The notes under the pieces: model-generated
The model's database searches: none
Seen by the model: only the letters and a program-made list of their open reading frames with translations
What the model was told of the DNA's origin: nothing
Virus record (IMG/VR): IMGVR_UViG_3300032312_000606
Coordinates: 1 to 44,635 of that record
DNA: 44,635 nucleotides
Strand: one strand, 5' to 3'
Source: a virus
Lineage: Duplodnaviria > Caudoviricetes
Position numbers and translations under genes: made by a program
Shown: piece after piece, positions 1-44,635 of the stretch
Layout of the letters: each line of letters begins with the position of its first letter
Position numbering within the stretch: position 1 is the stretch's first letter

Positions 1-6
1 CCCTCC

Positions 7-603
7 TTAGACGGCAACCGGCGTGTAGTTCGCGCCGGAGACGCGGACTTGGCCGAATTGGAATTGAGCAATCGTGGCGCGGACGATAACGTAAGCGTCA
101 CCCCAGTTGTTGTCCGGGTACGGAGCAATATCAACGATACGCATCGCAGCGACACCGTTAGCGCCCGCGAGGGACGTTGACAGAGTGGCTTGCGACAGGC
201 CCGTGGTATTCGACCCAGCAGTTGAGTTGGTGATATTGGCTTCGTCTCCGATGGAGGTCTGAGCCAGAGTGCCGTCAGCTTGAATTTCGTAAACGATGTT
301 GGGATCGTTGTAGAAATAGGCCACGCACGAACCGGTCTGGTATGCGGTGTTAGCCGGCCAGTAGTTCGACACGCGACGACGACCGGTGGTATCGGTCCAC
401 TCAACGCCAGCGAAAGCGCCGACGAAGGCTTCCGAGCCCGAGGCCGGGACGATGGTGCCAGCCGTGTCGTACTTGACCGGTTGACCCTTCAGAATATCTG
501 CGGGATACGCAGATGCGATGCCGCCAGCAAGCGCCTGAGCACGATCCAAGCCAGAAGGATGGAACGCAGGACGCAGGCCGAACGGAGCAGAGGTTGCAGA
601 CAT
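7..603 (-). CDS. Virion structural protein (head decoration/cement-like)
   Basis: 198 aa, Gly/Ala/Thr-rich, N-terminal 'APFGLRP' typical of phage head accessory proteins. AGGAG RBS upstream. A GGAGGG RBS follows its stop (1-6) for the next, off-window gene. Confidence 0.6.
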   Translation of the reverse strand: MSATSAPFGLRPAFHPSGLDRAQALAGGIASAYPADILKGQPVKYDTAGTIVPASGSEAFVGAFAGVEWTDTTGRRRVSNYWPANTAYQTGSCVAYFYNDPNIVYEIQADGTLAQTSIGDEANITNSTAGSNTTGLSQATLSTSLAGANGVAAMRIVDIAPYPDNNWGDAYVIVRATIAQFQFGQVRVSGANYTPVAV

Positions 604-622
604 AACTGTCTCCTTTGTTTAG

Positions 623-1165
623 TTACCCGTGGAATACGGGAGCCTTAACTTCTCGGTCCAAATCGCCAAATCCGTCACCTTCGACTCGGCCCAAGCTCTT
701 GCCTGAGCTATCTCGCGCACCCTGCAGGTTCTCAATCTGAACGCGGATCTTGTCCGCCTCCTCGTTGGGAGCCTCGTGGTGCATCTGCAACATGAGGTCT
801 TGGTACGCATCCATGGGGAGTTTGTACAAGCGCATCTCGTTGCACGCGATGAAACCAATATCCTCGCCAGCCTTTACGCGGTAATTATCGAAGCCCGGGA
901 GTTCGTCCGCCATAACGGGGACATACCCAAGTCGAATCCGCTTATCAATGCTGTCGTAAGCGTTGGTTGTCGAAAGCCAACAGATGTGCCAGCCCGGAAT
1001 CTCCGGCACCTTTGGCAGCGCACTTTGTGTCCACTCATCGCTCCACATCTTTCGACGTTCCTGCGCTGACATGAACTTCTCTTCAGGGGCTTTGCGGGTA
1101 GCGTCCTCGCTAGCACGAGTTTCGCGGCCACCAGCCATGAGAGTTTTCTTGAGACGAGAATCCAT
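623..1165 (-). CDS. Head-module hypothetical protein
   Basis: 180 aa ORF tightly packed between scaffold-like and head genes. Confidence 0.6.
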   Translation of the reverse strand: MDSRLKKTLMAGGRETRASEDATRKAPEEKFMSAQERRKMWSDEWTQSALPKVPEIPGWHICWLSTTNAYDSIDKRIRLGYVPVMADELPGFDNYRVKAGEDIGFIACNEMRLYKLPMDAYQDLMLQMHHEAPNEEADKIRVQIENLQGARDSSGKSLGRVEGDGFGDLDREVKAPVFHG

Positions 1166-1167
1166 AG

Positions 1168-2094
1168 TTATCCCCTATTAGCTTTGTCGTAAGCAATGAA
1201 CTGCTTGATCATTCGGTTGCGCTTCTCAACGTCATCCCACATGCCCGCCTCTTTGATAGCTCGAACACGCTCGGGACTGAGAACGTAGCCATTACCGCTA
1301 CGCCCGCCCACCGATTCACGAACAGATCCCGTTACCACGCTTCGGGGTCTCCTTTGAGGACGCTCGTCCTGCGATTGATTGTATCTATGGGGCAAACGCT
1401 TCTGCAAGCGATTATCAAGTTCTTCCCAATAATCTTCTGTCGCGGGGTTCCAGCCCTCCTGCGTCAGCTTGGCGTCGATAATCTTTGCAATCTGCGTGTC
1501 TTCGTCACCGGCCTCTGGGTCATACCAAGAATTAGCCTCTAGCCAATCATTGGCCAGACGCTTAACCTTCGGATTTACCGAGGCTTCTCGTGTCGTTGAT
1601 TCTTCGGCCTGCTGCCTAATGCCGTGCAACGATTCAAGGCGCTTACGCGACTCTGCCTCAATTTCTCTGGCGCGAATAAAAGCATCGCCATTTGAGTTAT
1701 CAGTGGCCTCGCGCATTTTGGTCATGGCGTATTGCAGACGCAGTTGCTCGTCTTCAATTGCCTTCTCCAAACGCGCCATATCAGAGCTATGAGCACGCTG
1801 CTCTACAACAGCTAGACGTCCCATCAACTCCTGATTCTGGCGTTGCAGGGCCTCGAGACGGGCATCTTTCTCGGCATTCCGCTGGCGCACATAATCCTTC
1901 TTGGCGCGTCGACGGGCACGCTTTGCAGCCCTTACCTCTTCGTCATCATCAGGATGGTCGTCATCTGCGGAGCCACCCTCTGCCATCTGACTCGGGACTT
2001 CTTCACCCTCCGGGAGTTCTATTACCGCAGAACCGTCAGCCGCCTCTTCAACAAGCTCAACGTCCTGCATCTTGTCTTCATTATCAGCACTCAT
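1168..2094 (-). CDS. Putative capsid scaffolding protein
   Basis: Acidic N-terminus, long coiled coil, basic C-terminal helix; position between portal and capsid genes. Confidence 0.6.
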   Translation of the reverse strand: MSADNEDKMQDVELVEEAADGSAVIELPEGEEVPSQMAEGGSADDDHPDDDEEVRAAKRARRRAKKDYVRQRNAEKDARLEALQRQNQELMGRLAVVEQRAHSSDMARLEKAIEDEQLRLQYAMTKMREATDNSNGDAFIRAREIEAESRKRLESLHGIRQQAEESTTREASVNPKVKRLANDWLEANSWYDPEAGDEDTQIAKIIDAKLTQEGWNPATEDYWEELDNRLQKRLPHRYNQSQDERPQRRPRSVVTGSVRESVGGRSGNGYVLSPERVRAIKEAGMWDDVEKRNRMIKQFIAYDKANRG

Positions 2095-2528
2095 ACGAAG
2101 GCCCTCATAGCAAGCGGATCACCTGTCACCGTGGCGATGATTTCGTGATCGTTGAGAATCATGAACATGGCCGGGTCTTCTGCATCGTCATCCCCGGGCA
2201 CCTTGACTTCCCATCTGTCGCCACCCCACTTCGGGACGCGCAGATAGTCGCCAACCTCACACCAAGAACCCTCCGGCCATGGCTGCATCGTGTCGCGATG
2301 CTTGAATGCCAAAGGCCCGATGGCAACTACCTTGGCCACCATGTTGTTCCACTTCTCGGTTTCCTTGGTCTCTTCAACCAAGATGATTCCCGCTTGCCCA
2401 ACCTTCTTCTTCGTTCGACGCAACTGCACCAGAATGCGTCCGCCGAGAGGTCTAGCACCGGGGTCTACGCTCGGAAATGCCCAAGCCAACTCGGCTTCGT
2501 TAAAAGCCTCCGGGTTACCTGTCGTCAT
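2091..2528 (-). CDS. groES: GroES/Cpn10-like co-chaperonin
   Basis: RPLGGRILV, AGIILVEET, AKVVAIGP, EVGDYLRVPKWGG and ILNDHEIIATV follow the Cpn10 pattern. Confidence 0.85.
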   Translation of the reverse strand: MTTGNPEAFNEAELAWAFPSVDPGARPLGGRILVQLRRTKKKVGQAGIILVEETKETEKWNNMVAKVVAIGPLAFKHRDTMQPWPEGSWCEVGDYLRVPKWGGDRWEVKVPGDDDAEDPAMFMILNDHEIIATVTGDPLAMRAFV

Positions 2529-2700
2529 CTTCTTCCTTCATCAATGAATCAAGAATATCGAGGGCCTCTTGTAGGCCCGCGTGTTGCCCGACCATGCGGT
2601 GATACGTCTCCCACGTCGCGGCATGACCCGTAGCGAGAGAGGCGGCTATCTCAGCCTGACGCACCTTGATGCCGCCGATCAGGTCTCCAATGGTCTTCAC
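2515..2700 (-). CDS. Small conserved head-module protein
   Basis: 61 aa, GTG start overlapping the upstream TGA; YHRMVGQHAGL helix. Confidence 0.65.
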   Translation of the reverse strand: MKTIGDLIGGIKVRQAEIAASLATGHAATWETYHRMVGQHAGLQEALDILDSLMKEEDDDR

Positions 2701-2846
2701 TTCTTCTTCGCTTGGCTCAATGCACCTCCCTGTTGTTGACTGCCGCCCTTCGGCTGCAGGCTAGTACCGTCCAGCTTCTCGCCCATGGCAATGCGCTTAT
2801 GCATCGGCACATTGATCCCTTTCTGCTCTTGGTCACTGGTAGCCAA
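2697..2846 (-). CDS. 49-aa small protein (absent from ORF track)
   Basis: TTG start after a GGGAGGG RBS; MATSDQEQKGINVPMHKRIAMGEKLDGTSLQPKGGSQQQGGALSQAKKK. Fills the gap and its stop overlaps the next start (GTGA). Confidence 0.6.
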   Translation of the reverse strand: MATSDQEQKGINVPMHKRIAMGEKLDGTSLQPKGGSQQQGGALSQAKKK

Positions 2847-5409
2847 TTGGCCCTCCCTGTTTCATGGTGATGTCCAATACAGCCTTCTCGCCATCCTGCT
2901 TCAACTTGGCGGCATCGCGGGTCAACCGGGCTGTCTCGATGCGCTCCTTCATCTCCTGATCGCCCATAGCAATGGCCAATCGGAGTTGGAGTTCTTCCAT
3001 GTCCTTCTGGTGGTCCTGCTGCATCTTCTGCATCTGGATCTGGATGTCTGCCGCGGCTTCCTGCTCCTTGAGAGCCATCTCAGCCTGATCGCGGGCAGCG
3101 CGACGTTGGGTCTCTGCCATGCTGGTCTGCAGGACAACCTCGCCATCCGGCGTAAGTTGGGGCTTCGGCTTGAACTGCTCCATCTGCTTAACCATCTGCT
3201 GGATGACAGGCATGATGCCGGCCAGCGTCTGCTGGGCGTCCATGTCGACGTGCTGAGAGGCAGCGCCAAACATCTTGTCGACCATGCCCGGGTCCTGCAG
3301 CAGTTCGTACTCTTCCATCTTGCGACCCAGAGACTTCTCGACGTACCCATTCATGCGGTTCAGGTACCAGAGCACAATGTGCTGCTTAATGTGCTCGACC
3401 GCTTTGGGCAGGAATCCCGGGGCGATAAACGGGTTGCCACCGAATATCGGGTTCTTTGCGAAGTCTAGGTGCGCTTGAATGTGACCCAGATGGTCCTGCT
3501 CTGGGTAGGCAAAGGCTGCCTGACCGATAGCCATGGCCACATTCTCGTTGGCAGCGTCCATCTTGGTCGGCGGAGGCGTATCAACCATCAGTTCATTGAT
3601 ACCCGGCACCTTGATCTGCTTTAGGAACCGCTCAATCACCACTTTGCGGTTAAACAGGTCGGGATTCTTCTCCATGATGGCCATGACGGCTTGCGTCTGC
3701 GCCATACGCTGCGTTTCCGAGAAGATGTGCGGATCCGACACCGGAATGACGTCGGTAATGCGGGCAAAATCTTCTCGAGTGATGTCCAGATCCTCAACAA
3801 CCTCGCCGCGGCGCATGTCATCGAGGTACCAGCGGTTGATTCGGCTCAAAATCCGCAGAACTCGACCCTGTGACTCATGCAAACGGGCATGAATGGCAGA
3901 GAACACCGCTGCACCCTGCTCAATCATCGCCTGCGTAGTGCCTACAGGCGCGTTTGACGTCACGTCAGCGATCTTTTCCTCTGCGGTGGTCACCACACCC
4001 TTGGCAGCGTTCGTCAGCCAGCCCAGAAGCTCCATGAGAACCGGGCTCGGCGGGTTGAACGGCATCGGCATGGCAATCTTGCGCACGTCATCGACGCCCG
4101 GGGCTGCCTCAATCTCGGAAACCTGCGTCACTTCGACCTGCTGGGACTGACCGGACACCTTGGCGCCCTTCAGTTTCAGCATGGTCGCTGCGTTATTGAT
4201 GTGAGCCGAGTCCATCAGGGCACGCAAAGCACCCGTCAGAGCCGCTGAGAGGCCGCCTATGAGGTGCGGGAGACCCACGGCATATGCACCCCGCCACGGA
4301 ATGAATTTGAACTCAACAATCCAGTCCAATTTGGTCTGGGTTTCGTCGCCTTCTTCCCAGTTGCGGTACAAACCGACGACTTCCGTCTCTAGTTCGTCAA
4401 TCATGAGGATGTACGGGGCCAATTCGCCCTTCGTATACGGGTCATCCTCAAGCTCTAGCCATGTGTATACATGGTAGATACGGCGCACACCGTCTTCGTT
4501 GCTACCAGCACTCCGCCCCTCGACCTTATCGGTCGCCTTTTGGGGGCCGGTCGGCTCAGGATCCATGGTGGCGCGGATGAATGACGTGTCCCGGTACAGG
4601 CCAGAGTCGATCCGGCGCTTGAATTCGTACTCAGAGATGTCGTCAACTTCGGTAATGCGCTGCGCGGTGTAGAAGTTAGCCGCGGAGAAGGGCAGCAGCA
4701 CGTTGTCGATGGGCAGAAACTGCGCACAGGGGCGCTGCTTACGCTCGTCGTACCAGATCTTCATGTACTGAGAACCACCCAGCGGCAATTGAGTGAGCAT
4801 CTGCTCCTCTTCGTCGCGGAATTCCTCAATCTGCTCCGTCAACTGCCAGTTCATGAACTCCGACTTGCGCTCTGCAGAGTCGGTTTTTTCCTGAGTGACG
4901 TCGCCAAGGATCTTGGTGCGGGTCGGACCATCAGGCGGGAACAGTTCCTTAATCGCTCTGGACGCAAAATCCACGCACGCTTCGGCCATAACCGGGTGGA
5001 CAACCTTGCTGGCACCCTGAAAGTTAGCTCCACCGGGGGCGTCATTACCCAAACCGGTGCGGCGGATGCCGTCTTCGTACTGCTTGTCGCGCTCCTTGCG
5101 GGCTTCCTTGTCCTTCTCGGCCAGTTCGATGTACCGCAGAGCCAGCTTTTGGACGTCGAAGTTGTCAATCCTGTCGGAGTCAGCAAGGTTCTCATAGAAG
5201 TCTTCAGACTCCATGGGGCCCTTGGTGTCTAGCTTGACCACTACAGAGCCATCCGGAAGCTCTTCAAGCTCCGAATCGTCCAGTTCTACGTCGACCTCCA
5301 TGCCTTCTTCAACCTCCGGAGCGCCTTCTGCCCCTTCAGGTTGGGCATCCATGGGGATACCCTCAACAAAGCGGTCGAACTCAGGATCAATCGGGAATTG
5401 TTCAGCCAT
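2833..5409 (-). CDS. Portal protein (P22-like, with long C-terminal coiled-coil barrel)
   Basis: 858 aa; HPVMAEACVDF..RA.KELFP, MLTQLPLGGSQYMK, GVVTTAEEK, APVGTTQAMIEQG; Gln-rich helical tail; lies downstream of terminase. Confidence 0.85.
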   Translation of the reverse strand: MAEQFPIDPEFDRFVEGIPMDAQPEGAEGAPEVEEGMEVDVELDDSELEELPDGSVVVKLDTKGPMESEDFYENLADSDRIDNFDVQKLALRYIELAEKDKEARKERDKQYEDGIRRTGLGNDAPGGANFQGASKVVHPVMAEACVDFASRAIKELFPPDGPTRTKILGDVTQEKTDSAERKSEFMNWQLTEQIEEFRDEEEQMLTQLPLGGSQYMKIWYDERKQRPCAQFLPIDNVLLPFSAANFYTAQRITEVDDISEYEFKRRIDSGLYRDTSFIRATMDPEPTGPQKATDKVEGRSAGSNEDGVRRIYHVYTWLELEDDPYTKGELAPYILMIDELETEVVGLYRNWEEGDETQTKLDWIVEFKFIPWRGAYAVGLPHLIGGLSAALTGALRALMDSAHINNAATMLKLKGAKVSGQSQQVEVTQVSEIEAAPGVDDVRKIAMPMPFNPPSPVLMELLGWLTNAAKGVVTTAEEKIADVTSNAPVGTTQAMIEQGAAVFSAIHARLHESQGRVLRILSRINRWYLDDMRRGEVVEDLDITREDFARITDVIPVSDPHIFSETQRMAQTQAVMAIMEKNPDLFNRKVVIERFLKQIKVPGINELMVDTPPPTKMDAANENVAMAIGQAAFAYPEQDHLGHIQAHLDFAKNPIFGGNPFIAPGFLPKAVEHIKQHIVLWYLNRMNGYVEKSLGRKMEEYELLQDPGMVDKMFGAASQHVDMDAQQTLAGIMPVIQQMVKQMEQFKPKPQLTPDGEVVLQTSMAETQRRAARDQAEMALKEQEAAADIQIQMQKMQQDHQKDMEELQLRLAIAMGDQEMKERIETARLTRDAAKLKQDGEKAVLDITMKQGGPIGYQ

Positions 5410-8400
5410 TTTTTGACCTCTTCTTCATCTTCTTGACCGGTCCACCGGCCTTGAAACCTTCGCGTATCAGATGGCGAATGTATGCGTCACTAAACTCTTG
5501 ACTCGGCAAGCCCTCACCCTTCACGCCAAGAGCCAAATCGTAGTACCCGGGGCCCTGCCGCTCTGGGTTCATCTCTTTGAACCTTCTGTGCCAGTCAGGC
5601 AGGAACACTTCCGTCGGGGTAGGCATCACGTTGTAGCCCAAGTCCTCACCCTTCATCAGCACCGGGAAACCCGGGTGAAGGTCCGGACGGTACATGAACT
5701 CTTTCTCTAGACTGAACAGGCGCGGGCCAGCAGCAAACGTCGGCACGTCACCACCATGCTCCGGGTGTAGCAAGCCGGGTTCCGTCTCAGCCTTCAGGAT
5801 GTCCGTCGGACGGAAGATCACACCCTTGCCGCTCTTCTCTCCGCCAAGGGATACACCGCCCTTACTCGGCGGGATACCCTGACCCATCATGATGTCTGCC
5901 AGTGCAGCACGCTTCTCAAACGTGTCTGCCTGCTTCCAGATGCCGGGGTCGCGGATGTCTGCACCCTCACCGAAGGTCAGAGCCAAGTTCTTGTTGATCT
6001 TCGCTTCCAACTCCGGCGAGAGCTTGCCTTCCTTCATGGCAGCTCTGAACTCCCGCTTAAGCTTGTCAAACACGATCGGGTTGGTCTTCAGTTGGGTGGC
6101 CGACCCAAGCATCGTCGTCCACGCCGTCTCCGGGGTCGACAGGTTTGCCAGACGTGCAGCAGTAGTCGCTTCACCGACGCCCCACACCTTGCCGGCATAG
6201 TTGGGGTCCACAGCACTGAGGGCAGAGAACGATGCACCACCGATGTTGCCGCCGCCTACCCGGGTGCGGTCTGCCTGCGTGGTGACAGTCTTCTTGAAGC
6301 CCTTCTCCATCAGTTGGCCAAAGGCTTCGGATGGCTTTACTTGCGATTGCGACTTGATGTACTTGGCAGCCTCACGGCCAGCAGCAGCACGTCCAGCAGC
6401 ATCCATGTCTCCCTTGAATGCCTCTTCGATGAGACTGGCGGCCTTCTTGACCATGCCAGCCTTTGATACCGTGCCTCCACCAGCGTATCCACGCATGGCG
6501 CGTACCAAGTCATCATGGGTAGTTTTGTCGCCACCCACACGATCCCAGATGGTGTGATGCACCAGATGCTGATAGAACGGGTCAAGCGACGGGTCCAGAG
6601 CCATGTCTAGAGCGTTTTGACGCGCAGCCAGACGCGCCACAGCCTCCTCGCCACCCTCACCCTTGCCGCGCTTCATGAACTTGGCTGCTTCCTTGCCACC
6701 GCCTTCTGTGTTCAGGCGCAGTTGGCGGGCATCCAGCGTTGGAAAGTCACCGCGGCCAAGCATGGCGCCCATGAACCCGCTCTTGGCAGGGCCGATACCC
6801 GGCACCGACTGCGACAGTTCCCGGTAACGCTCGGGGCCACCCAGAATCATGGCAGGCACGTCCATCGAAGAGCCCGACAGGTTCTCTGCCGCCCAGCGCA
6901 TGTCATCCGCTAGAACATTCGGCATACCGAAGGGAGAGAACTTCTCTTGAAGGTCCTTCAGCACCCGGGGGTCAATCTCACCACGCTCTGCAGCGTCCAG
7001 ATACCGCTGGCCTTCCGGGGAGCCTAGCCACTCGGAGAATGCACCTTCCGGTCTTACACGCTCGTCAGTCTTCGGCAGTTTCATGCCGGTCTTGGTAGCA
7101 GATGCGTGCGACAGGCCACCACGGTTCACGCTTGACCGGGTGATGGTGTAAGCCTTGATCAGATCTCTCGCGCCGATGTCACCCTTCTGGGCACGCTTCA
7201 CCTGATCGGCCATGAAGTTGCCAAAGCCCTTCTGGATGTAGTCAGGCACCTCTGGTACGTTGACCGCCTCGGCCACCTCACCCATAGGCTTCCACTGCCA
7301 GTCAGCAATGTGCTTCGACTCAGGGTCTGCGTACTTCTGAATGTTGCCCTTGGCAGACGTCGCGCCCTCAACGGCGCCCTTGATCATCTTGACTATGCCG
7401 CCCTTAGCAAACTCAGGGATGCTTTTAGTGACATACCCACCGCGCTTCATGCCCTTGGGACCGAATTTGGGATCTGAGAAGTGCGGGTCCGGGGTGAACT
7501 CGTTGGTTTTTTTGAAACGCTCCAGTTCGTCTCGGGTGACATAACGCGGCATATTGTCTGGCAAAAATGCTATTCGCGGCCCATATCCAGCAGTCACATC
7601 GACCATGCCAATCTTGTCTAGGTCGTCGGTGACTTCCGTCCCGCTCTCACGGACATACCGCTGCAGGTAGGGCCAGTAGTCCTCATTGACCGGGCCGTTT
7701 CTTTTGCCCTTGATCTGGGTGATTATCCCCGGCTGAGTCTTTGTCCATTCCACATAACCGGGCATGGGTTGGTTAACCCATTTTCCAGTCTCATCTCGAT
7801 AACCAGCACTAGCGGCCACCATGCGCCTAAATTGCGGGTCCGCATAATCACCGGTTGACTCAAGAGTTGACATGCGCCTTTCCAACTCTGCGGCTTCTTC
7901 CGGCGATGCTGTCTTAAGCCACCTCTGTGGGTCTGCGCCTCGACCCGCCTTGCTAATTTCAACTGTTGCATGCGGCCTGTTCTTGGTATCGCGGAACGAC
8001 AGCACCTGAGCATCACCGCTCTTAATGGCTTCCCAGCCGCCATGGCCGTAGGACGAACTGCCCTCATGGGCAGCATCTTCAATCCAATCCGGGTGACTGC
8101 TGGGTGGCTCGTACCCTTCTACAGAGTGACCCATAATCTGGGACTCTTTCGAGAACTGACCGGGCTTGTCCAACTGGACCATACGATAGCCACCGAACTC
8201 ACGGTGCGGCGTCAGGTTGGCAGCAGACGTTGCCTCTGCTCTGGCCATCTGCGCCGCCTTCTCGGCGTCATACCGGGAGGTGCGCTTGACAGCGTCAGTC
8301 ACGCTCAACCGGCTCAAGTCTTCCGGCTTTAAGTCGCCGCGCCTCATGTCGCTGCGCAACACATCCATGATGTGGTTAAAGCCAAGGTTGCCCATGACTT

Positions 8401-11125
8401 GGTCTGAGTTCATCAACCCATACACCTGCGCACCCGGATCCACCTTGGATAGCCACGGGTTCTGCTCAATCACTTGGCGCGAGAAGTCAGGGTCTTGGCC
8501 AAAGTGTCTGGCCTCTTGCGCCTGCTTCGGCGTCAACCACGGATTCGGGGGCTCGGCCATCTGCCGTCCGGGCCTGAACGCAGCGGTGATGTTCTCACGC
8601 TCCGCGCCGGTAATCTTCGGCAGGTACTCCTCGCTGGCCAGTTTCCACGCGTCGATGTTCTTTATCTGACGGTCAGACAGGTTTTCCCACATCCGGCCAA
8701 AGTCGGACTTGGCAATACCAGTATGCGGGAACCCGGCTGCCGTTCTCCTCATTGCGGTATCTGACAGCAACCCTATGTCCTGCATCGGCATGTGCAGCGG
8801 GCTCATTTCATTGATGTTGTCCATGTCCTCGCGGACAGTGGCCATCTCGCCATCAATGGTGCGCATACGCGCCTGACGCCACGCATCAGGATCTCGCACC
8901 TCGGGCGGAACCGGGCCAGTCTCAATGGCCTGCCGCTTTGACTCCAATGTGTCCAGTCGGGCACGCTTCTCATCCAGCATGGCCGCACGTTTCGCTGGCC
9001 ACTCTTCTGCCAACTTGAGGATGGGGTCATCAGGCGTAGACATCTGCGTCCTGACGTAGTTGGACAACTGCTTGTCACGCCAGTTGATCAACGCCTTGTC
9101 ACGCGTCGCCCCCTCAGAACTGTCACTCATCATTAAGTTTTCGCCATGCCTCGGACGCAGCATCGGCCTGCCGGTATCTAGCCACTGGCCACCGGTGGGC
9201 TTCACTACAGCCATCCGGGGGTCCATGATGGCACCAGACTCCATGGCTGACTCTAGAGCGCCTCTGACGGCCTCTCCTGCAGCCGGAGCGGCCTTCTGGA
9301 TGCCACTCTTCACCGCACGGTATGCGGGCTTGGCCACTACAGCAGCAGCAGGCACTCCAGTGAGCACGGTGTCAATGGCAGCAGCAAGTTTTGCGTCCTC
9401 TAAATTGCCACGCAGGTATTCAGCGCCGGCTTCTGCGAATGGCACGCCAATAGAAGCAGGCACATCTAGCATCTGGGCCTGAATCTCACTGGGATCCAGC
9501 GGCTGCCTCGAACGAGTCAGACCAGCCATGCCGCGGCCTACGTTCTTGCCGATGGCGCCGCCTTCCGCATACTTTTCTTCGCTCTTCGAGCCATACCTCG
9601 GTTTCTTGCCCAGCACTAGCGGGCCAATCTGAATCACCTCTTCAGCGCCCAGAATCGGCTCCATGGTGCGACGATCGTAGAAGTACCCATGGCGCTCCGG
9701 GTCATACCCAATCTGCGCCCACTCCGGGTGGTCCAGATACTCCTTGGCGCGGGCGACTGCCTCTTCCTCTGTGATTGGGTTCCACTCACCCTGAATGCGT
9801 GCCCATGGACCCTTGGCGCTCTCGCCAGTGGCCACACGGAATGCCTGCTCAGGCGAGCCACTCATGGTCACGTTCTTCACCGACGACACCGGGCCATAGT
9901 GGGTTGGCATACCCTCGGGGTGGATGCTGTTGATCCACACCCCATGGTTCTGGTACGCGGGGATGTCTAGGCGCAGGCCAGTCTGAGTTCCGGCGGGGAT
10001 CTCTCCCGTCTTGCCGTACTTCTCTTTCTGCTTACCACGCAGAGCACGCATGGCATCTTCCTGCGTTGCTGGCTGAGGAACGAAGGCATAGGGCTCCACC
10101 GGCTTGAACCGCCGAACCATCTCCTCGTATTCAGCAGCAGTCAGTTCGCCACCCTTCAGCTTCTGCGCCGCCTCAGTCAACTGCGGCACACGCTTGGTGA
10201 CGTCCTTGTAATCCATGTCGATGCGGCTGACATTTGGCTCGTCCTCAACCATGGACTTGACTGCCTTGGCCGCCTTCTTGAGCATTCCGCCCTTCGACAT
10301 CATGACGGCGCCACCCTCCTTCTTAGTCAAGTCGGGCACAGACAAATCATACGTTCCGACATTGCCCACAGCAGACTTGATATTGGTTGGATCAAACACG
10401 CCAATCGTTACCGCTTCCTTTGTCGGCTTCTTGCCTTGCCCAAAACGCTCAAGCAACTTGACGCTGTCATATCCTGCGTCTTTAAGTCCCTTGATGATCA
10501 GATGATTGTCTAACAGCGAATACAGAGGAACCTTGTAGTTAAGCCGATCAATCTCAGAAGCCACCGGATCTATATCAGGCGCATATCCACCGCCCAATGA
10601 CTTGTTTAGTTCAACATCCCACTCTGCCAATTTGCGCACGTTATCCGGCGATACGTCCGCGCCTGCCTTTTCCAACAACTCCAAGCCAGACATTGCGGAT
10701 TGTGGAACCAAAGGACTTGATGCAGGCAGTTGCGTCAAATCCAATGGATTCTTGACGTTGGCATGAACCGGATAAACCGCCGACCCCTTCTTGGGCTTGC
10801 TGCCCATTGCTCGACGACCACCTGCCACAAACTGGTTGGCCAACTCTGGATCTTCAGAGAACCAGTATGTCGGCCTCATGGTCTTGAAGTAGGGAATGTC
10901 CTTGTCGGTTCCATGGTAAAGCCTCTGCTTTACTGCGCTGCCCTCAAGCATCTTCTCTAGGTTGGCCTTGCGCTCTGGGGCAGGCAGCACATCCTTGGCA
11001 ACCTGCATAGCCTTCTTGAGCAGCCCGCCCTTGGCCATGCGCTCTTCAATCATCTGGCGCAACTCGGGATTGCGCACCTTGGGCGCCCCGATAATCTCAT
11101 CAAAGATTTTGTCGGCGTTGCTCAC
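5402..11125 (-). CDS. Large polyvalent protein (ART-like, PcfJ-like, HhH-GPD glycosylase-like and two unassigned modules)
   Basis: 1907 aa between terL and portal. RLYHGT..WFS..VFDPTNIKSA (ART-like); MGHSVEGY..SFRD..PHATVEI..QIKGKRN (PcfJ-like); VPGIGPAKS..PTLD (HhH). Modules are separated by GG motifs. Confidence 0.75.
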   Translation of the reverse strand: MSNADKIFDEIIGAPKVRNPELRQMIEERMAKGGLLKKAMQVAKDVLPAPERKANLEKMLEGSAVKQRLYHGTDKDIPYFKTMRPTYWFSEDPELANQFVAGGRRAMGSKPKKGSAVYPVHANVKNPLDLTQLPASSPLVPQSAMSGLELLEKAGADVSPDNVRKLAEWDVELNKSLGGGYAPDIDPVASEIDRLNYKVPLYSLLDNHLIIKGLKDAGYDSVKLLERFGQGKKPTKEAVTIGVFDPTNIKSAVGNVGTYDLSVPDLTKKEGGAVMMSKGGMLKKAAKAVKSMVEDEPNVSRIDMDYKDVTKRVPQLTEAAQKLKGGELTAAEYEEMVRRFKPVEPYAFVPQPATQEDAMRALRGKQKEKYGKTGEIPAGTQTGLRLDIPAYQNHGVWINSIHPEGMPTHYGPVSSVKNVTMSGSPEQAFRVATGESAKGPWARIQGEWNPITEEEAVARAKEYLDHPEWAQIGYDPERHGYFYDRRTMEPILGAEEVIQIGPLVLGKKPRYGSKSEEKYAEGGAIGKNVGRGMAGLTRSRQPLDPSEIQAQMLDVPASIGVPFAEAGAEYLRGNLEDAKLAAAIDTVLTGVPAAAVVAKPAYRAVKSGIQKAAPAAGEAVRGALESAMESGAIMDPRMAVVKPTGGQWLDTGRPMLRPRHGENLMMSDSSEGATRDKALINWRDKQLSNYVRTQMSTPDDPILKLAEEWPAKRAAMLDEKRARLDTLESKRQAIETGPVPPEVRDPDAWRQARMRTIDGEMATVREDMDNINEMSPLHMPMQDIGLLSDTAMRRTAAGFPHTGIAKSDFGRMWENLSDRQIKNIDAWKLASEEYLPKITGAERENITAAFRPGRQMAEPPNPWLTPKQAQEARHFGQDPDFSRQVIEQNPWLSKVDPGAQVYGLMNSDQVMGNLGFNHIMDVLRSDMRRGDLKPEDLSRLSVTDAVKRTSRYDAEKAAQMARAEATSAANLTPHREFGGYRMVQLDKPGQFSKESQIMGHSVEGYEPPSSHPDWIEDAAHEGSSSYGHGGWEAIKSGDAQVLSFRDTKNRPHATVEISKAGRGADPQRWLKTASPEEAAELERRMSTLESTGDYADPQFRRMVAASAGYRDETGKWVNQPMPGYVEWTKTQPGIITQIKGKRNGPVNEDYWPYLQRYVRESGTEVTDDLDKIGMVDVTAGYGPRIAFLPDNMPRYVTRDELERFKKTNEFTPDPHFSDPKFGPKGMKRGGYVTKSIPEFAKGGIVKMIKGAVEGATSAKGNIQKYADPESKHIADWQWKPMGEVAEAVNVPEVPDYIQKGFGNFMADQVKRAQKGDIGARDLIKAYTITRSSVNRGGLSHASATKTGMKLPKTDERVRPEGAFSEWLGSPEGQRYLDAAERGEIDPRVLKDLQEKFSPFGMPNVLADDMRWAAENLSGSSMDVPAMILGGPERYRELSQSVPGIGPAKSGFMGAMLGRGDFPTLDARQLRLNTEGGGKEAAKFMKRGKGEGGEEAVARLAARQNALDMALDPSLDPFYQHLVHHTIWDRVGGDKTTHDDLVRAMRGYAGGGTVSKAGMVKKAASLIEEAFKGDMDAAGRAAAGREAAKYIKSQSQVKPSEAFGQLMEKGFKKTVTTQADRTRVGGGNIGGASFSALSAVDPNYAGKVWGVGEATTAARLANLSTPETAWTTMLGSATQLKTNPIVFDKLKREFRAAMKEGKLSPELEAKINKNLALTFGEGADIRDPGIWKQADTFEKRAALADIMMGQGIPPSKGGVSLGGEKSGKGVIFRPTDILKAETEPGLLHPEHGGDVPTFAAGPRLFSLEKEFMYRPDLHPGFPVLMKGEDLGYNVMPTPTEVFLPDWHRRFKEMNPERQGPGYYDLALGVKGEGLPSQEFSDAYIRHLIREGFKAGGPVKKMKKRSKNG

Positions 11126-11152
11126 AGAAGCCTCCGGCCAGTTTCGCGCATC

Positions 11153-12568
11153 TTATACAGCATAGGGATTTACCCGGCGAGGCATACCTGAATCAGCATA
11201 ATCGTCCTCGTCCCAGTCATCAGGCGGCGGCGGGTCAATCTCAAGCCAGCCACCATCACGCAAATATCTTAAGGCTTGGGTACAGGCGTCGACATAATCA
11301 TCGTGCGTCGACTCAGGGAACGAGCAGATCTGCGACACAAAGCCCTCTGCCCAGTCTCTGACATAACCCTTGCGCACCGTGCTCTCAGGGATCCACACCC
11401 GGCCTCGAGCGATGATGTTCGACACGATATTCAGACGCTGCACCTTGTCAGCACGCCCGGGGTTATATGCCCGCACCGGCAAGTGAGCACGCTGCAGATC
11501 CTGAATGAGACTGATGCCGGCAGACTTGTCTTCCACCAGTATCAGGTCGACACGCTTCCGCTCCTTACCCTCGCCGAAGACAGTCTCGTACTCGTCGATG
11601 ACCTTGGGTCGCAGGTCCGGGTACTGCAGGTGGTCTTGCCAGCAGTCGATGACCATGGCGGCCATGGGACCATCCAGCGGCTTGAACACGCCGAAGGTGA
11701 TGCAGGCAGTCGGGTCACCCGTCGTCTTCTCGGTGTATGCACAGTCGTATGACTGGATGATGTACTCGAACTTGGGGAACGGCTTGTCAGCAGGCCAGAG
11801 GCGGAACATGTCACGCTTGACGATGCCCGACTCCTCGGGGTCTATGATCTCGGCGTAGATCTCCTGCCGGCCTAGCTTCGTGCCCTCGTACTGCAGGATC
11901 TGCTTCTGGAAGTTCGCAGACAGGTTGGCGATGTTGTCGTAGGTCGACGCGGTCGTCACACAGACGTCGTCGCCGTCACGCCCGACCAGTTCGATGATCA
12001 GGTCCTTGGGGCGCGGCGTGGTCGTCGCCACGATCCTTGTGCGGGCTCCCAGACGCACGCTGAACATGATCTGGTCCCACGCTTCGTTCAGGTAGTCCCA
12101 TGCGGCCAACTCGTCTAGCCACGCTCCATGGAACTGTGGACCGCGGAACCGCTCTGGCTCCGACGCCGGGATGCCTTTGATCAGGCTCCCGTTGGTCAGC
12201 TTGATCTCATGGTATGCCCGGTTGTAGTCAGCGATCAGAGCCTGCGGGATGACGCTAATCAACCCTGAGTCACCCTCGAAGCAGGTGGCACGCACGTCAC
12301 TCGAGGTCGGAGCCCCCACGAGCCAACGGGTGTTGGGTTCTTTCCACGCCCACCATGAGATCTGCTCTGCCGCGGTTCTGGTCTTCCCCGCTCCCCGTCC
12401 TGCGAGAAGTAGCCAGATAGACCACCAGTCACCCTGCGGGACAATCTGGTGCTTGTGGGCGATTGTGAGCCACTTGGCACGCCATGCCCATGCGACCTGA
12501 TCCTCTGGCGGGAGCAGCGCAAACTTCTTGCGCGTCTCCGGGTCCTTGAGGATCTCCTCGACAGTCAT
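11153..12568 (-). CDS. terL: Terminase large subunit
   Basis: Walker A AGRGAGKT, Walker B AWLDE, motif III TTTP, RNase H-like nuclease SYDCA...HDDYVDA. Confidence 0.95.
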   Translation of the reverse strand: MTVEEILKDPETRKKFALLPPEDQVAWAWRAKWLTIAHKHQIVPQGDWWSIWLLLAGRGAGKTRTAAEQISWWAWKEPNTRWLVGAPTSSDVRATCFEGDSGLISVIPQALIADYNRAYHEIKLTNGSLIKGIPASEPERFRGPQFHGAWLDELAAWDYLNEAWDQIMFSVRLGARTRIVATTTPRPKDLIIELVGRDGDDVCVTTASTYDNIANLSANFQKQILQYEGTKLGRQEIYAEIIDPEESGIVKRDMFRLWPADKPFPKFEYIIQSYDCAYTEKTTGDPTACITFGVFKPLDGPMAAMVIDCWQDHLQYPDLRPKVIDEYETVFGEGKERKRVDLILVEDKSAGISLIQDLQRAHLPVRAYNPGRADKVQRLNIVSNIIARGRVWIPESTVRKGYVRDWAEGFVSQICSFPESTHDDYVDACTQALRYLRDGGWLEIDPPPPDDWDEDDYADSGMPRRVNPYAV

Positions 12569-12747
12569 TGCAGGCGAGCAACACTCACCTGCGCCTGCCA
12601 GATGTTTGTCTTGTTGTCATCAGAGACATGCGAGGCGAGATCGCAGATCAGGTAAGCCATGATGTTCACCTCGTCGTCGTCCATGGCTTCCATGGCATTG
12701 GCCAGCTCGTTCAGGCTGTCGACGGCTTGCATGAAGGCTTCAGTCAT
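12565..12747 (-). CDS. Small hypothetical protein
   Basis: 60 aa acidic ORF with ATGA overlap onto the terL start. Confidence 0.55.
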   Translation of the reverse strand: MTEAFMQAVDSLNELANAMEAMDDDEVNIMAYLICDLASHVSDDNKTNIWQAQVSVARLQ

Positions 12748-12904
12748 CGCTAGCAGGGGCTGGCAACTGAGCCTCCGCCTCTTCCTTGATGCGCACAGCG
12801 AGCGGCCAGACGTTGTGGCCGGTGGGCAGGGCGCTCAGTGCGGTCAGGATGGCATTCACCTCGACCGGGTTGAACACCAGCGTGATCTTTTGCTCTTCAC
12901 TCAT
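12740..12904 (-). CDS. 54-aa hypothetical protein (absent from ORF track)
   Basis: AAGGAG RBS, MSEEQKITLVFNPVEVNAILTALSALP...; overlaps both neighbours and fills the gap. Confidence 0.6.
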   Translation of the reverse strand: MSEEQKITLVFNPVEVNAILTALSALPTGHNVWPLAVRIKEEAEAQLPAPASDD

Positions 12905-13439
12905 CAATGCTCTCCTTCTTGCGCGTCAGTTCCATGGACTGCAGGATTGAATCAAACAGACCCTTCGTGTCTACGTCGACCTTCAGGGGATTCTCGGCGT
13001 CGCCAGCCAGCGCGACACGATCGCCGTACCGCTTGGGATTCCACTTGGCCAGTAACTTGAGTTTGATGTCGGCCCGGGCTCTGATCAGTTGCACATACCC
13101 AGAGTCGATGCGACCACCACCCTCAGACAGGATGCGCTCGGGCTCATCACTGATCTCACGCAGGATGTCTTCAGCAATTGCGTCCTGCCCCATTTCCCGC
13201 GCATGTGCGATGGCTGCCGAAAGTTTTTCGTCGCGATGCATCCAACCATACACAGTACGCCACTCGGGCATGTGTGCGTCTCTGCAGATCTGTCTCAATG
13301 GCTCTCCCTCTGAGAGTCTCTGAACCATCTCTTCTGCTATCTCTGGAGTGTATTTAGATGGGCGACCGCCACTGCCTTTCGGCGGGCCGGGTTTCTTCCG
13401 CGGCGCGGGCTCCATCTCTTCTGATCGCGTTTCAGCCAT
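12897..13439 (-). CDS. terS: Terminase small subunit (Sf6 gp1-like)
   Basis: GRPSKYTPEIAEEMVQRLSEGEPLRQICRD..MP..TVYGW HTH; C-terminal KLLAKWNPKRYGD. Confidence 0.9.
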   Translation of the reverse strand: MAETRSEEMEPAPRKKPGPPKGSGGRPSKYTPEIAEEMVQRLSEGEPLRQICRDAHMPEWRTVYGWMHRDEKLSAAIAHAREMGQDAIAEDILREISDEPERILSEGGGRIDSGYVQLIRARADIKLKLLAKWNPKRYGDRVALAGDAENPLKVDVDTKGLFDSILQSMELTRKKESIDE

Positions 13440-13720
13440 TACGCTTATTCCTGCGATTGGTTAATGATGCGTCTAGTGTAACGCACCAGCGGATAGGTGC
13501 CACATTCCCGATTTCTTTTCGCGGCGGCGAAAGGCTAGCCGTCGGGACCGTGTGGCGGCGGTGCAATACATCCGGTTTTGCTACTTTGGCTCATCACCTG
13601 ACAGTAGAGGTGTGTCGATGCTTTGTTGCCGTTTTGCTCCACTACCTGTGACCGTGTATGTGTGCCTCTACGCACTCAACGAGTCTCGGCATGATGCAAG
13701 CCTACACCGGAAGGTCGGCT

Positions 13721-13768
13721 GCCCCTTACGCTTACACGTTTCGCCCATTCAGGGCTCATCAGAGAGGC
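13721..13768 (-). ncRNA. Type I hammerhead ribozyme
   Basis: Minus strand reads GCCUCU-CUGAUGA-GCCC(UGAAU)GGGC-GAAA-CGU(GUAA)GCG-UA^AGGGGC. The core is complete and stems I, II and III all pair. GUA cleavage triplet, predicted cut between 13727 and 13726. Confidence 0.9.
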
Positions 13769-13769
13769 T

Positions 13770-13843
13770 TGGTAGCGGGACCCAGACTCGCACTGGGGTC
13801 TCTGGCATATGAAGCCAGCGTGGTGCTACTCCACTATCCCGCG
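13770..13843 (-). tRNA. tRNA-Met(CAU), initiator-like, with encoded CCA
   Basis: Acceptor CGCGGGA/UCCCGCU+ACCA with a C1.U72 mismatch; D stem GUGG/CCAC; anticodon arm CUGGC-UUCAUAU-GCCAG; T arm CCCAG-UGCGAGU-CUGGG; 74 nt. Confidence 0.85.
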
Positions 13844-13844
13844 C

Positions 13845-13873
13845 TTGATAAGTAAGAAAACAGCAATGATACT
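13845..13873 (+). promoter_or_regulatory. Possible sigma70 promoter for the phosphoesterase gene
   Basis: TTGATA-17 nt-GATACT in the AT-rich gap about 40 nt upstream of the ATG at 13912. Confidence 0.4.
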
Positions 13874-13911
13874 TGTTGAGTATGACAAAATCCCTTAAAG
13901 GATAGGACGTT

Positions 13912-15093
13912 ATGGATCATTTACGAGAGTTTGCCACGGTTCGCGAACACGAAATTCTTGACGCGATCTCTTTATGCGGGACACAACAGAAAGCAGCAGA
14001 GCATTTGAACATCTCTACTCGCTCACTTGAGCGGGGGCTGCGAAGACTCAAACTGCGGGCGGCTCGAAGAGGAGTGAGCCCCGAAAATGACATGGTTCAT
14101 TCGGTCCCCGAAGGATTCATAGTCAAAGGTATCAGCACATATTATAACCAAACTGGCAAACCAGTTGGGCAGTGGGTGAAGTCGCGAGAAGACAAGAAAA
14201 ACAACCGTGACATTCAGGAAGCCTTCCTCGAAGCATTTAGAGACGACATTGTTCGCGTCGCTCCAACCCACCCAAGCACCACTCCACCAGACAGCAATCT
14301 ACTGAACATCTACGTCTTCGGTGACCCGCACATCGGTCAGCGTAGCTGGCATGAGGAAGTAGGGCATGACCATGATCTGGCTATGGCGGAGGCTCTGTTC
14401 ACGAAGGCCCATGACGACCTTGTGGAGCGGTCCCCGGCTGCAACTACCGGCCTGATCCTCAACCTCGGTGACTACTTCCACGCTGACGACGGCAACAACA
14501 TGACGTCCCGTAGCGGTCACCCTCTTGATGTCGACGGGCGATACCAGAAGGTGCGCAAGGTCGGGTTCCGCATCCTGCGGTCGATGATCCAGATGTGCCT
14601 ACGCAAGCACGACAAGGTCCTCGTCTGGAACATCATCGGCAATCATGACGACTACTCTGCTGTGGATTTGTCTCTGTGGCTGCATGTCGCCTACGAGAAC
14701 GAGCCCCGGGTACACGTTGAGACATCGGCCAACAAGTTCTACTACCTTCGGTTTGGCAAGGTGATGATTGCTGCCACCCACGGTGATTCTGTGAAGCCTG
14801 ACCAGATGCTAGGCATCATGGCTTCCGACCAGCCGGAGATGTGGGGGCAATGCGCTCACAGATACGCCCATCTCGGTCACGTTCACCACAAGTCTCTAAA
14901 AGATCTACCCGGTGTATCGGTCGAGACACACCGGGTTCTTCAGCCTTCAGATCTTTGGTCTCATAACTCCGGCTATCGGAGCCAGCGAGATGCGCAGTGC
15001 ATCACCTACCACTGCAACTTCGGGGAGTACGCACGGACCATTGTCAATCCGAGCATGATGGAACGCTCTTCTGCTCCTCAAGCCAGCAGTTAA
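13912..15093 (+). CDS. HTH + calcineurin-like metallophosphoesterase
   Basis: N-terminal HTH (GTQQKAAEHLNISTRSLER); motifs GDPH, GDYFH, GNHD, THGD, GHVHH. Confidence 0.85.
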   Translation: MDHLREFATVREHEILDAISLCGTQQKAAEHLNISTRSLERGLRRLKLRAARRGVSPENDMVHSVPEGFIVKGISTYYNQTGKPVGQWVKSREDKKNNRDIQEAFLEAFRDDIVRVAPTHPSTTPPDSNLLNIYVFGDPHIGQRSWHEEVGHDHDLAMAEALFTKAHDDLVERSPAATTGLILNLGDYFHADDGNNMTSRSGHPLDVDGRYQKVRKVGFRILRSMIQMCLRKHDKVLVWNIIGNHDDYSAVDLSLWLHVAYENEPRVHVETSANKFYYLRFGKVMIAATHGDSVKPDQMLGIMASDQPEMWGQCAHRYAHLGHVHHKSLKDLPGVSVETHRVLQPSDLWSHNSGYRSQRDAQCITYHCNFGEYARTIVNPSMMERSSAPQASS

Positions 15094-15232
15094 GGGCCTG
15101 CAGCTCGCACAGCATCATGCGCACTGTGCCCATGGCATCCGAATACTTCTGATTGTTGCACTGCTCATGCGCCCGCCTCTCAAGACGCACGATGCGCTGC
15201 AGATAGGTCGAGTAGTCACGGAATTCGGTCAT
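15044..15232 (-). CDS. Hypothetical protein
   Basis: 62 aa from MTEFRDYS; last gene of the early operon; 3' end overlaps the convergent phosphoesterase gene. Confidence 0.5.
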   Translation of the reverse strand: MTEFRDYSTYLQRIVRLERRAHEQCNNQKYSDAMGTVRMMLCELQALNCWLEEQKSVPSCSD

Positions 15233-15233
15233 T

Positions 15234-15500
15234 TCAATTTCCCCTGATGGTGAGGGCCTTGAGGGCCTCGTTGGTGCCGTCAACCAGTTCCTCAGTGGGC
15301 TGGTTGATCTCTTCGATGGTAACCCGATACTTCTTGCCGTTCAGGTCGGTGATTGTGATGGTCTTCGTGGTGCTACCGAAGGAACCATCCGCGTTGAGAT
15401 CCATCTGCGGACGACCCACATCCCACAGGATGCCTTGGGTGTCGAAGTGGCGGATGTGCCCAGCAATCAGGTGGGCAATGTAGTCGCAGTAAGCAAGCAT
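15234..15500 (-). CDS. Hypothetical early protein
   Basis: GAGGAG RBS; 88 aa; ITITDLNGKKYRVTIEEI beta-hairpin. Confidence 0.65.
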   Translation of the reverse strand: MLAYCDYIAHLIAGHIRHFDTQGILWDVGRPQMDLNADGSFGSTTKTITITDLNGKKYRVTIEEINQPTEELVDGTNEALKALTIRGN

Positions 15501-15510
15501 GTCATTCTCC

Positions 15511-15720
15511 TCAGAAGGGGCCGTGCAGGCTATCGGGTGCGTTGAGTTCTTCGTTGTGGACGGCGGCGCAGGCCGCCTGCTTCACTTCTTCGTCGCACTC
15601 ACCAAAGTCGGGCGCGTCGATGATGGTCTGCAGGGCATGCCAGTACTCCTCGTCCACGCCAAAACCACGCCAGAGCGTGTCGGTGACGATGTCATGGGCG
15701 TGTGCAGTGCGCGGGCTCAT
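15511..15720 (-). CDS. Hypothetical early protein
   Basis: 69 aa acidic; ATGA coupling to the upstream gene. Confidence 0.55.
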   Translation of the reverse strand: MSPRTAHAHDIVTDTLWRGFGVDEEYWHALQTIIDAPDFGECDEEVKQAACAAVHNEELNAPDSLHGPF

Positions 15721-15947
15721 GCTGACACCTTCAGGGCCTTCTGGGCCTGCTTGTACAGGGCACGGTACACCTCGATGCTGATGGCTTGGCTGTAGTAGCC
15801 GCCGGTCAGGTGTTCGCGGACAAATTGGGCGCTAGGTCCGCAGATGCTGCGGTCGGCGGACAGGCTGTCGTACAGCCGCTGCGCGTAGTCCGGGTGCATC
15901 TGCTTGACGTTGCGGCTCAGGTGGCGCTTCCATGCGGGCGTGGTCAT
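15717..15947 (-). CDS. Hypothetical early protein
   Basis: GAGGAG RBS preceded by AGCGAAT; 76 aa. Confidence 0.65.
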   Translation of the reverse strand: MTTPAWKRHLSRNVKQMHPDYAQRLYDSLSADRSICGPSAQFVREHLTGGYYSQAISIEVYRALYKQAQKALKVSA

Positions 15948-15998
15948 GTCGTTCTCCTCGATTCGCTTTGATGGGGGCCGCAGCCCCCGGGGTTCTGA

Positions 15999-16367
15999 TT
16001 AGGCCCAAGCCTCTTCTTCGGCTGCGCGGGCTTCCCAAGCCGCATCTTCTTCCTGACCGTACTCGACGTAAGCCTCGGAGCCGTACACGGCGCGACCTGC
16101 TTCCCAACGGTCAAAGGCAACTGGCAACTTGCCGTTGGCCAGACGGGCGTTCAATGCAGCGGCAAGGGCCTCGGCCTTCGCAAGCACCTCGGCTTCATTG
16201 CCGCCGGTCGCAACGTGCAGCACGCGGGTGTCGCCTTGAACCGACACGGCCTGCACGAAAGCCGAGAACCCGTAGATGTTGCCACGCGGGTTGGTGTAAT
16301 CGGCGGCCTCAAAGTCTTGGCCGATGATGACGATGTCGGTGCCGCTGCGGAAGAGTTCGACTTGCAT
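15999..16367 (-). CDS. Hypothetical early protein (first gene after promoter)
   Basis: AGGAG RBS; 122 aa with acidic C-terminus. Confidence 0.7.
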   Translation of the reverse strand: MQVELFRSGTDIVIIGQDFEAADYTNPRGNIYGFSAFVQAVSVQGDTRVLHVATGGNEAEVLAKAEALAAALNARLANGKLPVAFDRWEAGRAVYGSEAYVEYGQEEDAAWEARAAEEEAWA

Positions 16368-16411
16368 TTTGTTTCTCCTAGATTCGCTGTCCGGCGGGAT
16401 GCCGTAGTCGA

Positions 16412-16440
16412 ACTATAGGTTACACAATCAGGGATGTCAA
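16412..16440 (-). promoter_or_regulatory. Strong sigma70 promoter
   Basis: TTGACA-17 nt-TATAGT; TGTAAC in the spacer; T-tract upstream. Confidence 0.85.
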
Positions 16441-16461
16441 CACTTCTGAAGAAAAAAGTTT

Positions 16462-16486
16462 GGGGAGGACTAGCCTCCCCTTTTTT
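16462..16486 (+). terminator. Intrinsic terminator (possibly bidirectional)
   Basis: GGGGAGG-ACTAG-CCTCCCC then T6 on the plus strand; A-tract on the other side. Confidence 0.65.
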
Positions 16487-18189
16487 CACACCCTGCCGTT
16501 TTGTACCAACTGGATGCGCTCACCGATCCACCGCATACATGGCACGGCCATGCTGTTGCCGAGTGCCTTGTAGCGCGGGCCGTCTGGCGCCTCTGGCTTG
16601 CCGCGCCACGGGATGTTTGTCCACCCATCGGGGAATCCCTGTAACCGCTCACACTCGGTTGGGGTTAGGCGGCGGACTTGCATGGCGAGTCGCACGGCGG
16701 GTTGGTTGTCTCCCATTGCGCGGCGTAGCGTTGGAACAAGCGGCGATTCGCCAGCAGGACCGGCGTTGCGCGCAATGCTTCCCGGTTCAAACGCCATCGC
16801 CTGCATCACGCCCATGCCGTTGTCCTGCGCCCCTATTGGGTGCGAAATGTCGCCGCTCACGTCAGGGTCTTGGCGGTTATGAAACGCCACCGGCTGCGCG
16901 ACCACGTCCACCGCCCTCACATCGCCCACGTCGAAGCAGTTGAGCGTGTTCGTGGCCTCGTCCTCAACCCACGTCTCGTGGTCTTCGGTGGACTGCGCTC
17001 GGCGCGACTTGCGGTAGTGGATGGGCTGCGCGACCCCGTGGGCTGCGCCGCAGTCGATAGTGGGCGCGACCTCCTCATACATCCCCATTCCGGGGTCACG
17101 CAGACGCACCCGGCCCTCGGCATCCGCGCTCGGTGTCTTGGCCGTGCCCTCGCGCATCGCATCAGAGCGAAAGGTGTAGGCCGGCAGCGCGACCGCCATC
17201 GGGTTCTTAGCCTGCAAAGTCTGCACTAAATTGACATCAGTCTGCGGCGCGGAAATTTGCGCCCCGAAGGTGATGGGCTGCAACACGATAGGCAGGTCGC
17301 AGCCGTTGTCCTGCTTGGCGTGCTGCGTAGGGGCTACGGTGATTTCCTTGACGCGGCCATCTTGGTCGTGCCGCTCATAAATCTTTGATGCTGGGATTGC
17401 TGTATACGCATCAACTTCAGGCGCCCCCAGTTTCCCAAAGCCAGCAGTTAGGGTTCCGATGCAACTGACATCAAGGCCCGCTTTAGCTGCTCCGGCAACG
17501 CCTTCCCGCGCTTCTCGGCGCGGCGGAGAATCCCGGTACACGCTTTCGCCGATAGGAAAAAACGCTCGGGCAGCGGCCCAGTTTCCAGCACCTCGGACAG
17601 CGCACACAAAGACACGGCGGCGTCGTTGGGCCACTCCGAAGTATTGAGCATCAAGAACGCGCCATGCAGCCGTGCGCTTCGGCCCAGAGACCACACCTGC
17701 GTTGTCCCATCTTCCGTCTGGAATGAGGGGCTCACTCGCTCCGACAAGTCCTGCCAGAAAGCACCCGAAGGCGTTGTCTTGGCTTGAGAGGACACCCGGC
17801 ACGTTCTCCCAGACGATCCACTCGGGGTTGAAGTGGTCGGCCATTTCGACGAAGGTGAGGGTGAGGTTTCCTCTAGCATCGGAAAGTCCTCCCCGAAGTC
17901 CAGCGACAGAGAAGGCTTGACAGGGTGTTCCCCCGACGAGAAGGTCGATTTGCTCAATGTTCCACTCCTTGAACTTGGTCATGTCACCAAAGTTGTGAAC
18001 GTCTGGAAAGTGATGCGCCAATACCGCAGCAGGGAAGGGTTCAATCTCTGCAAAACCAGCGGGCTTCCATCCCATGTGATGCCAAGCCGCGCTAGCGGCT
18101 TCAATACCGCTACAAATAGACAGATATTTCATTTTGATTTTCCAAGTAGGGGGGGCTGAGGGAGCGGCTGTTTGTTCGATTGCGCTCAT
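16486..18189 (-). CDS. C5 DNA cytosine methyltransferase with a long modular variable region (start 18189 or 18132)
   Basis: Motif I SICSGIEA, IV GGTPCQAFS, VI ENVPG, VIII QRRRRVF, C-terminal RRLTPTECERLQGFPD and RYKALGNSMAV. Confidence 0.93.
   Translation of the reverse strand: MSAIEQTAAPSAPPTWKIKMKYLSICSGIEAASAAWHHMGWKPAGFAEIEPFPAAVLAHHFPDVHNFGDMTKFKEWNIEQIDLLVGGTPCQAFSVAGLRGGLSDARGNLTLTFVEMADHFNPEWIVWENVPGVLSSQDNAFGCFLAGLVGASEPLIPDGRWDNAGVVSGPKRTAAWRVLDAQYFGVAQRRRRVFVCAVRGAGNWAAARAFFPIGESVYRDSPPRREAREGVAGAAKAGLDVSCIGTLTAGFGKLGAPEVDAYTAIPASKIYERHDQDGRVKEITVAPTQHAKQDNGCDLPIVLQPITFGAQISAPQTDVNLVQTLQAKNPMAVALPAYTFRSDAMREGTAKTPSADAEGRVRLRDPGMGMYEEVAPTIDCGAAHGVAQPIHYRKSRRAQSTEDHETWVEDEATNTLNCFDVGDVRAVDVVAQPVAFHNRQDPDVSGDISHPIGAQDNGMGVMQAMAFEPGSIARNAGPAGESPLVPTLRRAMGDNQPAVRLAMQVRRLTPTECERLQGFPDGWTNIPWRGKPEAPDGPRYKALGNSMAVPCMRWIGERIQLVQNGRV
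17448..17957 (-). CDS. Overprinted alternative-frame methyltransferase beta-subunit-like protein
   Basis: 169 aa in another frame inside the MTase; AAGGAG 7 nt before the TTG start; ordered C-terminus LSEVLETGPLPERFFLSAKACTGILRRAEKRGK. Confidence 0.7.
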   Translation of the reverse strand: MSKSTFSSGEHPVKPSLSLDFGEDFPMLEETSPSPSSKWPTTSTPSGSSGRTCRVSSQAKTTPSGAFWQDLSERVSPSFQTEDGTTQVWSLGRSARLHGAFLMLNTSEWPNDAAVSLCALSEVLETGPLPERFFLSAKACTGILRRAEKRGKALPEQLKRALMSVASEP

Positions 18190-18554
18190 CCTTGTCTCCT
18201 TAACTCGCTTTTGTGATTCACATTTGTCTCTTTAAAAGGCCCCGTGGTGGTTAGTAGGGTCACCGAAAGTTCCAGTCTGCCGATGCGTACTTTTCAGACT
18301 TGGCCTTCTTGCAGGACCCAGACGGAATGCACTCAGGTGCTTCAAGGCAGTTAGCCCGATATTCCTCACCGGCCTGATGGCGCTCCCAGAAATCATCGCC
18401 ACGGAAGTCATCCGCAATCATCGGCGGGATCTGGGGAAAGATGTGGAAGGGAATGGTCATCTCTATCTCCTGTTGGGGGCCGTAGCCCATTTGTTGGATT
18501 GCATTCATCCTTGTCCCCTTAACTCGCTTTTGTGATTCACATTTGTCTCTTTAA
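18186..18554. repeat. 50-bp direct repeat pair (18186-18235 and 18505-18554)
   Basis: tcatccttgtc(t/c)ccttaactcgcttttgtgattcacatttgtctctttaa with one mismatch. Contains a TGTGA-T-TCACA palindrome plus a minus-strand RBS and ATG. Confidence 0.95.
18260..18508 (-). CDS. Hypothetical protein between the direct repeats (alternative start 18460)
   Basis: Starts at the repeat ATG; an internal AGGAG RBS precedes MTIPF. Confidence 0.4.
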   Translation of the reverse strand: MNAIQQMGYGPQQEIEMTIPFHIFPQIPPMIADDFRGDDFWERHQAGEEYRANCLEAPECIPSGSCKKAKSEKYASADWNFR

Positions 18555-18566
18555 TTCGCTGTAGTT

Positions 18567-18821
18567 GGGGCCCGAAGGCCCCATGGTGAGTGTTTAGTTT
18601 TCGACAGGGATAATCATGTCTAGCGGCTGGGCGAACTTATCCAGATGTGCCCCGTACATCACGCCCAGTTTGAATACGGCAGTCTCATTGTCTTCTGCCA
18701 CCATCTCTGGGCCAATGGCCTCACCGGTCTTGGTGTACACCATGTAAGCGCCCCACATACCATCGTCTCGCTTGTAGCAACGGAATTCCATGTTGTTCTC
18801 CTGATGGGGCCCGAAGGCCCC
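18567..18821 (-). repeat. Two identical cUUCGg hairpins (18567-18582 and 18806-18821)
   Basis: The transcript reads GGGGCC-UUCG-GGCCCC at both sites, with no U-tract. Confidence 0.85.
18594..18791 (-). CDS. Hypothetical early protein
   Basis: AGGAG RBS; 65 aa; flanked by the UUCG hairpins. Confidence 0.65.
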   Translation of the reverse strand: MEFRCYKRDDGMWGAYMVYTKTGEAIGPEMVAEDNETAVFKLGVMYGAHLDKFAQPLDMIIPVEN

Positions 18822-18827
18822 TGTTGA

Positions 18828-19118
18828 TTAACGTGCGGTGGTCTTGATGCTGAACACTGCGGTCGTCTTGGTGTGACGGGCGATGGCGTCAGCGGGGATG
18901 TTGTACTCGGCGGCGATAGCCTTCCAGTCCACGGTCGAGCGGTTGGCTTCGATGTAGGTGGCCTTGAACAGGGCACCGTTGTAGACGGTCGGGCCGCCGG
19001 CACTGCTGATGTCCTTCAGGTTGTCCTTGATGGCATCGGCTTGAGCGGTCAGATCTGCGATCTGGGCGAGAAGCACGCCGAGTTCGTCAACTTGGGTGAG
19101 GTCGAGGGTGCGGTCCAT
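18828..19118 (-). CDS. Conserved phage early protein
   Basis: AGGAG RBS; coiled coil followed by RSTVDWKAI; first gene after the promoter. Confidence 0.7.
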   Translation of the reverse strand: MDRTLDLTQVDELGVLLAQIADLTAQADAIKDNLKDISSAGGPTVYNGALFKATYIEANRSTVDWKAIAAEYNIPADAIARHTKTTAVFSIKTTAR

Positions 19119-19168
19119 TTGAGTCTCCTGTTAGTCGCTATCCGGTCCTGTGCTGCGACCGTGATGCA

Positions 19169-19197
19169 ACTATAAGTTACATCTCTGGAGGTGTCAA
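19169..19197 (-). promoter_or_regulatory. Strong sigma70 promoter
   Basis: TTGACA-17 nt-TATAGT; TGTAAC in the spacer; A-tract upstream. Confidence 0.85.
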
Positions 19198-19217
19198 CAC
19201 CCTCGACCAAACTTTTT

Positions 19218-19415
19218 TTAGGCGGCCATCCGCTTGGCGATTTGGATCAGCACCATGCCCACCAACCCCGCGACCAGAACTGCCAACAGGATGGGCATCC
19301 ACGCCGGCTCTTCTTCCTTCACATAGATCTTGGCGTCTCGCCCGTAAGCCTCTTTCATGGACCGTGGCGTGCGGTAGTCATTCGGGCGGAATTCATTGAA
19401 GTATCTTGGGTTCAT
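19218..19415 (-). CDS. Small membrane protein
   Basis: RTPRSMKEAYG motif and a C-terminal hydrophobic helix. Confidence 0.65.
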   Translation of the reverse strand: MNPRYFNEFRPNDYRTPRSMKEAYGRDAKIYVKEEEPAWMPILLAVLVAGLVGMVLIQIAKRMAA

Positions 19416-19738
19416 AGCCTATTCCTTTTTGAGGATGTGCATGGCCACGTCGACTTCATGACGTGAGTGACAATAGAGTCGCCCGCTAGGTGCCGAATGC
19501 TCGGGTTGTCGGTCAGGTACTGCTTGACCATGTCCCGCAACTGACCAGCACGCACGTTTGGCGGGGCGCAATGCAGCACACCCTGCCCCGCATCCGTAAC
19601 GCCCATGACGTAGCCCAGAGAGGCCATGTCGTCGACGATGTTGGCGTCACTCATCTCGGACAGCAGCTTGTTGCCATCCTTGAACTCTGCATACGCGGGC
19701 ATTGCCACCAGCATCCCAACCACGATCAGTTTCTTCAC
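19412..19738 (-). CDS. Secreted Rap1a/Tai-family immunity-like protein
   Basis: Signal peptide MKKLIVVGMLVAMPAYA; GNKLL..GYVMGV.D..C.PP..QL..MV..YL..NP..RH..WPC. Confidence 0.7.
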   Translation of the reverse strand: MKKLIVVGMLVAMPAYAEFKDGNKLLSEMSDANIVDDMASLGYVMGVTDAGQGVLHCAPPNVRAGQLRDMVKQYLTDNPSIRHLAGDSIVTHVMKSTWPCTSSKRNRL

Positions 19739-20028
19739 GCCTTTACCCCCAGTTTTCCGGTTTGAAAAAGATGCAGCAGGGTCTTCTCATGTGCGTCCTG
19801 CCACAACTGCTGCCGCTCCACCTTGGTCAACTTCGACCCTTGGTCCACTTCGTGATGGCACCGGACACACAGGAACGCGATGAAGCAGTCATGCGACTTG
19901 ATGCTCATGCCCTTCCCGTGTCGATGCCAGTTGCTGTGCGCTGCCACGATCGTTCCGTCCTGAGCCCCGCAGCTCATGCAGGGTTGGTCCCGGGCCGTGT
20001 CCAGCAGGGCTCTGTTCCGGTAGTTCAT
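19735..20028 (-). CDS. DUF1364-like zinc-binding HNH-type protein
   Basis: CMSC..IVAAH..GKGMSIKSHD..AFLCVRCHHEVD. Confidence 0.75.
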   Translation of the reverse strand: MNYRNRALLDTARDQPCMSCGAQDGTIVAAHSNWHRHGKGMSIKSHDCFIAFLCVRCHHEVDQGSKLTKVERQQLWQDAHEKTLLHLFQTGKLGVKA

Positions 20029-20300
20029 AACCAACTCACAATCCGGGTGCAGAACGACCCCCGGCAAGATCCGTCTTCACGAAACAGCGTGCCGGTGATG
20101 GTGTCTGCCCACATGCGCTTCCTCCCCCTTCCAGATGCGATCCAGACCAGCGCCATCTCGCGCTCCTTTTCCTCGCCGGTCTGATACCGGACCATCGCCC
20201 TCTTGCGCTCGAAACTGTTTCTGTGGGTAATAGACCGAATGAACCCAAGCTCGAATTCAGTAATGCAGGCCCCAGCCTCCCCAACACTGATGGTCCTCAT
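20025..20300 (-). CDS. Hypothetical protein
   Basis: From MRTISV; ATGA coupling at both ends; WADTITGTLF..DGSC. Confidence 0.55.
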   Translation of the reverse strand: MRTISVGEAGACITEFELGFIRSITHRNSFERKRAMVRYQTGEEKEREMALVWIASGRGRKRMWADTITGTLFREDGSCRGSFCTRIVSWL

Positions 20301-20632
20301 ATCGTTAGTTTTGACTCGGCTCGGTTTGTCGCCTCTTGGCTTCTCCACACTTCCACCCTTGCCTGCGCTGCGATCAGATCCCACCTCAACCTCTCCTCAA
20401 TCTCAATGGCTTCTTTCAATCCAAGCAGCATCTCAATGTATTCAGGGTGCGAGTAAGCCTCGCGCTCTTGGGCCCCAATCGCAGACTCCATCGACCGCTT
20501 CATCAGGATTGCCTTGAGACTCTTGCGATACTCCTCGAGGTAGATCCGCTCTGCTTTTGCCTTAGAAAACTTCTCTGCGTTCCGGATGATGTAATCAATC
20601 GCATCATTTGGGTTTATTTCTCTATCGCTCAC
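20297..20632 (-). CDS. Conserved helical phage protein
   Basis: 111 aa; AQEREAYSHPEY..WRSQEATNRAE. Confidence 0.7.
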   Translation of the reverse strand: MSDREINPNDAIDYIIRNAEKFSKAKAERIYLEEYRKSLKAILMKRSMESAIGAQEREAYSHPEYIEMLLGLKEAIEIEERLRWDLIAAQARVEVWRSQEATNRAESKLTI

Positions 20633-20988
20633 ACTTCCTCCAGTTTCACTTTCAACATTCCGCCCTTGATGTCGGCCCAGTAGATTCTCAGGTCCACAAT
20701 CTGGCTATCGTCGTCAAACACGCCTGCGCTACACATCGAATCCAAAGCCGCCTTGAGCAGGTTGTCCAGATCCCTGCGCCGGTTGTCCGGGCGATACGCC
20801 TCCATCACCACCCGGATCGACCGCTCCCCGAACTTCGGGGCTGCCTGCATGACCACCTGCTCCGCCACCGCTGTCCGGTAATCCCTCCCGGCTTTGCTGA
20901 TGATCATCCGCCCTCGGAACGTCCTCCAGTAGGTGTTCACGCTCGGCGGCCACGGCAGGGTCATCTCGCCAGTCAGGATGCTCTCCAC
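20629..20988 (-). CDS. rusA: RusA Holliday junction resolvase
   Basis: LPWPPSVNTYWR, RRRDLDNLLKAALD, DDSQI; likely GTG start after GAGG. Confidence 0.9.
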   Translation of the reverse strand: MESILTGEMTLPWPPSVNTYWRTFRGRMIISKAGRDYRTAVAEQVVMQAAPKFGERSIRVVMEAYRPDNRRRDLDNLLKAALDSMCSAGVFDDDSQIVDLRIYWADIKGGMLKVKLEEV

Positions 20989-21163
20989 GGTTTCCTCGTT
21001 GCCATTGGTCATACACATCCTTTCGCAGTCTGCTGTTCTTGTGCATCTCATCCCACTTTTGTAGCCACTCAAAAGCGCCCTGCCTGTCTTTGATCCGTTT
21101 GCGTATCACCCACCTGACCAGACACTGATGCCGGTACAGGTCATCGCCCTCGCCCTCTTTCAA
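20729..21163 (-). CDS. Hypothetical protein (ordered part about 20965-21163; tail overlaps rusA)
   Basis: RHQCLVRWV...QWQRGNRG..DWR, then a low-complexity out-of-frame overlap. Confidence 0.55.
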   Translation of the reverse strand: MKEGEGDDLYRHQCLVRWVIRKRIKDRQGAFEWLQKWDEMHKNSRLRKDVYDQWQRGNRGEHPDWRDDPAVAAEREHLLEDVPRADDHQQSREGLPDSGGGAGGHAGSPEVRGAVDPGGDGGVSPGQPAQGSGQPAQGGFGFDV

Positions 21164-22107
21164 AACTTGTCACTGGGGCCGAACAGCATCGTCACCCCAC
21201 CTTCACGCTCGAGGTATTGATTCGACTCACGGTCGAACCATAGCGGCAGCCAGTCTTCCGCCTCACCGTTCCGTTGCTTCTCACACATCAGGACAGCATC
21301 CGGGGTGTCGGGCTCGACAAAGCCACCAGACTGGATGGTCCGCTCTTTTTTCTTGTTGCGATACACCAGCAGGATGTTGTCGACCTGATCCGCAATCGCG
21401 CCCGTGCCCTTGATTGACACCTTGTCCGGCATCTGCTCGTCCGACTGTCCCTTGCGGATGTGGTGAACCAGATGGATGTGGATGTTCAGATCCCGGGCCA
21501 GAGCGCACATCTCGTCGACGAAAGCCTTCTGACCGTTGTAATCGTCCTCGCCCTCGACCACCTTCATGACGCTGTCAATGAAGATGTGGGTGATGCCCAG
21601 TTCCTTTGCCATGTACCGGCTAACCGAGATGACCTGATTGCCACGCACGGTTCCCTGCTGGTCGTAGAAGAAAACCTTGCCAATGGCGAACTCCCGGAAG
21701 CGCCGGTACACATCGCGCTTGAATTCAGGCGACAGACGTTCAACGTCCGTTCCATTGAACTGGCGAATCATGCGGACCAGAGACCTCTTCGGCTTCATCT
21801 CAAACGACAGGATGCCAACGCGGTGATCCTGCCCCACTAAGGAAAGGCCCACCAGACCCGTTATAAGGCTCTTCCCTGAGCCGTTTTGGCCCGCCCATAG
21901 GGTGACCTCACCCGGACGCATAGAGAAGCGCCCAAGCGTTTTTGGCCACGGCAAGGGGCATTCAGAAACCACTGGCGGGTTTTCAATCTCGCCCTCGAGT
22001 TCATCAACCCACACGGACACGTCTTTGACCTTCTGGTGCGTCTCCGTCTCGTGCAGGTATTTCGTGAAGTCGATGGAGTCATCAACCACCCAGTCATTTA
22101 GTGCCAT
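21160..22107 (-). CDS. DnaB/T7 gp4-like SF4 replicative helicase
   Basis: Walker A AGQNGSGKS, SFEM, IFIDS, HLVHH, IKGTGAIAD, EKQRNG. Confidence 0.88.
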   Translation of the reverse strand: MALNDWVVDDSIDFTKYLHETETHQKVKDVSVWVDELEGEIENPPVVSECPLPWPKTLGRFSMRPGEVTLWAGQNGSGKSLITGLVGLSLVGQDHRVGILSFEMKPKRSLVRMIRQFNGTDVERLSPEFKRDVYRRFREFAIGKVFFYDQQGTVRGNQVISVSRYMAKELGITHIFIDSVMKVVEGEDDYNGQKAFVDEMCALARDLNIHIHLVHHIRKGQSDEQMPDKVSIKGTGAIADQVDNILLVYRNKKKERTIQSGGFVEPDTPDAVLMCEKQRNGEAEDWLPLWFDRESNQYLEREGGVTMLFGPSDKF

Positions 22108-22438
22108 CTTTGCTCTCCATTACGCTGTCATCAAAGTTCATCAGGGCATACATCTTCGCGGGCTTCACCTTCTCGGCGGCTTCCCAGAACTCAAGAACCC
22201 GGTCTTCACTACTGCCGATGATTGCCAGATTCAGACCGTGAGCCCAGCGGAGATCCAGATGCCCGATAACGTCGGTGGGCTCAATCTCCACTTCTGGCTG
22301 GCCAAGCGCAGGCCACCACTTCCAGCCGCGCTCTTGGTCGGTCCCGCAGCACACAACAACGTACTTGGGCTTGCGGCCAGTTTGGCGACGAAGATGGATC
22401 AGGTACTCGTGGCCTCTCACAGCATCCCCCTCATCCAC
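22094..22438 (-). CDS. Hypothetical protein in the replication module
   Basis: Overlaps both neighbours; LDLRWAHGLNL motif. Confidence 0.55.
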   Translation of the reverse strand: MDEGDAVRGHEYLIHLRRQTGRKPKYVVVCCGTDQERGWKWWPALGQPEVEIEPTDVIGHLDLRWAHGLNLAIIGSSEDRVLEFWEAAEKVKPAKMYALMNFDDSVMESKDGTK

Positions 22439-23091
22439 TCCGGCTTCCCGGCGGATTGAACAGCAGGCAGATCATCCTCCCACCGCTTCTGGTTCAGGTA
22501 CGTCAGCGGTGCAGGCTCGAACCCGGTCTTCCACGAATCGGTCTGCTTCATCACGCGAACGTGGGCAAGGATGCGATCGGCGACATCGTCCAGCTTCTGC
22601 TTCGCCCACTTCGTCTGGCAGGCAGCCTTGGCTACCTTCCGGGCACTGACCGGCCATGCCGACCAGAACTCATCGAACCTTCCCCCTTGGGGGGTAGGGG
22701 GGGTTTTATTGTTTCTTGTTTCTTGTTTATTGTTTGGTTGAACGTCCGTTGAACGGTCGGTTGAACGTCCGTTGAGCCTACGTTCAGCGGATGCCCTACC
22801 GGCGCGTGACGCCTGCTCGATTTTCGCGTGAAAATGGGCGATTTCGCGGTCTGCTCGCGGGTTCAGGTAACCCTCATCTGTCCGCTCAAAGAACTCATTC
22901 AGCACATCGCGAACAGTTGCGGCCTCATCTCTCATGCCTATTTGCTTGGCAACGAGCGTTGCATCGACGTTCAACGGGCGTTCGTGCAGGTAGTACAGGT
23001 CCAGCAATCTCCTGTACGCCAGATCCTCCATCAATGTCAGGTGACGGGTGTGTGATGCGTAGTCACCGATGTTGAAGTTGTAATAGTGCAT
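22417..23091 (-). CDS. DUF1376/YdaU-family replication initiator
   Basis: YNFNIGDYASHTRHLTLMEDLAYRRLLDLYY; C-terminal FDEFWSAWP..K..PLTYLNQKRWED; internal iterons. Confidence 0.85.
   Translation of the reverse strand: MHYYNFNIGDYASHTRHLTLMEDLAYRRLLDLYYLHERPLNVDATLVAKQIGMRDEAATVRDVLNEFFERTDEGYLNPRADREIAHFHAKIEQASRAGRASAERRLNGRSTDRSTDVQPNNKQETRNNKTPPTPQGGRFDEFWSAWPVSARKVAKAACQTKWAKQKLDDVADRILAHVRVMKQTDSWKTGFEPAPLTYLNQKRWEDDLPAVQSAGKPEWMRGML
22704..22790. other. Probable replication origin (iterons plus AT-rich tract)
   Basis: GTTGAACG at 22737, 22748 and 22760, degenerate copies at 22771 and 22782, beside four TT(A/C)TTGT units; lies inside the initiator gene. Confidence 0.65.
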
Positions 23092-23112
23092 TCCGACGCC
23101 TTGGTGTTGGTG

Positions 23113-23478
23113 TTAGACGACTGTAAGACGACCGACAGTTTCTGTCAACTCGACAACCTTGGGCGGGCGGGGGCGCTTGCCACCGATCTTTCCTGCGGCA
23201 CTACAGGCGGCCAACTGGCGACGACGACGGGCCAGAGACACTTCAATCTCGTCATGCACGAACCGACCGTCGTACTCGCGGAAGAACTCCTTCAGCACGG
23301 GCTCGACGCAGTCGACGTCCAGTTTGATCTTCTGTGCCACCACGGATGCGGGCCCAAGCAGCGGGCCCTCAATCAAGTAGTACAAGTCGATGAGACGGCG
23401 ATACGCCAGATCCTCTGCATCCGCCAGATGGTTGGTCGAGACCAGATAGTCCTTTACCGGGAACTTGTACCAGTTCAT
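23113..23478 (-). CDS. Second, shorter DUF1376/YdaU-family protein
   Basis: WYKFPVKDYLVSTNHLADAEDLAYRRLIDLYY parallels the N-terminus of the adjacent gene. Confidence 0.8.
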   Translation of the reverse strand: MNWYKFPVKDYLVSTNHLADAEDLAYRRLIDLYYLIEGPLLGPASVVAQKIKLDVDCVEPVLKEFFREYDGRFVHDEIEVSLARRRRQLAACSAAGKIGGKRPRPPKVVELTETVGRLTVV

Positions 23479-23684
23479 GCGAAGTCTCCGAAGACGTCAG
23501 GGCGCAGTTCCTTGCGGGACACTTCGCCGTTGGTGTAGCGGTCGATGGCCATAGACATGGCCACACTGGGCCTGCGGCTGCCGGCGATGACTAGCGCCAT
23601 CCACGTTCTAGAGACGCCGAGTGCCTCAGCCATGGCGGCCTTTGCGCCACGCGGTTTGTCAAAGAAATACTGCTTCAAAGTCAT
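23475..23684 (-). CDS. Cro/YdaS-like HTH regulator
   Basis: AMAEALGVSRTWM HTH; TNGEVSRKELRPDVF signature. Confidence 0.85.
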   Translation of the reverse strand: MTLKQYFFDKPRGAKAAMAEALGVSRTWMALVIAGSRRPSVAMSMAIDRYTNGEVSRKELRPDVFGDFA

Positions 23685-23803
23685 GGTCTACCCTCCCTGT
23701 TTGTGTAACGACACCATACATGACAAAAAAAGTTCTTACAACCCCATTGTAACCAGACAGAAGACGATGTAATCTTGGGTTCCCCATTGGGAGATAGCGA
23801 ATC
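23685..23803. promoter_or_regulatory. Divergent control region
   Basis: Gene orientation switches here; contains the inverted repeat TTACAA-CCCCA-TTGTAA and further TGTAA(C/T) copies. Confidence 0.6.
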
Positions 23804-23965
23804 ATGGACAGAGACGATCAGTACGAGGCTTGGCATCAGGCAGAGTTTGAACTGCAGGAGATGCTGGAAGAGGCCCTGAAGCGCATTGAGTGCAACAAGG
23901 CGACAACCGAAGACGTAACGCTGGTGCGTTATGCATGCGGACTTGGAAACAGGAGAGAACAGTGA
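23804..23965 (+). CDS. 53-aa hypothetical protein (absent from ORF track)
   Basis: GGAG RBS, MDRDDQYEAWHQAEFELQEMLEEAL...; GTGA overlap with the next gene. Confidence 0.6.
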   Translation: MDRDDQYEAWHQAEFELQEMLEEALKRIECNKATTEDVTLVRYACGLGNRREQ

Positions 23966-24597
23966 GTCTTATCGCGAGAGCAGGAGAGAGCAGCAGCTTC
24001 ACCCCGGTCCCCCCGGGTATGCATCTGGCACGGTGCTACCGGATTGTTGACCTTGGCACACAGAAGTCCGAATACATGGGCACTGTGAAGCACTTGTCGA
24101 AGGTCATGCTGCAATTTGAGGTTCACTCTGAAGACGAGGCCGGCAATCCGCTGATGACGCCGCGTGGTGAGCCCATGACCATCTCGAAGAACTACACGGT
24201 ATCGCTGTCGGAGATGTCGACGCTGCGCAAGGATCTGACCACATGGCGTGGCCGAGACTTCACCGCAGACGAGCTTCGCGGGTTTGAGCTTGCCAAGGTC
24301 CTCGACCAGTGGGCAATGATCTCGGTGACCAAGAGCGTTGGTAGCAATGGCAAGGAGTACACCAACATTGCCAACATCAACCCGGTGCCGTCGAACATCA
24401 AGAAGGCAGGTCTGCCGGAGCCCCACAACAAGCCGCAGTTGTTCTCCATTGATGAACCGGATATGGAGATGTTTGACACCTTCTCGGATAGCCTGCAGAA
24501 CAAGATTTCATCTTCGCCTGAGTGGCAGTCGCGCACGGTTACTCACTCTGGGAGTGATGCGTCGAAGTTTGATCTTGAAGACGACGTGCCCTTCTGA
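23962..24597 (+). CDS. Putative single-stranded DNA-binding protein
   Basis: GTG start after AGGAG; PPGMHLARCYRIVDLGTQ; acidic SSB-type tail LEDDVPF. Confidence 0.7.
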   Translation: MSLIARAGESSSFTPVPPGMHLARCYRIVDLGTQKSEYMGTVKHLSKVMLQFEVHSEDEAGNPLMTPRGEPMTISKNYTVSLSEMSTLRKDLTTWRGRDFTADELRGFELAKVLDQWAMISVTKSVGSNGKEYTNIANINPVPSNIKKAGLPEPHNKPQLFSIDEPDMEMFDTFSDSLQNKISSSPEWQSRTVTHSGSDASKFDLEDDVPF

Positions 24598-24599
24598 CC

Positions 24600-24914
24600 A
24601 TGAGTGCTTACATTGTCAAGCTCATAGGCCGAGATGAATTGGTGGGGATGTTCGTGGTTGAACGCCTCACAGATCTTGGCGTGGCAATTGATGAGATATG
24701 CGACCCTTTTATTTGTGAGTACAAGAGTGTCAAAAGGGGTGGCATGTTTTGGTCGGACGAGCACGGGAAGTTTGACAGTCAGGGCGTCGATTGCGAGGGA
24801 ATTCAACTCTCGGAGCGCCTTGAAGATCTTGTGCATGAAAAAGACTATTGGAGAAATGTCTCGGCAATCTACAAGAACGCAGAGCATTTCTACGAAGTCT
24901 TCATGGGGCGGTGA
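24600..24914 (+). CDS. Hypothetical protein
   Basis: 104 aa; IDEICDPFICEY. Confidence 0.55.
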   Translation: MSAYIVKLIGRDELVGMFVVERLTDLGVAIDEICDPFICEYKSVKRGGMFWSDEHGKFDSQGVDCEGIQLSERLEDLVHEKDYWRNVSAIYKNAEHFYEVFMGR

Positions 24915-24916
24915 CC

Positions 24917-25354
24917 ATGGCTAGGCCAATGTATGAGTCGCAGCACGATCTATCGAATGAGGAGCGTGTCGCGGCCACACTTGGAAGTCTCTGGGGCTGC
25001 CAGTTCCACAAGATGCCAATCCGGTATCACGTTGACTGGGCGCTCACAAAAGGTGACCGGGTGACCGCATTCGCGGAGTTGAAAGCCCGCAATAACCCTA
25101 TCGGCAAGTACGGCACATTCATGATCTCGCTGGCCAAATGGGTTACGGGAAATGAGTTGAGCCGGTCGGCCAATGTTCCTTTCTTGATTGTCGTCAAATG
25201 GACCGATGGGCTGTACTGGCACAAGACGGGCACCGCAGAAGTTGAAGTAAAGATGGGTGGCCGATTCGATCGGAATGACTCGCAAGACTTTGAACCGGTC
25301 GTCCACATCAAAACAGAGAACTTCACGCGAACTACACGAAACAGGAGCGAATAG
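24917..25354 (+). CDS. Putative PD-(D/E)xK-fold nuclease
   Basis: E..YHVDW...FAELKARN...FLIVVKWTDG. Confidence 0.6.
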   Translation: MARPMYESQHDLSNEERVAATLGSLWGCQFHKMPIRYHVDWALTKGDRVTAFAELKARNNPIGKYGTFMISLAKWVTGNELSRSANVPFLIVVKWTDGLYWHKTGTAEVEVKMGGRFDRNDSQDFEPVVHIKTENFTRTTRNRSE

Positions 25355-25356
25355 AC

Positions 25357-25590
25357 ATGGCAGATAATTCCAAAGACATTGCAGCCAACCGCATGGCAGA
25401 CACTGACAGGGCTTGGATGTACTGGCTCAAGTCTCAGCCTTGGCTGCCGCACTACACCGAGACCGGGGTCTATGTATCACCCGGCGGAGTAGAGCGGAAA
25501 GAGAGTGAGTTGATTGCACTGAGGGCGATCAAGAAGGAAACCATTCTCTGGCCCCGCAGGTGGCAAACCGAGAAGGTAAAGATGCGATGA
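25357..25590 (+). CDS. Hypothetical protein
   Basis: AGGAG RBS; packed in the operon. Confidence 0.55.
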   Translation: MADNSKDIAANRMADTDRAWMYWLKSQPWLPHYTETGVYVSPGGVERKESELIALRAIKKETILWPRRWQTEKVKMR

Positions 25591-25841
25591 CCCGCGATGA
25601 AATTGTCCGTATGGCGCACGAAGCAGGCTTGTATTTTCATGATGGGGTGGCTGGCCCGTGGACTGCAACGCTAGAAGAACTTGCCCGCTTTGCCAAACTG
25701 GTCGCCGCTAATGACACCGCCCTTCTGCGGCAGGCGCTTGCACTATGTAGCAAAGATGGTGGATGGACGTTGGAAGAGGCAGCAAACACGATTTGCGAGA
25801 TTGAAATCATCTTGCTGGCGCGGCTGGAGGGAGAGCAATGA
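25587..25841 (+). CDS. Hypothetical protein (MTRDEIVRMA-type)
   Basis: MTRDEIVRMAHEAG..LARFAKLVAA, a common phage accessory motif. Confidence 0.6.
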   Translation: MTRDEIVRMAHEAGLYFHDGVAGPWTATLEELARFAKLVAANDTALLRQALALCSKDGGWTLEEAANTICEIEIILLARLEGEQ

Positions 25842-26065
25842 GCGCCCGCCTTGTGGTCACTCAAATTGCCATCGTGCAGGCCGGAGAGTCGCCCGTGTTT
25901 GGAGAAAACACCATTATTGTCACTCTCACCGACGACGGTGACGGTCAGTTTTTTGTCGTCAGAAACGCGATTGACGAGGAAGAAAATGCTGTGCGGATGG
26001 ACTTTTCCGAAACCGACCTGCTGATAGAGGCAATCCAACGCTTGAAGAAAGAGGCAGGCGAGTAA
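25838..26065 (+). CDS. Hypothetical protein
   Basis: GGAGG RBS, ATGA coupling. Confidence 0.6.
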   Translation: MSARLVVTQIAIVQAGESPVFGENTIIVTLTDDGDGQFFVVRNAIDEEENAVRMDFSETDLLIEAIQRLKKEAGE

Positions 26066-26262
26066 TGAATGTCTACGGGTGCCACAACCGTGCGCACTTT
26101 CGGGCATCAATGGAAGTGCAGGATGGTTGGAACTCAAACGGAACGCGGCGCATGATCACCGTGCCGGTGAGTTTCCAGCCGGACTGCCAATACGACAATC
26201 GCGGCATAGACCAAAAATGCAACCATTGCAGATGGAGAGACAGCAATGAGCGGAACCTTTGA
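26065..26262 (+). CDS. Small Cys-rich protein
   Basis: YGCHNR..VQDGW..CQY..C..C. Confidence 0.6.
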   Translation: MNVYGCHNRAHFRASMEVQDGWNSNGTRRMITVPVSFQPDCQYDNRGIDQKCNHCRWRDSNERNL

Positions 26263-26323
26263 AGAAGCCTTGAAAAAGGCAATCGAGAAGCGCAAAGAAG
26301 CTGACAAGCAAAAGGGGAAATGA
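26246..26323 (+). CDS. Possible 25-aa basic peptide
   Basis: GGAGAG RBS; MSGTFEEALKKAIEKRKEADKQKGK; ATGA overlap with the exonuclease. Confidence 0.35.
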   Translation: MSGTFEEALKKAIEKRKEADKQKGK

Positions 26324-27078
26324 TGGTTACGGCATCTGCACGACCGGCGGAATCTACACACTGGTACACAAAAGACGGTGAGCCCATGTACACCGTTATC
26401 GGGGCAAACGGCAAGGAGCGCCCTACAACGCTCCGTGACGCACGCAAGATGAGTCTTGTACCCTCAGTGACCACCATCCTCAATGTGGCCGCCAAACCGG
26501 CTCTCACGCAGTGGATGCAGCGTCAGGTCCTGATGGCAGCACTCACCCTGCCGAAGGTCAATGATGAGACGGAAGAGGAGTACATCGACCGCATCATCAA
26601 AGACTCAAAGGAGCAGGGCAGGGCGGCTGCAGATGCCGGCACATCTATTCACGAATCTATTCAAACCTTCTACGAGAAGGGCACCACCTCAACGCATACA
26701 CAAAGTGTCGTTGCTTGTAACCCTGCGATTTTTGAGCACTTTGGAGAGCATGAGTGGGTCTGTGAACGATCGTTCTCGCATGACCTTGGATTCGGCGGCA
26801 AGGTGGATATGTATTCAGATGACATCGTCATTGACATCAAGACCAAAGAGTTCGAGACAGCAGAAGAAGTCAAACCCTATGACGATCACCTGATGCAGTT
26901 GGCTGCCTACCGCGTAGGGCTGGGTATGCCTCTGGCACGCTGCGCTAACGTCTTTGTGTCGCGCAACTATCCCGGTGTCGCCCACATCCACGAATGGACC
27001 GACGAAGAACTACAGAAGGGGTGGGTAATGTTCTGCGCCCTGCTTGAGTTCTGGCAACTGAAGAACAATCACCAGTGA
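26320..27078 (+). CDS. Cas4-like PD-(D/E)xK exonuclease
   Basis: PSVTTIL, GTSIH, E..GGKVD..IDIKT, QLAAY. Confidence 0.85.
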   Translation: MMVTASARPAESTHWYTKDGEPMYTVIGANGKERPTTLRDARKMSLVPSVTTILNVAAKPALTQWMQRQVLMAALTLPKVNDETEEEYIDRIIKDSKEQGRAAADAGTSIHESIQTFYEKGTTSTHTQSVVACNPAIFEHFGEHEWVCERSFSHDLGFGGKVDMYSDDIVIDIKTKEFETAEEVKPYDDHLMQLAAYRVGLGMPLARCANVFVSRNYPGVAHIHEWTDEELQKGWVMFCALLEFWQLKNNHQ

Positions 27079-27085
27079 GGATCAA

Positions 27086-27304
27086 ATGATCGCCGATGAA
27101 CTGATTCAACAAGTCTTCTTCTACTGCGAGAACAACAACCCGGATGGGTGCTACGCCAGTGACGTCGACATCTTCGAGTTTGGGCAGAAACTTGCCGCGG
27201 TGCTGGCGCCCATGATTCGTAAGGAGGAACATCTCCGCTGCGTGGGTATCGTCAACAGCCTAAACCGGGAAGTAGCCACGGCCCTCGCTGATAGGCGCCC
27301 ATAA
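27086..27304 (+). CDS. Hypothetical protein
   Basis: GAGG RBS; last gene of the plus-strand arm. Confidence 0.6.
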   Translation: MIADELIQQVFFYCENNNPDGCYASDVDIFEFGQKLAAVLAPMIRKEEHLRCVGIVNSLNREVATALADRRP

Positions 27305-27329
27305 AAAAACAGGCCCCTGCGGGGGCCTG
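27303..27329 (-). terminator. Intrinsic terminator at the convergence point
   Basis: 8-bp stem CAGGCCCC/GGGGCCTG with a U7 tract on the minus strand. Confidence 0.8.
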
Positions 27330-27388
27330 AAACACTCTTAAGGAGGAAAGCGGCGCCATCATATATCCGCTTCAATGACGGTGATATG

Positions 27389-28792
27389 TCAGAACCCGAA
27401 GTCACCCATGGGGTTCGACGGAATCACATCAGGCCGGAACCCAAGCGCCTCATTCTCCCGGGCACGCTCACGGCCAAACTGTAGGGCACCAGCACCCAGT
27501 GATAGCGGGATGCCGACCGGGGCAGTAGCAGGGAACAGTGACATTACGCCACCTAGCCCACTAAGACCACTCAGGCCAGCCGACGCATAGTCAGGATTGT
27601 CCTTCCGCATCTCTTGCGCAGCCCGGGTAAACTCACCACCAGCAAGGGCACCACCAGCAATCGGCGTTGCATAGCGGAATAGCGGGGTGGTAGCAAACCG
27701 GCGCAGCAAGTTAGTAACTTCTTCCAGAGCACCAGCAGGCTTCGGGGCGATCGGAGATACCGGCGGAGGCTTGGCCCCACCGATCTCGCCGCCCGGGCCT
27801 CTGGGGCCCGTATACGGCGTCTGTTGGGGAACCATGAGGCCGCCGCGGGTCGGATCTTCTGCCATACCAACAGCAGGCGCCATACCCTTCAGGCGATCCA
27901 GAGCCTCCGTGCGCTGGCGAATCATGTCGACGGCACTACCGGGACCACCGCCCATGGCAGTAGCTCTACCGGCCTCGATGTCACCCAGACCGAATGCTTT
28001 GCCATAGTTGAACGTACCGCGACCACCGGCAGCAGGGCCAATAGCAGGGGGCTCAGGCGCTCCCATAGGGGCTGCAGGGGGCTGCATACCGCCTGTGATG
28101 GGGGCAGGCTGGAGAACACGCTGCGCACCCATGGCAGCCCTCTCACCGAGCCCCTCAATTGCGGACCCGCCTACGTCACGCACGCCACGACCAGCAGCTA
28201 GTGCTGCACCAACGCCAGCGCCATACAGTTCCGCCTGACGGGCTTCCTGATCTGCCATGTCTTGGTCGATACTCTCTGCGGTCTGATCGCCTCCCGATTG
28301 AGCCTGCCCATCAATGTCGGCTTCCGTTATCGTTGGCTCACCGACGGGCTCCATGGGGGCCTCGGCAAAGGCGCCGAAGTCATTCAGGCTGCGAACGTAG
28401 TTCTTAGTCTCATCCGGCAAGTCACCGCCAGTGAAGAACGCATGATTAGGGCCGGCGTTATACGCCACCGCACCAAGTTTAGGATTGCCATCAAACTTGT
28501 TCAGGTAAGACTTTAGGACAGTCAGGCCAGCTTCAATGTTGCGATCGGGGTCCATCAGGTCCTCTTTGGAGAACCCGTACTCTTTTCCGGTCTTCGGCAT
28601 TACCTGCATGATGCCAATCGCGCCCTTGGGGCTATTGCCCGTATCAGCACGCAGACGGCTCTCTTGGTAGGCAACAGAGACGGCCAGACGGGGGTCGACA
28701 CCCATCTCGATTGCACGCTCGATGATCTTCTTGGCAATGGCCTGCTGCTGCGGATCTAAGCTGCTGCCAAACGACAAAGGGTCAGCCATCAC
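27389..28792 (-). CDS. Internal virion protein with N-terminal lytic transglycosylase (SLT)
   Basis: AYQES, GAIGIMQVMP, NIEAG..L, AYNAG, ETKNYV; hydrophobic C-terminus. Confidence 0.88.
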   Translation of the reverse strand: MMADPLSFGSSLDPQQQAIAKKIIERAIEMGVDPRLAVSVAYQESRLRADTGNSPKGAIGIMQVMPKTGKEYGFSKEDLMDPDRNIEAGLTVLKSYLNKFDGNPKLGAVAYNAGPNHAFFTGGDLPDETKNYVRSLNDFGAFAEAPMEPVGEPTITEADIDGQAQSGGDQTAESIDQDMADQEARQAELYGAGVGAALAAGRGVRDVGGSAIEGLGERAAMGAQRVLQPAPITGGMQPPAAPMGAPEPPAIGPAAGGRGTFNYGKAFGLGDIEAGRATAMGGGPGSAVDMIRQRTEALDRLKGMAPAVGMAEDPTRGGLMVPQQTPYTGPRGPGGEIGGAKPPPVSPIAPKPAGALEEVTNLLRRFATTPLFRYATPIAGGALAGGEFTRAAQEMRKDNPDYASAGLSGLSGLGGVMSLFPATAPVGIPLSLGAGALQFGRERARENEALGFRPDVIPSNPMGDFGF

Positions 28793-30405
28793 TTGCCTCC
28801 GATGATGTCGTCAATGCGCTGCGCAGGAGTTCTGCCATCCTTGGCCGCGGTCCCTGTCGGAGCCTTCCTCGAAGACGGCAGTGCGGGCAGGCCGCCGGCA
28901 ATCTTAGCGGTCGCCTTCTCAAATGCATCCTTGAGATCCTTGGCAGGCTGAGTGCGCTCGAATTCCAAAATGGTCTTGCCCGGGTTGGCCTCTCGCCACT
29001 TGTTGAACAGGTCCGACTTATCAAGGTCGTACTGTGAGCGGGCCTGCAGGATATCCATGCGGGACTGAAGGACTCCGCGGCTGTTACTGATGTTGCCACC
29101 GAGTCGACGAACAATCTCACGCTCACCCTCAGTAATGGCGCCCTGCCTCTGCAAATACAATTGGGTATACGCCAGTTCAATTTCAGCCAGATCTGCCGCG
29201 GCACGAGTGATGTTATCAAGGTCAGCCTGCTTGATACCCGGCATCGACTTGCGGATAGAGTCCTCGAAGCCCCCCAGATTCAATGTGCCGCCCGGAGTCT
29301 GAAGGCCCTTCGACACCAGACTGCCGATGGCCGCAACAACACCGGGGCGCTCAAAGATGCCAAAGTATTTACCGCTTTGGCGGAGGCTGTCAGAGACGCG
29401 GGTAGAGGCGCCATAGATACGACCGGCAGCATCAGCACGCTGAGTAAGATCTGCCTCTTTTTCGGCTGCAGTCTTGCCGCGTTGTTGGGCATACGCCTTA
29501 CCTTCTTCGGCGGCACGCTCTCGCTCTTCTACTGAGGGCGGAGTGCCTTGCGGTGCCCCGGCCTCAACGCCCGGGCGCGTCAAAATGCGCTTAACGATGG
29601 CAAGGTAGCCTTCCGTATCTCCGCTACGCTTTGCAGCGTCGAGCATGGCTGCCGTGACCGTATCCACCTCGTAGGTGCCGTAACCACCCGGCGTCGGAAT
29701 CTCGCGCTTGACCGTGTCACCCTTCGGGGTCGGATAGAACATTCCATCCCGGAACATCCCAACCTCTTTGGTATCTGTGCGCTTGCGCTCAATTTCTTCC
29801 CACTTGGCCATAGCCTCCGGCAGTGACGTGCCCTTGAGGCGTTCGCCGGCAAGGAATTGCTCACGGGAGATTTGTCCGGTCGACGGGGGAGCGATGCGAA
29901 TACCGAAGGGCTCTGCACCTTGAACCCGGGTGGGCTCCATAGGTCCGCCAGACGGACTAGCAGGCAATGCACCACCGGGAGCGCCCGGGCCAGCAGGAAG
30001 AGCACCAGCAGGAGCAGCAGGGCTAGAAGGCGCCGCAGGAGCGGAAGGCTTACCACCCATAGCCTCTGCGTACAGCCGGTCCATCTGACGCTGACGTTCG
30101 AGCCCAAGACCCTGAGAGGCAACATCAAACTGAGCCTTGGCAATGTCCTGCTCTTCTTTTAGCAGGCCCTCTTGGGCTTGGCCAACAGCACCAGCTACGT
30201 TGCCCAATGCCTCAAACGCACTACCAGTCTTTGTAGGGGTCAGGAATGCTTGGGCAGCCGCCGCCCAACGCGGGTCCATAAACCGACTCTTGCGTTGATC
30301 CAAAGACTGAGTAAGCCTTGAGAGAGCATCTCGATAGGCTTGATTGGCATCAATCGCCTCTTGGCTAGTCTCTGGAAGATATGACAGTGCGGGTTTATCA
30401 GCCAT
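28789..30405 (-). CDS. Putative ejection/internal virion protein
   Basis: 538 aa, helical and Ala-rich; QGAITEGER motif; gene position. Confidence 0.65.
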   Translation of the reverse strand: MADKPALSYLPETSQEAIDANQAYRDALSRLTQSLDQRKSRFMDPRWAAAAQAFLTPTKTGSAFEALGNVAGAVGQAQEGLLKEEQDIAKAQFDVASQGLGLERQRQMDRLYAEAMGGKPSAPAAPSSPAAPAGALPAGPGAPGGALPASPSGGPMEPTRVQGAEPFGIRIAPPSTGQISREQFLAGERLKGTSLPEAMAKWEEIERKRTDTKEVGMFRDGMFYPTPKGDTVKREIPTPGGYGTYEVDTVTAAMLDAAKRSGDTEGYLAIVKRILTRPGVEAGAPQGTPPSVEERERAAEEGKAYAQQRGKTAAEKEADLTQRADAAGRIYGASTRVSDSLRQSGKYFGIFERPGVVAAIGSLVSKGLQTPGGTLNLGGFEDSIRKSMPGIKQADLDNITRAAADLAEIELAYTQLYLQRQGAITEGEREIVRRLGGNISNSRGVLQSRMDILQARSQYDLDKSDLFNKWREANPGKTILEFERTQPAKDLKDAFEKATAKIAGGLPALPSSRKAPTGTAAKDGRTPAQRIDDIIGGK

Positions 30406-30416
30406 GGGTTGCCTCT

Positions 30417-31403
30417 TTAAGGCGCATTGAACGGCACATCTTCTTCCAAGAAGTCACCAGTCCGCGTGGGATTCCACAGGGCCGTGAATTCTGCCTCCGA
30501 AATTTCGTCAGGTCCAAACAGATCCTTGATTGCGTTATATACCTCCGACGCACCACGCCTTACGCCCTCGGGACCAGCGGCGCCACCAATAAGAGACAGA
30601 ATGCCGCCAACATTTTGGAAGCCAGATAATCCAAATTGACCTTGCTGCCCCGGGGCAACAGTAGTCTGTTGAGTGGTCGTCGGGATGGTGAAGTTCCTCA
30701 GCAACTGGCTTACATTGGATGCGGTTGCCAGCGGGTAATCGAGCTTGGCTTGTTCATACTTCTGACGTTCAGCGCCGGCTTGCGTCAAAGCCCCAGCACC
30801 TTTCAATCCGAGGGTCTGTTCTTGGGCAGCAATATCCGCTTGAGTCTTAGCCGTAAGGTTCTGCAGTTGGGCCTCATCTAGAGCGGCCTTCAGAGCGTTC
30901 TGATAGCCAGAAGACAGAGCACCATATTGTTGGCCTGTAAGGTTAGCCTGAGCGTCTGCCAGAGACTGCCCAAGGGCACCGGCGTAGCGTTGGCTACCCA
31001 GACCACCGGATCCCACGAATGCGCCCTTCATGGTCGGCAGAAGGTTGCGCTGAATGTTCTGCTGTTGCAGACGCGCCATCTCGTCGACGACGCTAGTTTG
31101 ATACGGGTCCATCAGCGCAGCAATGCGTGATGTATCAATGCCACCGGCAGCTTTGGCAGCCGTTTCTCCCGCGGTTTTTAATCCCGGCTTGTATGCGCCA
31201 GCAGCAGTCTCCACCTGACCATAGCCAGTGGTCTGTAACGGATCGTAGCCAGCAATACCCTCTGCAGCAGTCCGACCAAGGGCGGTTTGCCCAGCAGTTG
31301 ATAAGTCCGTTAGATAATCGGTGTAGTAACCCGGCGTTGTTTCTGCTTTGGTCTGCGTCGTAGTGACGCTAGGCAGTGGCGACCCTTGAAAGAAACTTGC
31401 CAT
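30417..31403 (-). CDS. Putative ejection (DNA transfer) protein, P22 gp7-like
   Basis: Gln/Ala/Gly-rich; MDPYQTSVVD, GGLGSQR motifs. Confidence 0.65.
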   Translation of the reverse strand: MASFFQGSPLPSVTTTQTKAETTPGYYTDYLTDLSTAGQTALGRTAAEGIAGYDPLQTTGYGQVETAAGAYKPGLKTAGETAAKAAGGIDTSRIAALMDPYQTSVVDEMARLQQQNIQRNLLPTMKGAFVGSGGLGSQRYAGALGQSLADAQANLTGQQYGALSSGYQNALKAALDEAQLQNLTAKTQADIAAQEQTLGLKGAGALTQAGAERQKYEQAKLDYPLATASNVSQLLRNFTIPTTTQQTTVAPGQQGQFGLSGFQNVGGILSLIGGAAGPEGVRRGASEVYNAIKDLFGPDEISEAEFTALWNPTRTGDFLEEDVPFNAP

Positions 31404-31405
31404 AC

Positions 31406-34400
31406 TTACCTCCTACCCTTTTTGCTCAAATAACTGAGCGGCGATTTGGCTGGCGGGGGCAAGTCTTTTACCCCGGTTGATCTAGCACGATCTCTAATAG
31501 CGTGCATCATTTCGTACAGTTTATCGGAACCCGCCTTGGTTGAGCCATTTCCGAGAGCAGACACTACATCGGCAGGGATTACAAACTCACCGTCTGCCAG
31601 CATGGCCGGGATGTCATCAGATTGACCATCACCCATGCCTGTGACTGCATCACCGCGACGGTAGTCGATCCGAGGCTTGCCGGCTGCGTGGACAATGTTC
31701 AGGGCCCCGTGTGCATTATGACCATGCCTAGTGCCACCCTGAGCGTAGGCAGGCACGATGCCGCCAGAGCGGAATTGCATGGGCGCAAACATCGCTGGAG
31801 GTTCAGCAAATCCCAAATCAAAGGATTCGCCACCGCCCATACCTAGCGCATCTTCAATGCTGCCAGATTGACCGTAATTAAAGTAATTGGACACGGGAGC
31901 ACCTTGGGTTCTGGTTTGCGGTAATCCACCGGGCTGTTGAGCCGCTTGTGCGGCGGCTTGATTAGATTCCACCTCTTGCAAGAATGGCGCAAGAGCACTG
32001 ACAAACTTCCCGCCACCGGAAGTAGTAATCGGTCTAGTGGTGAATTCAGGATCCGGGATTATCGGCAGAGCCGCCAACGCAGCCGCAGCCATTCCAGCGG
32101 ACGGGGCAGGAGCCGGGGTAGGGGCCGGCGTCGGCGTTGGAGTCGGCGTCGGGGCTGTTGGTGGCGGCGGGGTTGCGGTGCCCGTGGTTGTATCAACACC
32201 ACCACCGCCAATGATTGTCTCGCCAGCGGGAGGCGGAGGCGTAATTATTGGAGGCGGAGTGATGTTTGTTGGAGGCGGCGTTACGTTTATTGGGGACGGC
32301 GTAATGTTTGTCGGCGTCGGGGTGACGTCGACTGGGGATGGCGTGATGTCCGTCGGTGATGGCGTCACATCTACTGGCGAAGGCGTAATGTCAGTAGGCG
32401 ACGGTGTTACGTCTACCGGGGGTGGAGTGATGTCAGTTGGCGGAGGAGTAACGTCGACCGGAGGAGGCGTGATATCTGTGGGCGGCGGAGTTACATCCAC
32501 AGGTGGTGGCGTGATATCCACCGGGGGTGGGGTCACGTCTACGGGGGGCGGTGTGATATCCGTGGGCGGAGGTGTTACATCCACTGGTGGCGGAGTGATA
32601 TCCGTCGGGGGAGGAGTTACATCTACCGGAGGAGGGGTAATGTCTGTAGGCGGGGGAGTGCCAGTAACAGGACTACTGGTCGGGGCCACAATCCGCGCAG
32701 CAATAGCATCGGCATTTTGTTGATCTATGCCGGCATTACGCAAGATGGATGACAGGGACAGCCTAAACGTATCAGGCCGAGCAGATCCTGACATTGCAGT
32801 CGTTACAAGACTGTTCCGGACTTCTGGGGCAATTGGCGTGTCACCAATAGCTTGGGTCACAGTTTTGCCAATTTCTTCTCTGGCAAACTCAGTGGCAATT
32901 TGATTTGCGGTGCTGGGAAGGTAGTTGTATGTCTCTACCAATTGCTGCGCAAACCGTTGCGTAGCGTTCTGCACGCTAGTTCCAGAGTTAACCGCACTGC
33001 GAAGAGACTGCGCAGCACTGTCTACATCAACGCCTCGAACATCAGTGTTAGTCAGCAGATTGCGTGCGCCGCCATAGGCTTCCACTCCGCCAGCAATTGT
33101 TGAGCCAGTGCCACCACCAATGATGGCGCCCCAAGTGGCGTTGTTGGCCACATCACTCCAGTTGATCGGGGCATTAGAGTTGATGGCTTGGACTAGAGCA
33201 GAGATACCACTCTCTTCCAAAGCCTCGTTAGTTGCATTGAGAGCACCTACACGACCGGTGGCATAACCTCTGGCAACAAGCTCCTGAGCCAGAGTTTGCT
33301 TAATAGCATTGCTGCTAGTAGCCACCTCCGTTGCCGGCTTCACCACAGCCTTGATAAGAGCCGTGCCGCCCGGGAGAGCAGCCAAAGAGCCGGTCACCCC
33401 ACCCGCTGCAGCACCACCGCGGAACGCACGGTCATTGGCCATCGACTGGGCCTGAGCTTCAGTAAGCTCACCACGCGCAACACGCGGGGCCAATTCCGAC
33501 ATGGCCTTGGAGTATTCACTGTTGTATGTAGCACCGGCTGACTCTGCAATCTCCATGACAACACCAGTTGTCACGCCGAATCTGGCGGCAATTGCGGGAG
33601 CCATAGACACCAATCCGGCCATGCCCCTTACGCCCAAGCCAGCGCCAAGGGTGGGCAGTTCCTGAAGGATCTCGGATGCAATGTTGAACGCCGCAAAGCG
33701 CGGATTGTCTGCAGCAAATCGAGCAACATACTCAGCAGTCTCTGCTACGCCGCTGACGTTTTTCAGCCCATCGTAGAATCGCTGCGCGTCGGCAGAGATT
33801 TCCCAAGGTCTGGTTTCGTCAGAGTATGCCTTGGCACTATTAGCAATCCGCGCCAGACCACTGTTCTGGTCGACCAGACCAGCCATGCTTGACATGCCGT
33901 AGATCCAATCGGCGCCATTCGCTAACGCATCGGCGGCAACGCCTTTGACAACCCCATACATGTCAGTGGGTCTGCCATCAGTTGAGAACAGCGCCCGCGG
34001 GTCAATGCCGGCTTCTGCCGCAATATCCACAGTCAGCAAGTCCGGGTCCCATGACTGAGTGACGGAAGGTCCAAATTCCCCGCCCTGCTCTGCTAACTCT
34101 CTGGCCCTTCGCATAGCAGAGCCGTACTCTTCAGGAATCATCAAATCAGCCAAGCCATACTTGGCCAGACCTTCGCGTTGGCGAACCACACCGGGGTCAT
34201 CAAGACGAACAAATTCGCCTTGGTCATACACATACTTAATGCCAGTATCCGGGTCTGCCAGAATTTCTGACGACGGGAAGTAGGTCGTCCTGCCACCGCT
34301 TGTAACGTCACCAAATGACGTGGTCTTGCCAATGACATTGGGCACGCCAGTCTCAAAGTAACTGACACCCGGGGTGGCAGTAGAGGTGCTGGCTTTAGCG

Positions 34401-37054
34401 GCAAAGTCCAGCCCGGTCATCTGCTTGATCTCGCCACCAACATACTTAAGGCCAGACCTAACAAGAGCACCACCGAAGGCACTTATTGGGTCTTGCCCAT
34501 TCCTGATGGCGTCTTGTGCGGCCTTGATTCCATTGTCCACAGCAGCCGTTGTTTTGGCATCCATGGGTGAATCTGGATCAATCCCAAGCTGCCTCTTAAT
34601 GGAATCGGGCTTTAGTAGGTTTGAATCTTGAATCCTGTCATTGGCAACCTCAAAACCTTCAGCCACAAGGTTATTGATAAATGCTTGTTTTGGATCTTGT
34701 CCGTTGATGGCAGCGATCGCTGCCTCGGAGGCAGCCCGCTCCAATGCAGATTTGGCGGTGTCACTTAAATTTTTAGGGACCGAAAGACCATTAAATGAAC
34801 CGGTTCCAAAGCCTTCTTCGCGCAGTTTTACTGGGCTCCAAGCCTCGACCAGATCAGATTTTTTTCCAAAAACCGAATCCTTAGCCGATGCTACCCACCG
34901 GTTAAGTTGCCCCTGAGCGCCCGCAGACAGGCCCTCGATAAACGATTGACTCAGATCTCCGGTGGCAGCAAGGTTGATTGCGAAACTGCTTGCGCCTCGC
35001 GCTATATCCGTGCGGAGTTCAGGGGGAAGACTCTTGAACCACTCTTGTTGTCCCAGTTGCGACGATATGGTGTTGCCAAGGTATGAGGCGGCCCCTGCGG
35101 TTAATCCAGAGGTTGCCGCGCCACTCAAAATCTTGCCAAAGTCAAACTCTCCGCCCGTAATAGCGGTTTTTAAGGTGTTAGTAACCGCGCTACCAACAGC
35201 AGCATTGATTGCCGTGTTGATGGCAATCTGTGCAGCAGTCATGCCAGCACCGCTGGTTGCTAGACCGGTGATTGCCCCACCGATGCCCGGGGCCAAGATG
35301 GCAGCGCCTATCCCCAGAATGATGCCGCCAATACCACCGAAGAACCCACCGTCGTCTGGTTTGGTATAAGACCAATTGGCGCCGGCAAACGAATAGGTGC
35401 CGTTGTCATTTTTGATGAAGTAGGCAGTGTGCCCGCCGGTCTCTTCTGCTTTCGTGGTGGCAGAGAACATCTTGTCGCTGCCAAGCACTGGCTTCAACTT
35501 GAAGCCAATCTCTTCTGCGGTCAGGTCCTTGCGGTCGAAGAACCCACCCACCTTCCGGTACATGGTCGAGGCGACCTTGCCCGCCATCTGCCGTTCCCAG
35601 CCAGACAGCGTGTCATCATTGATGGCATCGCTAAGTTTGGACAGCGAATTCAGGCTAAAGCCAATAGTCGTATCGCCAGACTTGTATCGCTGCGTCAGGC
35701 CATACTTTTCAGCAAAGTCTAGAGCCTGCTTTACGTCTGCATTGACCTTCTGTGCAGCCTCGTAATACGGGCTATCTTTGGTGATGGATGTGACATCAGA
35801 GTAAATTTGCCCCGATGGAGCCGAAGGCGGGGTATACCCGTCATCAATCATTGACTGCCAATCTTCGGCAGTGAACCCCATCTCTTCTGAATACGGGAGT
35901 TGCGCCAGTTCTTCCGGCGTCAAAGGACGACTGTTAGACAGGCGAAGATCCTGATAGCCGCCAGCAGCAAGTCGCGCCTTTTCGGTGTTGTATTCAGCCT
36001 TGTTTGCGTTTTTTTCACCAGTAACAACAAGACTGATTGTCTTGTTCTGGTTCGCCAACAATTCACTTCTTAGGCCAGAGATTGAGCCTACAAGACCTTT
36101 GCTCTGATCCTGCAGAGGCTTTAGTTGATTGTTGAGTTCAGCGAGTTTTGCTTTAACTTCTGGCGTGTACCCCGGGGAACCCTTTTTGGGCAGCGCATTG
36201 ATTTGCTCAACAATCGGGTCAATCTGCTTTTGCAGATCCGTTGATTGCTGAATTAGGTTTTTGTATTCTGTTTGACCAGTGATGAATTCGATCTGGCCCG
36301 TCAAATCATCGACGGTTGTTTGCTTTTTGCCAATTTCACCGGAAAGTGCAGATAGACGATCCTTTTGCTCCTGAGTTCTTTTGTTCTTCGGAATAGAATT
36401 TATTGAACTTTGCTCAGAAACAAGCGCATCAAGTTCGCCTTTGGCAGCGGTTCTTGCAGCGTTGAGAGGGTTAATGTCCGCGACATTGCTTAAAAAATCC
36501 TCTTGCAACTGAGTTGTAAGAAGACGCAACTCAGACTTTTGCGCTTGGCCAAGAGTCGAAAGATCAATCTTTTCGGCTTTTGCAATGCCTCTGTTTGCTT
36601 CATCTTGTTGGCGAAGCAGAGTTCCGAGACTTCCGGTGTATGCGGGCCCCAACACGCCCGTGGCGGCACCATTGCCATAAGAAATGGCAGTTCTTCCGCC
36701 AATAGCGTCAATTTGGTCGCTCAGATTTTGAAGTTGGGACATCTGAGCTTTTGTGCCGGAGTACCCACTAATTCCGCCATAAAAGCCAATGTTCTTCTTC
36801 ATCTGGCCTTGCAGAACATCCCGCTGTCGGTTCAAGTCTGCGAGGCGGGCCTTCTCCGCATCTACTTGGGTTTGCAAGTAGTCATAGACGACATCTCGCT
36901 GGCTGGCCGAATAGCCCTTCGGGTATCTAATCGTTCCTTTGTCATTGACCGGCTTGCCAAGAGCATTTGCCAAGTCTTGAGCAGACGCCTTGGGCTTATT
37001 GGCCGTAGTGCGGGCTTGAGCCAGTGTGATAATCGGGGAGGTCTGCTCTGCCAT
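31406..37054 (-). CDS. Giant virion/ejection protein with Pro-rich repeat and C-terminal GEFV domain
   Basis: About 1880 aa: coiled coil, Gly-rich hydrophobic segments, about 20 heptad repeats, YAQGG...DGQSDDIPAMLADGEFVIPADVV. Confidence 0.65.
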   Translation of the reverse strand: MAEQTSPIITLAQARTTANKPKASAQDLANALGKPVNDKGTIRYPKGYSASQRDVVYDYLQTQVDAEKARLADLNRQRDVLQGQMKKNIGFYGGISGYSGTKAQMSQLQNLSDQIDAIGGRTAISYGNGAATGVLGPAYTGSLGTLLRQQDEANRGIAKAEKIDLSTLGQAQKSELRLLTTQLQEDFLSNVADINPLNAARTAAKGELDALVSEQSSINSIPKNKRTQEQKDRLSALSGEIGKKQTTVDDLTGQIEFITGQTEYKNLIQQSTDLQKQIDPIVEQINALPKKGSPGYTPEVKAKLAELNNQLKPLQDQSKGLVGSISGLRSELLANQNKTISLVVTGEKNANKAEYNTEKARLAAGGYQDLRLSNSRPLTPEELAQLPYSEEMGFTAEDWQSMIDDGYTPPSAPSGQIYSDVTSITKDSPYYEAAQKVNADVKQALDFAEKYGLTQRYKSGDTTIGFSLNSLSKLSDAINDDTLSGWERQMAGKVASTMYRKVGGFFDRKDLTAEEIGFKLKPVLGSDKMFSATTKAEETGGHTAYFIKNDNGTYSFAGANWSYTKPDDGGFFGGIGGIILGIGAAILAPGIGGAITGLATSGAGMTAAQIAINTAINAAVGSAVTNTLKTAITGGEFDFGKILSGAATSGLTAGAASYLGNTISSQLGQQEWFKSLPPELRTDIARGASSFAINLAATGDLSQSFIEGLSAGAQGQLNRWVASAKDSVFGKKSDLVEAWSPVKLREEGFGTGSFNGLSVPKNLSDTAKSALERAASEAAIAAINGQDPKQAFINNLVAEGFEVANDRIQDSNLLKPDSIKRQLGIDPDSPMDAKTTAAVDNGIKAAQDAIRNGQDPISAFGGALVRSGLKYVGGEIKQMTGLDFAAKASTSTATPGVSYFETGVPNVIGKTTSFGDVTSGGRTTYFPSSEILADPDTGIKYVYDQGEFVRLDDPGVVRQREGLAKYGLADLMIPEEYGSAMRRARELAEQGGEFGPSVTQSWDPDLLTVDIAAEAGIDPRALFSTDGRPTDMYGVVKGVAADALANGADWIYGMSSMAGLVDQNSGLARIANSAKAYSDETRPWEISADAQRFYDGLKNVSGVAETAEYVARFAADNPRFAAFNIASEILQELPTLGAGLGVRGMAGLVSMAPAIAARFGVTTGVVMEIAESAGATYNSEYSKAMSELAPRVARGELTEAQAQSMANDRAFRGGAAAGGVTGSLAALPGGTALIKAVVKPATEVATSSNAIKQTLAQELVARGYATGRVGALNATNEALEESGISALVQAINSNAPINWSDVANNATWGAIIGGGTGSTIAGGVEAYGGARNLLTNTDVRGVDVDSAAQSLRSAVNSGTSVQNATQRFAQQLVETYNYLPSTANQIATEFAREEIGKTVTQAIGDTPIAPEVRNSLVTTAMSGSARPDTFRLSLSSILRNAGIDQQNADAIAARIVAPTSSPVTGTPPPTDITPPPVDVTPPPTDITPPPVDVTPPPTDITPPPVDVTPPPVDITPPPVDVTPPPTDITPPPVDVTPPPTDITPPPVDVTPSPTDITPSPVDVTPSPTDITPSPVDVTPTPTNITPSPINVTPPPTNITPPPIITPPPPAGETIIGGGGVDTTTGTATPPPPTAPTPTPTPTPAPTPAPAPSAGMAAAALAALPIIPDPEFTTRPITTSGGGKFVSALAPFLQEVESNQAAAQAAQQPGGLPQTRTQGAPVSNYFNYGQSGSIEDALGMGGGESFDLGFAEPPAMFAPMQFRSGGIVPAYAQGGTRHGHNAHGALNIVHAAGKPRIDYRRGDAVTGMGDGQSDDIPAMLADGEFVIPADVVSALGNGSTKAGSDKLYEMMHAIRDRARSTGVKDLPPPAKSPLSYLSKKGRR
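32229..32660 (-). repeat. Coding tandem repeat, 21 bp / 7 aa (TPPPTDI, TPPPVDV), about 20 units
   Basis: Visible in the translation; synonymous codons vary between units. Confidence 0.95.
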
Positions 37055-37056
37055 GT

Positions 37057-37308
37057 TTAGTCCGAATTGAATGTGCCAAGCAGGGCTGCCGCCCAATCAA
37101 ACCAGTTGGTGAATCCCTCTGGGGCCGGAGCAGCTTCGTTAGTGAAGATGTCAATCGCCAGCAAGCCTCGAGCCCACTGGGTCCAGTCTGTATCTGCCGT
37201 AGGAATGGATAGCTGCTGGGCTGCGTACTGCTCGACCATCAGGGCGCCCCACGACTCAAAGGTGTGGTACCGCGGATCGTAGATCAGTGCGTTAGTAACC
37301 ACGGACAT
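37057..37308 (-). CDS. Small tail-module protein
   Basis: Trp-rich; P.P.GF.NW.DWA; lies between nozzle and ejection genes. Confidence 0.65.
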   Translation of the reverse strand: MSVVTNALIYDPRYHTFESWGALMVEQYAAQQLSIPTADTDWTQWARGLLAIDIFTNEAAPAPEGFTNWFDWAAALLGTFNSD

Positions 37309-39490
37309 CCCCAAAGTCGGCATTCAACAGAAGGCGTCCCAACTGGTAATTTCCACCAGCCACGTTTGACACAAACTTCAATCGCAGTTCGCGCCGCTGT
37401 TCCTTCATGTCAATTTTATTCGTCGTCGGGGTAAACGTGTATGGACCCGTTGTATCGTCCTGCGACTGCGCATACGGTCGACCGGTGATATACAACTCAA
37501 TGTCACCGTCTTGCAGGAAGTCTGGCTCTACACGTTCAAGACGCAGCCACTTATTCTCGCCCATGGGTGACGGTTGCGCTGGGCCACCAGATACCCAGCC
37601 AAGATCATTAGTCTCGAAGTAACTCAGGATGGCGTCGACCTGCTGGCCATTCACGGCATCTGTGCCAATCTCATGTTGATACAGGCTTACTAGCCCGGGC
37701 TCCGTCGAGAACGTCACTGTCTGAGTGCTAGACGACGTCGCGTTAGCCGACAACTGAATACCCTGCGTATAGATGTCAGTTACCGGGATTGAGAAGCCGG
37801 CGCCAGATCCACCGAGACTGGCCGCGGTGGCACTTAGTGCATCACCCACTTGATACCCATATCCGCGGGCCACAATCGTGACCGAGGTAACGGCGCCACC
37901 AGAGACCACTATGTTTGCCTTGGCACCGCCGCCGGACCCGCCGGTCAGCGTGACGTTGTTGTACGTCGCATTCACATATCCAGACCCACCAGTAATTGCC
38001 CCAAGTGTCTGGATGGCACTAGACGTCACGCCAATTACAGTAGACCCAGATGCAATACCAGTACCACTGGCAAGCAACCCAAGCGTGACCAATGGATCCG
38101 CAGTGTCTGAGTAGATATGCGGCTGCCCGTTGGTTAACACATAAGCCCCGGACGTCACAGTCTGTTGTGTCGTAACGTCCCAGTCGGCTGCAATCGGTCG
38201 ACTAAACACCTGCGAGAAGAACCCGGCAGACCGACGAGCCCCGGGTGCGGAGCCTGCGTCATACCAAGTCTGTTCGCGCACGTTGTAGATGATGGCGTCT
38301 GTACATTCAGTGGCATCCCCTCGAGGATAGAACCACCAGATCTCACCGTACCGGGGAACCTTGGTCGCCCAAACCTTCTGACGCTGGGTGTAGTTAAGGT
38401 TGTCAAAGAAGTAGTTCTGATTCATCGGATTCGGAATCTCTTTGACCGTACCGTTGTACAGCAGGAAACGGTCGACGCCGATCCAGTAGTAGATGCCGTC
38501 ATACTCAATCGCGCACTGCGACGACAAAATCGAAGACTGACTGGTGATGATGTCGTAGCGCCAGAACTGAGGCGGGCTTCCAGTCCCACCCACATAGCTC
38601 ACGCGGATCAGGCTATCGAGGCTCCAGAAGAGCCCAGAAGGCGCGTTAGAGCCACCTCTGACAGGGAGCCCTTGGACGATCTTGCCGGAGGCTACATTGA
38701 CCTCATTGGCGTCTGCTGACACCCAGTCTTGAGGGTTACCGGCAGAACAGTTGCGGATGAGACCATCATTCCCGTAGACGAACACATACGGATGCAGAGA
38801 AACGACCCCGCCGGATACAGAGACGTTGTTGCTGAATGTCGCCACCACCGTCGATGCCGGCACTGCGTTAGACAGGACTACGGTCGTGGTGGAGACAGAG
38901 ACAACTGTCGTGTTAGCCGGAATCCCGGTGCCGGTCACAGTCTGGCCAGCACCGATCAAAATATTGGCCGCAGCAATCGTGACTGTCGCCGTACCGGTGG
39001 ACGTAATGGTGTCAGTGAAGACGCCAATCTGACTCATGGTGGTGCCAGTGATGTCACCGATCAGCACCGGGGTATTGGCCTCATTGTCGATGGCAGCAAG
39101 GTTCTGCCCCGGGTGCGCCAACAAAGACTGGTTGCCACCACCTACGTTATACAGAGCATCCATCTGCCACAGGTTCAACGGTGACGCAGTGAAGTTGGAC
39201 AGGGTGAAGTCCAGCAAGCCGGCGCCAACACCGTTGTCGTCCATCTGCAGCACCTGCAGACCATCCGAGTAACCACTAAATACATAATTGACGGCATCAA
39301 TGGGATTGACCCAGATCCCTCTGGAGGGGCCATTTAGATTGCTTGTGATTGCCGAATAGCCGCCCATCTTCCGCGGGCGCCCACGCTGGAACCTGACCCA
39401 CTGACCGTCGCTGTAGAACTCTTTGTCAAAGATTGTGCCATCCCGCTGGATGCCGGCTTTGGTATCTAGGGCAAAGACTTTTGCTGTCAT
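37292..39490 (-). CDS. Tail hub/nozzle protein (P22 gp10 / tubular B-like)
   Basis: WVRFQRGRPRKMGG N-terminus, beta-rich, YYWIGVDRFLLYNGTV, EIWWFYP. Confidence 0.7.
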   Translation of the reverse strand: MTAKVFALDTKAGIQRDGTIFDKEFYSDGQWVRFQRGRPRKMGGYSAITSNLNGPSRGIWVNPIDAVNYVFSGYSDGLQVLQMDDNGVGAGLLDFTLSNFTASPLNLWQMDALYNVGGGNQSLLAHPGQNLAAIDNEANTPVLIGDITGTTMSQIGVFTDTITSTGTATVTIAAANILIGAGQTVTGTGIPANTTVVSVSTTTVVLSNAVPASTVVATFSNNVSVSGGVVSLHPYVFVYGNDGLIRNCSAGNPQDWVSADANEVNVASGKIVQGLPVRGGSNAPSGLFWSLDSLIRVSYVGGTGSPPQFWRYDIITSQSSILSSQCAIEYDGIYYWIGVDRFLLYNGTVKEIPNPMNQNYFFDNLNYTQRQKVWATKVPRYGEIWWFYPRGDATECTDAIIYNVREQTWYDAGSAPGARRSAGFFSQVFSRPIAADWDVTTQQTVTSGAYVLTNGQPHIYSDTADPLVTLGLLASGTGIASGSTVIGVTSSAIQTLGAITGGSGYVNATYNNVTLTGGSGGGAKANIVVSGGAVTSVTIVARGYGYQVGDALSATAASLGGSGAGFSIPVTDIYTQGIQLSANATSSSTQTVTFSTEPGLVSLYQHEIGTDAVNGQQVDAILSYFETNDLGWVSGGPAQPSPMGENKWLRLERVEPDFLQDGDIELYITGRPYAQSQDDTTGPYTFTPTTNKIDMKEQRRELRLKFVSNVAGGNYQLGRLLLNADFGDVRGY

Positions 39491-40728
39491 GGGAACACAC
39501 CACCAGAGACGCCACCAGAGAACGTGCCGGTGCCCGTAATCGAGACTCCAGATGCGGTGACGGCCATTCTTTTGGTGCCCAGAACCGTTATGTCAAACTC
39601 GCCAGCAGCAGCGCGATACACCCCGGTAGATGACTCACTAGCAAAACTCAATGATGGTGATCCAACGCTCCCATCAGATAGACTGACGGATGTAGACCCA
39701 GCGGTGATGGTGTTGGCATTCACCAAATTGACCGAGTCGCAAATCAAGGTCACTTGATTTGCAGCGGGAATAGTCGCAACACCGCCAAGCCCAGTCGACA
39801 CCGTTACGGTATAAGCCCCAACGCCGCCATCGGTGTCATTGATGACGTAGTAGATTTGCACAGTCGGCGGGACAATGATGGTCACATTGCCAGTCAGTGT
39901 CCCGGTGTACTTCTGAATGACGTTTGCCGCCTCTGTGGCGGTCAACGTGTAGGTGCCAGTCGTTACGGCCTTAGTCAACTGGGTGAAGTTGAACTGCGTC
40001 GACTTGCCGAGGCCCACCGTATAGAACGCGGTGCCACTACAGACAATCACCGCCGAGTCCGTGGGCTGCAGAATGATAGATGCGGACCCGTTGATCAGAT
40101 CGCCGCCACTGCCAGCCACGGTCAAAGCGCCCGTGCCGCTATTGCGCAACATGAAGAACCAATTGTTCCCCAAGGTAGATGCGCTAGACAGCGTCACCGT
40201 GCCAGCACCGCCAGTCCACACATAGGTTTGAGCCCGGAAGGTTGCGTTGGCAGTGATGTTGTTGCTGAACGTCGTCACTGGGCTCGATTGATTCAGCGTC
40301 AAACCACTGGCCAACAAGCCATACCCGGCGAGAGTCGCGGCATCAGCACTCGAAGATCCAGCGCCAAATGAGATGTTGCCCCAAGTGCCCTGCTCATTAG
40401 CATTCGTGGTGATGTAGATGTACTTCGTCTCGCCAGCGGCCACCGTGATGATGGTGTTGGTGCCGGCGTAGTCCTTCACCGTGAAACTATTGGCGCCCAC
40501 GTTGCGGATCAGAGCATCGTTACCCACCGACGTCTGATTGGCCGGCGGCATACGAAGCTCAAGGCCGGCAGACGATGCCGTCACCTGCATGATGCGGGCA
40601 GCATAGTCATCCGTAGCATTGCCGTTGATTGGCCATTGCAGTTGAGTGTTAGCCGTCAGGGTGATCGCTCGATACGAGACGTCCGTCGGCTGGATGACAT
40701 TCCCGGTAAATGGAGAGTTGTAGCTCAT
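39487..40728 (-). CDS. Tail structural/fibre-like protein
   Basis: Thr/Gly-rich beta repeats; DGSVGSPSLSFASESSTGVYR motif typical of tail fibres. Confidence 0.65.
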   Translation of the reverse strand: MSYNSPFTGNVIQPTDVSYRAITLTANTQLQWPINGNATDDYAARIMQVTASSAGLELRMPPANQTSVGNDALIRNVGANSFTVKDYAGTNTIITVAAGETKYIYITTNANEQGTWGNISFGAGSSSADAATLAGYGLLASGLTLNQSSPVTTFSNNITANATFRAQTYVWTGGAGTVTLSSASTLGNNWFFMLRNSGTGALTVAGSGGDLINGSASIILQPTDSAVIVCSGTAFYTVGLGKSTQFNFTQLTKAVTTGTYTLTATEAANVIQKYTGTLTGNVTIIVPPTVQIYYVINDTDGGVGAYTVTVSTGLGGVATIPAANQVTLICDSVNLVNANTITAGSTSVSLSDGSVGSPSLSFASESSTGVYRAAAGEFDITVLGTKRMAVTASGVSITGTGTFSGGVSGGVFP

Positions 40729-41363
40729 GAATCCCTCACAACAGTCTGACGGTCACCGATACGAGAAACGTCCTCTGCCTTCAGGACATTCATGATGTTC
40801 GTGTATTGCGCCTGCCACATCTGCATACGCTCGTCGTTCTTCAGGAACGGCATAGCCTGCAGCAGCGACCCGTACAGCAGGGCTTGCGGCGCGTAGATGG
40901 TGAACCAGTTGGTTTGATTGGACGAGTCCAGCGGCTGGATGCGCTCGTAGTACGTCACCTCGAACGCATAGTCATCAGCGGGCGTCGGCACCACTAGCCA
41001 GTGCGTGTAGTCATAGTCTGCGTAGTATTCCGGCACGCCGGTCTGGGTAGGATCTGGCCAGTATGTGCGCAGATATTCATACGGTCGCAGGAAAATAGAC
41101 CGCTTCTCTCCGGCCACTGTGACGTTCATTGACACCGTCTTGTGCCAACGAGCGGGCTTATCAATCACGTCCTGCGCCTGCACCATGTTGCTATTCATCA
41201 CAACACGGTTACCCAAAAACTTAATCTCGGCGGCAATAACCTGCTCCGCCAACATAATGAAGGTCGGAATCTTATCCAGCGTTGCCTGATCGGTACGCTC
41301 CAAATAGGTGGAGATGTCGTCGACCAAGCTGTCATACGTCATAACTGCGGCTACGGTCATCAC
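40725..41363 (-). CDS. Head-tail adaptor (tubular A / P22 gp4-like)
   Basis: TYDSLVDDI..YL.R..IPTFI.LAE; P.YY; PTP; LLYGSL. Confidence 0.75.
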   Translation of the reverse strand: MMTVAAVMTYDSLVDDISTYLERTDQATLDKIPTFIMLAEQVIAAEIKFLGNRVVMNSNMVQAQDVIDKPARWHKTVSMNVTVAGEKRSIFLRPYEYLRTYWPDPTQTGVPEYYADYDYTHWLVVPTPADDYAFEVTYYERIQPLDSSNQTNWFTIYAPQALLYGSLLQAMPFLKNDERMQMWQAQYTNIMNVLKAEDVSRIGDRQTVVRDS

Positions 41364-41767
41364 CAGCTCCTATATTTGGCAGTCTTCTTGGCTATTTTCT
41401 CAGGTTGGGACACAAACTGTCTGCCCTGTGCCTTGCCTTCGCGCTTTGCGCGAGTGGTAGAAGCATATTCCGAGGGCGATAGTGACTCAATCGCCTTCTT
41501 TGGCAGATACCGCTCGCCAGTGGCTTCAGAGCCCTGCGTCGACGGTTTGCCAGACTTGGTACCCCAGTCCTGTTTGGACCACTGAGAAAGACTGTTATCT
41601 GCCTTCTTGGGGCCCTTATAGCCGCCACCAGACGATTTGTACTTCTGGGTGGCTAGTTGGGCCTTACGAGCACTCCACTGCCCCGGGGAGCCGCCCTTGC
41701 CAGACGCCTTCACTGAGGCGACGATGCGCTTCCACTTGCCCGGGTCAGTCTTCTTTGCTGTGCTCAT
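41360..41767 (-). CDS. Highly basic protein (DUF5872-like)
   Basis: GGSPGQWSARKAQL..Y...GGGY..W.KQDW..RYLPKKA. Confidence 0.6.
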   Translation of the reverse strand: MSTAKKTDPGKWKRIVASVKASGKGGSPGQWSARKAQLATQKYKSSGGGYKGPKKADNSLSQWSKQDWGTKSGKPSTQGSEATGERYLPKKAIESLSPSEYASTTRAKREGKAQGRQFVSQPEKIAKKTAKYRSW

Positions 41768-41770
41768 GGC

Positions 41771-42205
41771 TCACCTATAAGGTCGTGTTCCTGATCGGTC
41801 GATAACCAATGCCTGCCTTCTCGGCGCTATCGTCTGACTGTTTGGAATGCTGATATGCACCCATGAGTCAAACTCTTTGATGATTTGGTCGTATTGGATG
41901 TCACTGCCAACAATCGACAACATCAAGTCATCCGGCGACAGCCCAACAGCTCTGATGTCTGCGGCACAACCAAGCATGTGCTGACTGTTCTTTGATCCAC
42001 CGATTGCAGAATTGACATTCGGAGAGCGGTATCCAGAGGTAACAACAATCGGCTTGTTAACTTCAGATCTCACCTGCTCTAACAACATTGCCAACCTCTT
42101 CAGATTGGCAATTTCCTTCTCTTCTGGATCGTTGGGCCATCCTCGACGAGCCGCATACTCAGATTGCGTCATCTCTTCTAGCGTGAAGTGCGGGGATAGG
42201 TTCAT
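41771..42205 (-). CDS. Endolysin, peptidase M15A family
   Basis: LSPHFTLEE, SGYRS..N..GG..SQHM.G.AADI, WVHIS. Confidence 0.9.
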   Translation of the reverse strand: MNLSPHFTLEEMTQSEYAARRGWPNDPEEKEIANLKRLAMLLEQVRSEVNKPIVVTSGYRSPNVNSAIGGSKNSQHMLGCAADIRAVGLSPDDLMLSIVGSDIQYDQIIKEFDSWVHISIPNSQTIAPRRQALVIDRSGTRPYR

Positions 42206-42567
42206 TTTTTCCTTGAGTAGAACAGTGTGCGGTCGCCAAACAGGTAGAACCCGATAGCGGCAGCGAAGTTGTCAACCGCAGGATTTGAGACATTAGACAT
42301 GGTCATGTATGCCCAAGTCCCAAGAACAAGAATTGCTACAGACGGACGCATCAAACGGACAACTGCCTCAACCCACGGATAGGATGGGTTAGCGCCGCCA
42401 GCGTCATTCATTGCCTTGAACATCTCAAGGTCAATTTCCTTCATCTTGGCATACTGCTCAATGGTTGCAGGTTTGAACTGGTCGGGCGCAACAAAACGGT
42501 TAATAAGAGACTTGCCCAAATCAACTGCCAAAGGCCCAAGGGCCGCGAGGATAGTTATTGGATCCAT
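42202..42567 (-). CDS. Putative holin
   Basis: Hydrophobic helices, RP motif, GFYLFGDR and basic tail; adjacent to the endolysin. Confidence 0.65.
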   Translation of the reverse strand: MDPITILAALGPLAVDLGKSLINRFVAPDQFKPATIEQYAKMKEIDLEMFKAMNDAGGANPSYPWVEAVVRLMRPSVAILVLGTWAYMTMSNVSNPAVDNFAAAIGFYLFGDRTLFYSRKK

Positions 42568-42788
42568 TATTTGTCCGCCTTTCCATCTAACCTGTCAAAA
42601 ATCTTGGCCAACATCCCTTTGATGTCCGCAATGTCGTCGCGGTAGTCGTCTTTGGTGACGTAAATCAGGGGCAGCTCAGAGAGCTTGTCTTCCACTCTTA
42701 TGATGGACTTGGAGAGGCTGTTAATCATCCAGCCGCCGAAGAAACCACAAGCACCAATAAGAATGTTGATCAGGCTCTGAGAATCCAT
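42567..42788 (-). CDS. Small membrane-anchored coiled-coil protein of the lysis module
   Basis: N-terminal TM helix; YVTKDDY..LD.KADK. Confidence 0.65.
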   Translation of the reverse strand: MDSQSLINILIGACGFFGGWMINSLSKSIIRVEDKLSELPLIYVTKDDYRDDIADIKGMLAKIFDRLDGKADK

Positions 42789-42808
42789 TTCAGTTAAATC
42801 CTCTGTTT

Positions 42809-43267
42809 TTATTTTGGCGCAATCGGCCAATCAATATTCCAAGGAAAGCCTGTTTGCTTGGGAATGTCACGCAAAGCCTGTCGATAGATTGCCCATGCGT
42901 TTCGATCAACCTGCGTGTCATTCAATTGCGTCCAATCACACGAAGATAGCAATGCGTTGCGAGTCTGCCGCACCTCGGCAGCCCGCTCGGCCGTGCGAGC
43001 AGCAATCACCTCGGCGGGGGCGTCTTCAACCACCCAAACTTGCACCCACTGCCCGTCAACCAGTTGCGGCTGGCCTTCCGTAATAGTCTTGGTGTGGTCT
43101 TCTTTTGGTCGGGGAGTAGGCGCAACAGAAACCAGCCCCCACTCAGCAAGCAAGTTGCTAGTCATCTCGGCAGGGAAGGAGGTCTGCTGGTTGTCGGCTT
43201 GAAGTTGGCCAAACGAGTATGGGTATTTATCAACAGTCCCGTTGACAAGTTTAATGTACATAGTCAA
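42809..43267 (-). CDS. Tail fibre assembly chaperone-like protein
   Basis: R..RNALL..CDWTQL.D...WA.YRQALRDIP.Q.GFP..I.WP. Confidence 0.8.
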   Translation of the reverse strand: MTMYIKLVNGTVDKYPYSFGQLQADNQQTSFPAEMTSNLLAEWGLVSVAPTPRPKEDHTKTITEGQPQLVDGQWVQVWVVEDAPAEVIAARTAERAAEVRQTRNALLSSCDWTQLNDTQVDRNAWAIYRQALRDIPKQTGFPWNIDWPIAPK

Positions 43268-43270
43268 TCC

Positions 43271-43948
43271 TTATAGTGGCCTTATTGCTATTGATGCGCC
43301 CAAATTTACAGTAGAAGTACCACCCCCTCCTCCAAAAGCTGGCGGGTCATAACTTCCAGCAAAACTAACAAGTATTGAAGCAATACAAGTTCCAGAAACT
43401 GTCGAACTATTTTCAAAAAAGTTTCCCATTCCAGTTGGAACTGTTAAAGCGGAACCCCCGCTTCCTGCCTCATGTCTACCCATAGCAATTACTACAGCAT
43501 TGTTTGTAACAGTAGTAATTGATGGAGCATTTGGCGCACTCAAAGTAGTGCTATTTGTTACAGCAGCAACGTCTAATTGCGTAGCGTTTGGATACCTCCA
43601 AACATGAATACAACATCTTGGAACAACAACAACGCCAGTAGAAAAAGATATTGACGTTTCTGCGGAAGTTAAAATTTTGTAATAAGCAGCAAATTGAGCG
43701 GGGTTATTAAATAAATCAAAAATTTCCGTATATCCAGATGTTGTGCATTGAATATTTCTATCTGTTGAATTATTTATTCCAACACACGCAATTACAATAT
43801 CTCCTGCTGATGGTGAAGATGCTATGCCACCAGTTAAACCGGTTAATGAAAATGTTGGCGTACTGCTTGCGGCGACATTTAGCCCCGCACCACCAACAAA
43901 AACAAGTTTTATTTTACCGGCGGCAGCCCTATTCATGTGGTGCAACAT
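43271..43948 (-). CDS. Putative receptor-binding / tail fibre tip protein (AT-rich)
   Basis: 225 aa from MLHHM, Ser/Thr/Gly beta-rich; composition differs from the rest of the window. Confidence 0.6.
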   Translation of the reverse strand: MLHHMNRAAAGKIKLVFVGGAGLNVAASSTPTFSLTGLTGGIASSPSAGDIVIACVGINNSTDRNIQCTTSGYTEIFDLFNNPAQFAAYYKILTSAETSISFSTGVVVVPRCCIHVWRYPNATQLDVAAVTNSTTLSAPNAPSITTVTNNAVVIAMGRHEAGSGGSALTVPTGMGNFFENSSTVSGTCIASILVSFAGSYDPPAFGGGGGTSTVNLGASIAIRPL

Positions 43949-44635
43949 TACGCTACGCTCCCAACAAGCGCACCATAAACCTGAGTGCTGACTTTCCAAA
44001 ACTCAATAACTGTGAAACCCGTGGTTGCGAGAGTAGGCGCAGTACCTCCAACCCATATAACCCCGCTCGGGCCCCAAGTGGTGTCAGTCCAAGTTAACGT
44101 GTACGCCGTGCCATCGTTAACCATTAAGGTAACACTTTGACCGGCAGCAAACGATGTTGCTTTCGGGGTGCGGCTTGCACCAAGCGTGATCAACTGAATG
44201 CCGCCATTGGCTGGATTGACTTCAAACGCTGCACCATCAGTAATGGTGAATACCGTTTCTTGTGTGCCAGTAAGTGTTTTGTTTGTGAAAGTTTCAGTGC
44301 CCGCTAAAGTTGCCAGAGTGCCCGTAGTGGGCAGCGTCACCGATGTATTGCCAGTAGCAGTAAACGACTGCGTGAATGCACCAGCGTGCGTGAGATTGCC
44401 GGCAATAGTGATGGTGCTAGATCCGTTATTGACGCCAGTGCCGCCATTCGCGGACGGCAGCACACCAGTAACGCCGGTTGTCAGAGGCAGCCCGGTTGCA
44501 TTAGTGAGGGTACCCGAAGAAGGCGTGCCCAACGCTCCACCATTAACTACAAACGCGCCAGCAGTTCCAGTATTAACGCCCAGCGCAGTTACCACACCAG
44601 TACCGGTGGTGGTTGAGGTGATTGCCGTTGCCGAG
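43948..44635 (-). CDS. Tail fibre protein (5' end outside window)
   Basis: Frame is open to the window end; LGTPSSGTLTNATGLP, ANGGTG, ETFTNKTL, W.GGTAPTL motifs. Confidence 0.8.
   Translation of the reverse strand, partial: SATAITSTTTGTGVVTALGVNTGTAGAFVVNGGALGTPSSGTLTNATGLPLTTGVTGVLPSANGGTGVNNGSSTITIAGNLTHAGAFTQSFTATGNTSVTLPTTGTLATLAGTETFTNKTLTGTQETVFTITDGAAFEVNPANGGIQLITLGASRTPKATSFAAGQSVTLMVNDGTAYTLTWTDTTWGPSGVIWVGGTAPTLATTGFTVIEFWKVSTQVYGALVGSVA

Follow-up and report, generated by a model that had tools for sequence, protein, structure and literature searches.

Modular organization of the gene between terL and the portal gene

The window analyzed here (44,635 nucleotides, the stretch of the Caudoviricetes record IMGVR_UViG_3300032312_000606 under study) is only part of a phage genome, and the capsid gene lies outside it. 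The gene between those of the terminase large subunit (terL) and the portal protein encodes a 1907-aa product composed of five unrelated modules with a double-glycine tag at each joint (Table 1). One contig of a possible source run matched positions 5074-11409 with zero differences, a match that is not independent. This cargo gene is accessory, because the cultured relative Caulobacter phage GB2A does not have it and carries only a tRNA gene between terL and the portal gene.

Table 1. Genes, modules and tags in the window (res, residue of the 1907-aa protein)
Feature	Coordinates	Strand	Remarks
Scaffold-like protein	1168..2094	-	Putative, named from position; tag MAEGGSA at 1966-1986
GroES-like co-chaperonin	2091..2528	-	
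Portal protein	2833..5409	-	Tag-like MKQGGPI at C-terminus (2845-2865)
Polyvalent gene, 1907 aa	5402..11125	-	GTG start; between terL and portal
C-terminal tag FKAGGPV (res 1891)	5435..5455	-	With basic tail
Module 5	5453..6484	-	No family
Tag YAGGGTV (res 1547)	6467..6487	-	Starts directly past last helix of module 4
Module 4	6485..7408	-	Predicted HhH-GPD glycosylase fold; nearest OGG2-type 8-oxoguanine glycosylases
Tag doublet MKRGGYV (res 1226) + FAKGGIV (res 1239)	7391..7450	-	
Module 3, 707 aa	7448..9568	-	PcfJ-like part at res 881-1057
Tag YAEGGAI (res 519)	9551..9571	-	
Module 2	9569..10297	-	No family
Tag doublet KKEGGAV (res 268) + MSKGGML (res 276)	10280..10324	-	
Module 1	10322..11035	-	ART-PolyVal, Pfam PF18760 (domain res 68-258)
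Tag 1 MAKGGLL (res 30)	11018..11038	-	Followed by basic leader, end near 10980
terL	11153..12568	-	
1896-aa length-variable protein	31406..37096	-	Putative ejection-type, from position
Tags FRSGGIV + YAQGGTR, then conserved ~70-aa end domain (SDDIPAML.DGEFV)	31451..31774	-	In 1896-aa protein

A sequence-only reading of the window had placed eight such motifs in the protein, and all eight were recovered there, at residues 30, 268, 276, 519, 1226, 1239, 1547 and 1891. The pattern [MFYK]-x-x-G-G-x-[VIL] matched the protein eight times, whereas 2000 shuffles gave 0.38 matches on average and never more than 4; the pattern was composed after the motifs had been seen, and its independent support is the recurrence in relatives described below. 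The remaining 20 of the 28 GG dipeptides in the protein lie outside the tags. The basic stretch said to follow the tags is real but not universal. Across 48 non-redundant proteins, a strict test found a K/A-rich stretch after 24 of 71 internal joints (two of five in this protein), compared with 2.4% of random windows. We found no description of this double-glycine tag in the literature searched, which covered few subscription papers.

The proposed ART-like character of module 1 was supported by ART-PolyVal (PF18760), which scored 38 bits with the whole protein and 44.3 bits with the module alone, above the curated cut-off of 31.2. H71, T-Y-W-F at 86-89 and GYD at 218-220 are candidates for an H-Y-D triad, chosen by eye without structure alignment. 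Modules 2 and 5, previously labeled unknown, stay without a family: whole-module Pfam searches gave no assignment, with PF25735 appearing only at E 0.12. Module 2 also occurs in the Roseobacter phage proteins CRP-9 gp54 and CRP-207 gp58. Several module-2 homologues carry PF25735.

Module 3 is probably composite. Its PcfJ-like label holds by way of relatives, three of which have PcfJ (PF14284) matches that pass the cut-off and align to residues 881-1057, but not by a direct Pfam match of the 1907-aa protein, which gave none. The atlas lead to PcfJ for this module had a value of 0.93 with a low recognition score.

Searches of Pfam and PDB with the sequence of module 4 returned nothing meaningful. 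Its structural model (pLDDT 93.6) nevertheless bore out the earlier label of an HhH glycosylase fold, since the best five Foldseek matches were all OGG2-type (probability 0.99-1.0, TM 0.51/0.68, E only 0.028). K1448 and D1465 were invariant in 49 sequences and would be the equivalents of the HhH Lys and the following catalytic Asp. The model ends at the helix preceding the tag, so the expectation that the motifs lie outside folded domains is shown for module 4. In a different phage lineage, module 4 occurs without the tag between portal and scaffold-like genes. The glycosylase-like module could protect phage DNA instead of having an anti-host role.

Tags at domain ends and exchange points in relatives

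The tag recurred at the joints of the same hypervariable gene across relatives. It stood directly after the domain in 66 of 120 module-4, 62 of 95 module-2 and 60 of 69 module-5 homologues, and 45 of the 120 module-4 homologues had a different tail. Because no more than three residues remain past the tag in 17 of the 120 module-4 homologues, the tag is kept even where it links nothing. A tag was also found within the last 45 aa of 28 of 33 complete interval proteins, or 27 of 30 when three unrelated L047 genes were removed. Three untagged module-2 homologues ended exactly at the aromatic residue that corresponds to tag position 1, where truncation at a contig end is possible, and three further untagged homologues ended 1-2 residues past it.

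The suggestion that modules are shuffled at the tags was upheld by near-identical strains and by relatives, which lose homology at the tags; module order also differs between relatives. Strains about 95-97% identical swapped module 1, for which related strains carry 523 other bases, and one of the breakpoints lies inside a tag. In strains from three other studies, the breakpoints fell at 10315, inside the tag at residue 268, and at 10980, where tag 1 and its leader end. Strain identity resumed at 7418, between the tags at residues 1226 and 1239, a breakpoint found in two of these strains. The breakpoint at 9182 lies inside module 3, off any canonical tag, and is the one of four strain-level breakpoints that is off the tags. 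DNA identity to relative L001 stopped at 11036 (tag 1) and broke again at 9559, and for L001 together with others DNA homology started or stopped at 9553-9559, at the tag of residue 519. Among 134 alignment breakpoints, 41 were within 15 aa of a tag, compared with 9 expected (maximum 19 in 2000 draws); 78 were more than 40 aa away, including 11 in tagless fragments. Module order was swapped in L370, and ART-PolyVal, LPD23, PcfJ and DUF7178 occupied varying positions in the 30 relatives scanned.

Tags with their leaders shared 72-86% DNA identity over 29-47 nt. Exact DNA repeats were rejected as the cause because the joints are no more alike than this. The likeness of tags and leaders likely supplies the homology for swaps, so that a new module would bring an address on each side.

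Tags outside the cargo gene and a candidate reader

At the portal C-terminus, 5 of 21 relatives had a tag (a raw GG count gives 6, of which one is spurious), and in the scaffold-like protein 2 of 17 did; neither protein was retained as a regular tag carrier. Tags also occur in tape measure proteins. In the 1896-aa protein, two tags precede a strongly conserved end domain, which we consider a candidate tag reader; this assignment is the weakest step of the proposal. One Asp and one Glu of the end domain were invariant in 42 sequences. Its model was of low confidence (pLDDT 67, pTM 0.38), had no match in PDB (Foldseek best E 4.9, VIA best Z 2.9), a result that is uninformative with respect to a protease, and retrieved only uncharacterized homologues from BFVD at E<=0.001.

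The end domain was found in 18 of 18 near-complete tag-bearing genomes, a presence that is not specific, because GB2A keeps the end domain without a cargo gene. It was present in 21 of 21 tag-type records and in none of four records of the untagged lineage, which are only 24-75% complete. GB2A, for which Riverwalkvirus has been proposed according to passages of PMC11053796, shares with this phage terL (44%), portal (47%), GroES (55%) and the end domain with a tag. CRP-9 gp54 and CRP-207 gp58, which are annotated as hypothetical, have module 2, tags and the end domain in common with this phage; in both, unlike here, cargo is fused with the end domain in one polypeptide adjoining the portal. JBD30 gp46 and mycobacteriophage gp16 (PDB 8ZDO) matched the end-domain profile directly after a tag (E 0.007 and 1e-6, respectively). 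Among contigs from bacterial genomes, just two carried the end domain; one belongs to a Limnohabitans MAG, too little evidence on which to name a host.

The T5 tape measure protein pb2 offers a mapped terminus for comparison. Mass spectrometry placed a cut after R1127 (Linares et al. 2023, PMC10038345), and the sequence there is FVPR↓AEGGMM (the arrow marks the cut). All 10 T5-family sequences compared, the most distant at 42% identity, had RAxGG, and the pentapeptide RAEGG is also present in cargo tags. The likeness of T5 to the tag amounts to five residues only: a strict profile of 140 tags, with R excluded from training, left the T5 site outside the top six of pb2, R stood at tag position 1 in 11 of 404 and M at position 7 in 3 of 404, and pb2 contains three [AK]xGG sites. 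Homology between the end domain and the T5 flanks (hook, pb2C) was not detected (E 0.29 and 0.53).

The end domain gave a weak pairwise match to lambda gpH (E 7e-4, probability 26%), in which FATGG (733) and YATGG (778) enclose the stretch with this weak similarity. Passages of PMC12617516 (2025) state that neither the site nor the catalyst of gpH cleavage is known. A cut after F733 would leave ~12.6 kDa, compared with ~14 kDa and 'residues ~690' in the same passages. By the parts of the sources considered here, the T5 and lambda cuts occur during assembly, ahead of infection. The portion of the crAss001 paper (PMC10172136) considered here contains no 'cleav' or 'proteol' text. T5 and lambda carry a single tag or a pair toward the end of a tail protein; the head-operon cargo described here is punctuated by eight.

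Possible roles of the tag in loading and release

By its domains and predicted folds, the 1907-aa product classes as a polyvalent protein. One chain combines ART-PolyVal, a PcfJ-like part, a predicted HhH-GPD fold and two unassigned modules; repertoire domains (PF18760) appear in shuffled architectures; and the gene lies among virion genes of a phage with portal and terminase. It thus resembles the polyvalent proteins of phages and conjugative elements (Iyer et al. 2017), which in the passages of PMC5512222 considered here join disparate domains in one chain with proposed packaging and processing, and which include both ART-PolyVal, present here, and LPD23, present in relatives. Those passages ascribe processing to HExxH metallopeptidase domains, the MPTase autoprotease forming a 36% subset that is not required; they mention no joint tag, and 'glycine' is absent from the main text. 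An in-chain HExxH autoprotease was rejected for the 1907-aa protein, in which neither HExxH nor HExxxH is present. The earlier proposal that one gene delivers several anti-host enzymes would be in keeping with the family of module 1 and the predicted fold of module 4. The literature searched yielded no virion proteome of a relative.

In T4, a capsid-targeting sequence marks internal proteins and Alt, and the prohead protease is gp21. This address stands at the N-terminus of separately encoded proteins, and the dedicated protease cuts after Glu. The T4 address and the proposed tag would be alike in being short, in marking unrelated cargo that includes an ADP-ribosyltransferase, in removal inside the head and in serving delivery at infection; unlike the T4 address, the tag ends modules, recurs within one chain and doubles as a swap point. 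Alt is packaged and injected, according to passages of PMC5512222.

We favor a reading in which the tag is a head-loading signal that is cut after its first residue, with a probability of about 0.5. The five modules of the chain evolve separately, and the seven-residue tag that ends each of them is where related strains swap modules; this tag is likely an address by which the protein is brought into the phage head. The earlier idea of a cleavage or capsid-loading signal is supported only indirectly, through terminal tags on stand-alone genes, the T5 cut and the head-operon position. Packaging is suggested by the fixed position in the head operon and by the precedent of polyvalent proteins. The cut, likely between positions 1 and 2, is suggested by T5 R1127↓AEGG and by the untagged homologues that end at position 1; it would free the modules as separate enzymes ejected with the DNA and would leave them starting anew with a basic K/A-rich leader, much as some first modules naturally begin. 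The reader may be the end of the 1896-aa protein, a conserved domain flanked by tags.

A broader version of this scheme is doubtful. It supposes that short- and long-tailed phages have one processing system in common, in which a small domain on the ejection or tape measure protein recognizes and cuts x↓[AK]-x-G-G-x-hydrophobic, just past the first residue; that domain would be the catalyst in lambda gpH, with the site past F733, and the cutting would have been co-opted here as a plug-and-play code for loading and release, with the tag DNA as swap point. The tag predicts a site for lambda gpH cleavage, an old open question. The way in which phages select proteins for delivery into the host is known in only a few systems. 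If the tag suffices to load, and perhaps release, arbitrary enzymes, it would explain how an injected arsenal is reshuffled in a widespread aquatic phage group, and a loading tag, if true, would be a simple handle for putting proteins into phage heads. A tag profile also marks out where modules begin and end in many giant phage proteins that lack annotation.

It is possible, at odds well short of even, that the tag is only a peptide that docks onto an internal head component, be it the portal crown, the capsid wall or the end domain of the 1896-aa protein, and that the chain is packaged and ejected whole, several tags adding avidity. Single-module genes keep the tag as their last seven residues, where a cut would trim almost nothing, and doublets and triplets of tags are common, both of which fit docking, as does the small size of the end domain, whose low-confidence model gave no protease-like fold. 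Passages of PMC5512222 note that a polyvalent protein, the N4 virion RNA polymerase, is packaged without being cut. However, the sole experimentally mapped terminus at a similar pentapeptide, that of T5, is a cut, the basic leaders that follow a joint's second tag look like free N-termini, and untagged homologues end at position 1. We consider it quite unlikely that an intact chain is packaged and its tags are cut only after ejection, or that a host protease rather than a phage-encoded one cuts them during assembly. The T5 and lambda cuts happen in assembly, before infection; the absence of HExxH from the protein and of a recognized prohead protease from the 26 ORFs scanned would agree with such a cut, but the window is without the capsid gene and part of the genome.

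It is unlikely that the tag serves as a flexible linker retained chiefly as a cassette for recombination, with DNA homology selected and no protein reader, as the 72-86% likeness of the joints and the mapping of swaps to tags might suggest; against it, the glycine codons are synonymously mixed while tag residues 1, 2 and 7 are constrained, and tags are also found in the end of the 1896-aa protein, which is not swapped, at some portal C-termini and in tape measure proteins. There is next to no chance that the motif reflects ribosome-binding sites from which translation starts internally at the tag Met, even though the second tag of a doublet opened with Met in 30 of 48 cases, with 8 as the commonest spacing, and GGT encoded the first Gly somewhat more often than expected (67 of 148, compared with a background of ~26%). 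The first-Gly codon was GGC in 69 and GGA in just 6 of the 148 tags, and an SD-like word preceded 6 of 51 tag ATGs, compared with 128 of 1415 other internal ATGs. On these counts of codons and SD-like words, internal translation starts are largely refuted, and the tag is a protein-level feature, not a ribosome-binding site.

Tags and modules of the cargo protein

The sequence-only reading had described a large protein punctuated by a double-glycine motif. All eight motifs were found in the 1907-aa product, at residues 30, 268, 276, 519, 1226, 1239, 1547 and 1891, whereas 2000 shuffled versions contained a mean of 0.38 and a maximum of 4. The motif-punctuated cargo protein is a real feature. 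Because the pattern of this seven-residue tag was defined post hoc, after the motifs had been seen, the argument rests on the relatives. No capsid gene was recognised in the 44.6-kb window; among its 26 scanned ORFs, a match to an SU10-type adaptor and the absence of any match to a tail tube suggest a short-tailed phage.

Genes of the window discussed in the text
Feature	Position	Strand	Remark
Cargo ORF, 1907 aa	5402-11125	(-)	flanked by terminase large subunit and portal gene
1896-aa protein	31406-37096	(-)	putatively ejection-type, by position
GroES-like co-chaperonin	2091-2528		immediately after portal
Gene resembling DNA-repair exonuclease	13912-15093	opposite	
C5 DNA methyltransferase	16486-18189		long insert

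The proposed module labels stood for module 1, which is ART-PolyVal, and for the glycosylase fold of module 4. The latter was predicted with a pLDDT of 93.6, its five best structural matches were OGG2-type 8-oxoguanine glycosylases (probability 0.99-1.0, E 0.028), and one Lys and one Asp were invariant in its homologues. The predicted fold stops at the helix right before tag 1547, where confidence drops to 46, in agreement with the proposal that the motifs lie outside folded domains. The PcfJ label of module 3 was reached only through relatives and the atlas: a Pfam search with the module gave no match of its own, the PcfJ matches of three relatives align to module-3 residues 881-1057, and the atlas lead was likewise PcfJ. 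For modules 2 and 5, both conserved families, the searches gave no assignment. Judged from family only, the modules may have anti-host functions.

Module ends and module exchange

Homologue sequences indicate that the tag acts at the protein level as a signal of module ends. It directly followed the domain in 66 of 120 module-4 homologues, with three residues or fewer after it in 17 of these; 45 others had a different tail, mostly Gly/Ala-rich and hydrophobic, six ended outright and three had no anchor. After module 2 the tag was present in 62 of 95 homologues by the strict pattern, with about ten more ending in Thr, and after module 5 in 60 of 69. The Gly/Ala-rich tail that stands in for the tag at this place (e.g. 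in homologues L405-L407, L410, L411, P0193 and P0211) may be the address used instead by another phage lineage. Module-4 genes of another lineage (loci L409 and L412) have no tag and again lie between portal and scaffold-like genes; module 4 thus keeps its head-operon place while the tag is lineage-specific.

Among 80 loci collected by terminase similarity, most of those with downstream sequence had, in the same position, a large and highly variable gene with this tag at intervals, often paired eight residues apart. In L048, L056 and L079/L080 the gene is in two parts, the first of which carries a tag close to its end, and 28 of 33 complete interval proteins had a tag within their last 45 aa. 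In L370, module 4 precedes module 2, the opposite of the studied gene. The first of two paired tags begins with K, Y or F in 36/48 cases and the second with M in 30/48, and 24 of 71 joints are followed by a basic leader rich in K/A; this would fit fused genes, each contributing one tag at its end and another, with leader, at its start. Several genes that by eye resemble sugar-modifying enzymes separate terL from the start of the large gene in one relative (L047:3126-6185), and three small proteins upstream of the CRP-9 terminase (gp65-gp67; L161:3279-4743) have several tag-like GG motifs apiece.

Modules are shuffled at tags. In 48 non-redundant proteins reduced from 67, 41 of 134 internal alignment breakpoints, which are non-independent events, lay within 15 aa of a tag (9 expected). 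Contigs of three other studies were ~95-97% identical to the window across terL, the leader and modules 2, 4 and 5, with module 1 replaced. Identity ended at 10980, where tag 30 with its basic leader ends, and restarted at 10315, within tag 268; in two runs one contig spanned the replacement, with 523 different bases between these points, and both ends were seen in a third. Most of module 3 was also replaced, from 9182 to 7418, the latter between tags 1226 and 1239. Another relative, L001, matched at 91% identity as far as 11036 (tag 30), and identity returned at 9559 (tag 519). The DNA of tags plus leaders was 72-86% alike across 29-47 nt, a similarity that likely supplies homology for the swaps. 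The earlier claim of shuffling at the motif holds for these breaks, but not for 78 of the 134 breakpoints, which lay >40 aa from any tag (11 in tagless fragments), nor for 9182. That position (residue ~648) adjoins KPTGGQW, a non-canonical GG, and module 3 may consist of two units that meet near it through another type of joint.

Cutting and loading at the tag

The T5 tape measure protein pb2 is cut after R1127, as mapped by mass spectrometry (available text of PMC10038345). Its record reads FVPR|AEGGMM there, RAxGG was invariant in 10 T5-family sequences, one of them 42% identical, and RAEGG occurs verbatim in cargo tags. In the 42%-identical relative (L446:280-543 against pb2 1128-1150), G-E-x-G-x-E was invariant as well, and Gln takes the place of His in the proposed zinc-carboxypeptidase motif, so that this motif of pb2C is doubtful as a conserved metal site. 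Because three untagged module-2 homologues, which may be truncated, end at the aromatic residue of tag position 1, the cargo/tag border would fall at the same bond as the T5 cut. Against a shared cut signal, the T5 site scores poorly on the strict tag profile, R at position 1 is rare (11/404), and [AK]xGG occurs at three places in pb2. In the lambda tape measure protein gpH, tags lie at 733 and 778; the available text of PMC12617516 gives its cleavage site and catalyst as unknown and its product as about 14 kDa, to which the about 12.6 kDa predicted for a cut after F733 is a loose fit.

At the end of the 1896-aa protein, whose length in relatives ranges from about 860 to 3260 aa, two or three tags are followed by a 70-aa domain that is nearly invariant. 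This end domain is a candidate tag reader, which may bind or cut the tag. It was matched by 13,924 cluster representatives at E<=0.001. Tape measure proteins of JBD30 and a mycobacteriophage match it right after a tag; the match to gpH was weak. The JBD30 stretch is, in the available text of PMC11445458, a predicted hook of two helices and one hairpin, with a cut after it speculated. The domain is fused with tags and module 2, adjoining portal, in CRP-9 gp54 and CRP-207 gp58, and was present in 18/18 near-complete tag-bearing records. Since Caulobacter phage GB2A, which shares the whole head module, keeps the domain and has no cargo gene, the domain has a core job and the cargo is accessory, and co-occurrence of domain and tags proves little. 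The end-domain model was of poor quality and matched no known structure searched, and no homology to the T5 cut-site flanks was found. One contig in a Limnohabitans MAG (L164) carries a copy of the domain that is 82% identical, a weak host hint that may reflect mis-binning. Residues ~1480-1680 of the 1896-aa protein form a long Pro/Thr-rich repeat tract (DITPPPVDVTPPP-like).

We give about even odds (roughly 0.5) to loading combined with cutting: the tagged chain would be loaded into the phage head and cut after tag position 1. T4 internal proteins are targeted and trimmed, and the cargo likely works alike, not as a member of the T4 system. Loading of a chain that stays uncut is a possible but clearly weaker candidate. 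A tag serving solely as linker or recombination cassette is improbable; that it is kept as the last residues of single-domain proteins speaks against a linker. We consider cutting at a later stage or by the host slightly less probable still; host involvement in T5 tail-protein cleavage is reportedly the subject of a study cited by title in T5 papers. An imprint of internal translation starts was rejected as very improbable, as the tag glycines are encoded by a mixture of synonymous codons and the ATGs that open tags show no SD enrichment.

By the features tested, the cargo protein qualifies as a polyvalent protein in the sense of PMC5512222 (available text), but it has no HExxH peptidase, the domain suggested in that paper to carry out processing. 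No description of the tag was found in the literature searched, which mostly leaves out subscription journals. In GB2A, a cultured relative, a tRNA-Val gene lies between terL and portal (L447:42590-42663). The GroES-like co-chaperonin is kept in GB2A (55%), and HTVC027P has an annotated GroES too.

Follow-up and report, generated by a model that had tools for sequence, protein, structure and literature searches.

What does a self-cleaving ribozyme do when it lies directly behind a phage tRNA gene and ahead of the terminase genes? In bacteria and phages, the roles of such ribozymes are described as largely elusive (PMC6765202, PMC6155905). Two precedents frame the question. Prophage type I hammerheads have been proposed to cut long phage transcripts into gene-sized pieces, so that phage hammerheads acting on polycistronic RNA are already known (PMC3088659). 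Theta ribozymes, which are HDV-like, cut at the 3' end of phage tRNAs and have been proposed to make that end (PMC10879173).

The locus described here lies in a virus record of 44,635 bases with a completeness of about 80%, and this whole stretch will be referred to as the window. A sequence-only reading of it had proposed that a hammerhead placed behind tRNA(CAU) acts as an analogue of the theta ribozymes, uncouples the tRNA from the late mRNA, and leaves on that mRNA a 5'-OH that may protect it. That reading missed a structured RNA, conserved across many unrelated phages, which fills positions 13726-13571 and whose motif begins 11 nt past the predicted cut. We consider it somewhat more probable than not that the hammerhead makes the 5' end of this knotted RNA, and the knot may shield the new end.

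The Locus and Its Gene Setting

The order of genes downstream of the tRNA and the hammerhead, namely those for the small and large terminase subunits, the polyvalent protein, and the portal, is as the earlier reading had claimed (Table 1). On the opposite strand, the phosphoesterase/exonuclease-like gene starts 68 nt upstream of the tRNA. A search of the minus strand revealed no sigma-70 promoter, and no terminator was found between the tRNA-hammerhead pair and terS. A terminator-like hairpin, located at 14907-14936 (-) inside the phosphoesterase-like gene, would block read-through from upstream minus-strand genes to the tRNA.

Table 1. Coordinates of the features of the locus and of the neighbouring genes
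Feature	Position	Strand	Basis or remark
Portal protein	2833..5409	-	
Polyvalent protein, 1907 aa, with ART-PolyVal domain	5402..11125	-	
Terminase large subunit (terL)	11153..12568	-	
Terminase small subunit (terS; Sf6-like)	12897..13439	-	
Structured terS leader, separate element, ends in AGGA ribosome-binding site	13440..13566	-	Common to L121 and L122
Long form of the conserved pseudoknot RNA, about 155 nt; an extended COG2908-like motif	13571..13726	-	
3' strand AACCGGA, pairs with the 5' loop (pseudoknot clasp)	13571..13577	-	
3' domain, GG-A-GC at 13640-13636 facing GC-AA-AACC	13580..13640	-	By-eye sequence comparison
Loop CUCUAC, partner of 13671-13666	13604..13609	-	
Candidate kissing loop GUAGAG of a hairpin, able to pair with 13609-13604	13666..13671	-	
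5' domain, helix P1 enclosing the core ACC-UUCC-GGU-GUA at 13715-13703	13696..13722	-	
Type I hammerhead with intact core; stems I, II, and III of 6, 4, and 4 bp; GUAA loop on stem III	13721..13768	-	
Predicted cleavage site after GUA (A13727)	13726..13727	-	Hammerhead consensus (PMC3088659, PMC6765202)
tRNA(CAU) with encoded CCA and initiator-like acceptor stem	13770..13843	-	ARAGORN, Rfam
Phosphoesterase/exonuclease-like gene, 393 aa, divergent from the tRNA	13912..15093	+	

Near-identical DNA is present in river and viral metagenomes from three studies. The cassette is not an assembly artefact, because three of the four runs from these studies carry 13540-13900 in one contig, with 5 differing letters in 361. 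Run X19, probably of DNA, yielded just pieces, and no RNA run was listed as containing 13300-14100. No close cultured relative was found, the nearest TerL (71%) coming from an uncultured record, and three queries of the cultured-phage records returned no match covering most of the element.

The terS leader is a structured element of 130 nt, kept both in L122 and in L121, which lacks the cassette; its first hairpin also occurs in a third relative, L406. The divergent phosphoesterase-like gene stands beside tRNA(CAU) both in the window and in L124 (2-1015; 80% identity), while the upstream region of L122 is too short to show it. An enzyme of the phosphoesterase class might conceivably remove cyclic phosphates, yet L124 has no hammerhead.

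The Hammerhead Ribozyme

The letters bear out that the encoded CCA ends at 13770 and is followed by one A and then by the hammerhead from 13768. The element 13768-13721 is complete, and its hammerhead structure is both the minimum-energy and the centroid fold (-16.7 kcal/mol, z -2.06). The core claimed earlier (CUGAUGA, GAAA, and GUA) is indeed intact, and the stem III loop, GUAA, is of the GNRA type and is closed by a U.G pair, which one of the five differing letters, at 13736, turns into C-G. All the consensus positions are in place (C3 U4 G5 A6 N7 G8 A9, G12 A13 A14, A15.1-U16.1, and H17; PMC3088659), with three stems around the core that covary in homologues and an open-ended stem I. Searched with a structural descriptor, the window yields this site alone, and 100 first-order random sequences of equal length yield no match. 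When the tRNA, the downstream RNA, and the terS leader are folded together as a 414-nt context, six checked hammerhead pairs retain probabilities of 0.62-0.98.

Covariation, which had been suggested as a check, is present: in 17 related hammerheads, hand-picked for similar length, 98.3% of the cells are paired and 9 of the 14 pairs have changed on both sides, a level equalled by 0 of 500 shuffles. The other suggested check, a search with the Rfam hammerhead models, gave no call, as the partial match to Hammerhead_3 (RF00008) scores 23.8 bits against a cut-off of 48.5; at curated cut-offs, nothing but the tRNA is matched by Rfam in the window. One relative, L344, exceeds the cut-off of RF00163 (34.4 vs 34). 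From its intact core and its covariation, we infer that the hammerhead is active. It may be slow in the cell because inspection by eye of the window hammerhead revealed no evident tertiary contact between stems I and II. The predicted products are a 5' one, consisting of the tRNA plus 43 nt with a 2',3'-cyclic phosphate, in whose fold the start of the trailer is unpaired, and a 3' one with a 5'-OH.

The tRNA and Its Distance from the Predicted Cut

ARAGORN reports the tRNA as tRNA-Met(CAT) at 13770-13843 (-), and Rfam RF00005 gives it 53.2 bits. Bacterial initiator tRNAs have an unpaired 1:72 position, G2-C71, C3-G70, and A73, three consecutive G-C pairs at 29-31, and a purine 11:pyrimidine 24 pair. 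The acceptor stem agrees with these rules (unpaired C1.U72, G2-C71, C3-G70, A73), but the rest of the molecule does not, since G29, G30, and C31 form two G-C pairs instead of three and positions 11 and 24 are U11-A24. An Ile2 (lysidine) identity was weighed as well, but the 1:72 mismatch makes it less likely. The D-loop GG is missing and position 55 is G in the window, L122, and L406, while L124, L127, and L160 have the usual bases, which would represent a paired change in the tRNA elbow. The same type of tRNA precedes terS without a hammerhead in L124, L127, L128, and L160, and therefore does not need one.

Viral contigs were scanned for a tRNA CCA end followed by a hammerhead core, which gave 120 loci and 42 matches with a real tRNA. 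A strict descriptor accepts eight of these 42, in which the tRNAs are for Lys, Asp, Leu, and Thr and the trailers measure 44-72 nt; five further loci look hammerhead-like by eye and failed it. Only 13 of 41 hammerhead-led units are tRNA-adjacent; these 13 cover seven isotypes, and the spacer between tRNA and stem I varies from -2 to 9 nt.

The resemblance to theta ribozymes (Kienbeck et al. 2024, PMC10879173) lies in a self-cleaving ribozyme placed immediately 3' of phage tRNAs of many isotypes. The differences are of fold and of the side on which the cut falls. The gut-phage theta ribozymes are HDV-like and cut at their 5' edge, leaving the tRNA 3' end (PMC10879173), whereas the fold in the window is a hammerhead with no HDV-type Rfam match, and in a type I hammerhead the cut falls on the 3' side of the ribozyme itself, so that here it would define the downstream RNA and leave a long trailer, 43 nt past the CCA. 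The word hammerhead is absent from the main text of PMC10879173. The uncoupling of the tRNA and the 5'-OH on the downstream RNA do follow from the predicted cut; a theta-like trimming of the tRNA does not, both for the length of the trailers and for the minority of units that have a tRNA at all. The adjacency, as judged from these sequences, recurs, but the ribozyme is not predicted to finish the tRNA end.

Other hammerhead arrangements near tRNAs were seen along the way. Hammerhead-like elements with a long, branched stem III lie directly behind tRNA-Glu in L037, L043, L052, L059, and L068; they have no knotted RNA, and in the three that were scanned the downstream sequence has no Rfam match. 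In L077 (1526-1604, +), a hammerhead stands between tRNA-Asp and tRNA-Gly, and its predicted cut would leave a short leader on tRNA-Gly. In addition, a type II hammerhead occurs about 1.2 kb upstream of terS in one relative (L186:1773-1824, +).

The Knotted RNA behind the Predicted Cut

Directly downstream of the hammerhead, the Rfam model COG2908 (RF02939) matches at 21.1 bits (E 8.4e-5), below its cut-off of 58.7 bits. The core of that motif, ACC-UUNC-GGU-GUAG inside a closing helix, is nevertheless present, and we regard the window copy, on its sequence, as a distant member of the COG2908-like RNAs below the cut-off. The first 45 nt score above the cut-off in 6 of 18 related loci, and for this reason the Rfam model appears to be the front part of a larger phage RNA. 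The 45-nt model matches the 5' domain; it has no counterpart of the 3' domain with its pseudoknot strand, of the palindromic loop, of the hammerhead, or of the minimal form described below. Its source is presumably Weinberg et al. 2017 (PMC5737381), whose supplement describes the motif and may mention some of the extension. Rfam files COG2908 as cis-regulatory, and its name led us to expect a COG2908-type phosphoesterase gene downstream; such a gene follows the knotted RNA in L445, L447, and L511, while in the window terS does.

Scans for a hammerhead plus the COG2908 motif passed 23 of 70 viral loci and, with metagenome loci included, gave 74 loci that reduce to 38 unique units. These were chosen by the hammerhead and the 5' motif, with no condition on the 3' end, and in 35 of the 38 the variable bases of the 5' loop can pair with the bases after AACC near the 3' end, compared with 34 of 570 for other dinucleotides. 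This covariation shows the predicted pairing of the 5' loop with the 3' end of the RNA. Strand exchange may turn the knot into a 6-bp helix, or the hairpin may be kept and its loop pair with the tail over 3 bp; the two models are indistinguishable because the bases involved are invariant. Pair counts from the alignment are circular for the knot, which was the criterion for selecting the rows. Between length classes, the middle and the 3' ends are misaligned by MAFFT, and the invariant bases are in part imposed by the search patterns. Before counting, L310, L539, L630, and L633 were dropped as likely chance matches, and L400, which runs into a contig end, was left out of the loop analyses.

Long forms of the RNA measure 78-225 nt, with stems inserted into a minimal core. 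For its outer two pairs, P1 borrows the final two bases of stem I, so that ribozyme and RNA overlap. The 3' domain of the window copy folds no better than shuffles (z 0.55), and into a different fold, so its model rests on comparison; an automatic search found the central GG helix in 15 of 28 cases. This domain includes a purine loop (AGUA, about 13585-13582) that we take to be loop-E-like. L122 and L406 differ in their stems yet retain the loop pair GUAGAG/CUCUAC, and the CUCUAC loop was placed by comparison with these two relatives instead of by an energy minimum. Likenesses to the SRP Alu domain, phi29 pRNA, SAM-I, preQ1, and group I introns were dropped, having no Rfam support.

An Accessory Cassette

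Membership was checked with a model, R1, built from 35 relatives that include members above the COG2908 cut-off and exclude the window, L122, and L406. It ranks 13726-13571 first in the window (17 bits, E 0.0034; the next hit has 7.5 bits). Among 80 terS relatives, 72 of which have at least 450 nt upstream, it matched L122 alone. The close relative L121 (TerS 91%, TerL 97%) differs from L122 by exactly the tRNA, the hammerhead, and the knotted RNA, while L406 has the cassette and no terS in 1.37 kb downstream. The cassette is accessory, since L121 with its 91% identical TerS lacks precisely these three elements, and it is not bound to the terminase operon: its siting at terS holds for the window, and the link is loose in relatives. 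No protein neighbour was common to the 84 flanking ORFs scanned (of 115), and no mobility gene was tied to the cassette.

Two contigs carry a tandem second copy of the knotted RNA without a hammerhead of its own (L392:1143-1511, +; L363:1696-1745, +), and behind each copy lies a short repeat that might fold into a small H-type pseudoknot whose loop is rich in A. In L338 (1-80, -), a Betaproteobacteria-1 RNA (RF02932) above the cut-off lies about 190 nt downstream of a knotted RNA led by a hammerhead, and it hints weakly at the host group of this phage.

Probable Ways of Making the 5' End

In 35 of 41 hammerhead-led units the distance from the predicted cut to the ACC motif is 11-13 nt, and in the other six it is 15-17 nt. 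Two scans that did not use the hammerhead returned 54 unique RNAs, of which 34 have TAAATA, 14 a hammerhead, and 6 neither. This exclusivity is partly built in, because the stretch of 8-30 nt searched for TAAATA is the one in which a hammerhead would lie. Three of the six with neither were judged to be chance matches. In the 34 RNAs, the TAAATA ends 14-17 nt before the ACC motif. We take TAAATA to be the T4 late-promoter box, with transcription presumably starting about 6 nt later, and such a start would place the 5' end within a few bases of the position of the hammerhead cut. As a negative control, the genome_contigs scan, whose pattern was too loose (about 3600 estimated matches), was passed through the helix-plus-knot filter: 2 of 120 passed, and none of them had a hammerhead.

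The hammerhead also precedes RNAs of other kinds. In L028 (1447-1723, +), a tRNA-Asp is followed by a type I hammerhead, a YrlA RNA above the Rfam cut-off, and a tRNA-Thr; stem I overlaps the end helix of the Y RNA just as it overlaps P1 in the window. A scan for the hammerhead only gave 27 unique cases, of which 12 lead the strict motif, 2 lead variants of it, 11 lead a small ORF, and 2 lead something else; the 11 run into their ORF behind just a short hairpin, and 4 of the 27 are tRNA-adjacent. By this distribution the hammerhead is, at the level of prediction, a general maker of 5' ends, the knot being its commonest and not its sole client.

Some details of these other cases deserve mention. 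The small ORF, about 80 aa in relatives, follows the hammerheads at about 700-800 in L765, L767, L769, L771, L775, L780, L781, L783, L785, L790, and L792, where the 3' strand of stem I can refold into a 5' hairpin after the predicted cut; relatives with the same ORF have a knotted RNA between hammerhead and gene. In L772 (about 745-935, +), strongly paired sequence of about 190 nt, with no Rfam match, separates a hammerhead from a tRNA-Pro, and this stretch is possibly another client RNA.

The Minimal Form and the Loop Palindromes

The knot also occurs in a minimal form of 25 nt. Four such knots are found in L344 (841-1910, +), each 9 nt before the ATG of a short gene with no visible Shine-Dalgarno sequence; two are led by hammerheads and one lies behind a tRNA-like element, and loop and tail covary between the copies. 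In a scan for this form, 18 of 102 matches had both variable pairs complementary, where chance would give about 1 in 8. Eleven copies on seven contigs all lie 8-10 nt before an ORF, and the other seven matches are probably noise, given that 18 of 102 is near the chance rate.

In 17 of 83 unique long forms a tRNA follows within 11 nt, and these therefore head no mRNA. Hairpin loops that contain a 6-nt palindrome occur in 17 of 28 sequence clusters, compared with 28.7% of 2800 shuffles, the palindromes being of many different kinds and some of the apparent kissing matches being ordinary stems; by an energy-minimum method the figures are 41 of 82 and 10.5%. The long form in the window has its complementary loop pair in place of a palindrome.

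Proposed Mechanism and Alternatives

The mechanism we favour runs as follows. The tRNA, the hammerhead, and the knotted RNA are contiguous and, as the relatives show, are gained or lost as one cassette, and a single transcript would span all three. Self-cleavage at 13727/13726, expected from the intact core and the covariation, would give the knotted RNA a defined start. Stem I would then open, freeing two bases to complete P1 and leaving 19 unpaired bases behind the CCA, from which host nucleases would finish the tRNA. The 5' loop pairs with the 3' end of the RNA, as the covariation shows. Up to this point we think the sequence of steps likely as a whole. In the weakest step, the knot would serve as a protective cap or clasp for a free RNA of ~155 nt or, if nothing cuts behind the knot, for the terS-terL-portal mRNA. 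This last step falls short of an even chance in our judgement. A cap or clasp was chosen because the position just behind the new 5' end is common to all forms, and there is a precedent for such blocking by structure, in that a flaviviral xrRNA stops the bacterial RNase J1 in vitro (PMC5760640). The knot is absent behind 11 of 27 hammerheads, which weakens the notion that it is needed as a cap, and the invariant bases and palindromic loops exceed what a steric cap needs, the invariant bases suggesting a specific recognition. Since no terminator was found before terS, the late mRNA of this phage may begin with the knot, and for the same reason the late-mRNA protection by a 5'-OH that the sequence-only reading proposed may still hold; the immediate client of the predicted cut is the knotted RNA.

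The main rival to the cap accepts that the hammerhead makes the 5' end and holds that the long RNA is free-standing, a small counterpart of GOLLD and ROOL whose copies associate by kissing loops and whose role, as scaffold or decoy, is exerted in trans; the knot would then be a module for binding or assembly instead of a cap. The long forms closely followed by tRNAs, the excess of loop palindromes over shuffles, and the loop pair kept in L122 and L406 all favour it, as does the fact that GOLLD and ROOL lie near prophage tRNAs (PMC5737381) and form homo-oligomers (PMC12286853). It is harder to reconcile with the 25-nt form, which has no such loop and sits before ORFs, with the want of a common neighbour among the flanking ORFs scanned, with those kissing matches that are plain stems, and with the window itself, where nothing evident ends the RNA before terS; we hold it to be rather improbable. 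Were the knot instead a cis-acting element that recruits ribosomes or binds a ligand for the next gene, the Rfam classification, the fixed 8-10 nt between minimal form and start codons lacking a visible Shine-Dalgarno sequence, and the several long forms that precede phosphoesterase or phosphate-binding-protein genes would be accounted for. The long forms that precede tRNAs would not, the downstream genes are mutually unrelated, and in the window the 130-nt leader with its own ribosome-binding site separates knot from terS, all of which makes this account unlikely.

The original proposal, a theta analogue that helps to process the tRNA 3' end while the late mRNA owes its stability to the 5'-OH alone, draws on the recurrent adjacency with its seven isotypes among knot-led units, on the 11 hammerheads that lead an mRNA with just a hairpin, and on the finding of no terminator before terS. 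It has to set aside trailers of 43-72 nt, the 28 of 41 hammerhead-led units without an adjacent tRNA, and the related tRNA(CAU) upstream of terS without any ribozyme, and it ignores the conserved RNA behind the cut; we give it the same small chance as the cis-acting element. That the knot is a ribozyme of an undescribed class, cleaving or ligating, which together with the hammerhead excises or circularises the RNA, would suit a compact nested pseudoknot with few invariant bases and variable inserted stems, and self-cleaving ribozymes are described to cluster in bacterial and phage DNA (PMC6765202). We think this very unlikely: no Rfam ribozyme matches, a second cut beside that of the hammerhead would be redundant, and promoter-led copies would carry a 5' triphosphate, so that a 5'-OH chemistry would not be conserved. 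Least probable of all is a hitch-hiking cassette of no benefit to this phage, in spite of its presence in just one of 80 terS relatives and its different placement in L406, for there are compensatory changes in both RNAs and in the tRNA, and no mobility gene was tied to the cassette among the flanking ORFs scanned.

Going beyond the 5'-end maker, one may picture a phage start cassette in which a hammerhead or a late promoter makes the 5' end and the RNA is capped against decay by a small conserved pseudoknot, of a class not yet described, that lies 10-17 nt further on. The long form would clasp both ends of a kissing-loop cargo into a stable, self-associating RNA gene within tRNA arrays, the 25-nt form would head single mRNAs, and in this phage the knot would cap the terminase operon. 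Taken in full, this picture is a doubtful one.

Relation to Known RNAs and Significance

GOLLD and ROOL are several hundred nucleotides in length. They resemble the present RNA in being phage RNAs of unknown function near tRNA genes, and they form homo-oligomers (PMC5737381, PMC12286853), whereas the knotted RNA, with its 78-225 nt and no Rfam match, belongs with them neither by match nor by length; no link of theirs to a hammerhead was seen. The prophage type I hammerheads (Perreault et al. 2011, PMC3088659; RF00163) share the core, the topology, and the phage intergenic setting. The one described here differs in being fused at a fixed spacing to a structured RNA, in lying directly behind a tRNA, and in scoring below the Rfam cut-off; in PMC3088659, the word tRNA occurs in the reference list alone. 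YrlA Y RNA (RF02553; PMC4201824) is likewise a stable non-tRNA RNA that is also found in phages, and its L028 copy is led by a tRNA and a hammerhead, but the window RNA has no YrlA match and no tRNA-like domain, and a YrlA RNA was recognised at L028 alone. In the exoribonuclease-resistant xrRNAs (PMC5760640), too, a compact pseudoknot lies close to the 5' end of viral RNAs. They are known from eukaryotic RNA viruses and have a three-way junction with a ring-like fold, which blocks 5'-3' exoribonucleases without protein; the likeness shown here is one of position and pseudoknot alone.

Searches of the open-access literature returned no description of natural phage tRNA-hammerhead pairs or of a longer COG2908 RNA; the open-access papers that mention COG2908 are, by their titles and the starts of their abstracts, on other subjects. 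The type I hammerhead and the COG2908-like RNA are known kinds, and their arrangement here was not found described.

What these findings offer is a hammerhead with a defined, recurring client, which would give phage ribozymes a testable job. Nature supplies the controls, in the form of RNAs led by a hammerhead or by a promoter, with or without a tRNA, with a long or a 25-nt knot, and with a Y RNA replacing the knot. The motif that Rfam calls cis-regulatory is suggested to be the front half of a larger phage RNA. If it is true that the knot protects 5' ends, it could serve as a compact stabiliser for RNA engineering in bacteria and, should the start cassette be real, its knot would be the counterpart of the xrRNAs in bacterial viruses. 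The hammerheads would also complement the theta ribozymes: where theta ribozymes make the 3' ends of phage tRNAs, hammerheads would make the 5' ends of those RNAs in tRNA transcripts that RNase P does not excise.
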